A stretch of DNA of 64,000 nt from Sphaerodactylus townsendi. Taxonomy: Eukaryota. Positions 1 through 64,000 of this stretch are shown here, in pieces; position 1 is the stretch's first letter; each line of letters begins with the position of its first letter. The DNA is taken from assembly GCF_021028975.2 (NCBI RefSeq), contig NC_059429.1, positions 5,084,001 through 5,148,000 on the forward strand. The letters run 5' to 3'. Under the pieces are notes generated by a model that was not told the origin of the DNA, did not search any database, and saw only the letters and a list, made by a program, of their open reading frames with translations. A program made the translations under genes and the position numbers.

Positions 1-112
1 CCCAGACGCATCAAAATATCTGATGGTCTCCAAGTGTGTGAAGGTGTGCAAAAAAAAAGTCTCCAACATGCTGAATCTCTGCCCAGAAGTCCTGGCTTGC
101 AACCACCCAGTG

Positions 113-398
113 AGCAGCAGCAGTATACAGGAGGTTGGCAGAGCCCGTGTATCTAATCTGAGGGGAACTGGTTTGACTCCCAGCCCCACTGGCCTGAGCT
201 GGGAGGCTTCAGAATTCCTGTGATTAGCCTGCACTCCCCACACACGGCCAAGTGACCTTGGGCTAGCCACAGTTTCTCGAGTTTCCTCTCAGCCCCACCC
301 ACCACAGGGCAGTTTGCTGTAGGAGAAGGCAAGGAGACTGGGCCCCTTGAGTCTCCTGCAGGAGATGAAAGGGGGACATAAATCCAAACTCTTCTTCG
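113..398 (+). mobile_element. tRNA-derived SINE (Squam3-like), diverged or error-rich copy
   Basis: Same layout as the 36969-37262 copy: agcagcag head, ggtttgactcc B-box-like motif, ccaaactcttcttc tail. Confidence 0.7.
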
Positions 399-939
399 CT
401 TCTTTGTGACCCCTGCATTTTGTGCTGGCCAGTTCTAGTCTCTAGTTCACGATGTGTCTTCAGGGGTCTTCTGTTCTCCCTACACCTTTTGCTGAATCCT
501 CTGCTGCCAGTTTCTAAAAAAACTGCTGTTGATGTTGGAGAGGTTTACGTTCAAAGTGCTGCATCTGACCAAGGGAGGGGGGGTTCCTTGAGAGCTTCTA
601 CCCTGGGCCACTGTAAGTCTCCTTGGAGAGGTCTGAAGTGTAGCCCCTTCCCTTATACTGCAGCCCAACTGCCCCTCCCGAAGCAACCCCCCAAGCTGAT
701 GGGGGCTGCGTGGGAGGCACACTCAGACCTGAGCCACCCGGCCCAAACCCTCTGGCTGAGACTGGCCTCCCTCACAGGGCAGTTGTGATGGGGATCGGGC
801 AGGGGCAGAGAGACCCACAGAGGCTGCCTCAAGTAGTCTCTTCTAACTGCTACAGAAAGGCCCGCGGGCAGACCACAGCCCCCCCCACCCCCCACCCCCA
901 CCCTGCACCCCCCACCTCCACCCCCCCACCCTGAGCTAA

Positions 940-1520
940 GGCCAGGAGTCAAGAGCGCGCGCCCCCCCCCCCGCCACGAAGGCGCCCGGATGACGTCAGC
1001 CTCGCCCGCCCCGCCTCGGGGCGCCGTCCCCCGCCCTTACCCTCCGGCGGCGGCGGCAGCGGCGGCGGCATCTCCATGGCGGCGGACGAAGGCGCGCGCC
1101 AGGCCTCCCGCGCCAGACGTAAAACACCGCCAGTCGTAAAACACTCACGACGAGCGCTTTGCGGCTGTTGCCGGGGGACGGGGGGGTGGAGCCGCCCCCT
1201 GGCGACGCCCACCACAGTGGCGGGTGGGAGGAGCTATCGCCGGCGCAGGCGCGGTGGAGTCACGTCCTGGGGCGGCCCTTGCAGCAGGGAGCGCGAGAGC
1301 CGGCCGGGCCATCCAGGAGAGGCTCCAGCTGCGCCCCCGCCCCCCAGGTGGGAGGGGCCCTTCCTGGGCGGGCAATGGCAGTGGTAACCACCTTTTGTCT
1401 GACATGTAGATCTCGAGCCCTCCCGTCTTTTTCCTCCCGTGATCAGCAGAAACCTCCGCGTCCCCCTCCTCCTAAAAGGCAGATCGAGGGGCAAACGTGC
1501 TTGACTACGTGACGGTGCAC
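940..1520. promoter_or_regulatory. CpG island / CHERP promoter
   Basis: Very high GC and CpG density around exon 1; perfect CRE palindrome TGACGTCA at 991-998. Confidence 0.75.
1041..1077 (-). CDS. CHERP: CHERP coding exon 1 (MEMPPPLPPPPE-G); rest of gene lies left of the window
   Basis: ATG at 1077 in GCCATGG Kozak context, phase-1 GTAAG donor at 1040-1036. Resembles the human CHERP start MEMPLPPD with 4 extra codons. Lies in a CpG island at the syntenic position downstream of SLC35E1. Confidence 0.8.
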
Positions 1521-1592
1521 TTATGAACTGTTCTGGCCGTTTTGTTGATTCCTGGGTGTTGAGCATTAATAAAGTTCGGCTATGGTCTCACC

Positions 1593-2241
1593 CAGTGGTA
1601 TGGCAATGGGGGCGCTAGAAGTGACACCTCAGAGCCCTCTGTGGGCACGCGCAGAGTCAGCCCCACCCTCACATACACATCTAGGGCTGGCCTTGGGCCA
1701 CTGGGCTTGATTATTAGCATTAAATCTCCCACTGGCAGGGAGTGACTCCACTAGATAGCTATGGGATTCATTTCCATCAGCCCCCGGCCAGCATGGCTAA
1801 TTGGGCCATGCTGGCAGGCTGATGGGAATTCAGGAACCATGGGACATCTGAGTGCCAAAGGGTCTGCCACCACTGGAAAAGACCCAGCTCTTTGGGAAAG
1901 CAGCAGGTAACCCTCTGCTGCTGCTAAACCCCACTGGTTTTCATGCAAAGCGACTAAGGCACCATCCTTACCAGGAGGCCTGCTGTTGGTAATGGCTTCT
2001 TCTGAGTAAAACCTCCTAGGGTCGTGGATTCACCCCGCTGGAAGAGTTGCATGGTTGCTTCAACGCAGCCACTGACTACCACCAAGCTTACTCCTGAGTA
2101 ACGCGCAGCTCAGAGCCAACTGCTTTTCTAAGCTGAAAGCCTAGTATTCAGGTTAAATTGCCGCATTGGCACTTTGCACAAATAAGGGGTTTTGGGGCTG
2201 CACTCTGGCACCGTCTTGAAAAGGTTCGGGCCATCATCCTC
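1593..2241 (+). mobile_element. ~500-bp non-autonomous hAT element (family C) with a nested palindromic MITE (~1735-1875)
   Basis: Colinear with the clean copy at 58475-58981; interrupted by a cccatcagcc...ggctgatggg MITE. Confidence 0.65.
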
Positions 2242-2429
2242 TGGTCTGGACCAAGCACAAGAGGGTTCAGACCTGTGGGAGCCTCTTCCTGATAATTATG
2301 GGACTACAATTCCTACTCACCGTGGCAGGGCGATGGGACTGCAGTCCATGAACATCCGAAGAGCCACTGGTTCTCATTTCCCTCCCCCACACAATTGTGG
2401 GAGGAGGTCCAGTCACGTTTGTTCTAGGA

Positions 2430-3816
2430 CAGTGGTTCCAACCTTCCTAATGCCGCGACCCTTTAATACCGTTCCTCATAAGAACATAAGAACATAAGAA
2501 CAAGCCAGCTGGATCAGACTACCAAAGTCCATCTAGTCCAGCTCTCATCATGAGGCCCACTATAAGTGCCTTTAAGCTCTCACATGGTGGATGAACGCAA
2601 TGGCTTCTTCAAGGCTGTTGCTCCCTGCATCACCTTGGAATTTGCTACATAGACGGTAACTCGGATCAAAGAGGATCAAGATTGGTAGCTATAGATCGAG
2701 TTCTCCATAAATCTGTTGAAGCCCTTTAAAGCTATCCAGGTTAGTACCACCACTCCTCCTGTGGTGCAGCATATTCCAAAACACCCACCACACGCTATGG
2801 AAGAAGTGTTTCCTTTTATTAGTCCTTCCACTCTTCCCCCAGCATTTCTAAATGAATGCCCCCTGGTTCTAGTAGTGCATGTGGGGAGAGAGAGAAAATT
2901 CTCTGTCAACATTTTCTCCTATGGTAATTTTGTAGACTTCAATCATATCCCCCCCTCAGCCTCCTCTCCAAACTAAAGAGTCCCAAACGCTGCAGCCTCC
3001 TAGGGAAGGTGCTCCAGTCCCTCAATCATCCTTGTTGCCCTCTCTCTGCACTTTTCTATCTCCTCAATATCCTTTTGAGATGGGCTACCAGAACTGACAT
3101 AGTGCCCACCACTTGGTTTATATATAAGGGTGACAATCCTTGCAGTTTTATTATCAACTTTCTAATGATCCCCAGTATAGAGTTTGCTCTTTTCATGTGT
3201 CACTGCATTGAGTTGACATATCCCATGGAACTATCAGCTAAGGCGCTTAAATCCCTTTCCTGGTCTGTGACCCCGAGTAGCGCGACCCCTGTGTAGCGTG
3301 TATGTGAGGTTCTGGATTTTGCCTCCTATGTGCATCACTTTTACATTTTGCTGGTGAACTGCGCATTTGCAGAACTTCCGCAGGCCCATTCACCCTAATT
3401 TATCAAGGTCTCGGCAGGCTTCTTCTACGCCCAATCCTTTATGTGGTTCTCACCACCCTACATGGTACATCGTCTGCAAATCCTTGGCCACCGCTACCCA
3501 CCCCTGCTTCCAGGTCATTTTATGAATACCGGGTTAAGAGCGCACTGGTCCAAAGCGGATCAGCGGGGGGACACCGCTCCCGGAAGCATCTCTCCATTTT
3601 AGTAAGAACTTCCCATTGACACCCACCCTTTGTTTCCTGTTTCTCAACCGGTTTCAATCACCATGTTGTGGTGCCCCACCGCTTATCCGTGTTGTGTCTC
3701 GGTGCGAGGCCATTCGAATATCATGGCTTTTCCGGGAGATGGTCTTGGCGACCTCTGTGAAAATGCCGTTCGACCTCCAAAGGGGTACTTAACCTATAGG
3801 TTGGAGAGAACTGCTG
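2430..3816 (-). mobile_element. SPIN (hAT) MITE split by a CR1 insertion
   Basis: 2430-2478 (cagtggttc..aaccttcctaatgccgcgaccctttaatac..gttcctcat) and 3662-3816 (catgttgtggtg...ggtcttggcgacc..tgtgaaa..gttcgacc..caaaggggt...) are the two halves of the element at 34784-34969; flanks ttctagga / ttctatgga. Confidence 0.7.
2479..3660 (-). mobile_element. CR1 LINE 3' portion (indel-rich)
   Basis: (ataagaac)n tail; colinear with the CR1 copy at 11835-12490, including the TRTRGH motif. Confidence 0.8.
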
Positions 3817-3940
3817 TTCTATGGATGATGCTGTTAGGGGATGCGTGCGTTGCATGATTGGATGCGGTTGCATCTTAGAGCGAAGTCCTGCGGTGAGTCG
3901 GAGATAGGCTGGCAGGAGATAAAATAATCATTGCTTTAGA

Positions 3941-4472
3941 GCGGTGGTGGCAAACTATAGCCACCGAGGTGCCAGAGGTAACCTCAAGAACCCTCTGTGG
4001 GTACTGCATAAACAGAATCCCCCCCCCCCCATCTAGGGCTGGCCTGTGAGCCACTGAACCGATTACAGCATTAAATCTAAGACCTAGTTTTGGGGAAGCA
4101 GTGTAGGTAACCCCTGTTAAGTAACTCCACTGATTTTCATGTGGAAGAACTAAAGTCGCGATCCTTTACCTGGGAGTAAGCTCAGTTGCTGGCAATGGGG
4201 ACTTTAGCTTCTGGAAGTATTAAACCTTCCTAGGGTTGTGATTCACCTAATGCAAAGAGTTACTTACTGATTTGCTTCAAAGCTAAAGCCACCAACTATC
4301 ACCTTCTCAAGCTTACTCCTGAGTAGCATGCGCTATACGGTTCACCAACTGGTTTTTTTCTAAATGAAACCTCAGTATTCAGGTTAAATTGCTGTGTTGG
4401 CACTTTGTGATAAATAAGTGGGTTTTGGGTTGCGGTTTGGGCACTCGGTCTCAAAAAGGTTCACCATCACTG
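3941..4472 (+). mobile_element. non-autonomous hAT element (family C)
   Basis: Colinear with 58475-58981; near-TSD ctttagag / ccttagag. Confidence 0.7.
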
Positions 4473-4719
4473 CCTTAGAGTGAACACAGCTGGTGCTGAT
4501 TAAGAAAGGAGACAAAATAAAGGCAGGGGGAAAGCAAAGAAAGTAAGTTTGTTTTGCGAGTGATTCACTCAGCACATAGCCTTGACTCCTGGTCATTATA
4601 CTGAAACCAATCCTTATCGTTTGGAACTGTTTGAAGGATGGTTTGTTTTTGTGATTTCAAATGACAGCAAATAAAAGGCTTTGGACTTCGTTATAGAAAA
4701 GAATTGGTTTCCCTTGCTT

Positions 4720-5020
4720 TCATTTCTTCTCTCGCTGAAGCTTGCGAGACGATTGCAGTGGAAGAGGCTGGATCAAAGCCTGCGGGGCTGTGAGGAGGTT
4801 AGAACGGGCCCGTTGGCTCATACAAAGATATTCCCTCATCCATAAAAAGCCAGGAAGTACACGACCTGTTTTGGACCTCAGGCGCCTGAATAAGCATCTT
4901 TGGCTCTGTTGGTTCTGTGCACTGTCCCTATCTAATATCCTTCCCCTCCTCACGCTTGGGATTGGTTTTCTGTGGTGACCTCACCGACGCATATTTCTAT
5001 ACTCCCATCCATGGACACGG
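4720..5020 (+). mobile_element. DIRS-type retrotransposon RT fragment
   Basis: RYSLIHKKPGSTRPVLDLRRLNKHL...ILPLL, then frameshifted DWFSVV-DLTDAYF; matches the DIRS RT pattern F.VPKK.G..RPILDLR.LN...DWF...DL.DAYF. Confidence 0.6.
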
Positions 5021-5289
5021 CCACCAGTTCCTCAGATTCAAATGTGGAAACCAAGCTCCAAATGTGGAAACCAGCTCCACACAAACATAGGATGACCATA
5101 GACAAAGGAAACAAAGGCCAGGATACTTCTATTCAGATGCTCCCACCAGTGACCTTGCTATCTCCATTGTTACTCCCATGCTGTAGACTTCATTTGTTAC
5201 TCATACTTTCCTCTATTCAGATGCCCTCAACTATTGACCTGGTTGTCTTCATGCTCATCAGACAATGTTTCTTCACCCACCCTGGACAA

Positions 5290-5470
5290 TCTTAACATGG
5301 TATATATACTCCTAACTTGCTTTCCCAACATCGAAGATTCCTCTGAAGATGCCAGCCCCTAGATACGAAGCGAAACATCAGAGAGAAGGCTGCTAGAATA
5401 CTGACCGAACGGTCTGGGAAACCACACAGCACCCCAGTGATTCTGGCCGTGAAAGCCTTCGACAGTACAT
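5290..5470 (+). mobile_element. Penelope-like element terminus with degenerate hammerhead-like core
   Basis: ctctgaagatgccagcc...cgaaacatcag...gattctggccgtgaaagccttcgacagtaca; same terminus as the palindromic copies. Confidence 0.6.
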
Positions 5471-5817
5471 GGAAACCAAGTGTTTATGTACAGAGTCTCC
5501 TCCCCTTCAGTCTGGCCACTGCCCCCCGCCCCCCCGCCATTCACCAAATATATATATGTCTATGGTGGTGGCTCACTTGGCAGAAAAGGGGCATACGCAG
5601 TGGTGGGATTCTGAAACTTCGGCCACCAGTTTGCCCCTGCCATGCCCTCCCCCCTTTCTGATGTTGGGCAAGGGAAGGTGGCAGCTGTGGGCTGGGCATC
5701 TTTCACCTCGGGCTGGGAGGCCTGACCTGCAGCTGGTCTGGGGTGGTGGCATTCCAGTTTGCTACTGGTTCTACCGAACCGGTGTGAACTAGCTGAATTC
5801 CGCCTCTGGTTATATGG

Positions 5818-5975
5818 CCGTGGTGGCGAACCTTTGGCACTCCAGATGTTATGGACTACAATTCCCCACATCGAAACTCCGCCGCCAGCATGCTTTGGCC
5901 AATTGGCCATGCTGGCAGGGGCTGATGGGAATTGTAGTCCATGACATCTGGAGTGCCAAAGGTTCGCCACCACTG
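5818..5975. mobile_element. palindromic hAT MITE (family A)
   Basis: TIRs c(c/a)gtggtggcgaacc / ggttcgccaccactg; 8-bp TSD ttatatgg (5810-5817, 5976-5983). Confidence 0.85.
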
Positions 5976-6079
5976 TTATATGGTATTTCTGTACTTTGAT
6001 GACTGGCTCCTGGTGGCCCCTCTGAATCTTAGTTGTGTGACCATCTTGCCATGGTCTTGGACACCACACTGGCCTCTTT

Positions 6080-6380
6080 GAAGAAGAAGAAGAGTTTGGA
6101 TTTATATCCCCCCTTTCTCTCCTGCAGGAGACTCAAAGGGGCTGACAATCTCCTTGCCCTTCCCCCCTCACAACAAACACCCTGTGAGGTGGGTGGGGCT
6201 GAGAGAGCTCCGAGAAGCTGTGACTAGCCCAAGGTCGCCCAGCCGGCGTGTGTGGGAGTGTACAGGCTAATCTGAATTCCCCAGATAAGCCTCCACAGCT
6301 CAGGCGGCAGAGATGGGAATCAAACCCGGTTCCTCCAGATTAGATACACGAGCTCTTAAGCTCCTACGCCACTGCTGCTC
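6080..6380 (-). mobile_element. tRNA-derived SINE (Squam3-like), full length
   Basis: Reverse complement of 48923-49222; (gaa)n tail. Confidence 0.85.
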
Positions 6381-6403
6381 TGGGTCTGTTGGTCAACCTA
6401 GAT

Positions 6404-6492
6404 CAGGGGTAGGGAACCTGCGGCTCTCCAGATGTTCAGGAACTACAATTCCCATCAGCCTCTGTCAGCATGGCCAATTGGCCCTACCCCTG
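6404..6492. mobile_element. hAT MITE (family B, internally deleted)
   Basis: TIRs caggggtaggg / ccctacccctg; TSD acctagat (6396-6403, 6493-6500). Confidence 0.85.
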
Positions 6493-7335
6493 ACCTAGAT
6501 AAATCTGTCAACTGTTCACTAACCTTCAGGGAGCAGACATAGCTGCACCAGCGCCTGGTCAGGGCACTGAGGAGTCCTGCCCAGCATTTATAAATTTTAA
6601 ATTCCATAAACATTTCACATATTGCAATTTTATATAGTAAGTTATATATGATACATTTTATAGGGTTAAGCAGTAAAATTAGTTCAAGTTGCTAGGCAAG
6701 CAAGTAGAGCATCGTATTTCGCTCCCCCCATGTGGCTGCCCTCTGAAATTCTTTCCTGTAGCTTCGGTTTCTGGAAATTTCATCTCTAGCCCGGAATAAT
6801 ACCCGTTTTCAAAAAGACTCAACCAAGACAGACTTTCATTTTACAAGATTTGGCATTATTTAAATGTTTTAAATTTCAGCACAATTCTAGAACAGCTTGT
6901 TATCCGATTTTACGTTTTCTGGCTCGAAACAAAAACAAGGGTCCAGCGGCACTTTATATCCCGGCAAAAACCTCTCCGGTGCCTCTGGACACTTGCTTTG
7001 TTTAGCTCCTGCTGGCTAAACACAACCACTCTGGAAAAAAATCCCTCCACTGCTGTACACTGACTTGAAAGTTCACCCCACTTGGGCTTGGAGCAACCTT
7101 CATTTATACATAATCTGTACATCCACACCCATCTTAATAACATATTCCTTGTTCAGTAATGGCTAATACTATTTATAACCCATTTAGAGAGAGATTCTGC
7201 CCCTCCAAGGCCCAGAAATTCAGCATTGAGAACATCCTCAGCTGGCCTCTCTCTTTGAAAAGGGACCCCCCTGATGAGGGCAGAAGTGATGGACCAGCCT
7301 AGTGCCAGCGGGAGATTCTGAATCTGAGACTGCAA

Positions 7336-7372
7336 CACGCACGCACGCACACACACACACACACACACACAC
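7336..7372. repeat. (CACG)n/(CA)n microsatellite
   Basis: Direct reading. Confidence 0.9.
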
Positions 7373-8124
7373 TGAAACCCCCACTAACACCAAGGAGAAG
7401 AGATGAAAAGTAAAGCTCTCACCCCCCAAGTCATAACAATCATTTAAGCAAACATCCACCCACCCCCGCCACTGTTCGACCTCATTTGAGTTCTGCACCA
7501 ATCATCTGAATGCTACGTTGGCCACAAAAGACCCTGCTTCTGTGAGTGGCGAACCTTCCCCTGAGCATCTCCAGATGTTATCGGACTACAATTCCCATCA
7601 GCCCTTCCAGCATGGCCGAGGTGGCCATGCTGGCGAAAGCTGATAAATTGTAGTCCATAAATCCCATCTAAATTGCCATAAGTGTCTCGCCAACACTGCG
7701 CCTACTTGAATATTTATGAACCCTCACACCCCACTCCTTCCAGTGTGTCTCAGACCCTCTTCATTCCTACTAGACAACCAACAGTACCCACAAACGTGGT
7801 TTTTACATATCCAGGCCATCCTGGTACTGGCATTTCGCAAAGTCAAGGTTGCCATACGCATGAAGTCTGTGGTGGCAAAACACACACAGACATACAGCTC
7901 ATTCACTTCTGTAAAAGGTGTTTGTATTTTTAAAACAAGCAAGGTCTTCCAACTGTAAGGAGGGAAATGGCCCCATCATTTGTTCGGACTCAAAAGCAGG
8001 TTTTTTTTCCCCTTTGTTGAAAATGTCCGATCTTTGTTCCTGACATCTGTTTGGGTTCTCTATGTAATAGAGACCGCACAAGTTTGAAATATATTCAGCT
8101 CTAAAAGGACAGCAACACATAGAC

Positions 8125-8270
8125 CCGTGGTGGCGAACCTTTGGCACTCCAAATGTTATGGACTACAATTCCCATCAGCCCCTTCCAGCATAGCCAATTG
8201 ACCATGCTGGCAGGGGCTGATGGGAATTGTAGTCCATAACATCTGGAGTGCCAAAGGTTCGCCACCACTG
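8125..8270. mobile_element. palindromic hAT MITE (family A)
   Basis: Near-perfect 146-bp hairpin; TSD acatagac (8117-8124, 8271-8278). Confidence 0.9.
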
Positions 8271-10010
8271 ACATAGACTATTCAATTAACAGGTATAAAT
8301 GGGCAGGCACACCTACTAGTCGCTCAGCCCATCCCCAGACTGAAGCATGTCCAGATAAGGCTGGACGCCCTCTACTCTGCCAGGGGAAGCAGTCGGGGGG
8401 AGGGGGCAGTCTCCCACCAGGAGCCGGCTGTCTGCCTAAGGAGGGGGCACCCTCTCAGCTGCCTCCTGCCCCCGCAGGCAGCTCGCCAGCAAAGCCACAC
8501 ACCTAAGGAACAGATCAAGGAGAACCGAATCGTGCTCTTCCTTGGTGCCAGGATAGCCGTCTGGAGGCACAAGATGAAAAAGCATTTTCCATCTGTACTC
8601 CCTCAGGCCTCCTCTCTACCACCCGCTCTTTCAAACATTCCTCATCCTAACCAGCTATTCTAATTCCAAACAGTCACAACCTGGAGAAGATTTTACGACA
8701 AAAAAATGGGAAAAAGAGTAAAGATGGTACAGAAATGGGAACTGCAGAATCAGCGCGTTCCCGCCTCCAGTACCTCTGGTAAGGAAGAGACACACAAACT
8801 AAGGAGCCTGGGGTGCCAGCTCATCCGTGAGGCACACGCTCACTTTCTGCCCAGCGACGGCATCTCCTCCCATCCAGCTTCTGCAGGCAAACACACACAC
8901 AAACCCAGAACTGTCTTCCTCGGCCGCTTTCTGCTTTGATGGAGGAAAAGGCAGAATTAAAGCTATCGCCTGCGTGTAATCCAGCAGGAGGGGAAAGTTT
9001 TACTCAACCTCTAAAAAGGAAAAAAAAATTAAATGACATCAATCTTCTCTACGATCATCTCTTGCCCCGTTTCATCCTCTCCTAGCCAGGACACATTTCT
9101 GCCTAAAAAACCTGCGGGCAAAAGCAGTGCTGACCCACCCCCCACCCCCGGAAGAAAGGCACCCAGCCCCCAGAGGATGGAAAATTCAGTCTGTCCTGAC
9201 AGGAGCCCCAGAGACTAACAGGACCAGGGAATCTCTCTTAACCAGACTCTGGCGCTCCCAAGAGCAGCCGATCACAGAATGAATCTCCGCCTCTCTGCTG
9301 AACTAGGCTTTGGGACAGCTTCTCAGAAGCACCTCTGCAGTGGAAATAACACTCTTGGTGGGAACAGTTCAAACCTGTCTGGCTGAATTTCCAAAGACCT
9401 GGGGTGGAGAGGGGGAGAACAGACGCAGACTGTTTTTCAAAGGGCCCTTCTGAAAGCCAGAGCTCCCTTGTTTACCTGGGCAAACACAGAAACCAAGGTA
9501 ACCCTCCAGGGACGTCGTGAACAAAAGCACCAGCAGTGCCAGTCACACCAACTCCACAAGTGGGAATCTGGGCCAGGTGAGGAATAGAAAAAGGCAAGAT
9601 ATGCCAAGGAACAGAAACAGGAACCAGAGCAGCAGATGCTCAAAACAAATAAGCTTGAGTTATATAATACAGACGCCAAAGTTCTATAACGTTGCGTAAC
9701 AAAATTGAATTTAAAATACACAAACATACACAACTTCCTGTAAAATGGGGGAAGCTGCAGAAACACTCAGCATCTGAGGTCCCGGCCGTTGCAGAAAGTT
9801 AACAATGGGCTTTATGCTCAAGCAAGCACTATTCCAAATGCACATATGTAAAGAGGAGTGTGTCTTATTGCCCAGATCACTGAAAAAAATTGATGCATCT
9901 CATGATTTTGAGGGGGGGGGAAATCTAATGGAAGCCTTTGAGGTCCACATAACACATTAATGACAATAAACCCTTCTGTGGCATGATTCCTTTGAACAAA
10001 TTACTATTCT

Positions 10011-10293
10011 ATGTATTGTCGAAGGCTTTCACGGCCAGATTCGACTGGTTGTGGTGGGTTTTCTGGGCTGTGTGGCCATGGTCTGGTGGGTCTTGTTTTT
10101 AACGTTTCACTTGCATCTGTGGCTGGCATCTTCAGAGGTGTATCACAGAGGGAAGACTGTTACAAACTGTGTCAGTGTGTGTAACAGACTTCCCTCTGTG
10201 ATGCACCTCTGAAGATGCCAGCCACAGATGCAGGTGAAACGTTAGGAACAACATCCACCAGACCACGGCCACACAGCCCGGAAAACCCACCAC
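10011..10293. mobile_element. palindromic Penelope-derived non-autonomous element with hammerhead-like cores on both strands
   Basis: Long inverted repeat centred near 10170; direct flanks aacaaattactattct (9995-10010, 10294-10309); CTGAAGA...GAAACGTT on both strands. Confidence 0.75.
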
Positions 10294-10932
10294 AACAAAT
10301 TACTATTCTGTCTCACACACACCTGAACCAAATCTGAACTGAAAGCATCAAAGATCTCTCTCAGTACCCCCTTGCCATGTTGCAGGTGCCATAGGTCAAG
10401 ACAGGAAGCTACTCACAAACACACACACACACACACACACACACCCCATCTTGAAAGTGCTATCAACTGTCACTTATCAGGAAACTTCATAGAAGAGCGG
10501 ATGAGTGAGTGCCACTCTTCGCAAACTACACTCTGGAAGCAGCTTCTGAACAAAACAAGGCAGCGTGCAAATCCACGATCCGGGGTGGGGGGGTTACAAG
10601 TTGAAATACTGGCCACATGGCTGCTTCTCCCAGCAACTGAGTGGTTCCGGAGCACCCACAACAACAGAGATATGAAGTTTGGGCCTCGTGCTTTCTTTGG
10701 CACATCTCCATCCAAGGTTGTCACACATAACTTGCTGTAGCGTCCTGTTTCTGTTGACAAATTGCTTGGGTAAAGAGAGGCCTCCACTTTAGAGGGGAAA
10801 CGCCCCTCCAATCTTTTAACACAGGGACCTTCCCCTCGGTGCAACACATACGGCCAATATGTCTTTTTGAAGCCTTAGCTGGAATCCTGGGGGAACCCTG
10901 TGCCAACAGTCTGCACCAGTTTGCCAAAAACA

Positions 10933-11166
10933 CTATATATCATACCGATTGGAGTTGTAAGCAGTCACATAGTTTTGCCGGCTATACTGAAAGTGATCAG
11001 TTAGAACGTTGTTCCTGCCATACTGGAAGTCCTCATGTTGTGTGAACGATGGGATCCCATTCTGAGACTTCTCAGGAGTGCTCCGGTACCGCTCCAGGTT
11101 CACAAGGTCCCCTGTTGTCATGGGAAGGAAGTGTTTCTTTGCTTCCCGGTTTGCATCATACTTTGT
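10933..11166 (-). CDS. SLC35E1: SLC35E1 exon 6 (last coding; TKYDAN...NRYDI*)
   Basis: CAG acceptor 11169-11167; QYGRNNVLTDHFQYSRQ matches the human C-terminus; TAG stop. Confidence 0.95.
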   Translation of the reverse strand, partial: TKYDANREAKKHFLPMTTGDLVNLERYRSTPEKSQNGIPSFTQHEDFQYGRNNVLTDHFQYSRQNYVTAYNSNRYDI

Positions 11167-11197
11167 CTGCGGAACAAAAGTTTGTCAGCTTTATTTT

Positions 11198-11670
11198 CTC
11201 AGAGAGAAATGAACATGGGGTAGAAAATGGGGTAGAAAATGTTGACAGAGAGAAATGTTTCTCTCTTTCTCACAATACTAGAACCAGGGGGCATCCATTG
11301 AAAATGCTGGGGGGAAGAATGAGGACTAATCAAAGGAAACACTTCTTCACGCAACGTGTGATTGGTGTTTGGAATATGCTGCCACAGGAGGTGGTGATGG
11401 CCACTCACCTGGATAGCTTTAAAGGGGGCTTGGACAGATTTATGGAGGAGAAGTTGGTTTACGGCTACCAATCTTGATCCTCTTTGATCTGAGATTGCAA
11501 ATGCCTTAACAGTCCAGGTGCTCGGGAGCAACAGCCGCAGAAGACCATTGCTTTCACATCCTGCATGTGAGCTCCCAAAGGCACCTGGTGGGCCACTGCT
11601 AGTAGCAGAGAGCTGGACTAGATGGACTCTGGTCTGATCCAGCTGGCTTGTTCTTATGTTCTTATGTTCT
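11198..11670 (+). mobile_element. CR1 LINE 3' end
   Basis: TRTRGHPLKMLGGRMRTNQRKHFFTQRVIGVWNMLP...FKGGLDRFM; (gttcttat)n tail. Confidence 0.9.
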
Positions 11671-11834
11671 TAACATGATGAACAATTCCAAGAGAAGGCT
11701 ACATCTCCCAGCCTTCAAAACCTACCAGCCAGCTTGCCTCTACAGACTGCTGGACAGGGTGAATAAAGACATCTAACAGAGCAGCCCGCAGCCTTTGAAG
11801 GAGAAAAACCTTGAGAGGGCCTGATTAAGAAAAA

Positions 11835-12490
11835 TGAACATAAGAACATAAGAACAAGCCAGCTGGATCAGACCAGAGCCCATCTAGTCCAGCTCTCTGC
11901 TACTCGCAGTGGCCCACCAGGTGCCTTTGGGAGCTCACATGCAGGAGGTGAAAGCAAGGGCCTTCTGCTGCTGCTGCTGCTGCTGCTGAGCACCTGGTCT
12001 GCGAAGGCATTTTCAATCTCAGAACAAGGAGGATCAAGATTGGTAGCCATAGATCGACTTCTCCTCCATAAATCGGTCCAAGCCCCTTTTAAAGCTATCC
12101 GGGTTAGAAGCCATCACCACCTCCTGTGGCAGCATGATTCCAAACACCAATCACCGCGTTAGCGTGAAGAAGTGATTTCCCTTTGATTAGTCCTAATTCT
12201 TCCCCCCAGCATTTTCAATGGATGCCCCCTGGTTCTAGTACTGTGAGAAAGAGAGAAAATTTTATCTCTGCCAACATTTTCTACCCCATGCATAATTTTA
12301 TAAACTTCAATCATATCCCCCCTCAGCCGTCTCCTCTCCGAACTAAAGAGTCCCAAACGCTGCAGCCTCTCCTCATAAGGAAGGTGCTCCAGTCCCTCAA
12401 TCATCCTCGTTGCCCTTCTCTGCACTTTTTCTATCTCCTCAATATCCTTTTTGAGATGTGGCGACCAGAACTGGACACAGTACTCCAAAT
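11835..12490 (-). mobile_element. CR1 LINE 3' end
   Basis: EYCVQFWSPHLKKDIEEIEKVQRRATRMI...RRLRGDMIEVYKIM; (ataagaac)n tail. Confidence 0.92.
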
Positions 12491-13433
12491 GCTTCTGTTC
12501 TTGAGAAAAGTTCAGGCTCTGTGCTCATGTGTAGAAGGGGAAAAGGAGACCCAAATTCAAGCCTCAGCACCTCCAGTTAAAAGGATCTCTGGAATCAGGT
12601 GCTGGAAAGGCTGTTCCCTGCCTGGAGCCTCGGAGAACAACTGCTCGTCGGAGGGGAGCGTACTGAGCGAGAATGACCAAGAGATGGACTCAACTAACTG
12701 CACCTGCAGAAGACAGGAGGGGCAGTGGCTCACTGGGAAAGCATTCCCCTGGCATGAAAAAAGGTCTCAGGCTCAGTTCCCAGTAGCGCTTCCTTTAAAA
12801 AGGGACCGGGCAGCAGTTGATAGGACAAGCCTCTGCCAGAGGTCCTGCAGAGCCACTGCTAGGCTGAGCAGACGACACTAACTGTGATGGCCAAAGAGCA
12901 TTCAGGATAGGGCAGTTCTGTATGTTCAGTTGCACGAGAAGGACTGTACAGGGGGAAAACAGGCAACATCCTGAGCCTTTGGGGGAGGGCGGTATATAAA
13001 TATGATAGATAAACAAACAAACAAACAAACAAACAAGGGATTCCCCACTGATTCTGGTTCTGCTTGTAATTAGACCCAGAACACTTTCAGAGATGGGGAG
13101 ACGCGAGCACACACCACAGTCCCGTGTCTTTCTACGTGCTAACAAGGAAGCAGACAATGGAGACTGCTGTTCCACTGGCCACGCAGGCCTCCCAATCAAC
13201 TCTGGAAGAGCACAGTTTCAGGCAAGGGGCGAGAAAGTGAAGTAGAAGTCCTGCCCCCCGCCCCCCCAATTGGTTGCACACGGCAACTCTTCCTGCCCAG
13301 AGGAAAGCGGAAGGGGGCGGTAACCTCATCCTCCCACTCCAAAGCTGACCCAAACCCCAACTCCCAGCTGCACAGGGCATGGTTCCCCCACGGGAAAGCC
13401 CCCTGCTCTCAGCTGCCCCCTGGGAACCAATAC

Positions 13434-13679
13434 CTTGTTATACAAGAACACCCCAAGGATGGCCGTCATCATGCCCAGCACGTTAGTGGTGGTCACTGGG
13501 TTGCGCAGCATGATCAAGGAGACGGTAATGACGGTGATCCTCTTTGTGGCATTTGCAACGGAGTAGCTCAGCGGGCTGATGAGACTCAGGATGCTGAAGG
13601 CAATGACATTCTGGGCAAAGTTGCAGAAGCCGCTGACAGCCAGGAGGAGGATGGTCCAAGGCCAGCGCGCCATCGAACT
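13434..13679 (-). CDS. SLC35E1: SLC35E1 exon 5 (SSMARWPWT...GVFLYNK)
   Basis: 246 nt, CAG/GT boundaries; near-identical to the human SLC35E1 segment. Confidence 0.95.
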
Positions 13680-14536
13680 CTGCAAGGAAGTGCCAGAGCA
13701 GCAACAAGGTGAGGACTGGGGAGATGCGAGTGCAAACACTTTACAGACAAATTCAACCCGGCTTAAATATTACAAAGAACAGCAAAAGGTTCGGCGAAAA
13801 CCCAACAAAAACAGCCCAATGCAAGGAATACTGCAAATAAATTTGTAATGGCTATATTCTAGTCACAGCTATGAATGTCATTATGTAAATGTACAATTAA
13901 GTAAAGCAAAAACATTCATCTACATCAGCACAAATAAATCGAACGTCTCATTGTGAGGATAATTCACATCAAGTCTCTGTATGATGAAGCCACCATAAGC
14001 TCACCACACCGCCAAAGAGCGTTGGAAAGGAGTCCAAATGTCCACCGCCAGTTATTTTTACCATGTGGCTAACAAAGGCAAAAAGTCCAAAGTCTCGGCG
14101 TTCAGAGAATAATGGGAACGTACTGCAGTGACAATGATCAGCAAAACACATACGCTCTTCTGTAGAGTTTTCGCAATTCCTCTTCAGTGCATTATTGCTG
14201 CAATAATACTTCCCGAAATCCTTTCAATTATTGCATATATTTCCAATCCGTCCTACGAATCCTTCATTAGGTGTTACCTCTTGGAAACGTAGCGGTTCCT
14301 ACATTGCAGCAATAATGCACTGATCCCCCTGCCGGGCAGCCCTTCACATACGTATGTGTGCATGCACGTAGCATCAGGGTTTCCATTCACTCCAACTGAG
14401 ACTGCCTCTACAGTTATTTGGATTTTAAATAACTGCCGTGCTTTTCTGCATATCCTTCTGTCTGTCATCTTTCAAAGAAGAACTTATTCAGATAACCCAG
14501 GCTTGGGTTCAGCGCTGGCTCTGGAAACCGGAAGCC

Positions 14537-14864
14537 CAATGCAGAAATGGTTGGAATATATATGGGAGCAAATACAATTAGAAATTTTCGACACAATGTC
14601 AAGAAATCAAATATGGCAAGAAAAACAAAAGGACATGAAGGAGTTTGGATGGAATTTAAAGACTGGCTAAACGAAATTGGAATTACAGAAGAAAAATGGA
14701 CAAGAAGATTGAAAAGAATGGACCTGCTGCTGCGCATCTAAAGAAGAGAAGAAGGAGGGGGAGGGGAAAAAGGGGAAAAAAAGATATGGAGGATGTATAT
14801 AAAGTACACATTATAAATCTGTAATAATTCTGAAATATCAATAAAAAAATATTTTTAAAAAAAA
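14537..14864 (+). mobile_element. 5'-truncated L1-clade insertion
   Basis: 15-bp TSD tggaaaccggaagcc (14522-14536, 14865-14879); ORF2-like C-terminus (KWLEYIWEQIQLE...VWMEFKDWL); AATAAA and A-rich tail. Confidence 0.8.
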
Positions 14865-15018
14865 TGGAAACCGGAAGCCACAAGGCAGAAAGATCAAAGT
14901 TTGCAGCAAGTAACAATAAGGTGCAAGCATCAGAGCTTTGCCCAAACTCCTGGCAGAAACATCCAGACAAGACTAAGGCAGCAGGAGAGTCCAGCCGCTG
15001 AGCCATCCTTGAACTTAC

Positions 15019-15144
15019 CAAGTCATTCTCTACGAGGAAGGAAGAAAGATCAACAAGGACCCACGTTGGGATCATGAAGAACACAGCGTGGCACCCAAGG
15101 ATATTCAGGAGGCGGAGATGGTGTATTCGTGAGTCTCTAAGTAC
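15019..15144 (-). CDS. SLC35E1: SLC35E1 exon 4 (VLRDSRIHH...VENDL)
   Basis: 126 nt, CAG/GTAAG boundaries; protein matches human. Confidence 0.95.
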
Positions 15145-15875
15145 CTGAAAGGCAGAAGAGTGACAACAGACCTTTCTTGAACAATTAGTCCCCCTCCCAC
15201 AAAAAACCAATCATCCTGACAAGACAGCACCATATAACGATGTGCATTGAAAAGGGAAAGAGGGATTCCATTTGATCACCCCAAAAGGCTATGCTGGGGA
15301 TCATTGGACCTGCATGGACATCTGTGTGGGTTGCGGACTGTGATGAGAAGGACAATTGCCACAGCAATGCGTGGCTGGGCCCACTAATAAAATATAATTT
15401 TCTCTGTAGCACTTCGTGGATTTCATAAGCAACACACTATAATTGTTTATACAAAGTGTAAAGATAAAAAACAATATATACAGTGTTATCTTCATTTTAA
15501 ATGTCAAAAAGTATTTGCGGCTCCAAGTGTTTTCTTTTCCGTGGAAAACAGGTCCAAATGGCTCTTTGGGTGTTAAAGGTTGATGATCCCTGGGCTATGC
15601 AAAATCTCAAAGCATCAAGATGATCAATTTAACTTTGTTCCGGCATATATTTTGTTCCAAATGCCTGCAAGACCATGTTGTAACATCAGGGCCTAAAATA
15701 TGTGCTCCCCAGAACACTTGTCTTTATAACAACCGGCCTGCAACTTTAAAGGCCTGCACAATGTTTTGTGTCAATCTGACTGGTCTTAATAAAAGATGCC
15801 ACACTGGGATTTTATTCTCAGTTTTTGGATTCAAAAGTTTCAGACCTTTACGCCTCCGTCCATCTCCCGTATACA

Positions 15876-17140
15876 CAGGGGCGTAACGAGGCAAACTGTA
15901 GCCCTGGGCAAAACCCGAGTTGGATGCCCCCCCCCCCCCCCAATGGTCAGCCACTTCACCATGACCAATTTTTTTTTGCACCAGGACATTGGTGCGTGCA
16001 GGGGATGCATTTTTAGACACATCAGCACTACAATTTCAGCGTATCATCAGGAGACTGTCCTTATGCTATCCCCCAAGTTTGGTGAGGTTTGGTTCAAGAA
16101 GTCCAAAGTTATGGACTCCCAAAGGGGGTGCCCCATCCCCCATTGTTTCCAATGGGAGCTAATAGGAGATGGGGGCTACAGTTTTGAGGGTCCATAACTT
16201 TGGGCCCCTGAATCAAACTGGTATTCAAACCTGAGGGGGGGTATCATTAGGCAGTCTCCTGATGAGACCCTGAAAGTTTTGAGACTGTGCCCCTCAGAAA
16301 TGTGCCCTCCCCAGCTTGCAAACCCCCATTGAGCCAGCAATGCAGAAAAACTCTGTCCGTAGAATTGCAGATTCTTGGGTAAATTTCACAAAATGGAAAA
16401 CCAAGTGAAAGCACTTATTCTCATTGGTGATGCTCTGGGTAGCTGCCCAATTCGTCTAATGGCATTACTAGCGCGTGATACACACAGGCTTAACGAGGCA
16501 AACTGTAGCCCTGGGCAAAACCTGAGTTGGATGCCCCCCCCCCCCCCAATGGTCAAAGCCACTCTACCATGACTCAATTTTTTTTTTTTTGCACTAGGAC
16601 ATTGAAGTGCGTGCAGGGATGCATTTTAGACTACATCAGGCACTATAATTTCAGCGTGACAATGGGAGACTGTCCCATGCTATCCCCAAGTTTTGGTGGT
16701 GAGGTTTGGTTCAAGAAGTCCAAAGTTATGGACTCCCAAAGGGGGTGCCCCATCCCCCATTGTTTCCAATGGGAGCTAATAGGAGATGGGGGCTACAGTT
16801 TTGAGGGTCCATAACTTTTGGCCCCTGAATCAAACTGGTATTCAAACCCTGAGGGGGGGTATCCTAAATTAGGCAGTCTCCTGATGAGACCCTGAAAGTT
16901 TTGAGACTGTGCCCTCAGAAATGTGCCCCCTCCCCCAGCTTGCAACCCCCATTGACAGCAATGCAGAAAACTCAATGTCCGTAGAATTGCAGATTCTTGG
17001 GTAGAATTTCACCAAAATGGAAAACCAAGAAAATACCCAAAATGAAAGCACTTTGATTCTCCATTGGTGATGCTCTGGGTAGCTGCCCAATTCGTCTAAT
17101 GGGCATTAGCTAGTCGCGTGATAATGCCCATGAGGCCCTG
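15876..17140. mobile_element. non-autonomous hAT-like element (family D) containing a ~605-bp tandem duplication
   Basis: Starts caggggcgta; shares internal ccaaagttatggac..ccccattgtttccaatgggagc units with 50834-52088 and 62101-63300. Confidence 0.65.
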
Positions 17141-17227
17141 GTAACAAAGCCCAATCTGGCAAAATCCTGAATTTAAACCCCTGGCACAGATGCAGCCATC
17201 CAGCAGAGGCTGAAATTTGAGAGATAC

Positions 17228-17365
17228 CTTTTTAGAGAAGATATTCTGAAGTGAGAAACAGAGAGTTGCGGCGAGGGCACTCACGAGCCCCCACGTGTCA
17301 AATGACAGCTCTGTGATCGTTGCCAGCAGGACTCCACCAATGATGGGGATGAGAGACAGATAGAC
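17228..17365 (-). CDS. SLC35E1: SLC35E1 exon 3 (VYLSLIPII...NIFSKK)
   Basis: 138 nt, CAG/GT boundaries. Confidence 0.95.
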
Positions 17366-17389
17366 CTGCAAGAGAGAAAAGATGGCTCT

Positions 17390-17620
17390 TAAGAACATAA
17401 GAAGTAGCCTGCTGGATCAGACCAGAGTCCATCTAGTCCAGCACTCATGCAGGATGTGAAAGCAATGGCCTTCTGCTGCTGCTGCTGCTCCTGAGCACCT
17501 GGTCTGCTAAGGCATTTGCAGTCTCAGATCAAGGAGGATCAAGATTGGGAGCCATAAATCGACTTCTCCTCCATAAATCTGTCCAAGCCCTTTTTAAAGC
17601 TATCCAGGTGAGTGGCCATC
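17390..17620 (-). mobile_element. CR1 3' terminal fragment
   Basis: taagaacataaga tail; colinear with 11835-12120. Confidence 0.8.
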
Positions 17621-17751
17621 AAGGGGCAGCTCCCCAAGAAGGGAAGAAGGTCCTTCCACAACAGAAGAGGAGGGCTGGCAGGACACACCCCCCCCCCAAT
17701 TGGCCCATCCCCTAAAGCCTCTTCTGACTGCTAGCAGGGCATTCCTCTTAC

Positions 17752-17822
17752 CTTGGTAGTCTGTTTCTCCTTCATTATGATTCTTGACAGCAAAACCACC
17801 CAAATAGGCATGGTCGCCTTCA
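17752..17822 (-). CDS. SLC35E1: SLC35E1 exon 2 ([24 protein letters not shown])
   Basis: 71 nt, too short for the ORF track; read manually; CAG acceptor and GTAAG donor; phase fits exons 1 and 3. Confidence 0.93.
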
Positions 17823-18149
17823 CTGAAAAGGTGAAGGAGGAGGAAGAAGGGTTAGAAGGGTCAAAAAAGCTGGAAGACAGGTTCAGGCAGCGGGAGGGGG
17901 AAAATCAGCGAAAAGTTGACCCCAGCAGATAGGCCAGCAGAGTGGGGGTTTCAACCCAGGGTTCTGAACGGAGTCATCTTTCCACTGCAAGCACTCTGCA
18001 CGCTGCTCAAGGATACTCATTCTACGGCTCTGGTGGTAGAAAACCCTTCTTCACTCCTCTCAACCCCTCTCTCCCTTCTGATGAAGAAACACAGAGCGCT
18101 GCTCCTGGTTCTCACAAGTCCCAGAAAACCCGGTTCAAATCCCCATCGC

Positions 18150-19100
18150 CCATCTCCCCAGGTGGCCGCCGGCCACCACGCCCTCTCCGACTCCTCCCCT
18201 CCCTCCCTCCCCAGCCACCCCCTCCCGGGCGCGCCCCCGCGTCTCACCGGTGTGGGCGTAGGAGACGGGCACGCGCCAGAGGGAGACGTGGGCGCTGACG
18301 GAGGCGAGGTACTTGCCGAAGGCGAGCGGGAGGATGAGGCGCGGGTAGGCGCGGGGGGGCAGCTGGGCGGGGCCGGCGGCGGGGACGCGCCAGGCGCGCA
18401 GCAGGGGGGGCAGCAGCGCCACCAGGCCCAGGACGTGGCACAGCGAGACGGTCACGGGCCGCGGGAACTCGCCCAGCAGCACCTTGTTCACCACGTTCCC
18501 GCCCGCGCTGAGCGCGTACCACGCCAGGCACAGCGCCGGCACGCGCAGCGGGACCACGCCGCGCGCCCCCGCCGGGGCTGCGGGCGAGGGTGGCGGGGAA
18601 GGCGGCGCAGCCGGAGGGGACGAAGGAAGCCCCGGCGACGCCATCTCCACCGGCGCCGCGGCTGCTGCTGCGCGCGCCTCCCTCGCCGGCGGCCGCGCGC
18701 CCCGCTGCGTCACTTCCGCCCGCCGACAGGAAACAGACGTCCGGCCGGGGCTGCGGGAGGAGGCCGCTCTGGCTTCACGCAGCGATAGAGAGGAAACGGG
18801 TCACGGGGAGGCCCTGCGGCGAAGGGCTCATCAGTGCGCATGCCCAGAGGAGGCCGAGCCAGGGAGCGCGGCGGGTCCTCCTCGGCGGGCCAAGAAGACC
18901 CCCGAGGCCGCCTTTCCCCGCTAAGCGCGCCTCTCCTCCTCCCGTCTGCCCAGGAAGGCCGGGGACCGCGGGGCAGACACGGAGGGGAAGGGTTGGGCAA
19001 CCGGGCAACAGCCGGAAGGAGCTCCGTCCTCCAGAATTCAGTTCCTCTGGGGCTTCCGGGGTGGGGTGGGGGAGTAGTTTTCGCCCCCACGGCAACCCCT
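18150..19100. promoter_or_regulatory. CpG island / SLC35E1 promoter
   Basis: GC/CpG-rich; ETS/half-CRE composite cgtcacttccg near 18708-18718; NRF1-like tgcgcatgc near 18835. Confidence 0.7.
18248..18644 (-). CDS. SLC35E1: SLC35E1 exon 1 (solute carrier 35E1, nucleotide-sugar/triose-phosphate transporter family)
   Basis: ATG at 18644 (MASPG...); [18 protein letters not shown]...[23 protein letters not shown]; GTGAG donor at 18247. Confidence 0.92.
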
Positions 19101-19192
19101 TGGTTCCGGGTAGCGTTGGAAGCAGCGGCCATTTGAATTTGCCTTTGAAAATCAGAGCAGAATGTTAAGGCAACCGGTATTCATTCAAGCAA

Positions 19193-19490
19193 GAAGAAAA
19201 AAGAGTTTGGATTTATATCCCCGCTTTCTCTCCTGTAAAGAGACTCAAAGGGGCTAACAATCTCCATCCCCCCCCCCCCCACACACAAACACCCTGTGAG
19301 GTGGGTGGGGGCTGAGAGAGCTCCGAAGAAGTGTGACTAGCCCAAGGTCACCCAGCTGGCATGTGTGGGAGTGCACAGACTAATCTAGTTCCCCAGATAA
19401 GCCTCAGCTGAAGCAGCGGAGCTGGGAATCAAACCTGATTCCTCCAGATTAGAATGCACCTGTTCTTAACCACTACACCACTGCTGCTCC
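19193..19490 (-). mobile_element. tRNA-derived SINE (Squam3-like)
   Basis: Colinear with the other copies; a further partial copy at about 19843-19992. Confidence 0.8.
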
Positions 19491-20699
19491 TGTTCATTGG
19501 AACCTCCTGCTCATTTTTTTGGTGAGCCTTATTGAAATCATTTTAGAAAAAAGTTGTTTTTTGTTTGACAACAGCAAACAATACCCTTGTCTGGCTCTAA
19601 TCCAGGATTAAAAACTCCAGTTTAATGAAACTACTGGTATTTAAAAACACATATATCCTTAAACATATAAGCCATACATGTAGTGGACAAAATCAATGAG
19701 TCTGGAACACAAACACACACATATACACATGGGAAATCCCTGAACCAATTCACATGCGACAAGTTTTTAAATAGTTTCATTAAAAAGGGGTATTTGTTGC
19801 TGTTGATATTTATACTGTCTTAGACTCCGCTTTGTATTAAACTAGCCCAAGGTCACCCAGCTGGCATGTGTTCAAGTGCACAGGCTAACCTAGTTTCCCA
19901 GATAAGCCTCCACAGTTCACGTGTTAGAGCAGGGAATCAAACCCGGCTCTCCAGATTAGAGTGCACCTGCTCTTAACCATTATGCCACTGCTGCAAAACA
20001 CAGTGGTACAAAACCATGCACAAAAGAGGCTGCTTCTTAAATTTTTATGTTATGTCATGGTAATTGATGTACTTGTGCTGCGTTCTCAGCAGAGTTTCCA
20101 ATGCAGTCTACCATTTAAAGACAATACCTGCTAAAAATATAATGTACAGAACAATGCAGCAGCCTGCAATTAAAAGCCAAAAACCAATTCCACAGGTAGC
20201 AGGAGCACATACAAAAGGAATATCAGTAGCCCGCTACTAAGTCCTTGCTTTAAAAAGGGGGAAACCTTGCTGTTAAAAGTCAGTCTGGTGCCAGCGGGCT
20301 GTCTAATCAGGTGTCGGGGAAGTGCTCACCAAAAGACAAGGCACTGCCCATTGGGACAAGGCCTTCCCAATCTCTGGGAATTCGGACTCCAGTGTTCAAC
20401 CAGGTTTAAGTTTTGCAGGGAGGAAGGGAACAGGCACTCGCATGTCAGCTGGGCCAGCAGCCAGTCCATTCCATCCAGCTCAATCTCTTCAGGTACAATA
20501 AGAACAGCCAAAAGTCTCATCATGCCTGGCTTTACTTAGAAGGAAGTCCCATTAAGCTGAAATGGCCTACTCCCAAATAATGGAGACAGAAGCCTTAAGA
20601 GGACCATACTGATGGCATCTTACAGATGAACAGGCTTACAAGTGATCCAGAACTTTCCCGCCCCCCCTCCTCCCCATCAAGTCACATTTGACTTCCAGA

Positions 20700-20850
20700 A
20701 AGCCACTGAGTTTTCAATGCAAGATGGGTACAGAGACGGTTTCATCACATTGCCTCCGCATCACAACCCTGGTATCCCTTGGAGGTCTCCCATCCTAACA
20801 TTTACCAGGGTCAACTCTGCTTCACTTCTGAGACCTTACAGATCAGGGAT
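20700..20850 (-). mobile_element. old 5S rRNA-derived SINE
   Basis: Minus strand resembles the 5S segment gatctc..gatctcggaagctaagcagggtc...ggatgggagacc; related to 49233-49390. Confidence 0.5.
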
Positions 20851-21873
20851 AGAGCACATATTCTCAAAAGGCAACCCCATGATTAGCAGTTAGTCTGTTG
20901 AAGATGATAGCCTTCTTGTAGCAGAAACTTCTGTGGGCCTCCCTACCGTGCATGAAGGAAAGTGAGGTCTCTTGTGGTCCCTCAAGACTAACAGACACAT
21001 TTGGACAAAAGCTCCTGTGGACTCACCACAACGAACCTGCTAGTTCCACAGACCTCCTTCTGCTATGCAAGGAGCCTACAGGTCCTTGGGAGGCCTCATG
21101 AAGACTGGACAAAGCCGCTTTCATCAGGGGAAACTCCTTGGGCAAACTGACATTGCTGGCAGAATAGGCCCAATGCGTTCAATTCACTAGTTTGATCTGC
21201 CGACGAACGTGTCTGAAGTGCTACATCCTCCAAGTTTATCCTAAACGACCAAGAATCACAAACCATGTTGTATCTCCACACACTGCTGCTGCAAATAGGC
21301 CATTCTGTTCTTATCTTGTAAACATTTCTGTCTTGAACAGTGACGAGGCCCCACTGTTTAATAATCCACTTCTCTATGCCCCTGTGGACGAGCCCTGCGG
21401 GGATATGGGCAGGATATGAATCAAATAAATAAACAAACAGGTCTGCCGTGGGAAAAGACGCTCAGAACTGCATCTTCAGACCTGTTCTTCGCACACCAGG
21501 TCACCTGGCAAAAGGTCTCAGGCAAGTATGCATTGGAAGCTAAGGACATTGTGTTGTGATCCAGAGGAAATGTCTGCTGAAGGATAGGGGATTTTTGCCA
21601 GCTCCCCCTTTATGCTAACCCACTGAGGGCTCCTGGAACAGCTAAAACGTTGTAAGCGACTCTGAAGGTAAAATATAAAACACACTTTTAAGGCTCTGTG
21701 TTGGTTTTGCAGCCACAGGTTAGTGAGTGGCCTATCACTCCACAATTAGCATTGTAAGGGAGCAACCCTGAGCCACAGAAATGCTCATAGCTACTGGAAC
21801 ACCCCAGCAGCACAAGTGGGAGAATGAGGTACCCCGCACCAAGATCTCCATGGTGCCGCGCCCCCCCCCCCCC

Positions 21874-22250
21874 CAGTGGTGGGATCCAAAAATTTTAGTA
21901 ACAGGTTCCCATGGTGGTGGGATTCAAACAGTGGTGTAGCGCCAATGGGGCTGGGCGGGGCACGACGGGGGCGTGACTGGGCATTCTGGGGGCAGGGCAT
22001 TGCTGGGCGGGGCTGTGGCAAGGATGCAGCCGCTGCACTGGTCCTTGGGCGGGAAACGAATGCACGCAGGCGCAGGCTGCCACACACGCCGGTGCACCTC
22101 CTGCTAGACTGCTTCAAGTTCTGTGCGCTACTGCTCAGAGGAGGGGCGTAACTAAGGCAAAAATCACCAATTAGTAACCCCCTCTTGGCACACACAAATA
22201 ATTAGTAACCTACTCTCGGGAACCTGTGAGAACCTGCTGGATCCCACCTC
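21874..22250 (+). mobile_element. non-autonomous hAT-like element (family E)
   Basis: Termini cagtggtgggatcc / ggatcccacctc; homologous to 27887-29326 and 56076-56372. Confidence 0.7.
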
Positions 22251-22789
22251 CCCCCCCCCCCCCCCCGGCAAAGTGATGCACCTACGTTCTGGTGCTGTTT
22301 GCTTGTCTGTGTGACCTCTCCCTTCAGGGACCACAGGACTGTTAAGTGGCAGGAAATTGGAGCCAAAGGAAGCTGCCTCCTCCTTCCCATTTGCCCTCCT
22401 GCAACAGGCTCCTTCACCACAGACTCAGGATGGTTGCCCCTGTTCCTTCTCACCCTGCCTTCAGAGCTTTTTAATATCTTTCTGGATAAACTTAACGGGG
22501 AAGGTTTTTGCCTGGCACGGGAATAACAAGGGATGGGGAAAGTCTCTAACCTGTCGTTTTGCACAGGAAAGAAAAGGGAGGGGGGAGCAGGCAGCTAGCG
22601 ACAGCAAAGAGCTTCTGGCATCACTGCAGCAAGCAAGCTTGACTCTCCCCCCTCAGTCGGAGGCAAGGGAGCATGACCTCCTTTTCACCCAGAAACAGGT
22701 CTGCGATGTCTTGCTTTCTTATCACAGGGCTGAAGGGGGTGGCCGCCCTCACCAAGCACTGAGGAACAAGAGCCTACATGGCTAGAACC

Positions 22790-23135
22790 AGCTGTTTGGG
22801 CCCTGCCGGACCTTGGAGAGTTCCGCAGGGCCTGCAAAACCGAGTTGTTCCACCAGGCCTTTAGAGAGACCAGCCACTGACGGTGCCTCTGCCCCCCGCC
22901 TCTGCCCTCCTCTGCTTATAGGGGTCCCTAACATCATCGGGACCCATTATTCTCTTCTGGGGAGGGTTGTATATGGGTTTGTGGGACATTGTTTTAAAAC
23001 TTGGATGTAATTGTTTTAACTTGGATGTACGTTTTTATATATCATATTTTATATTGTTCACCGCCCTGAGCCCTTCGGGGATAGGGCGGTATATCAAATC
23101 TAATTAATAAACAAACAAACAAACAAACAAATAAA
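22790..23135 (+). mobile_element. L2-clade LINE 3' end
   Basis: FRRACKTELFHQAF-like ORF end; ccgccctgagccc..gggcgg stem-loop; (aaac)n tail. Confidence 0.65.
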
Positions 23136-24625
23136 TAGAACAGGGACCACCCAAAGGCCAAGCCATACACGTAAGTTGCAACATCTGATTTCCCCCCAGG
23201 AAAGAGACATGGAGGCAACCAGTGGAAGCTTCTGCTGACATCCCATTAACAGACAGACCAGATTAACCTTGGCTAAAGGCTAATCCCAGGAATTGGGGTT
23301 TTTTTTGGTGTGTGTGTGGGGGGGGTGTTGAATGCTCAATACAAAATGTAATTTCTGACCAACCACAGAATGAGCTCCAACTTGCTTCTGCCAATATGGT
23401 AAAAACCAGACATATTTCAAAATCCACCTGGACACACACAGGGCAGCAAGTGGAACGACAAATCCCCACGAAACCCAAACAAGATGCAACTCACCAACCA
23501 AAATGCATTTTTATATATATATATATATACAGAAATATAAAAACAACAGTGCGTTTTGTGCAAATTTCGTTTTATTTCCACATTTATATCACAACGTGTC
23601 CACTTAAAGGACCAATAGCAAAGTTGCTCCTTCTGTGTCTCAGGAACACAGAAGTCTAGGTACTGTACATTCACTAAGGCTCTGTTTTTGCAAATCGCAT
23701 TTGTGATGGGTATCCGTAAGGCAAACAATATCTAAAGGAATGGTAACAAGTATATTTCCAGCATACAAACAGGCTCCCATTTCCCCCTTCACAGGACATT
23801 TACAAACTAGTAGCACCCTCGGCCAGTACTTCTCGATTTTTTAAAAAAAGAAACAAACAAAAATCATTCTTCCCTCGCTCCCCCACGTAATGTTCCCAGG
23901 GAGCGCATATGCACGCCGGCTGGTGGGATGCCAGGAGAGCGGTCACATTTTCTGCAGCATCTTTCAGACCGAGCTGACGTAAACCCAGATCCAGCGGCAG
24001 CACCACCTAAGGCAGGCAGGGCTGCAGACTGTCCTCTCCCCTCCCCACCGGACTTGTAGCACAACACATTGTGGCCAACCAAACTTCTGCACCGAGGGAC
24101 TGCTCAGCTGGTGTGCAGCTGCAATGCAAACAAGAGGCAACGGACAGTTCTGCACAGATCGTTTCCCGATATCTCACGGCCATATTATATTTCTTAACAA
24201 GAAAAAAGAAAAACCAAATCAAATACAAATAAATAGACTCACCTAGTGTGTCAATGTTCCACTTCCACAATGCCCGCCTGTGCCTGCCTGTCTTCAGGTT
24301 CTGGCATTCTCAAGAGTGCTGGAAACACCTCTCACCTCGTGGGGACTAACTCTTTAAGGGCTGGCTTGCTAGAGAGTTGGGAACTCTACCATCTCTGTGT
24401 GTTTTTAAATCAACCTTTATTATGCCTTCCTTTGCAAAATGTGTTAGTAAACTGGTGGCAGCTCCTCACAAAAAAAGAGGAACAGCCAGAATCCAGGTCT
24501 TGTACATACCCTCTGCCTGGTAAGCCTGTTTCAGCGCAACGGGGTAGGGTGGGGATTTGGGGGTGGTTCAGCACCTGCCCGTTTTACTATCTGCCAGTGT
24601 AAAAAGCTTCTTAGCAAAACTGTAC

Positions 24626-26311
24626 TCAGTCTAGGCAGACATAAGGCAGGATGTTGAGGTGCCCGTCATCCCCGTGTGGGTCTAGCGATATGCACTGCGT
24701 CCAATCATACCAGTTACCCTGTGTATCATAGCAACCATTCACACCCGGCCAGTGGTGGTCAGATATTCTGTTGAGGTCCTCCCTTGTGACCTCTCGTGTC
24801 ACCCCAGGCAAGTTTGTGGGTTTGCTGCTGACAGGAACCAGAACATGGGTCTTTCTGGCTTCCCTCCTAGTGCTTTCCTCTTGCTTTAAATATTGAGACA
24901 TGAAGTAGGGGGCCCCTGGAGTTTGCACTCCCGAAGAGGACAGCAAGGTACTCTGCCTATCCAAGTAGGACTGAATGATTTCATTCCTGGACAATTCTTT
25001 CCAATTAGTTTGTTCGAAGGGGCTCTGCAGCAGGGGCGGGGCTTGCTCCTGCCTGTCAGAGTCTGTCCTGTGCGGCTGGGCAAGAGTGAGGTCCGCCTGC
25101 AGAGAGTCCCTCTGTGCCAAAGGTTTGATCTCGCCCGTCTTGGGGTCGAAGGTGAGCCGCCTCTCCTTTTTTAACCGGACGGGCTTCACACCTGCTTCTA
25201 GCGCCTGCCCATCCAAGTTGACCACGTAGTCTTTAGGCCGGTATTTTTTCTTCTTCCTGCTGTCGGACCCCGATGCAGTGCTGTCGCTGTCCATCTTTGA
25301 GGTGTCTGGCGAGAGGTCAGCCAAGGACTCAGCAAGGTGCAGGCTGCTCCCATCGCCAGGGGATAGTCCTGTGGCAAGCCAGTGTTGGCTCTCGGGGGCT
25401 GTCTGCTGCTCCTGGGAATGCAGAGGCGGCTCTGGGCCCACCGGCTGAGCTGCCTCCAGCCTCTTGGCCAGCGTTGGCGGCGTTGGCGGGTGTGTCAGAG
25501 AAAGAGGTGGTGATAAGGGCACTGCCACTGCAGCATCCAAGAGGGGAGGCCTCAGAGACGAAGGCGGCACAGAGCCCTTCGGAGAGCATGTGGCGTGCTG
25601 ACGAGCCAGAGTTTCCAGCCTGACGTGCCTGGGACAGAACGAAGAGCGGCAGGGGCTCCGCAGCTGGCTAGCAGCCTCCTCCACTCTCTCCTGCTGCTGC
25701 TGTTGCTGCATCACTGCTGTCTTGAGCAACAAGGAAGTTCCAGAAGATTTGAAGAGCCCTGGAGAGCTCGTGTGGGGCCTGACCGCATTCACTGGAATCT
25801 TACTGAGCTTGTCATTTTCACCCAGCTCTGCTCGACTACCTTCTGGCCCAGGCAGGGTGGTCACTTCTGGAGGGCTGGGGAAACTCTCAGGGCTCCCTCC
25901 AATCCCATTGGTGGGGGGCGGGGAAGAGTTCTGTAATACTTCATAGATGGCTTTTGAAACTTTTGACGGAGGAGCACCTTGGGGGTCATCGTGGGGTTCA
26001 CCTCTCCGCTTCCGGTTGCCTGGCTTCTCTGATTTCGGAGAGTTCAGCTTCTGGACATCATTCCTGTTCTTCACATCGTGAATGGGCTTGGATCCTACCA
26101 CAGCCACAGGGGGGATTTCCATGCGGCAGTTGTGAGCTCCACCATTTGCTGATCCAGGTGGATTTGATAACCCCCTTGAGACAGTCTCATTTTGTGTTAC
26201 AGGCTCGATCAGCTTCTGCCAATTTCGGAGCAGTTTTTTTGCACGTTTAGCCAACTCCTCGTTCTTGGTTTTCTTCCGCACGTCATTAATCAACTTGCCC
26301 AGTCTCGTTTC
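24626..26311 (-). CDS. MED26: MED26 exon 3 (Mediator subunit 26; end of the TFIIS-N-like domain to C-terminal NILPYVCLD*)
   Basis: TAG acceptor 26314-26312 then ETRLGKLINDVRKKTKNEELAKRAKKLLR; C-terminal WPGVNGCYDTQGNWYDWTQCISLDPHGDDG; about 611 aa in total. Confidence 0.97.
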   Translation of the reverse strand, partial: ETRLGKLINDVRKKTKNEELAKRAKKLLRNWQKLIEPVTQNETVSRGLSNPPGSANGGAHNCRMEIPPVAVVGSKPIHDVKNRNDVQKLNSPKSEKPGNRKRRGEPHDDPQGAPPSKVSKAIYEVLQNSSPPPTNGIGGSPESFPSPPEVTTLPGPEGSRAELGENDKLSKIPVNAVRPHTSSPGLFKSSGTSLLLKTAVMQQQQQQERVEEAASQLRSPCRSSFCPRHVRLETLARQHATCSPKGSVPPSSLRPPLLDAAVAVPLSPPLSLTHPPTPPTLAKRLEAAQPVGPEPPLHSQEQQTAPESQHWLATGLSPGDGSSLHLAESLADLSPDTSKMDSDSTASGSDSRKKKKYRPKDYVVNLDGQALEAGVKPVRLKKERRLTFDPKTGEIKPLAQRDSLQADLTLAQPHRTDSDRQEQAPPLLQSPFEQTNWKELSRNEIIQSYLDRQSTLLSSSGVQTPGAPYFMSQYLKQEESTRREARKTHVLVPVSSKPTNLPGVTREVTREDLNRISDHHWPGVNGCYDTQGNWYDWTQCISLDPHGDDGHLNILPYVCLD

Positions 26312-27326
26312 CTATTTAAAAAAACAAAGCATCAAGGAAGAGATGTCACTTCAGAAGATTCACAGCTGAGTTGTGCCACAGCCACACAAGAATCCTGACA
26401 TTTACAAGTGCAAAAGAGGGGCCTTATTCCTCCAAACTGATACATCAGTAATGTATCCCCTGCAGTCTGCCCCCACCTCCTGGAAATAGAAACTAGAACC
26501 AGAAGGAGTACAGGGAACAAGATGTGTACACACACAACTTCCATGCCTCCCCCCCGCCCCAAAAGAATCAGGGCAAGATTAACTGTCAGCTCTATAGCTC
26601 AGGTTACAAGGGTAAGGCAATGCTCACCACTGAAATCAGCTAATAAGATTTGGGAAGGGAGTAGTGAGCCGCTACTGCATGTATCAGAAGCATTTGGGCA
26701 GCATGGCAAAGGGCCGTGTATTTTCAGGACAGGAAACAACATGGGGTGGACCGATGGGCATTAGCGCCACAGCTGGAATCTGTACTCCCCACCAATTAGG
26801 GGAAGGAAATAAATTTTAAGAGGGAACTTCTGCTAACGACCCTCAAGCCATCCCCTCCCCCAGCTCTGCCTAACGTGCTGCACAGGCCACTGCACTGCAA
26901 GCACCATTTAGTATGTGGCACAGTGCCACGTCTCTTCATGCAGCCCTGCTGCTGCCTTCCCACACCAAGGAAAGTGGTAATGAGACAGTTCTGCATTAAG
27001 TGTCGAGTGAAGCCAAAATTAAACAAGGTGAGAAACAAGAGCTTTTTGCTGCCAGCTTTTCCTCTAACGCCAGCCGCAACTGAACCAAGGCAAGAGGTGA
27101 GATAAGTGCAGCTCACTGCCATCGACAGAACGGAAGGCCTGCCAGGTTATCTCCAACGTGGCATACCAAATACCGTGAAGTCAGAAGCCGATGGTCGGCA
27201 CTGCGATGGCTGCTTCTTCCAAACTGAGAGTACCCCCCTCTTGTAAGCGCTTTTTAACTTCTGCGCGGAAAGCTGGCTGCTTGCTGAAAACAATCAAGGA
27301 GGGAAGGGCTTGACATGGAAACATAC

Positions 27327-27401
27327 CTCAAGAACCTCTTTGGTAATGGGATATTTCTCCAAGCTGGAGATCACTTCCAGTACCACCACCATGTTATGTA
27401 T
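27327..27401 (-). CDS. MED26: MED26 exon 2 (IHNMVVVLEVISSLEKYPITKEVLE)
   Basis: 75 nt, CAG acceptor, GTATG donor. Confidence 0.94.
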
Positions 27402-27886
27402 CTGCTAAAAAAAGGGAAAGAATAGAGAATATAACCATCACTTGAGAAAAAACAAGGGGTCCTCTGAAGCTGGAGGACTCTCTACTGCAGCCATTCTCAA
27501 CCATGTCCCAGGGGTACCGTGGCAACACTACCGCCCCCCCCCTCATTTTTGTGGTGTCTCCCACCAGCGCCAGCAAGGACATGGAGCTGGCCCATGGGGC
27601 AGGGCCAGCCACAAGGTCAGCAGCTACCCCCCCCCCCCAGTGCTACCCTTCACCCTGGGAGGGGAAGGTGGGGTGTGTGGCAAGCAGGGGCAATGGGAGG
27701 GAAGGTGGAGGGAGGCGGCAGGGGTACCGGGAGATATGAAGAGTGAGGTCAAGGGTACCCTGACCTCGAAAAGGTTGGGAAACACTGCTGTACTGTAACA
27801 TGCTATAAAAGCTGAGCTGCAACAATCTGGCTCAAGTACAAATGTTGCGAAGACAGCCCCAATGCAGACCCCACATTCATTCAAAC

Positions 27887-29326
27887 CAGAGGTGGGACCC
27901 AGCAGGTTCTCACCAGTTCCCGAGAGTGGGTTACTAATTATTTGTGTGTGCCGAGAGGGAGTTACTAATTGGGTCCGCTTTTCCGTCTCCACGCCCTCGC
28001 CTCCCCCTCTCTTCTTCTTTCTCGTAGCCCGGAGCTTGCCGGGCTAGTAAGAGGAGGGACCCTTTAACTACTGTTGGGTCCAGGGGACTCTTTACTTGCT
28101 TGGTAGGCTATTTATTTTGGCACTCTTGTCTGTTCATTTTATGATATAAATTGTGATTTACCATGATGCTTGGCCACTTAAAAGCTGTATTCCTGTATGT
28201 GAGAATGTTATGCTAATCTGTGTCTCTAATCCTGGATTAATTGATGTGAAATATCTGCAGAATATACAGTATGGATTGCGAATTCTAGTTCACAATGGAT
28301 GATGTTCTGGTTTATTTTTTTACTTTAAACAGAAGAAGAAGAGTGGATTTATATCCCCCCTTTCTCTCCTGCAGGAGACTCAAAGGGGCTTACAATCTCC
28401 TTGCCCTTCCCCCTTCACAACAAACATCCTGTGCGGTGGGTGGGGCTGAAAACTGTGACTAGCCAAAGGTCACCCAGGAATAAAAAGAGAGTGTTAATGA
28501 CTGATTTTAAGTATTTATGGGGTTAAAGGATTACAAAGCATTTTGTATAAGTGAAAGGTGAAAGGTACTAACTACTAATGCTTACTCAATTTTTTAAAAA
28601 GTCATGACCTGTGTATCCTGGCAGTAGCCTTGATATCTAGCTCTTGAATATGCCTATGCAGTAGGAATGGGTCCATTGGATCCACGCTTTAATGAATTTG
28701 TGGTCTTAATCTAAAGTGCAAATTATCTTTGGAGTATTGAAATGTATTAGGCCCCTTCCAAGGAATATAGTTAACAAACAGTGGTGGATTTTAGTGAATC
28801 TCTCACTAAACTGTAGTGACCCACTGCATGATTCTTACAGTTGGTATACAAGTCCTGTTGTTTCCTATGTATCCGGTTAGCGAAGGTAGAAAACGGGATA
28901 ATTCTCCCAGTTGGGCTGTTTTAAAAACATGTTTTAGAAATATGGTAAAGTTCCTTGTTTAAGGAAAGTATCCTTCTTTTGATTTCTAGAAACAAAATTA
29001 AGTATTTGAAAGTATTAAGTATTTGACAGGCAGTCAGTTAGAGGAGAAGTAGTTGTTTCTGTTGGCTGTAGGCGATAGGACTTGCTATAATGAGTTTAAA
29101 TTACGGACAGAAAGATACCAGCTGGAAATTAGGAACTTTTTTTTTTACAGTAAGAGTTTTTTACAATAACTGAGAAATTATTAATGCCCCGCCCCTGGAA
29201 TGCCTGGCCACGCGCCTCGTCAGGTGCCCTTCGGCACTTCCAGCCCCATTGCCATTGGCGCTACGCCACTGTTTGAATCCCACCACCATGGGAACCTGTT
29301 GCTAAAATTTTTGGATCCCACCACTG
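27887..29326 (-). mobile_element. family E hAT-like element with internal cargo, including a partial SINE at ~28330-28477
   Basis: Termini cagaggtggga / tcccaccactg; 8-bp TSD attcaaac (27879-27886, 29327-29334). Confidence 0.8.
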
Positions 29327-30286
29327 ATTCAAACTCAGAAGCTGGACAACGGTCCCTTCAAAAAGAGAGCTTAGGGCAGAGACTGCCTGTTAGCGTAGGC
29401 CTCTCACTGTGACGGCAACATCTACTGTTGCAACTCAACTCCACTGCGTTCATTATGAAGTGTGCCACCAACATCATAACAGCTGGGGAACATAAAGAGA
29501 CCAAAAGTAAGTGCCCTGGTATGCATAGCAATGGGACACACAATATATTATCGGGTAGTCCAAGACATCCATTGGGTGAAATCACAAAAACCATGCTGAA
29601 GAAGTAATTGGGAAAAGAGGATGTGATGCACATGGCAAACAGCTATAGAATTCAGCAATTCTTTAATGTCATCCTGAAAACTTGATAGAACAAATGCAAT
29701 GGCACACAGACAGACAGTTCTAAAGCATCACACTGTGCTCTGGGCCCACACAAAGAGCCTCATGAAGCAACACTCCTCTTCCATCAAAACAACATTACAA
29801 ATCAAGGACACATACATGGCTTCTGTAGGAGAACAAATGCAACAGAAAGCACTTATTTAAGGCAAGATGTAAACAAGCCAGACCCTTGGCCAAGAGACGC
29901 TAAACTGTTTGGTGCTTCAGAGGTATGCTTGGTTCCAAAGCATGATGCAGTTTCCAAATAATAAGTTCCAGGTAAGAGCATGCACGCACACACGCACATG
30001 CACACACACAGAGGAAGGCTACTCCACACGACCTTTCCTGATTTCCATCTGCATCAAGGTCCTCCCATGATCCTTTATTTACCTCCCTAAAGATGACCCG
30101 AAGCAGATTACAAGATTGTTCTTAATTTATAATTAGAATCACCATCCATGTGAAACAGGCTGACAGAAATTATCCCAAGATAAATTATCCCAGTACAGTT
30201 CCACAACAGAGTGGCAATCTACACCCTGTGTCTCTTGGATCCTAGTGTGGCACTTTAACCACTATACCACGCAAACTATTCCATTA

Positions 30287-33011
30287 CTTTAAACATAAAA
30301 AGACACAAACTGGTTGGTCTGGCCAAAGTGTGAAAGCAATTATTTCACAAGGAAAATACTAATAGATTTAAGGTAGAGGGGACATCAATGATGGAACAAA
30401 CTGCCCAACCCTGAGTTACTCTATGGCAGTGGTGGCGAACCTATTGGCACTCCAGATGTTCATGGAATTGGGATTCCATGGGAATTGTAGTCCATGAACA
30501 TCTGGAGAGCCGCAGGTTCCCTACCCCTGCCTTAAACATAAAAAGACACAAACTGGTTGGTCTGGCCAAGTAGAAAGCAATTATTTCACAAGAAAAATAC
30601 TAATAGATTTCCATGCAGAGGGGACATCAATGATGGAAACAAATCGCCCAACCCTGAGTTAGCTCTCTATGCAGTGGTGTATGCAACCCATTGGCACCTC
30701 CATAGATGTTCATGGAACAGACCCATGGGAATTGTAGTCCATGAACATCTGGAGAGCCGCAGGTTCCCTACCCCTGCCTTAAACATAAAAAGACACAAAC
30801 TGGTTGGTCTGGCCAAAGTGTGAAAGCAATTATTTCACAAGGAAAATACTAATAGATTTAAGGTAGAGGGGACATCAATGATGGAACAAACTGCCCAACC
30901 CTGAGTTACTCTATGGCAGTGGTGGCGAACCTATTGGCACTCCAGATGTTCATGGAATTGGGATTCCATGGGAATTGTAGTCCATGAACACCTGGAGAGC
31001 CGCAGGTTCCCTGCAATTCCTGCCTTAAAACATAAAAGACACAAACTGCTTGGTCTGGCCAAAGTGTGTGCTAAATTATTTCACAAGGAAAATACTCAAT
31101 AGATTTAAGGTAGAGTACATCAATGATGGAAACAAACTGCCCAACCCTGAGCATTTCTATGGAGTAAGTGGTAGAGACCCATTGGCACTCCAGATGTTCA
31201 TGGAATTGGGATCTCCATGGAATTGTAGTCCATGAACACCTGGAGAGCCATGCAGGTTCTCTACCCCTGCCTTGCAGAACATAAAAAAAGACACAAAACT
31301 GGCTTGGTCTGGCCAAAGTGTGAAAGCAATTATTTCCACAAGGAAAATACTAATAGATTTTAAGGTAGAGGGGACATCAATGATGGAAACAAAACTGCCC
31401 AACTCCTGAGTTACTAATAATTTTATGAGAAAGTGGTGGCGAACCTATTGGCACTCCAGGTGTTCATGGAATTGGGATTCCATGGGAATTAGAACTATGA
31501 ACAATCTGAGAGCCAGAGAGGTTCCTACCCTGCCTTAAACATAAAAAAGACAAACTGGTTGGTCTGGCCAAAGTGTGAAAGCAATTATTTCAGCTGCTGA
31601 AAAATACTAATAGATTTAAGGTAGAGGGGACATCAATGATGGAACAAACTGCCCAACCCTGAGTTACTCTATGGCAGTGGTGGCGAACCTATTGGCACTC
31701 CAGATGTTCATGGAATTGGGATTCCATGGGAATTGTAGTCCATGAACACCTGGAGTGCCATAGGTTCCCTACCCCTGCCTTAAACATAAAAAGACACAAA
31801 CTGGTTGGTCTGGCCAAAGTGTGAAAGCAATTATTTCACAAGGAAAATACTAATAGATTTAAGGTAGAGGGGACATCAATGATGGAACAAACTGCCTGTA
31901 ACCCCTGAGTTATTTATGAGAAAAGCAGGATAATCTCCATTGGCACTCCAGATGTTCATGGAATTGGGATTCCATGGGAATTGTAGTCCATGAACACCTG
32001 GAGAGCCGCAGGTTCCCTACCCCTGCCTTAAACATAAAAAGACACAAACTGGTTGGTCTGGCCAAAGTGTGAAAGCAATTATTTCACAAGGAAAATACTA
32101 ATAGATTTAAGGTAGAGGGGACATCAATGATGGAACAAACTGCCCAACCCTGAGTTACTCTATGGCAGTGGTGGCGAACCTATTGGCACTCCAGATGTTC
32201 ATGGAATTGGGATTCCATGGGAATTGTAGTCCATGAACACCTGGAGAGCCGCAGGTTCCCTACCCCTGCCTTAAACATAAAAAGACACAAACTGGTTGGT
32301 CTGGCCAAAGTGTGAAAGCAATTATTTCACAAGGAAAATACTAATAGATTTAAGGTAGAGGGGACATCAATGATGGAACAAACTGCCCAACCCTGAGTTA
32401 CTTCCATGGCAGGAAATATAACCTATTGTTAATCTAGATGTTCCATGGAATTGGGATCATGGGAATTGTAGTCCATGAACACCTGAGTGCCAGTAGGTTC
32501 CTACCCCTGCCTTAAAATATAAAAAAAAGACAATAAAACTGGTTGGTTCAAGCAAAGTGTGTGGAAAGCAATTATTCTACAAGGAAAATACTTCAATAGA
32601 TTTAAGGTAGAGGGGACACTCAATGATGGGAACAAACTGCCCAACCCTGAGTTATTTATGAGTAGTGGTGTATAACCTAACTCCAGATGTTCATGGAATT
32701 GGGATTCCATGGGAATTGTAGTCCATGAACACCTGGAGTGCCATAGGTTCCCTACCCCTGCCTTAAACATAAAAAGACACAAACTGGTTGGTCTGGCCAA
32801 AGTGTGAAAGCAATTATTTCACAAGGAAAATACTAATAGATTTAAGGTAGAGGGGACATCAATGATGGAACAAACTGCCCAACCCTGAGTTACTCTATGG
32901 CAGTGGTGGCGAACCTATTGGCACTCCAGGTGTTCATGGAATTGGGATTCCATGGGAATTGTAGTCCATGAACACCTGGAGTGCCATAGGTTCGCCACCA
33001 CTGCTCTATGG
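30287..33011. repeat. tandem array, 11 x ~243 bp, each unit a ~140-bp spacer plus a chimeric hAT MITE
   Basis: Period 243 (30291 to 30534; 32030 to 32273); located in MED26 intron 1. Confidence 0.92.
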
Positions 33012-34261
33012 TTAAGGAAACCTAACACACACCGGCATCAGATCTTATGGGCAAAGAATGAGGCAGTGAAGAAAGTCAGACAAGATCAAAGATCAAAAGT
33101 CAAAACAAGCCAGTTGCCTGGAAGACCATTTGCATCTGCAAGGAAGCCACAGATCTTACCTCAAACCAGCAGGACACAAAAATCTTACACAAAAACAACA
33201 GCTAAACAGTTGGATGGATTTAACTTTGCTGAAAGGCTGTAGTAAAGCCCTAGAAAAAGGGCCAAATGTGCAGAATATTGACAGGATGACAGTGAAGTCA
33301 GTCTCAAATCTTCGTGAGATGAAGATACTGGAAGTAGAGTAGGCATGGGAGAGAAGGTGGAAGAGCTGCACTTGGGCAAACAGAACCCTACATCTACACC
33401 GCAAATACTTATTCCTAGATCAGCAAGGAATCCAAGGCCCCATCCAATTTCTACCCCTCAAGGATCAGCTCACCAGCTCAGTCACAAAAAACACAGCTCT
33501 GCTTAAAGCCTGCTGCACGTCTCTAATATATGTGATGCGTTCTGAACAAGAGAAATGTGTCATGTATATATGTACTAATAACCACCTCCTAGAGTGGTCA
33601 GGGCTGCACCATGCCAGCATGACTTGAAGATGGCTCATTCTACCTGCGAAGAAAGATCTGGAGAAGCAGCTGTAGCCACAACCCTACTCGTTACGATGAA
33701 GTGGCCACTCCCACCATTGCAGAGAATAGTGCAAAATTATAGGAGCTGCATTTCTCCAGCCCAGCTTTAATCATTTAGTCACCCAGCTGTTATTAATCAG
33801 CTCTGGACTTTTGTGGTGCCACTTGTTTATGGCAACAAGAGAGGGCCAAGATGAAGCCCATTACAGGGGTCACATGTACCTAAACTGCTTACTGCTCACA
33901 AAAGACCCCACAAACGGAAGATCATACAGTGAACTTCCAGAAGGGCCTGTTGCTTGGAACCAGGTCAACCAAAGATGGTCCTCTATTTTTCTAATCTGCA
34001 TCTCCTCATTAGTTCTTGTTGCCTCAGTTCTCTTCAACATGGGAACTGTACTGTGTATTAAGCCTAAATTACATGCTATTCTCTTTAACCACTACCTACC
34101 CAAGGTTCTGGATTTCCTAAACTACGCAAAGCAACCAAGTCCAAAGGGGGAGGGGGTAGGATATTAAATCAAATAAATAATAACCACCGCCACCTCCTCT
34201 GGTCTTGGTTTATACAGGGCATCAACTGCAGTCTGTGCCCTGCTGATGAATGTGCTAGTCA

Positions 34262-34775
34262 CTGAACATCAGAAGAGCCTTGCTGAGTCACACCAATGGT
34301 CCATCTATTCCAGCACCCTGTTTTATACAGTGGTCATCTATGTGTGCTGGAAGGCCAATAACAGGACACAGAAGTTGAGGCTTTCTCTGATGTAACTTCC
34401 TAGCATTGGTAGAGTCCAAGCAAGGAAGAGATCTGCTTCTTAATGGGAGGGGGGGGGGTCCCTTTAGTCATTAATAAATCTCTCCCCTGTAAATTTGGCT
34501 AATCCATCTATTCTTGTTGCCATCACTACATGCACTAGCAGTAAACTTCACATCACTACATGCACTAGCAGTAAACCTCACAATGCAATGACTCATTATG
34601 CAAATAAGTACTGTTGTCAATTCTGAATGTATTCTGAATCCAGTGCCCCTGAATATTAATATTATATGTGAGAAAGTGTTCTCTCTATCCACTGTTATCA
34701 CTTCATGCATAATTTAAACTTCTACTCAGTTCTCCTTTATATTTTTTTTCCTAAACTGTAAAGCCCCCAGACATC
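34262..34775 (-). mobile_element. old, diverged CR1 3' fragment
   Basis: Diverged counterpart of 11835-12360 (gaacatcagaagagcc..ggtccatcta.tccagca; atgcataattt; ctaaact..aaagcccc). Confidence 0.55.
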
Positions 34776-34783
34776 ATCCAGAG

Positions 34784-34969
34784 CAGTGGTTCTCAACCTG
34801 TGAGTCGGGACCCCTTTGGGGGTTGAACGACCCTTTCACAGGGGTCGCCTAAGACTCTCTGCATCAGTGTTCTCCATCTGTAAAATAGATAAATGTTAGG
34901 GTTGGGGGTCACCACAACATGAGGAACTGTATTAAAGGGTCGCGGCATTAGGAAGGTTGAGAACCACTG
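34784..34969 (+). mobile_element. SPIN (Space Invader, hAT) MITE
   Basis: cagtggttctcaacctgtg..gacccctttgggggt.gaacgaccctttcacaggggtcgcctaagac...ggggtcaccacaacatgaggaactgtattaaagggtcgcggcattaggaaggttgagaaccactg; TSD atccagag (34776-34783, 34970-34977). Confidence 0.85.
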
Positions 34970-35192
34970 ATCCAGAGCTTATAATATTTGAAAGTGCTCA
35001 GATTCAATACATTAGACAAAAATAGGATTGCAGCTCAGAAGCATATGTGCTTCTGGGGCAAACAGAAGTAGGCTCCTTTAAGCCAGAAGAGCTTTCCCAA
35101 CACAGCCCAATCCCAAAAGGAGGTCAATACCCGCATCTTGGACCAGCAATTCACAAACTGGGGGGGGGGGAGCGCAAATGACTTCAGTATGT

Positions 35193-35314
35193 ATTGTCGA
35201 AGGCTTTCACAGCCGGATTCAACTGGTACTGGTGGGTTTTCCAGGCTGTGTGGCCGTGGTCACAAGATCCACCAGACCACGGCCACACAGCCCAGAAAAG
35301 CCACCAGAACCAGT
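35193..35314. mobile_element. short Penelope-derived palindrome lacking the ribozyme cores
   Basis: Same arms as 10011-10293; direct flanks tgacttcagtatgt (35179-35192, 35315-35328). Confidence 0.7.
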
Positions 35315-36049
35315 TGACTTCAGTATGTTTGTCACACCTGTGAAAAAGGCAAAAGTACAGCACATGAAGTCATGAGGGGCAGCACCTCGCTGTGGACAAA
35401 AAGTATGGGAGAGGCAGCAAGTTTTGAAAGGAGATGATGGCAAATTCCGTGACAGAGTGGTTTAGACCCTACAACAGAAGGTCCCAAAGATCTAACAGGC
35501 CTGTGCAAGTTCAGGGCAGGACTCCCCCACACCAAGACAATCGGGAAAAGGTTTCAGGACATGAGATATACACTCAATGCAAGAAACTAACAGAACAGAG
35601 GGAGAAGCAGCACAGCATTACGAGGTAGAGAATCCTGGAGACAAAAAGGCAACTGGCCCCAAAACTACAGCAGCCTGGATCCATTTGCGTGCCAGGCAGG
35701 AGCAAGCCTTTTACCAGCAGCAGCAGAGCTGCTTTCCTAGTCCCTGTCCTGGGTGGTACCAACCCCAAAACATGATGGGGGGGGGCCAACCAAGGAGAAA
35801 ACCTGTGAGGGTACTTGGAAGAGAGAGAGATGAGACACAGAGAGCAATTGTGGAGGGAACAAGGAGTCAGAGAAGGGAAGCCCCCCCTGGGGCAGGTGCC
35901 AAGCAATTGGAAAGGGGGCGACCCCCCCTCCCCCAGGTACAACAAGGCAAGGGGCAGGGGAGTGTCCTTTGACCTTCGGGATGGAGCTGTCCCTGCTCTT
36001 CCTATGGAGGGGGAGCCAAATAAGGTAACCTGGAAGGCCTTCCCCTCGC

Positions 36050-36960
36050 CCAACGCAGCCTGGCCTACGGGGTGGGACGGAGGTGCCCTCTCTCCCGACG
36101 CCCGCCCGCCGTCCACCCGGTCCCCGCACTCACGTTGCTGCGGGGGTCGATGGCCTGCAGCAGCCGGTCCCTGATCTGCTGCGGGGAGGGTCCCGGAGCC
36201 GCTGTCATTGCCCCCCTGGGGAGGAGGCGATGGGGAGGGGGGAGCCGAGGCAGGCGGGCGGGGAGAGGCGGCGGAGACGCCCCCCTCTTCCTGCCGGCCC
36301 CTCTCCCTCCCCGGCCGGCCTCTCCTCGCGGCCTCACTCGCCGGCCTCGCCGCGGGGCAGCCGGCCTCGCCGCATGTTCCGCCCGCGCCCCGGGGCAGGT
36401 GGGCAGTCGCCGCGGAGGGGGGCCCGGGGTCGGCCTGGCCCGGGGGCTGCTCGGCTGAGGAGGAGGAGGAGGCCGAGCTCAACTGTGGGCAGGAGCCAGC
36501 CCGCGCGGTGCACCATGGGACACGCCTGACGGCGGCGGCGCAGGCACGCCGCACGGCGTCTCTGTGGCGTCACGGCGCACCAGCTGCGGGCCGACGCGCA
36601 ACAGCCCCCCCCCCTCCCCCGCTCGCCTCTCCCCTCGGGGAACCAGCTGCTCCTCCGCGCCTGCGCAAAGGGTCCCCCTCGCTCCTTGAGGGATGGAGCG
36701 GGGGGAGGGGGAAAACAGAAGAGGAAAAAGGCGGGAAAAGGAGCCCCGCGCCCCGGGAGGGGGTGGCGCCATCATGGCCGGCGCTTTTTCTCCTCAGGAG
36801 GCGAGTAGTAGGCCGCGCGAAAATGAGTCAGCATTAAAAGAAGAAGAAAAGAAAAGTCTTCGCTGAAAATGAGCCGATTGTCTCCAATTGTTTCGAATTG
36901 TGAATTAAGTCCACCGGGTTTTACTATTTCGTTTGTTGGAGCGAAGGACTCCGCAGCAAC
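36050..36960. promoter_or_regulatory. CpG island / MED26 promoter and 5'UTR
   Basis: GC/CpG-rich region around exon 1. Confidence 0.75.
36134..36208 (-). CDS. MED26: MED26 exon 1 (MTAAPGPSPQQIRDRLLQAIDPRSN)
   Basis: ATG at 36208, GTGAG donor; matches human MTAAPASPQQIRDRLLQAIDPQSN. Confidence 0.95.
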
Positions 36961-36968
36961 AGTCAAAA

Positions 36969-37262
36969 GGAGCAGCAGTGGCGTCGGAGGTTAAGAGCTC
37001 CTGTATCTAATCTGGAGTTTGATTCCCCGCTCTGCCGCCTGAGCTGTGGAGGCTTCTCTGGGGAATTCAGATTAGCCTGGGCACTCCCACACACGCCAGC
37101 TGGGTGACCTGGGGCTAGTCACAGTTCTTCGGAGCTCTCTCGGCCCCACCCACCTCACAGGGTGTTTGTTGTGAGGGGGGAAGGGCAAGGAGATTGTCAG
37201 CCCCTTTGAGTCTCCTGCAGGAGAGGAAGGGGGGATATAAATCCAAACTCTTCTTCTTCTTC
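36969..37262 (+). mobile_element. tRNA-derived SINE (Squam3-like); older copy at ~37708-38000
   Basis: A-box-like gtggcg..gaggtt, B-box-like gtttgattcc, (ttc)n tail. Confidence 0.85.
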
Positions 37263-39429
37263 TTAAGTGGAAAGCCAAGTTTACAGCCTCTCAGTTTAGC
37301 AGCCTAAGAAGCGGTTAAGAGACTCTGCTGTCTGTTAATTGGAGTTTTGGTTGGAGTTTCTTTGCTACTGGACTGCAGAAATCTACTAACTGGCTGCAAG
37401 TTAACTGCTGAGTAAGTGGCTGCTCCCCCAGCCTGCTTTCTAATGGGACGTGGGAATCGGCAGAGAGAAAATTAGTCCATTTTACCTTCTCCTAAAACAG
37501 TCAAAAATGAGACTTCTTTCAGTTTCAGCAGCTGCCTCATAACCAACCGTTCTGAAGTATTACCAAATTGCTCTGAAGAGAATGAAGGGCTACTAAAAGC
37601 TACAGACAGGACAAAACCCCAACTAAAGCCACGGAAGAGCAAGTGAAAAGAACCTACCATGGGTCCAATTAAATCCTTAACATCCTTCAGCTAACTGCTA
37701 CAACAGTAGAGCCAGTGTGATGGAGCAGCTAAGAGCAGGTGGAATGTAATCCGGAGAACCGGGTTTGATCCCCCACTCCTCCAACTGAGTGGCAGAGACT
37801 TATCTGGTGAACCAGATGTATTTCTGCACTCCCACGTTCCTGCTGGGTGACCCAGGGCAAGTCACAGTTCTCTCAGGACTCTCTCAGCCCCACCTATCTC
37901 ACAAGACACCTTGTGCGGAGATGAAGGGAAAGGAGCATGTAAGCCACCTTGAGTCTCCTTACAGAAGAGATAGGTGGGATATAAATCCAAACGCTTCTTC
38001 TAGAGTATATTTGTACGGAACTGCATTCAGCCAACAGTGGAATCGGACAAATTAAAGGACAAATAGCCTTCTTAGTTAAGAAACTGCAGCTGCAGACAAA
38101 GGAGGTGGATAAAGGGCATGCCATCTCAAGTAGAGTTTCCAACAATGTTGCTGTTGAATTTACAGACTTAATTTTGTATTCCGCCCTCCCCCAAAGGGCT
38201 CTGGATGGTTCACAACATATTAATACAAGTAGAGCACAATGCCTTTAAATCTCTACTTCCCATATGAAACTAGCCTGCAATTTGCTTCCACTGACACCAA
38301 ATTGGTTACATCACCTGAAAAAGTGTGTCTAACAATCTACAATTACAGGGGGTGCATTCCAAGTTGGAATACAAAGCAATCAGCATTGTGGCATTTAAGA
38401 ACTCTTGAAAAGGAATATTAATTAAGGGCATTAAGAAAGGTAGAAATACTGAATTCCACTCTTCAGGCTGAGAGGATTATCCTCTCTTTTAACTTGGAGC
38501 ATTTGCCGTCAGTCTTGCTCCGCTCAAGGGCCCACCTTGCTTCTAAAGGTCTGTTTTTAACTAGGGTGTTCAAGAATGACACCTTGTTACCATTAATCAT
38601 AACTTAATTACCATTAAGAAAGCAACATGTTTGACCCTCACAGAAAAAGGCAGAGGCACCTTTAATAAGGGCGTTAATGAACATAATCCTTTGAAGATAT
38701 CTTCCTTCAACAAACCCCCATTTATACAGTGTAGAAACAGATAATCAAAGGGTAGAAGATAATCCTAGGAACTCCTTGAAACTCCCAGAATGTGAACAAA
38801 TGGAAATCCTGGAAAGATTGGACCTTTTAAAAGAAAAGTCTATTTGATAGTAAGAGTCAACATTCAACCTTCATGGAGCAGAAAAATGTTAAAAGTGAAA
38901 GTAACACCTCAAGGAGCCTTTTAATATGTAGTTCCACTAACAAGAACATAAAATTTCCATCAATGATACTGGGGGGAGTAAACCAGTTTTAACTTAAACA
39001 TACTTTTATCTTGTAACATACTTTTATCTTGTAAAAGTGATAAAAATGGATCACCTTTCCTCGGTCACACAAGTGGCAAAGATCATACCCATTCAACAAC
39101 TGCCCAGAATATTTCAGACCCTCTACTAGTAGACATTGATTTTGACACTCGTCTTACCAAAGGTCTTCAAAATAAAATGGTCAACGCTAATTGAGGCAAA
39201 ACATGGGCACAAGAACTAGCTGAAATGGCCTGCTGCAACTCTGGGTATAATCTGCCACGGACCCAGCACCCCATTCACAAACCAACCCACAGCCAATAAC
39301 TGAATCAATCCCCAGAGAGGGTAACAGCTGTGTGTTTCTGGACAGGAAATGCTCTACCTCAGAGTGTGGTGGAGTCTCATGTGGTGATTTTTAAAGAGAG
39401 GCTCAATGGCCTTCTTTCAGGAGTGCTTT

Positions 39430-42400
39430 TTAAAAAAATTAATATTATTTATTGTATAATCACATAATTACAAAAATCATCACAAACACACACGTACATA
39501 CATACAACAATCGTAATTTTACAATTGTTGAAAAATTAATTAAAACATTTCAGGTTTAACTGCAACATTTTTGAAAAGGTAAGAGACTGAAGTAGTTTCT
39601 GTCGATTTTCTTAACCTCTCTACGTTACTTCTATCTTTTCTTCTACTATTAAACTATTTTTCCTTATACACTTATATTGATAAAAAAAGTCCTCAATCCA
39701 TCAAAAAAAATTCCTGGTTGCTGCAAATCCTTTATACTATTTTTGCTAGTACTTTTAAAGAGTAAGAATTTGTGTTTCCTCATTGATATATATTCTCTTT
39801 CCCTTCTTAAAAAAATAGCTATCCTATTATTGTTTTATTGAAAAAAAACATTACCATTGGCTCTATGGGAAAGGATATCAATATTAATTCTTATTTATTT
39901 ATTTCTAATATATCAGGCTGTTTCTATCCCTTATCATATTCATATCTATTCAAGGAAATCCAACTATTTCATTATATTTAATTTTTTTCCCACTTTCAGA
40001 TTTTTAAATAAGGTTTCCATGTTTCTTCAAATTTCTCTGGTTTATCCTTCAACCTCCAGGTTAGTTTGTCCAATTACATCATTTCCTATAGTTTTTCTTC
40101 CCAATTCACCATCGTAGGGACTTCTTTCTTCTTCCATAGCTTGGCTATCACTAATCTAGCCGCAGTTGTCATGTAAAGAAATAAATTTTCATATTTTCAT
40201 CTTTTTTCATCTTTGATCAACAAAAAGAGTTCTGGCTTAATTTTGATCTTAGTTTTTAGTATTTTCCCCATTGCTTTAGCTATCTTCTCCCAATTTTTTT
40301 ATTTTATTACATTTCCACCACACGTGGATTAGCGTTCCCTTCTTTTTCCTACATTTCCAACAAATTCCCTCTGTCTGATTATTCATTTTTGATAAACATT
40401 CTGGTGTGTAATACCACCTATTAAATATTTTTATGAAATTCTCCTTCAAATTCATTGAAAGAGTAAATTTATTATTTCTTCTCCAAATATTTTCCCATTC
40501 CTCGAGAGAGATATTTCTTCCTATATCTCTGGCCCATTTAATCATTGTATCCTTCACCACTTCTTGTTCAGTTTTCAATTTCAGTAGGAATTTGTAAAAT
40601 CTTTTAATTATTTTTTTGTTACCTTTGCCAATAATGTCATCAAATTCATTTGGATTTTTTTGAAACCCATAGTTTTCCAAATCTTTTTTGTAAGTCTCTG
40701 TTAATTGTTGGTAAGAGAACCAATGGCAATATGTGTCTTTATTTAGAATTTCTTCTCTGGTTCTTAATTGGACTTTATTATTTTCCCACTTCAATGTTTC
40801 TTTGTAAGTGGGCCAGTTCCCTTCTGTATGGTGTTCCTTTATTTGGAGTGATTCTGCTCTTGAGACCCAATTTGGCGTTCAATTATATATAATATTTTTG
40901 TATTTTAACCAGTTATTCATCAAAGTTTTCCTAATTGTATGGTTTGTGAAATTTTTGGTATTTTTTCCTTTTTGAGTGGGCCATAAGAATCTATGCCATC
41001 CCTCTGATAGGTCATAACCTTCAAGATTTAGTATTTTTTATTTTTTAGTACTATCCAGTCCATTAACCACACCAGTAGATTGGTTTCATAGTATGATTGT
41101 ATGTCAGGTAACCTCAAGCCCCTTCTATTTTTTTTATCGATCATGTTCTTGTATTTTATTCTTGGCTTCTTGCCATTCCAAACGAAGTTTACTAGTAGCT
41201 TTTTCCATTTATTTATTGTTTTAACAGTTAATGAGACAGGTACATTCTGGAAAAGATACATTAACTTTGGAATGATATTACTTTTTATTATAGCTATTCT
41301 GCCTAGAAATGATATTTGTAGCTTTTTCCATTTTTCTATTTCTTTTCCTATCTCATTCCAGATTTTTTGGTAGTTATTTTCAAATAGAAATTTGTTATTA
41401 TTTTTGAGTGTTACTCCGAGGTATTTTACCTGTTTTTCTATTTTATAACCTGAATTTTCCTGTAAAGTTAGTCTCTCTTTCGATGTTAAATTTTTAGTTA
41501 GGATTTTTGTTTTCATCTTATTTATTTTAAATCCTGATACTCTACCGAATTTGTCCAATTTTTGTTTTATTCCCTTTATATTTTCTATTGGATCTTTTAT
41601 GAACAATACTATGTCATCCGCAAATGCTTTGTACTTGTAGCTGTATTTCTTAACTCTTATTCCCTCCCATGTATTGTCTTGGCTTATTTTTTCCCCCAGT
41701 ATTTCTAGCTGTAAAATGAATAACAGGGGTGAAAGAGGACATCCCTGTCTGGTTCCTTTATTAATTCTAAACTTTTGCAACTGGTTTCCATTTATTATTA
41801 ATGAGGCAAATTGGTTCTTATATATTGTTTTTATCTAAATAATTCTCTATTTTTTGTTCTGACTTTCCTTCTTCTTTATAGAGTCTATGAAGAAAATTTC
41901 AATTTTCTTTCGATCGGTTATTATTTCTGCTCCTTTTTTTACTTTCGTTATTTTTCTTGAATTCCTTTCTTTTCTTAATCTGGCCGATAGCCATTTTCCT
42001 GGCCTATTTGCCCATTCAGACTCTTTCTGTTTTATGAACTTCAACTGTTTCTCTATCTCTATTTGATTTTTTCTATCTAGTTTTTGTTTTGTTTCAAAGA
42101 TTTTTCTCTTAGTTATTCTATTGGATGGTTTTCTAATTAGCCTTTTCTCAAGGTCTTTCAGTTCTTTAGTTAACTGTATTTCTTCTTTGTTTTTTTTTCT
42201 TAAATCTTGTCTCTTGTTCTAAGAAAATACCCCTTGTGAATGCCTCACTTGCATCCCATATGGTTCTAAAATCCCCTATTGAACTATTGTTTAATTGGAA
42301 GAATTATTTTAATTTTTCTTCATTTCCCCCCACTATTTCCTTATTTTGCAACATCCAGTTCTTAATTACATAGTTTCTTACTTTTTTCTCCTTTATCATT

Positions 42401-44988
42401 ACATTCCAACTAATTGGGTTATGATCCGATATTGATCGTGGCAAAAATTTTATTTTGGTTGTTGACGATAGAAGTAGGCTTGAGGCCCAAACTATATCAA
42501 TTCTGGTGTGGCTATGGTGTCTGTTTGAGTAAAATGTATAGTCCTTTCCAGTTTTTCTTTCTCCCTCCAGATATCTTTTATTTTTAAGTTTTCCACCAAC
42601 TCGAAGAATGACTTTGGTAGTGTGTTTCCATTTGTACCTGTTTTTCCTTTTCTATCTAACCTGTTATTAACTATACCATTGAAATCCCCCATTATGACTA
42701 TCTTATCATACATATATTGTGTTAAAGTATCTGCCAATTCTTTGAAAAAATTTGATTTTCTTTCATTGGGTGCATATATTCCCATTAGAAGAATTTTAAC
42801 TTCATTCAGCATTATCTCCACCCCCACATATCTTCCTCTATTGTCTTGAACAATCAATTTAGGTCTTAAATCTTCCTTAATATATATTGCCACTCCTTTT
42901 TTTTCTCAGCCAATGACACAAATAGCTGACCTAATTCTCTACATTCTAAGTATTTCCGGTCTTTTTCCCTTATGTGTGTTTCTTGTACACAAACCAGATC
43001 TTGTCCTAAGTGTTTTAAATAGTTGAAAACCTTTTTTCTTTTGTTGGGGCTGTTCATACCATTAACATTAATTGACAAAAATTTGTATGACATTTCAATT
43101 AGTAATAATTTAGTTTAACGAAGTGATCAAACTTATACAAAGGTTATTTAAGGGTTCGACGGAGATATATATAAGTAAAGAAATAAAGAAAGATAGCTAG
43201 AAAGAGAGAGGAAAAAGTTGAGAGATTTTTCAGTCAATAAGGAGAAAGGTAGTTAGAAGAGAAGGTATAGAAAAGAGAGAGAAGAAATAAGAGAGAGCAT
43301 GGATCTTCAAATCTCTTAATTCATATTTAACTTAGTAATTTGTAACTTAAATTTTTAACATAATTGTCTCTTTTCACATTCAGCACTTTCCTTCAAAAAT
43401 TCTTGCGCTTGCATGACTGATCTTATCAAAATTTTCTTCTCGTTTAATGTAAAGCTTACCCCTTCTACAGGTTCCCATCTGAAAATTATTTTGTTTTCTT
43501 TCAGCCAGTTAATTAAAGGAGCATAGTCTTTCCTTTTCCTTAATATATGTAGCGGCGTTTCTTTGAGTACTCTGACTTCTTGACCTCTTATTGTCACTCT
43601 GGTTTTTGAATGTTTCATTAAAATCTCATCATGTGTTTTTTCCCTTGCAAATGTTACTACAATGTCTCTAGGAACGTTTCTGTCTTTTGCAAATCTGGTA
43701 TTTGCTCTGTAGATTCTGTCAATTTCACGCTCCATTAATTTTTCTTCCATTCTTAAGAACTCTGCTAAAGCAGTGGTCATCTTTTCCCTTAAATCTTCTT
43801 TATTTTCTTCTTTACATCCTCTAAATCTTAGAGTGTCTTCTTTCTGTCTAAGTTCTTGTAACGCCATCTGATCCATCATCATTTCCATCTGGTTTGTAAA
43901 AATTTCGACTTTACTGTCTGTGACTGTCACGTTATTCTTTATGTTGATGACTTCGTTCCTTATTTCTTTTATTGATTCCTCCATCTTCTTTACTTGACTC
44001 ATCTTTCTTAAGTTCTTGAATCTCTTTTTCAAATGTTCCAAATCTACAGTCCAGTTTATTCAGTCTTTCCTTTGTTTCTTCCTGAAGCATTATAGATCTT
44101 CCTATCATTTGCTCCAGCTTGTCATAGTTTTCAGATCCACTCTTATCTGGGGTTTTGTTGTTCCCTCCATTTTTGGCTCTTGTTGCCATCTCTTCTTGTA
44201 TTTCTGCTGGCTTCTTTTCTCCAACACGTTCTCTAGAGAAATTTCTCCCGAACCATTTTTTTTACCACTCTGGATCGTTAAAACTCTATGGTTCCATTGA
44301 ACTCATTGTTTTCAATCCGGAGAATTCTCCCTCCTCCCCTTCCGGGTCACTTTCAATTGGGTTTAGTTCAACCTCCTCGGGGTTAATCCTCTCTTCTCTG
44401 AACCCTCTCTAGGTTCTTAGTGATTTAATAATTTCTTTTTAAGTCCCAATATGAGTTTAAAAAGTATCACTCACTTCACTGGAGCGTCGTTGCTTCTCCA
44501 CTCGCCGTTTACGGAGCTCCGCCTGGTCACGTCTCCTTTCTTTTCTTTCCCGGTTTTTCACAGCTGCAGTTTTGCTTTCTCCTGCTTCTCCTTCAGCTGC
44601 TCGCCTTCCCCGGGTTGTCCGTAAGTTCAATCAGTCGTAATTTATTTTATATTTAGACTAGCAATGGTATGTTCCTTTCCAGTTTCACCCCTCTGCATGA
44701 GGGGGTTTTCAGCTTTGCACAGCCAATTCCTTAGCTCTCTCCAGTCCCTTAAGAAATGGTGCTTCTCCTTGTTCTCGCATCCCTTCAAAAGCTCCAAGTG
44801 CTTTTTTCCTGGGATTCCAGCCACAAGGATTTGCAGCGGATTTGCAACCTCGTTCCTCCCCCCTTTTTCTAGCGACGGGGGAGATTTTGGGGTTTGCTAT
44901 TTCCCCAAAAAGCTTAAATATCTCAGGGGACTGGACCGCACCTCTGTTTTGTGCGGCTGGTCATCTCCAAGCCCAACCGGAAGTCCTC
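39430..44988 (-). mobile_element. L1-clade LINE with both ends, internally deleted and frameshifted; inserted into a CR1 tail
   Basis: 16-bp TSD ctttcaggagtgcttt (39414-39429, 44989-45004); 5' end GAGGACTTCCGGTT; ORF1 (43355-44189); APE endonuclease (SINVNG, CVQETH, MGDFNG; 42492-43093); RT (GTRQGCPLSPLLF, FADD; 41028-41780); Cys/His motif CWKC...H.WW.C. Confidence 0.93.
43355..44189 (-). pseudogene. L1 ORF1 (coiled coil plus RRM/CTD-like region), one frameshift near 44000
   Basis: LRFRGCKEE...IDRIYR...PRDIVVTF...RKRKDY pattern typical of L1 ORF1p. Confidence 0.8.
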
Positions 44989-45079
44989 CTTTCAGGAGTG
45001 CTTTGATGTGTTCCTGCATTACAGGGGGCTGGACTTGATGGCCCTTGGGGTCTCTTCCAACTCTGTGATTCTAGGAGTC

Positions 45080-48000
45080 TCAAAAGGATTGGCCCGATGA
45101 GGAAGCGGAATGGGTTCAGTTGGTGAATCTGGGTGCTTCACACCCAGGCTCATTTCCCCATGGAGTGTTCAGGGAGGATGAACCAGTGGAAATACTTGAT
45201 CCTCCTTCATGCAAGGAGGATGAGCCGGGATGGCCGGGACTCCAAGAAGACCCAGGTCTACATTCCCTACACGCGCAACAGGCTGCGCTGGACCGAGCTA
45301 AGCATGAATGGCAGGAGGCCCGGGAAGCCTTGATTGACAAACATGTTCGTCAGTGGCTTCAACTCAGGGAAGACTATGACAAGGAACATGAAGAGTTATA
45401 TCAACAGCTGCAAAAGAATCGAGAACAACAGGGACGCGAAGTTTTGCAACTATGAGCTTTGAAATTACAACAATTCCAGGACGCTGCTGCCTACAGCGCT
45501 GAACTTGTTCAAATCCAGCGTGAACGTGCAGCCCTGGAGAAGGAAAGGTCCAAACTGCTGCGGAAGAAATGTGATTTGGTGGTCATCAAGGCCCATGAAC
45601 GCGCTGCAGTGGCAGACCTACAACGGCAGCTAACTGCTCAAGCGGCAGAGTTGCGTTTGGAACGCCAACGTGTTGCAGCAAGCCAGACCCACGGACAGCC
45701 AGATACATCTCACCCATGTTCAGTGGACAATAGATCTGCCCGACCACCGCCAAGATGCCACTTTCAGCCCGCTACAGCCCAACACGCAGCACCCCTTCCT
45801 CCTGGACCTCAGGGTCGTGGTTTCACCCGCCCGCATATTCTGGCTTGTTTCGATGGTACTGCGTCCAAACTACCGTATTTCATCTTACAGCTGGATGCCC
45901 ATATGCAGGAATACGATGACATGTATCGTTCCGAAAGGGAGAAGGTTTGTGACATCGGATCGGTTTTGGATGGGGAAGCGGCAGAGTGGTTTGTGGAACT
46001 TTTTGAACTTGATGCTGAGGAACTTAATTCGGTAGCCGACTTCTTGCAAGGCTGACGCTTGCAGTTCGAAGGATCGAGATGCCTGTGATAACGCTAAAAG
46101 GACACTTAAAACAATGTGGCAAGCCATTCGCGGAGTTTGCTCGTCGATTCTGTGCAGTTGCCAGCAAAATTCCTGACTGGCCAGACCAGATGAAAGCTGA
46201 ATACTTCTATGAGGCTGTTGATCCAGAAATCCAGAGTTGGGCTGTTATGAACAACGAGCCTCGTACAGTGGCAGAATGGATTGAAATTGGCAGCATCATT
46301 GTGGGCAGACTCAACTGTTTCAAAGAATCGGGGACCAAAACCCAGCCGGCCAAACGCCCTGTGCCTCAGGTGAAGAAAGCTCCTGCCTCAGTTGCCATCC
46401 CACCTGCCACTGCTGAAAGTGTCTCGGAGCGACGTTGTCATTTAGGACACTGTCTGTATTGTGGCAAACCTGGTCATGTAGCTGCGACCTGCCCAAAGAA
46501 AACCAAAACTGCAGGCGGCTTGCCTCCAAAAAGATCTACAGCTAAGCCAGCATGGCGATCAGCACCTCCTAAGTCGGCTCAGGGCACATCAAAAGCCTTG
46601 GATGCAGAGGAACTTGATTTCCTCGAGGAAGATGAAACCACCACCAACATCGGACTCTCTACAGCAGTTCCTGAAACTACGGAGTCTCCTAAAGATGCGG
46701 TGAGTGATGGTGGTGCCCCTATTACCCTAACGACTACATTGTCTAATCTGGCCAAGCATACTCGTATTTTGGCTCAGGCGCTTGTGGACTCCGGGTGTTC
46801 CCATTGCCTTATGCGACCGCAAATAGCGGAGGAACTTGGATTACAATTAATTCCACTGGCCAAACCCTGACCGTTTACACAAATGAACGGTAGCCCTTTA
46901 GGGGGAAGTGGTCCAGCTCATTTTAAAACTGAACCCATCCTGTTGTAATGTGAGGAGCATTGGGAGCGCCGTAATTTCATTTTGGCCCCAGTGGCTAAAT
47001 ACCCGATCGTTCTGGGAATGTCCTGGTTAGAGACACATGATCCCACTATCCAATGGATATCTCACATAGTTCGTTTTACTGATCCACCCTGTGGGGATCA
47101 CATACATGAAGGTGATCCACCTGAACCAAGCACCCCTGCATTGGCTTCTGGCGTTTCCTTGCCACCTGAACTGCCCGAATGCCTAAGCATCACTGGGACC
47201 TTGCCAGAGTTTTTGAAGAGCGGGAATGCGACCAGCTACCCCCCCACAGGGACACGGATTGTAAGATTGAGTTGATCCCGGGAGCCAAATACTGAAGGGC
47301 CGTGTATATCGGATGAGTCCCACCGAGGAGACTGAGTTAAGGGTGTTTCTGGACAAGAATCTGGCTCGTAGTTTCATTCGGAAGGCAACTAGGAAGGCAA
47401 CTAGAAAAAGGATGGCTCTTTGAGATTGTGCACTGCCTATAGAGGTTTGAATGCAGCGTCAGCCTCCAATAAATACCTGTTACCCTTGATCAAAGACCTT
47501 TTAGATGCTTTGGGGTCGGGGCAGTTTTTTACCAAGTTGGACTTGAGAGAGGCTTACTATAGAGTATGCATCGCAGAAGGTTATGAGTATCTCACAGCCT
47601 TCAACACTTAGTTTGGACAGTATGAATATCTCATAATGCCATTTGGATTACACAGTGCACCCGGGGCTTTCATGTCCTTGATCAACGAGGTTTTGCAAGA
47701 TTTATTGTTTAAAGGAGTGGTGGTGTACTTAGATAATGTCCTGATTTATTCCCGCACCGAGAAGCATGTAGCTCTGGTTCGCACAGTGCTGCAGAGGCTT
47801 CTTGACAACTCTTTATTTGTGACTGCCCAAATGTGCCTACCATCAGGAAAAGTTGGATTTTCTTGGATATCGTGTGTCGGGGGGATTGGAAATGGACCCT
47901 GCTAAGGTGGCAGCAGTAGTAAATTGGTCCATCCCTACCACCCGCCCAGAAGCTCAATGTCGTTTCTGGGATTTGCTAACTTCTATTGTGACTTTATTCC

Positions 48001-48585
48001 GCTTGAATTCGCCCAAATAGCCTTGCCTTTAACCGATTTTTTTCGTTACAAAGGGGCAAGGGGACTTACTAACAACTAAGCGAGATTGCCCCTCTTAATT
48101 GGACTGACGGTTGCCAGTAGGCTTTTCAACAACTTAAGACTGCCTTTACGACTGAGCCTATTTTAACCCATCCCAATCCTGACTTGCCGTTTATAGTACA
48201 TGTTGATGCGTCTGACAAAGCTTTAGGGGCAGCCCTCTTACAACGGGGTGCGGATGGAAAACTGTCTCCTTGCACCTCTCTTTCGAAGAAGTTTTCTGGT
48301 CCTGAGCTCAATTGGACAGTAGGTGATAAGGAAACTGCAGCCATTAAAGAAGCTCTCAGCACTTGGCGCCATTGGTTAGAGGGTGCTGCCCGCCCTTTCC
48401 AAGTTTGGTCGGATCACAAAAACCTGTCAGCTCTGTCCACCCCCAGTAAAATGTCGGCTAAGCAATTGTGGTGGGCTGATTTCTTTTCCCTGTTCCAGTT
48501 TACAGTGCATTTTTTCCCTGGGAAAACCAACCAATTAGCGGACACGCTCTCACACCTTCCTCAGGGGGTGGATACCTCCTTACGT
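45080..48585 (+). mobile_element. decayed Ty3/Gypsy (sushi-like) retrotransposon internal region: gag-PR-RT-RNaseH; no LTRs or integrase seen
   Basis: Gag FDG...LDGEAAEWF; CCHC knuckle CLYCGKPGHVAATC; protease ALVDSG; [13 protein letters not shown] / MPFGL / VVVYLDNVLIYS; RNase H VDASDKALGAALLQ...DKE...WRHWLEG...SDHKNL; many stops and frameshifts. Confidence 0.92.
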
Positions 48586-48922
48586 GGAGGTCGGCAGAAA
48601 CACAGGGCTGTGGGTGGCGGAAGCTCAGACAGGTGGGGGCCCAGGAGGATGCGGTGGTTTTAGCACAGCAGTCCAATGTCGCTCCTTGCCCCTGGGTGGG
48701 AGGCAGTGGCCAAATGTGTGCCCCCCCCTCGACACATTCAAGTGGTACCTGGGACATCAGCCCCCTCTGTGCCCCCTTCCTGGTATGCCATTGATGAGGA
48801 CCAACCTGCTTCCCTTCTGATGAGACTGGGTTAGTTTGGGCTACCCAGATCAGGCCCTATAGTCATAGGCACTTACATACATTCATAATCAACAAACTGT
48901 GTGTATGTCTGAAGTGTCATCA

Positions 48923-49222
48923 GGAGCAGCAGTGGCGTAGGAGGTTAAGAGCTCGTGTATCTAATCTGGCGGAACCGGGTTTGATTCCCCGCTCTGCCGC
49001 CTGAGCTGTGGAGACTTATCTGGGGAATTCAGATTAGCCTGTACACTCCCACACACGCCAGCTGGGTGGCCTTGGGCTAGTCACAGCTTCTCGGAGCTCT
49101 CTCAGCCCCACCCACCTCACAGGGTGTTTGTTGTGAGGGGGGAAGGGCAAGGAGATTGTCAGCCCCTTTGAGTCTCCTGCAGGAGAGAAAGGGGGGATAT
49201 AAATCTAAACTCTTCTTCTTCT
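48923..49222 (+). mobile_element. tRNA-derived SINE (Squam3-like), full length
   Basis: Near-identical to 6080-6380 and 59564-59866. Confidence 0.88.
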
Positions 49223-49232
49223 TTATCAAGTC

Positions 49233-49390
49233 ATAGTTAACTTATGGGAACCATAGCAAGGCGTGCTCAAGGCAAGTAAAAAGACGAGTCAGTTTGCTAC
49301 TGCCTTCCTCTGCATAAACTTCCTTGGTGGTCTCCTCTCCAAGTACTGACTCTGCGTAGCTTCTGAGATCTGATGAGAGCAAGCCATACC
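49233..49390 (-). mobile_element. 5S rRNA-derived SINE, diverged
   Basis: Minus strand tctcatcagatctcagaagctacgcagagtcagtacttggagaggagaccacc resembles the 5S internal control region. Confidence 0.6.
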
Positions 49391-49546
49391 AGTGATTCCC
49401 AAACATTTTTGGGTTATCACCCCCTCAGCTCCTACATACCCCTTCTTGCCTCCCACCCCCACCCGCGCACAAACACGTATGAACACACACCTCTTTCTTG
49501 GTATTAGGTTTACTGCAATTTCAAAATAACTTCTAACACTGTAAGC

Positions 49547-49681
49547 CATAGGTGTCAAACTTGTGGCCCTCCAGATGTCATGGACTACAGTTCCCATAAT
49601 CCTCTGCCAGCATGATGCCGACAGGGGATGATGGGAACTGTAGTCCACAACATCTAGAGGGCCACGAGTTTGACACCTGTG
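49547..49681. mobile_element. palindromic hAT MITE
   Basis: TIRs ca.aggtgtcaaact / agtttgacacctgtg; TSD ctgtaagc. Confidence 0.85.
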
Positions 49682-49737
49682 CTGTAAGCAAACATACGAT
49701 TTCACAAATAAAACACGACGTAGTAAAAGCAAACCAA

Positions 49738-49743
49738 TTTATT
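49738..49743 (-). terminator. candidate SMIM7 polyadenylation signal AATAAA
   Basis: tttatt on the + strand about 630 nt downstream of the SMIM7 stop. Confidence 0.45.
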
Positions 49744-50369
49744 GAGCATTTCTAGCAATGTGAAAGGGGGGTGGGGGAGCAAAGGAAGGAGCGTTCTGGC
49801 TGCTACCCAGATAAATTCAACATTCGTGGCAATTTCTTGGGTGGGGGGGAGGCCATCTACCAAAAATGGTGCCCCGGGCCAGCCCTGAAACTGCACCACC
49901 CAACACCCCTGAGTATCCTAAATGAGGAGACAGCTGAGAAACACAGGCCATATCACTTCAGTCTTGTTCCATCTAAGAAGGTAAAGGTGAAAGCAGTTCT
50001 CTGTGCCAGCACCAGACTGCCACTGACACGTGGGGTGATGTTTACTAGGCAAACTGTTCACATTGCCCTGCTCAATCTTTAATGTTTGCTGCATGGAAAC
50101 CCTGATTGGGTGGAAAGGAGGTACACAATTGGCTAAAATAAATAAAAGACAAAGTTACATCACGCTGCAGTTCCTGGTTGTTGGGCTGTCTGTGACAGAG
50201 GAAGAGGAAGGTGCATTCATTTCTAGTACTACAAGTACATTTCAGGTGCTACAAACTTCGTAACTTTTTACTTCATGAAGTCAACATAGGTCGTGTTTTC
50301 ATCAGAAAGGCATCTCCGAGGATCCCAATAATAACATTGACAATTGTCACCTCAGTCCACCAGATGTGT

Positions 50370-50385
50370 TTAAGATCCAAATAAC
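50370..50385 (-). CDS. SMIM7: SMIM7 exon 5 (V-LFGS*)
   Basis: TAG acceptor, then G TTA TTT GGA TCT TAA; exons sum to 26+42+53+91+16=228 nt = 75 aa plus stop. Confidence 0.88.
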
Positions 50386-50833
50386 CTAGTGCAGACAAGA
50401 GGAGGTAAAATAAATCATCAACTTTTTGCCTCAGTTATTGTTATAACAGGCCTCGCAGGTAGACCAGGAATATCAACATCATCACCTGAACTTACAAAAG
50501 GAGACCACTGAAAACGACCCAGTGAGTTGATGGGTGGGGCGAGACCTGAACTTCCCACCCCAGAAGGTATGGCCTAAACCCGTGGTGGTGAACCTTTGGC
50601 ACTCCAGATGTCATGGACTACAATTCCCATCAGCCCCTGCCAGCATGGCCAATTGGCCATGCTGGCGAAGCGAAGTCCAGGTTATAGATTCCTGGCAGTG
50701 ATCTGATCCTGCGAGGTGGGGCCTATCACTCTAAACATCTTCTTCAACTAATTTAGAAAAGTGTGTCTGAATCAGTCTTGTTTCTCCCAAGGTTTTATAA
50801 ACATGTAAATGCTAAATCCAAGGTCTTGAAAGT

Positions 50834-52088
50834 CATTGGCGTAACTAGGCAAACTGGAGCCCTGGGCAAAACCTGAGTTTGATGCCCCACCAGGCGCATG
50901 CCCAGTGCAACGTGCATGACCCACCCCCTTGTAGCTATGCCCAGTGGCGTATCTAGGCAAACTGGAGTTTGCCCCCGCCCCCCTGCCATGGACAGCCACC
51001 CTCTCCCAATGTGACCAAGCAATGCTTTTTTACACCAGGTCGTTTCAAAGTCACCATCATATTATAGAACATGCCCCAACTCACAAATCTGAACACAGCA
51101 ATGGGCCATGCCACACAGCAGAAATAATTTTTTTGAAAACATTTTCAAAATGCTTTCAAAATGTTTTATTACTGCTATGAAAACCTTTTATGGTGTTGTA
51201 TCCAATTAGGGGAAACAGCATCACTTTCAATGTAATTTAAACTGGGAACCCCAGATTCTCCCTTTAAGGTGGATTTAAAAGGAGAATCGGGGCTCCCTAG
51301 TTTAAACAAGTGATGCTGGAATCCACCCCCAAACAGCATCATTTTCAATGGACCTCAGATTCTCCCTTTAAATCCATGCCAAAGTGGGGGTGGGGAATTT
51401 AAAAGGAAAATCTGGGGAAATTTGGGGGGGGGTGCCTGCTGTCAGGGGTGCAATTGTTAAGCTAGCAGCACCAAACTTTCAGGGTATCTTTAGGAGACTC
51501 TCCTAATGATACCACCCAGGTTTGGTGAAGTTTGGTTCAGGGGGTCCAAAGTTATGGGAGCCCTCAAGGTTGTAAGTCCCCATCTTCTGTAATAGCTCCC
51601 ATTGGAAACAATGGGTGATGGGGCACCCCCTTTGGGAGTCCATAGCTTTGGACCCCCTGGACCAAACTTCACAAAACCTGGGTGGTAACAGTATGAGACT
51701 CTCCTGATGATACCTCCCAGGTTTGGTGAAGTTTGGTCCAGGGGGTCCAAAATTATTGACCCTCAAAGGTGTAGCCACATCTCCTATTTGCTCCCATTGG
51801 AAACAATGGGGGATGGGGCACCCCCTTTGGGAGCCCATAACTTTGGACTCCCTGAACCAAACCTCACCAAACCTGGGTGATAGCATCAGGAGAGACTCCC
51901 GAAACATCCCTAAAACTTTGGTGCTGCTAGCCTAAAACTGCACCCTCTGCAGGCCAAAAACGGAAAAACACTGAAGAAAAGAACAAAAAATCCCACAAAA
52001 TCAGACCATCCCGCAGGCTTTTAAGCCCCCCCCACAAGGGGGCGCCCTGGGCAACTGCCCACTTTGCCCAATGGGAGGAATGCCTCTG
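50834..52088. mobile_element. non-autonomous hAT-like element (family D) with internal subrepeats
   Basis: 8-bp TSD ttgaaagt (50826-50833, 52089-52096). Confidence 0.8.
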
Positions 52089-52146
52089 TTGAAAGTACAT
52101 AATAAGGTATAAAAAATGATTCCCCCTTCTCTCGGTCTATCACTTA

Positions 52147-52912
<766 letters not shown>

Positions 52913-52997
52913 TCTCTCTACTGGCTTAACCACTCTCTTATACACTAGCAAGAAAAGCTGAACCTAGTCACAATAACTGTTAACATAGCTAAATACC

Positions 52998-53486
52998 TTA
53001 TCATGTTTAAATGGCTTATTGAATATTATGATTTGATAGATGATAATGATGTTTAGTAATAAATAATGGACATATAAGATGAAATGTTGGGGAAAAGGAA
53101 ACTATTAAGAAAATGTAAATATAGAGATAAGTTCAGTATCAGAAGTATTATTATTTTCCAGCAAACATGTACATGGCAGAGTAATAAATATAGAAAAGGA
53201 ATTAGACCTGGAACTAGAGTGCTACAAACACGGAGCTAATTGTTGAGGTAGAAGAGCCTACCTTAGAAATAGGTAGAGCCTAATAGAGACCTTAAGGGGT
53301 CCTTAAGGCCGGAAACTATGGCAGAAACATCAATGTAGTATTGTATAAATTAGATTTAAGATTGATGTATATGCCAACGTAATGTATGTAACGGACATAA
53401 GATATCAATGTTAGATATCTATGATATGTTGTTAATCTTATTTTTGTTTTGTTTTTAACAAACTTAATAAAATTTCTATTAAAAAA
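52998..53486 (+). mobile_element. 5'-truncated retroposed insertion (L1-type 3'UTR)
   Basis: 16-bp TSD aacatagctaaatacc (52982-52997, 53487-53502); AATAAA and A tail; AT-rich. Confidence 0.75.
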
Positions 53487-53940
53487 AACATAGCTAAATA
53501 CCAAAATGGGAAATAAGGCAATTTAAAAGAGAGAGAGAGAGTGGGCAGGAGATGAAGAGAAAGAGAGAAAAAAAGAGTGACATAACATTGAACAAACAAG
53601 GGGACAGGACAAAGAGAAGCTAAAACCAAACACATTCCCACAAATGTGCAAAATGCTGCCAAAAGTGATAGAAGTGATGGATTCCAAGAAGACTTTGTGT
53701 GGAAGGAAAGGTGGGGCACGAATATAGGAGACTAGAACTAAAGCCCATTTTGAAATAAAATGGGCTTAAGAAGGAAGGGGTGGCGGGGAGTGAGAGGGAT
53801 CGCCCTTCCTCCTCCTCCTCTCTCTTCCCTCCAGAAGAGCAGCTCATATTTTTTGAGGCAGGGGAGGTGGAAGGTGGACGGGATAAAACATTTGACCATG
53901 ACAGCCTTGACAAAAATTCCATGGTGGTCTGGACTCTGAC

Positions 53941-53993
53941 CTGTTGTTGGTTCCGTCAGCTGTTCATCAAAACCCTGGCTCTCCTTCTTCTTC
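53941..53993 (-). CDS. SMIM7: SMIM7 exon 3 (L-KKKESQGFDEQLTEPTT-G)
   Basis: 53 nt, CAG/GTCAG boundaries. Confidence 0.92.
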
Positions 53994-54919
53994 CTGAGAG
54001 GCAGAGATGCAAAGAATGATTCCCATATCCCTAGAAGCACAGAGGTACTTCCGATCTGAGGACAAAAACTTATGACGACTGAGGCTGAGATTAAGCTTGG
54101 GAGAGCCACTCTTATCTCACCTCAATCTCGGGTTCTTTTCCCTCCTATTAAACTCCAGACCAGCTGATTGTTCAAGGATTTATTGTAAAAGTTCAAAACA
54201 AAGAAATAAAACATAAATGCAGTGAGAGATTCTCAACTGGTTACATTCCTTTTGGTTCTTTGTCCCCATTCCAGGAACCCATGGCCCAGAGATGCTTCCC
54301 TGACCACGTCTCAAGGTGGAATTCCAACACCTTTGTTTTCCCCTTCTCAGGAAAACTCTGTTCAGGCCACGAGGTAACTTAGGCCTTTGAAGTTTCATCC
54401 TGGCACCTTTGTATGGCTTCCTGTCCTCCCTCCAGGAGATCAAAAGGCAAAGATGCTTTTCACAGTCATGTGTGATTCTGCTAGTTTTACAATACTATTC
54501 CATCACAAAACTCCCTCAGAAAAGGGCAAAGGAAAAGCGAACAGAGAGTTCCAAATAGGGCAAAAGATCAAAACACAGAAGATGTGGTATAAGATGTTTT
54601 GAAGCTTTTGGGGGACAGATCGGCCGGGTGAGAGGTTGAACATAGGAATCTGCCTTAAGTTAAGTCAACTCAGCTCGGGCTTTCCAGCTTCTCAAGATGA
54701 GGACTTCATCAGAACCCTTTCTGTTGACATGTCAGTGACTGTTCTTCTAAGAACTGTGCTTCTAAGAACCATGTGATTTACCAAGCAACAAGACATCCTA
54801 AAACTCTGTCTAACAACCCAGACACTGGTGGAGAAGTTCTGAATCCTGGCCACAGGACAACCTGTGGTTGTATCCAAAAGTTCTGCCAACACATCCCCCC
54901 CTCCACACGAGGCACTCAC

Positions 54920-54961
54920 AGCCTGAAGTTCAACACTGCTCCTGCGTTGACCAACAGGGTC
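54920..54961 (-). CDS. SMIM7: SMIM7 exon 2 (G-TLLVNAGAVLNFR-L)
   Basis: 42 nt, TAG/GTGAG boundaries. Confidence 0.93.
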
Positions 54962-55221
54962 CTAAGTGAAAGAAGAAAATCAGAGAAGTTAGTCCACTCA
55001 GCTGTGAAGAATCCCCCACACACACACTTATCCTAGCCGCCCCAGAACATCCTTAAACCCTGAGTTTTAGAGAGGAAGGACAGTTGAAAGAGCAGGACTT
55101 AGAGGTAGCTTCTGCTGTGTTTCCTGGAATCCCCGGGACACTCTGGTTTGGCTCTCTCAAGCCCCGTCTTCTCATTCTCCTATCAATGAAAGGCTCTGAT
55201 GCACCAAAGCTTAATCTAAAA

Positions 55222-55359
55222 CAGGGGTCTTCAAACTATGCCCCCCCAGATGTTCATGAACTACAATTCCCATCAGCCCTGCCATTTGGCCATGCTGGCT
55301 GGGGCTGATGGGAATTGTAGTCCATGAACATCTGGAGGGCCATAGTTTGAAGACCCCTG
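55222..55359. mobile_element. palindromic hAT MITE
   Basis: TIRs caggggtcttcaaac / gtttgaagacccctg; TSD atctaaaa. Confidence 0.88.
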
Positions 55360-55900
55360 ATCTAAAACAAAAGGGAAAGCTGTCCAGTTGGAAGCATGGC
55401 TGATTGGAGATAGGTAAGCAACCTGCGCAAAATGGGGCTGCACTCTGCCTGAAAATTCAGGCAGTCAGTGTGGGCACGTTTGGACCCACGCCTACATTAA
55501 ACAGCTAAACAGCAGCAGGTGTCAGTCGTCTTATGCTCTGCGAATGACAACCTTCTGGAGATCCCTGGCCCCCAAACTGTCTGACTGTCTTGGACCAGGA
55601 CCAGGTCTGCTTTTTGTGGGTCATACTCGGTGTGAATTGTTCTGCTGGCTGGCTCGCAGCCTGCCAGGTACACTATCGGCTGGCGCTGGCCTCTGAAGGC
55701 CACGTTCTCAAAACTAAGTCTTGCTCACTGCCTGGATGGGAGGGGGAAGAGGAGAGAATGCTTATATGATTGACAGCTCTGCCTAAACTCGCAGAGCTGC
55801 CTTGAAACGGTTCCTGACCTGACTTATGCCTGCAATAAAGAAACCTTTGTGATCATACAAGCGTGTTCACTGCCTGGTCAAGGGGGTCTTGACAATAAGG

Positions 55901-56372
55901 CAGTGGTGGTGAACCTATGCCACGGGTGCCAGAGGTGGCACTCAGAGCCCTCTCTGTGGGCACGCACAGAGTCCCCCCACCCCATATCTAGGCTGGCCTG
56001 GGCCGCTGGGCTCGACTATTAGCATTAAACCTAAGACCTAGTTTTGGGGAAGCAGTGTAGATAACCCTGATAAGCGCCACGTGATTTTTGCCTTAGTTAC
56101 GCCCCTCCTCTCAGCAGTAGCACGCAGAACTTGAAGCCGTCTAGCAGGAGGTGCACCGGCGTGCGTGGCAGCCTGCGCCTGCGTGCATTCGTTTCCCGCC
56201 CAAGGACCGGTGCAGCGGCTGCGTCCTTGCCACAGCCCCGCCCAGGAATGCCCCACCCCGGAATGCCCGGCCACGCCCCTATCATGCCCCGCCCATCCCA
56301 ATTGGTGCTACGCCACAGTTTGAATCCCACCACCATGGGAACCTGTTACTAAAATTTTTGGATCCCACCACT
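55901..56372. mobile_element. fused hAT fragments: family C left part (55901-~56075) joined to a family E end
   Basis: Left part colinear with 58475 onward; right part is the reverse complement of 21874-22170. Confidence 0.7.
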
Positions 56373-56524
56373 GTGCTTAAGAGGATGGGGGACATTTCCA
56401 TCCCCCTCCCCGGCTCTACAGCCCCAGGTCCTTCTCATAAAGAAGAAAGGGGGGGGCAAAATAACAACATCCCCCCTTCCGGTCTTTCCCTGGCGGGCGG
56501 GCAGCACTATTTCTCGTCCCTTAC

Positions 56525-56550
56525 CCGCAGATCAGCAAGTCCCCCAACAT
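56525..56550 (-). CDS. SMIM7: SMIM7 exon 1 (MLGDLLIC-G)
   Basis: ATG at 56550, 26 nt, GTAAG donor; compare human MIGDILLFG. Confidence 0.88.
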
Positions 56551-57101
56551 CCTGCTCCTTCCAGTCCCCGGAAGCGGAAATCCCCCTTCCCGGGCGACGG
56601 AGACGCTCCCGTCAACCAGCAGGAGACGTCTTCTTGCCTGTTGTCTCCGAGTCGCCAGGGGGCGCTCGCCCCCACAGGCAGGGACTCCCCCCCCCCTTCC
56701 AGCGCGTCACGAGCTACGGCGTCGCTGACGAAAGAGGGTGCCTTCTGAGTGCGACCGCGCGTGCGCCCAGCGCAAAAAGTTCGGCTGAAGCTACCTGCCC
56801 GAGGAGGCGTGGTTTCCCTGCCGTTTAGGGGGGTGTGGCGGGAGGAGGAGCAGGCGCAGTCGGGCCCAGCCTCCTCCTCCTCCTCGGGCCTGGCAGGCCT
56901 CCAGGGAGAAGGGGCGGGGCTTGGCTCTGCACGCGCTCAGAGGGCGGGGCCCGGGCCGCGGGTGGGCGGGGCGGAAAGGCGCGTGCCTGCCTCGGAGGCG
57001 GGCCCGGTCCCTCGCCGGCTCCGCCCTCGCTGGGTGCTGAGCCGCCGCGGGCTGCGTGGGTGCCGGGTGGGGGGGTTCGCGCCGCCGCTGCCGCCGCCGC
57101 T
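56551..57101. promoter_or_regulatory. bidirectional CpG-island promoter SMIM7/TMEM38A
   Basis: Divergent ATGs about 550 bp apart; tandem ETS sites ccggaagcggaa near 56568; multiple GC boxes (gggcgggg) at 56910-56975. Confidence 0.8.
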
Positions 57102-57225
57102 ATGGAGCTCCTGGAGGCGCTGGACGTGGCCGGGCTGGCCGCCGCCTTCGCCCGCCTGCCCGTCTTCCCCGTCTTCGACCTGGGCTACTTCGTCGTCTCC
57201 ATCCTCTACCTCAAGTACGAGAAAG
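57102..57225 (+). CDS. TMEM38A: TMEM38A (TRIC-A channel) coding exon 1; later exons lie beyond the window
   Basis: [42 protein letters not shown], 124 nt, GTCAG donor; compare human [42 protein letters not shown]. Confidence 0.93.
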
Positions 57226-58474
57226 GTCAGTGGCTGCCTCCGCCCCCCCCTCCCCCCCCCCCCCCCCCCGGCCGACCCTGCTGCAGGTGAGGGTGGGGAG
57301 ACCTCCTCCCACGCAGCCCCCTCCTCCTCCTCCTCCTCCTCCTCCTCCTCCCCCCAGGGGGAGATGGCCCGTGCCCCCTTCCGCCTCCCCTTCGCCCCAG
57401 TCCGTGGGGAAGAGGCGGGCGGGCGGGCGGATGGAGGGGGCTCCCCGGCCCGCTCGTGACCAAAGGGAAGAAGAGAAGCCCCCGGGCCGGGGGAGGGCAC
57501 CGCGCGAGGGCCAGGTTCCGCCGCCGGCTGTCACTCAAGGGCCTCCCGGAGAGGGTTTCCAAAAGGGGACAGGAGAGGGGCGAGCGAGTGCCGAAGGCGA
57601 ACCCGCCCACAGGCTCTGGGCGAGAGACCCGCGTGTGCCGCTGCCAATCAAGCCCGCCCGCCCCGCGGAGTGTGGCGGGTGGCCGTCCAGCGTGCCCGTT
57701 GCCTTTTCTACTCGGAGGAAGAGGAGGGGGGCACAGATGAAGGGGCCTTGCGCGTGCGTGCGCGCGCAGCAGCAGCAGCAGCAGATTTGCGCGGGGGAGG
57801 GTGCAGAGACAAGGGAGGGGCGCACACTTTTCTGCAGCACAAGCTACGTGCCCCCGCCCCAAACACCGAGGCGTCAGGGAGAAATGTGAACTGGCTGACG
57901 GGCTGGGGCAGCTGCTGCTCTATTTGAAGGGCAGCTCAGCAGGAGGGGAGGGGGAGGGGGGTGCTTGGAGTGGCCGACCGGGCAGGAGAAGCAGAGAGCC
58001 GGGCAGGCGGTCCAGACCACGGGCAGGCAGCGGGACAGATGGAGGCCAGCAGCGGCCCTGGAGGATTCTGGAGCCCTTTAAGGACCCCGATGCCTTCCGC
58101 CTCACCTTCTGCCTCTCTTTTGTCAAACGAAAAAGTCCTGCAAAAAATTCATTGAAAAGTGATTCTCTTGCCAAACCACCTGTCCTCTGTGGTATTTCAC
58201 ACTGCTTAATGTGTAACTGAGAGCCCCAAACAAAGGGGTGGGGGCAGACCCTTTCTTGGGAGCGGTGTGCCACCACACCGGCACATTCGCCCTCCCCGGG
58301 GCATTTACCCTGGTGGATGGGCGATCCCACCGACATGGGGCAAACACCACACACACAAACAAAGGGTTAAATGTGGCTTTGGACGCTGCACCAGCCTCCC
58401 AGGGCCTCTGCCACCACTGCCAGTTGACTCTTTCCCAACTTTTAAGTGGCCTAGGTCCATTGTGGCCCATAGAG

Positions 58475-58981
58475 CAGTGGTGGCAAACCTATGGCACGGG
58501 TGCCAGAGCTGGCACTCAGAGCCCTTTCTGTGGGCATGCACAGAGTCCCCCCACCCCATATCTAGGCTGGCCTGGGCCGCTGGGCTTGATTATTAGCATT
58601 AAACCTAAGACCTAGTTTTGGGGAAGCAGCGTAGGTAACCCTGTTAAGCACTGTTAAACCCCACTGATTTCCATGCAAAGAACTAAAGCGCGATCCTTTA
58701 CCTGGGAGTAAGCTTGGTTGTTGGCAATGGGGCCTGCTTCTGAGTAAACCGTCCTAGGGTCGTGATTCACTCGTTGGAAGCGTTGCATGGTTGCTTCAAA
58801 GCAGAGCCACCGACTACCACCAAGCTTACTCCTGAGTAACGCACGCCTCGGAGCCAACCGCTTTTTCCTAGACTAAAATCTCGATATTCAGGTTGAATTG
58901 CCGGGTTGGCCCTTTGCGATAAATATGTGGGTTCTGGGTTTCAATTTGGGCACTCGGTCTCGAAAAGGTTCGCCATCACTG
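58475..58981 (+). mobile_element. non-autonomous hAT element (family C), clean copy
   Basis: TIRs cagtggtggcaaacct / aggttcgccatcactg; TSD ccatagag. Confidence 0.88.
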
Positions 58982-59563
58982 CCATAGAGGCTTCTTGAGA
59001 GCGGGGAGGCTTTTGCGCTTTGCAAGCCTCCCCACACCACCTCTGTGGAGGGGGGCACTACATTGGTGCTGCCTGCAGCCCACCGCCTCCCATCTGGATG
59101 GGGCTATTAGTCGTTTGCTGTACTTTTCCAGTGATTGTTGCTAGTCCCTTTAAGAGTGTATTTGATTATGGCTATATTCTCTTTTTTTCCAGAATTGTGA
59201 ATATTCAAATAGGTAATTTGCCTACTGCTTCCAGCATCTTCTGTTGGCAGCAGGCTCTCAGAGTTCTGCCTCCAAGCGTTCCTCCTGCCCACCGTCCTCT
59301 CAGAGATGCGCACAAACAGTTGTGGCAGGCAAGGAAGCCTTGTGTGGGGTGGGGGGGAGATGGCCGTAGCAGCATCTGGAGGAGGAGGAGGAGGAGTTTG
59401 GATTTGTATCCCCCCTTTCTCTCCTGCAGGAGACTCAAAGGGGCTGACAATCTCCTTGCCCTTCCCCCCTCACAACAAACACCCTGTGAGGGGCTGATGG
59501 GAATTGTGGTCCATAACATCTGGAGGGCCAAAGGTTCGCCACCACTGTCATAGGGTCATCATA

Positions 59564-59866
59564 GGAGCAGCAGTGGCGTAGGAGGTTAAGAGCTCCTGTA
59601 TGTAATCTGGAGGAACCGGGTTCGATTCCCAGCTCTGCCGCCTGAGCTGTGGAGGCTTCTCTGGGGAATTCAGATTAGCCCGTGCACTCCCACACACGCC
59701 AGCTGGGTGACCTTGGGCTAGTCACATTTCTTCGGAGCTCTCTCAGCCCCACCCACCTCACAGGGTGTTTGTTGTGAGGGGGGAAGGGCAAGGAGATTGT
59801 CAGCCCCTTGGAGTCTCCTGCAGGAGAGAAAGGGGGGATATAAATCCAAAACTCTTCTTCTTCTTC
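59564..59866 (+). mobile_element. tRNA-derived SINE (Squam3-like); another copy at ~61306-61593
   Basis: Colinear with 48923-49222. Confidence 0.88.
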
Positions 59867-59871
59867 ATGTC

Positions 59872-60408
59872 TTCTTCAAAGACTGTACTATCTGAGACTT
59901 TTAAGGAAGCAGCAACTGGATGGAAAACTCCTGGTGTCCTTTTACCGCTGTGCTATAGAGAGTGTCCTAACCTACTGCATCTGTGTATGGTTCTCCAGTT
60001 GCACAGTGGCGAATAGGAAGGCGCTCCAAAGGGTGATCACCACTGCACAAAGGATTATCGGCTGCCCTCTCCCCTCCTTGGAAGAAATCTATAATGCCCG
60101 AAGCCTAAATAAAGCCCAAAATATTCTGAGGGACCCGTCTCATCCAGCACACTCTCTTTTTAAACTGCTACCATCTGGTAGACGATACAGGGCCCTCAGA
60201 ACTAGGACAAAGAGGTTTAGAGACAGCTTCTACTCTAGAGCTGTGGCTATGCTAAACTACGCTGCTTCATATTGATGTATTTGGGGCTGTGTAGGGATGG
60301 GTGGAGGATGATGATGTATGAGTCTGAAATTGTGTGCATCGAGGAATGCTGCTGTAAATTTCGTTGTGCGTGCACAATGACAATAAAATGCTTATGCTTA
60401 TGCTTATG
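59872..60408 (+). mobile_element. Rex1/Babar non-LTR retrotransposon 3' end
   Basis: FYRCAIESVLTYCICVWFSSCT...ILRDPSHPAHSLFKLLPSGRRYR...FRDSFY..AV..LN; aataaa and (ttatgc)n tail. Confidence 0.85.
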
Positions 60409-60717
60409 TTCCCTTGTTGGTGGGGATGGAGGCACCAACTTCATGTTGGCTTCCCAGATATTTCCTCCACATGGTGCTGCGGAGGGCCAGGGCTGCCAGG
60501 GCTCCCAACCCTGATTGAGGGAGTGAATGGGCAGGAAGGTGCTTTTGGAGGTGCATTGCCTAGCTTACCTGCATTGGCACAGTCAACCTTTTGGTCCCTG
60601 GCTGTACAGGTGCTGTGCCAGGAATGGAACTCAGGCAAGAGATCTCAGCCACAGAGTGTGTGGACTCTGGTCCCCCGGGTTGTTCTTTGTCCAGAGCACT
60701 CTCCCCATTAGGTAGGC

Positions 60718-60849
60718 CAGTGGTGGCGAACCTTTGGCACTCCAGATGTTATGGACTACAATTCCCATCAGCCCCTGCCAGCATGCTGGCAGGGGCTGAT
60801 GGGAATTGTAGTCCATAACATCTGGAGTGCCAAAGGTTCGCCACCACGG
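60718..60849. mobile_element. palindromic hAT MITE (family A)
   Basis: Almost perfect palindrome; TSD aggtaggc. Confidence 0.9.
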
Positions 60850-61933
60850 AGGTAGGCTGTGCAGCACTGCATGCTGCCCATCAGCTCTCTGCCTTTGGGT
60901 GGCCAAGAGAGCAAGCTGCCAATGGCGTGTGAAGGTGGAGGGAACCTGGGTTCTCGTTCTCTCTCTCTTGGGGGGGGCATGCAGCAGTGCTCGCTCTCTT
61001 GCGGGCCTCACAGTTGGTGGTAAGACACCCTCTAGCTCTGTTTTATTTTTAGCTGTCAGTAGAGAGATCAGTTTCGTTGGGTGGACCCAGAGAGGGAGTC
61101 CTCACAAGTCATGATTCTGCGAAGGCAGCAGCTGTCTGGATATTAAATGTTGCTGGGCTTATGGATCTGCCAAGGGCCAGGAGTAAGAAGGTACATTTAT
61201 AGTCCTCGCATCAAATGGCAGCTGGAAGGATGGGAATGCACCAACCATGGGTCAAATGCTGTACGCAGCACAGAAGGGACAGCAGCCAGTGCCAATGGGG
61301 CAGATTAAGGAGGTTAAGAGCTCGTGTATCTAATCTGGAGGAACCGGGTTTGATTCCCAGCTCTGCCGCCTGAGCTGTGGAGGCTTATCTGGGGAATTCA
61401 GATTAGCCTGTACACTCCCACACGCGCCACCTGGGTGTCCTTGGGTTAGTCACAGCTTCTTGGAGCTCTCTCAGCCCCACCTACCTCACAGGGTGTTTGT
61501 TGTGAGGGGGGAAGGGCAAGGAGATTGTAAGCCCCTTTGAGTCTCCTGCAGGAGAGAAAGGGGGGATATAAATTAAAAAAACCACTCTTCTTCAATATCT
61601 ACCTTCTTATCGAGCCCAAACTTACACTGTTGCTTTAACAACATAAAATGTACCATTTAGAACTCAGAGAGCATCTAAAATTGTACTATTTGGCATGTTT
61701 ATGAAATTCACATGTGGATTTTCCTCCCTCCCTCCCTCCCTTCACAAGCAAAATTGAAAATGTACCCAGTACTGAAGGGAGAGAGCTACAAACTCTGTAG
61801 CACCTGTTTCTTTGTTCTTGACCTCAGAGAGGTACAGGAAAACATACATTTTGTTATAAACCAAAGAAGGAGTATATAAATTTAATAATAAATAAATAAA
61901 TAAAATATTTGGTTAATGAATTAAGTTTGATGA

Positions 61934-62039
61934 CTGGTGGTCTGGTAGATCTTGTTAAACAAGATCTACCAGACCACGGCCACACAGCCCAGAAAGCCCA
62001 CAACAACCAGTTGAGTCCAGCCATGAAAGCCTTCAACAA
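61934..62039. mobile_element. short Penelope-derived hairpin insertion
   Basis: Ends ...ccatgaaagccttcaacaa; direct flanks taagtttgatga (61922-61933, 62040-62051). Confidence 0.7.
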
Positions 62040-62100
62040 TAAGTTTGATGATATTGAAGACAGAAGCTGTCCGCTCACGAGTCCACCCGTGAGTCTGTCC

Positions 62101-63300
62101 CAGAGGCGTAGCTACCATGGGGACATCCGGGGACAAGTGCCCCGGGCGCCACCTTGTAGTGGGCGCAAAAATTGCAGGTTCGTTTATGGCTTTTTCTATT
62201 TTTCAGGTTTTTTTCCATTTTTGGCCTGCAGGGGCGCAGTTTTTAGGCTAGCGGCACCAAAATTTCAGAGCATTGTCAGGTGACTCTCCTGATGATACCA
62301 GCCAAGTGTGGTGAAGGTTGGTTCAGGGGGTCCAAAGTTATGGACCCCCAAAAGGGGTGCCCCCATCCCCCATTGTTTCCAATGGGAGCTAATGGTAGAT
62401 GTGGCTACCCTTTTGAGGGTCCATAACTTTGGGCTTCCTGAACCAAACTTCACTAAACCTGGGTGGTTTCATCAGGAGAGTCTCCTGAAGATAGCCTAAA
62501 AGTTTGGTACTGTTAGCTTAAACATTGCTCCCACGACAGGCACCCTCAAATTTTCCCCAGGTTCTCTCTTTAAAAATCCACCCCCTTTGGAGTGGATTTA
62601 AAGGGAGAATCTGGGCTCCCTAGATTAAAAAAACACATTGAAAGTATTGTTGAAGGCTTTCAAAACTAGATTCAACTGGTAGTTGTGAGTTTTACAGGCT
62701 GTGTGGCCGTGGTCTGGTAGATCTTGTTCCTAACGTTTTGCCTGCATCTGTGGCTGGCATCTTCAGAGGTGTATCACAGAGAGAAGTCTGTTATAAGAGA
62801 AGGCTGGACATAGTGTATAATAGACTTCTCTCTGTGATACACCTCTGAAAATACCAGCCACAGATGCAGGTGAAACATTAGGAACAAGATATACCAGACT
62901 ACGGCCATGCAGCCCAGAAAACCCACAATAACCAACATTGAAAATGATGCTGTTTGGGATGGAGAATCTACCCTGAAACAGCATCACTTTCAATGTTGTT
63001 TAAACTAGGGAGCCCAGAGTATCCCCTTAAGGTGGATTTAAAAGGAGAATCTGGGCTCTGTAGTTTAAACAACATTAAAAGTGATGCTGTTTCAGGGTGG
63101 ATTCCCCGCCTTCAAAAAATAGCATCACTTTCAATGTTGCTTAAACTAGGGCATGTTCTATAACGTGATGGCGACTTTGAGATGACCTGGTGCAAAAAAT
63201 GTTGTTTGGTCGTGGTGGGGGAGGGACACTGCCCATATGGGGGGGGGGGCGCAAAACTCAGATTTTGCCCCGGGCTCCATTTACCCTAGCTACACCCCTG
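62101..63300. mobile_element. family D hAT-like element with a nested Penelope-derived palindrome (~62644-62935)
   Basis: TIRs cagaggcgtagcta / tagctacacccctg; TSD gtctgtcc; the nested insert is flanked by acattgaaa. Confidence 0.85.
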
Positions 63301-63534
63301 GTCTGTCCCACTGAACCACGTTCCTCTGGCTGGCTGTGGCCATCCAGGGGCCCTGGCTGAGACCTCGTCCCTTTTCGCTGGAGATGTTGCCAGAGAATTA
63401 ACCTTGGGGGTTTCTGGGCCCAAATGTTTGAGCTCTTCAATAACTCATTGACATAATGTTATAGCATATTAATATGGACAGAAATTGTCACACTTAAGCA
63501 ATACAAGGCGATCCGGCTGGCCTCTACAAGGGCC

Positions 63535-63902
63535 AGGGATTTTAAGGCTCTGGCCCCTACCTGGTGGAACAGGCTTCCAGGTGAGATCAGGGCCCTGCGG
63601 GACTTACAAAGTTTCCTCAGGGCCTGTAAAACGGACCTGTTCCGCCAGGTGTTTGGCCAGCTGGGATGATGTCAACTCCGCCATAAGAACATCTGGCCTC
63701 CCGTGGGTACATAAAGGGGAAAGGAGGGGTTGTTTAGTATTTTATAGTATAGTACAGCCATCTGTAGTTAGTATTTTATATATATATTTATTGTAAATTA
63801 TATATTGATGTTTTAAATTGTTTTAATGTTGATGGACACCGCCCTGAGCCTTTGGGGAGGGCGGTATACAAATATAAATAATAAATAAATAAATAAATAA
63901 AT
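63535..63902 (+). mobile_element. L2-clade LINE 3' end
   Basis: Homologous to 22790-23135; ccgccctgagcc..gggcgg and (taaa)n tail. Confidence 0.65.
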
Positions 63903-64000
63903 ATACCCTTGATAATACTGTTTATGAGTGTATCAGGGTTCCTCAATGTTGCACTCCCCAGTTCTTCTCTTGACACCTGCCAAGCTTTTCAGAATGAGGT

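Follow-up and report, generated by a model that had tools for sequence, protein, structure and literature searches.

A tandem array of chimeric hAT MITE hairpins in intron 1 of MED26 of Sphaerodactylus townsendi and its probable origin from two neighbouring insertions

How a tandem repeat whose unit joins host DNA to the halves of two transposable elements comes into being is the question raised by a locus in intron 1 of MED26 of Sphaerodactylus townsendi. Tandem repeats with long units seldom preserve a readable record of how they started; at this locus one can make out the junction that founded the array, the points of later exchange and, in a near-identical relative, a likely one-unit ancestral allele, and models of arrays seeded by transposable elements can be tested on it. 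The array lies in a stretch of 64,000 nucleotides (NCBI RefSeq assembly GCF_021028975.2, contig NC_059429.1, positions 5,084,001 to 5,148,000 of the forward strand), called the window below, and all coordinates are those of the window. The features needed for the argument are as follows.

30289..33011, no strand: tandem array, with 11 assembled units each about 243 bp long (TRF, blastn and alignment)
30289, 30532, 30779, 31026, 31275, 31535, 31780, 32028, 32271, 32515, 32763: unit starts in the assembly
30287..30294, + strand: empty hAT-type target site CTTTAAAC before unit 1, without a B element and without an excision footprint
30295..30418, + strand: host spacer of unit 1, 124 bp, present in all units (blastn and alignment)
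30419..30426, + strand: left TSD of MITE A in unit 1, CTCTATGG
30427..30529, + strand: hybrid hairpin of unit 1, with A left arm, locus-specific short centre and B right arm (T-B type)
30530..30537, + strand: junction 8-mer CCTTAAAC after the B end, 1 base off the empty site
31675..31777, + strand: hybrid of unit 6, of the latest-switching type: A as far as the last 6-bp shared block, B end beyond it
32166..32268, + strand: hybrid of unit 8 with the middle switch (C-B type)
32901..33003, + strand: intact MITE A closing the array, 103 bp, a near-perfect hairpin with TSD CTCTATGG on both sides
6404..6492, + strand: separate subfamily-B copy, internally deleted, TSD ACCTAGAT, used as the B reference

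The TRF tool reported 11.0 copies with a period of 243 at 30289-33004 (score 3932), in head-to-tail order. Each unit runs from the 8-bp site through the 124-bp spacer and CTCTATGG to a 103-bp hairpin, and the whole locus has the layout flank-target-(spacer-A/B-target)n-spacer-A-flank. The spacer gave no second match elsewhere within the window in blastn, and a 28-base pattern taken from it gave 0 matches in metagenome_contigs in an exact search. In the ten internal hairpins, the left arm and the centre are the same as in the terminal A and the end is B-like; their flanks are unequal and form no TSD, since CTCTATGG (the TSD of A) stands on the left and CCTTAAAC (the upstream target with one change) on the right, the latter being identical in the 6 of 10 junctions inspected. 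Unit 11 is the only one that has an A right end plus matching TSDs, at 32893-32900 and 33004-33011. This agrees with the original prediction, in which the unit had been read as site, spacer, left TSD and hairpin, unit 1 as opening at an empty site with no B ahead, the ten internal hairpins as A on the left and B on the right, and the last hairpin alone as having a family-A right end with its TSD at 33004-33011.

The two parents had been proposed as two different MITEs. The A-left/B-right chimera is confirmed, but the parents are relatives: the last 52 bases of unit 1 differ from the arm of the B copy (6404-6455) at 2 of 52 sites and those of unit 11 at 9 of 52, which makes A and B colinear sister subfamilies of one hairpin clan rather than unrelated elements. 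Their right arms are colinear, with 43 of 52 bases alike, and the 103-bp hybrids are colinear with both A and B, so that a full-length, in-register chimera stands at each junction. The clan has 10 further copies in the window outside the array. Matching 8-bp flanks were found for unit 11 and six other window elements, and all seven of these TSD-bearing elements have TA at positions 4-5 (background 5.5%), in line with the target consensus nnnTAnnn of Buster-type hAT elements given in an excerpt of PMC3517528. An 8-bp TSD, this target consensus, a short non-coding TIR hairpin and a high copy number together place the clan among hAT (Buster-type) MITEs; the summed contig depth on the hairpin arm is very high, 317,000-890,000 across the four sequencing runs introduced below. 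In these runs 142, 147, 72 and 114 contigs leave the reference right after 30529, and B ends at other loci precede a GTCTAGAC-like consensus; the B end is a genuine dispersed terminus. Because the empty site fits nTnTAnAn, a pattern found at 0.57% of intron positions, the simplest reading of the junction is a B end on its own target. The clan is also represented by more terminal variants at 55222-55359 and 49551-49677, and a 507-bp element at 58475-58981 with subfamily-A termini and TSD CCATAGAG is a longer relative of MITE A.

For the reality of the array and its copy number, short-read contigs of 4 of the 19 matching runs were compared, i.e., X1 and X2 (two samples of organism A, the best-matching organism, either of which may be the assembly's own source), X4 (organism B) and X5 (organism C). 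The region compared, 29400-30531, comprises only the left flank and unit 1. No RNA run was listed among the matches, which says nothing about expression. In X1 the unit contig has a depth of 218.3 against 38 for the flank (5.74 times), and in X2 136.9 against 22.7 (6.03 times); the unit depth is 6.8-7.7 times that of the other long contigs listed. The flank contigs of X1 and X2 both stop at 30318, 30 bases into the spacer, and a new contig begins at 30289, giving an overlap of 30 bases (30289-30318) such as a second path into the spacer would produce. From the depth left over in the bin 30312-30349, a junction piece of about 199 in X1 and about 105 in X2 was estimated, i.e., 4.6-5.2 times the flank, and the depth predicted for the adjacent bin was close to that observed in X2 (169.4 against 170.0) and somewhat poorer in X1 (290.4 against 309.4). 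The joint from 30531 to 30289 was absent among the contig joints listed, and the junction was inferred from contig ends and depth. The contigs support the array as real in organism A.

The number of units is another matter. Contig depth is not a copy number, and about 6 units per haploid genome is an estimate, which fits an 11+1 genotype, a 6+6 genotype with an overcount in the assembly, or an under-sampled longer array. The 243-bp period and the 11 copies of the original prediction hold for the assembly, but depth gives about 5.7-6.0 per haploid genome, and 11 units are probably one allele or an overcount. Array size accordingly stands at 11 in the assembly, a mean of about 6 in S1 and S2, and no array sign in S3 (organism B), as read from contigs that do not resolve alleles. 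It should be stressed that about 6 copies per haploid genome in total leave no room for large arrays elsewhere. The locus had been described as a nascent satellite, a class of long and abundant arrays; with 2.7 kb in the assembly and this abundance it is a single-locus tandem array and probably a VNTR, and 'satellite' is an overstatement.

Organism B gives a different picture of the same site. One unbroken contig of X4 covers 30238-30454 with 0 differences and a depth of 12.8 (neighbours 6.3-10.5); it contains the empty B site, the spacer and the A left end, shows no array signal, and stops at 30454, before the centre and the right end. The pieces of the locus in organism B are four, with 753 aligned bases and 0 differences from the window (29400-30454), which indicates that organism B is extremely close to organism A despite its different label. 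The X4 allele is likely the predicted ancestral state, with the spacer running into A. The empty site CTTTAAAC is crossed without a break by the flank contigs of X1, X2 and X4, and neither an intact B nor a B left end was seen at the site in these three of the four runs, which cover it; the missing B allele is weak evidence, as contigs drop rare variants. Hence, of the two ancestral alleles that had been predicted, spacer-A with an empty B site and no extra depth is found in organism B and an intact-B allele is not seen in the three runs. X5 covers 12 of the 30 bins and was left out of this reading. A joint in X5 from 30264 to 30421, with 22 letters on its short side and lying between two repeats, is likely a paralogue and was rejected. 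It is also worth mentioning that an X5 piece at 30274-30349 covers the spacer start and appears to stop around 30318-30320 (bin depths 16.1 and 3.22), where the graph of organism A breaks; this end could be a junction or a B allele.

The units of the assembly differ from each other in two ways that have to be kept apart. Units 1, 8, 3, 6 and 11 are near the consensus, and units 2, 4, 5, 7, 9 and 10 have 16-28 edits each against it. The first ten units differ from unit 8 by 77 substitutions and 77 indel events, and 107 of the 126 distinct edits are private to one unit, with a peak at the hairpin start; the 86% identity between units, with mostly private edits in six noisy units, is therefore probably mostly long-read error. 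The array was probably assembled from raw long reads with only partial polishing. Nanopore reads are less accurate across inverted repeats according to the excerpted part of PMC7229812, a paper on longer inverted duplications. The hairpins at 1770-1875, 5818-5975 and 7546-7698 have clustered indels resembling the noisy array units, which suggests long-read patches at hairpins in the assembly. Where noisy long reads were probably used to fill hairpins, both the copy number in an assembly and the apparent divergence of its units may be deceptive. The share of array words found in the runs was 0.64-0.66, against 0.80 expected if all private words were errors, a comparison confounded by other losses and therefore given no weight.

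Several units also have variants in common, and here the differences are informative. The switch from A to B had been said to occur at two points; it does vary among units, but there are three hybrid types, i.e., T-B (units 1, 2 and 5), C-B (units 3, 4, 7 and 8) and A type to the last shared block (units 6, 9 and 10), the calls for the noisy units 4, 5 and 9 being made by eye. The hybrids are more A-like toward the right of the array, and the A-type block is still visible in the noisy unit 9. The X1 unit contig ends at 30500, just ahead of the T/C unit variant. In the left arm of unit 11 (region of 32930 and 32975, also in unit 5) there is a G against A in other units, which pairs with the private right-arm C, a difference that may reflect self-correction of the palindrome or read error.

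The reading that we prefer, with a probability of about 0.62, is that B inserted 140 bp upstream of a resident A, that an exchange in the shared right arm gave the first duplication, and that unequal exchange expanded the array. The ancestral allele would likely have been the spacer running into A with an empty upstream site, as seen in organism B. The next step would have been insertion of B at the CTTTAAAC target, as suggested by the hAT-type 8-mer that directly follows the B end. A on a chromatid lacking B, either the sister or the homologue, would then have exchanged with B on the chromatid carrying it, by a template switch over short homology or by unequal exchange, to produce spacer-A/B-spacer-A, and unequal exchange between the 243-bp units may have raised the copy number. 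Finally, conversion from the terminal or a single-unit A copy could have pushed A rightward into some hybrids and halted at mismatch clusters, leaving three nested switch points. The original prediction of unequal crossover between A and B alleles is partly supported, in the A/B exchange and the spacer-A state. The perfect homology right of the unique centre is at most 23-30 bp, so a template switch fits better than classical crossover, and a segregating B allele is not required, since a B-less sister chromatid just after insertion suffices. Two observations count against a model with two insertions, namely that no intact B was found in X1, X2 or X4 and that the junction 8-mer is off the empty site at 1 of 8 bases. 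Two pairs of clan hairpins in the window, 5818-5975 with 6404-6492 and 7546-7698 with 8125-8270, lie 429 and 427 bp apart and have not recombined; the former is an A beside a B and resembles the inferred progenitor.

The array would likely have formed by a known mechanism, an Alu/Alu-like chimeric duplication followed by expansion from dimer to array. In Alu/Alu rearrangements, as excerpted from PMC6071635 (219 cases), recombination between related copies of different subfamilies likewise takes place over a short identical stretch and results in a full-length chimeric element at the junction; microhomology of <25 bp is typical and template switching was proposed, and the 23-30 bp here is within the range of Alu/Alu junction microhomologies. 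Those cases are deletions of about 800 bp or more. The present locus, by contrast, carries a duplication that expanded to an array, involves hAT MITE hairpins of 103 bp separated by 140 bp and has no proximal element. Of the parents expected in the progenitor allele, the A left end was seen in X4; no B was seen in any of X1, X2 and X4, the coverage of X5 being patchy. The second stage resembles the dimers-to-arrays model of McGurk and Barbash (PMC5932611, in part), where two nearby insertions seed an expandable tandem with the target site kept at the junction, and unequal exchange is the standard second, expansion stage described for Drosophila transposable elements; a hobo tandem reaches 16 copies (PMC12628747, in part). 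The dimers of PMC5932611 are of the same element twice at one site, in contrast to the two subfamilies and two sites seen here and to a unit with 124 bp of host DNA and a chimera. In the 'first steps' model of Wong and Choo, as summarised in the excerpts of PMC6947457 and PMC12628747, unequal exchange between homologous copies of a transposable element similarly duplicates sequence, and in Xenopus Xstir, summarised in the same two excerpts, hybrid elements from two close MITEs were proposed to precede the arrays. Xstir is made of internal MITE sequence and is a genome-wide family, whereas the present array is at one locus and contains a whole chimeric MITE and host spacer. A narrow open-access literature search, which is not proof of absence, found no published account of this element and no lizard or hAT-MITE case.

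The nearest rival, which we consider unlikely, lets the transposase lead, without a stable B allele: either a one-ended B insertion was resolved by homology with A, or an alternative transposition (of a hybrid element or of reversed ends) occurred and the end was later converted to B. In the former version, itself rather doubtful, a hAT transposase would join one end of an incoming B to the target and a strand switch into the A hairpin would resolve the other side, so that an intact B would never have existed here. Its attraction lies in the distribution of the elements: one stands at the distal end and one at every junction, but the proximal breakpoint is a clean target site without any. The same pattern is found in Ac tandem direct duplications of maize, and in the excerpt of PMC3744419 the lack of an element and of a footprint at one breakpoint was argued to speak against NAHR and for alternative transposition. 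The B left end was not seen in 3 of 3 informative runs, which also favours this rival. The maize Ac/Ds duplications by reversed ends share with our locus a hAT end on an 8-bp target at the junction and a second breakpoint without element or footprint; as far as the same excerpt goes, their units measure 8 kb to 5 Mb, against 243 bp here, where in addition the junction element is a subfamily hybrid unlike the terminal copy and no second reversed end or reciprocal deletion is known. Alternative transposition also expects the junction element to be a copy of the resident donor, and the B ends found do not match the resident A. As 10 of 10 junction elements end in B and the terminal element is A, the reversed-ends route, which predicts a junction element of the terminal type, needs an extra ectopic conversion to the very terminus. 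The one-ended version leaves the same sequence as the preferred reading, with nothing specific to it. Were founding coupled to transposition, the genome would hold a class of young VNTRs made of host spacer and chimeric MITE, with surviving one-unit ancestral alleles, and the birth of tandem repeats could be studied directly; any close pair of hairpin MITEs is a substrate, as these are palindromic and occur about once per 6 kb.

A route through a circle is more improbable still. By this route, a B x A exchange on one B-spacer-A chromatid would release a 243-bp circle of spacer and hybrid; rolling-circle replication would then multiply this circle, and homologous reinsertion into a spacer-A allele would add many units at once. 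It would yield exactly the observed order, the empty front site included, and a one-base change is common to all 6 junctions inspected; rolling-circle concatemers have been proposed for tandems of transposable elements (PMC5932611 and PMC12628747, both as excerpted). A single burst, however, predicts one hybrid type, and the three nested types are interspersed, which requires later exchange even under the circle route.

Two further explanations have very little left to recommend them. That the array is an artefact of long-read gap filling over a real locus of 1-2 units might be suspected from the 6 of 11 noisy units, whose mostly private edits peak at the hairpin start, from the noise in other hairpins of the window, from the loss of nanopore accuracy across inverted repeats (PMC7229812, in part) and from a depth that points to about 6 units rather than 11, but it is largely refuted already by the 5.7-6.0-fold flank depth, the second entry into the spacer with its graph break at 30318 and the junction depth of 4.6-5.2 times the flank in both organism-A runs, and by shared variants that recur across several units. 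Hardly more credible is that the A/B hybrid is a dispersed MITE family duplicated here along with its flank, an idea encouraged by a clan rich in terminal variants and by one paralogous contig with a similar centre in all four runs (3 differences, 2 gaps): the 8-mers on either side of the hybrid are not a matched TSD, the terminal copy shares this centre but is pure A, and the summed depth of the hybrid centre is 280, 352, 43 and 178 in the four runs against 317,000-890,000 on the arm (889,521 in the run with 280), which argues that the hybrid form is not a dispersed family.

MED26 is encoded on the minus strand and contains the domains Med26, Med26_M and Med26_C of Pfam. Its parts in the window are the following.

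36134..36208, - strand: coding exon 1
27402..36133, - strand: intron 1, with the array near its middle, at distances of about 2.9 kb (exon 2) and 3.1 kb (exon 1)
27327..27401, - strand: exon 2
24626..26311, - strand: exon 3, with the Med26, Med26_M and Med26_C domains

The assignment of the array to intron 1 is upheld by these coordinates (27402-36133), the Pfam domains lying in exon 3. On the MED26 sense strand the hybrids have predicted folds of -57 to -64 kcal/mol and the pure A of -81.6. Of the 11 hairpins that had been placed in the MED26 pre-mRNA, several predicted hairpins about 3 kb from either exon stand, but the number 11 is probably that of one allele or an overcount. When one clean unit was scanned for simple motifs in the MED26 sense orientation, two weak donor-like and two acceptor-like sites came up, and this crude scan found no poly(A) signal or strong splice signal in the unit. 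A match to the M4 motif ACTAYRNNNCCCR (PMC5006282) is present in 9 of 11 units, but it also turns up 12 times in the rest of the window and was for that reason not read as functional. The array is most likely neutral.

Other features of the window include a short fragment of a multi-copy repeat at 30205-30270, close by the empty site on its left, with a summed depth of about 2,500, which we take to be SINE-like. The first exon of a gene of the triose-phosphate-transporter family, presumably SLC35E1-like, is at 18135-18800 on the minus strand. A 195-bp unit is present in two copies within a repeat-like stretch at 51494-51923. Finally, a LINE-like element occupies 40276-44059 on the minus strand, with a reverse-transcriptase domain in the frame at 41028-41834, and LTR-retrotransposon-like frames in separate pieces, with a weak protease match and RNase H domains, are found at 45456-48663 on the plus strand.
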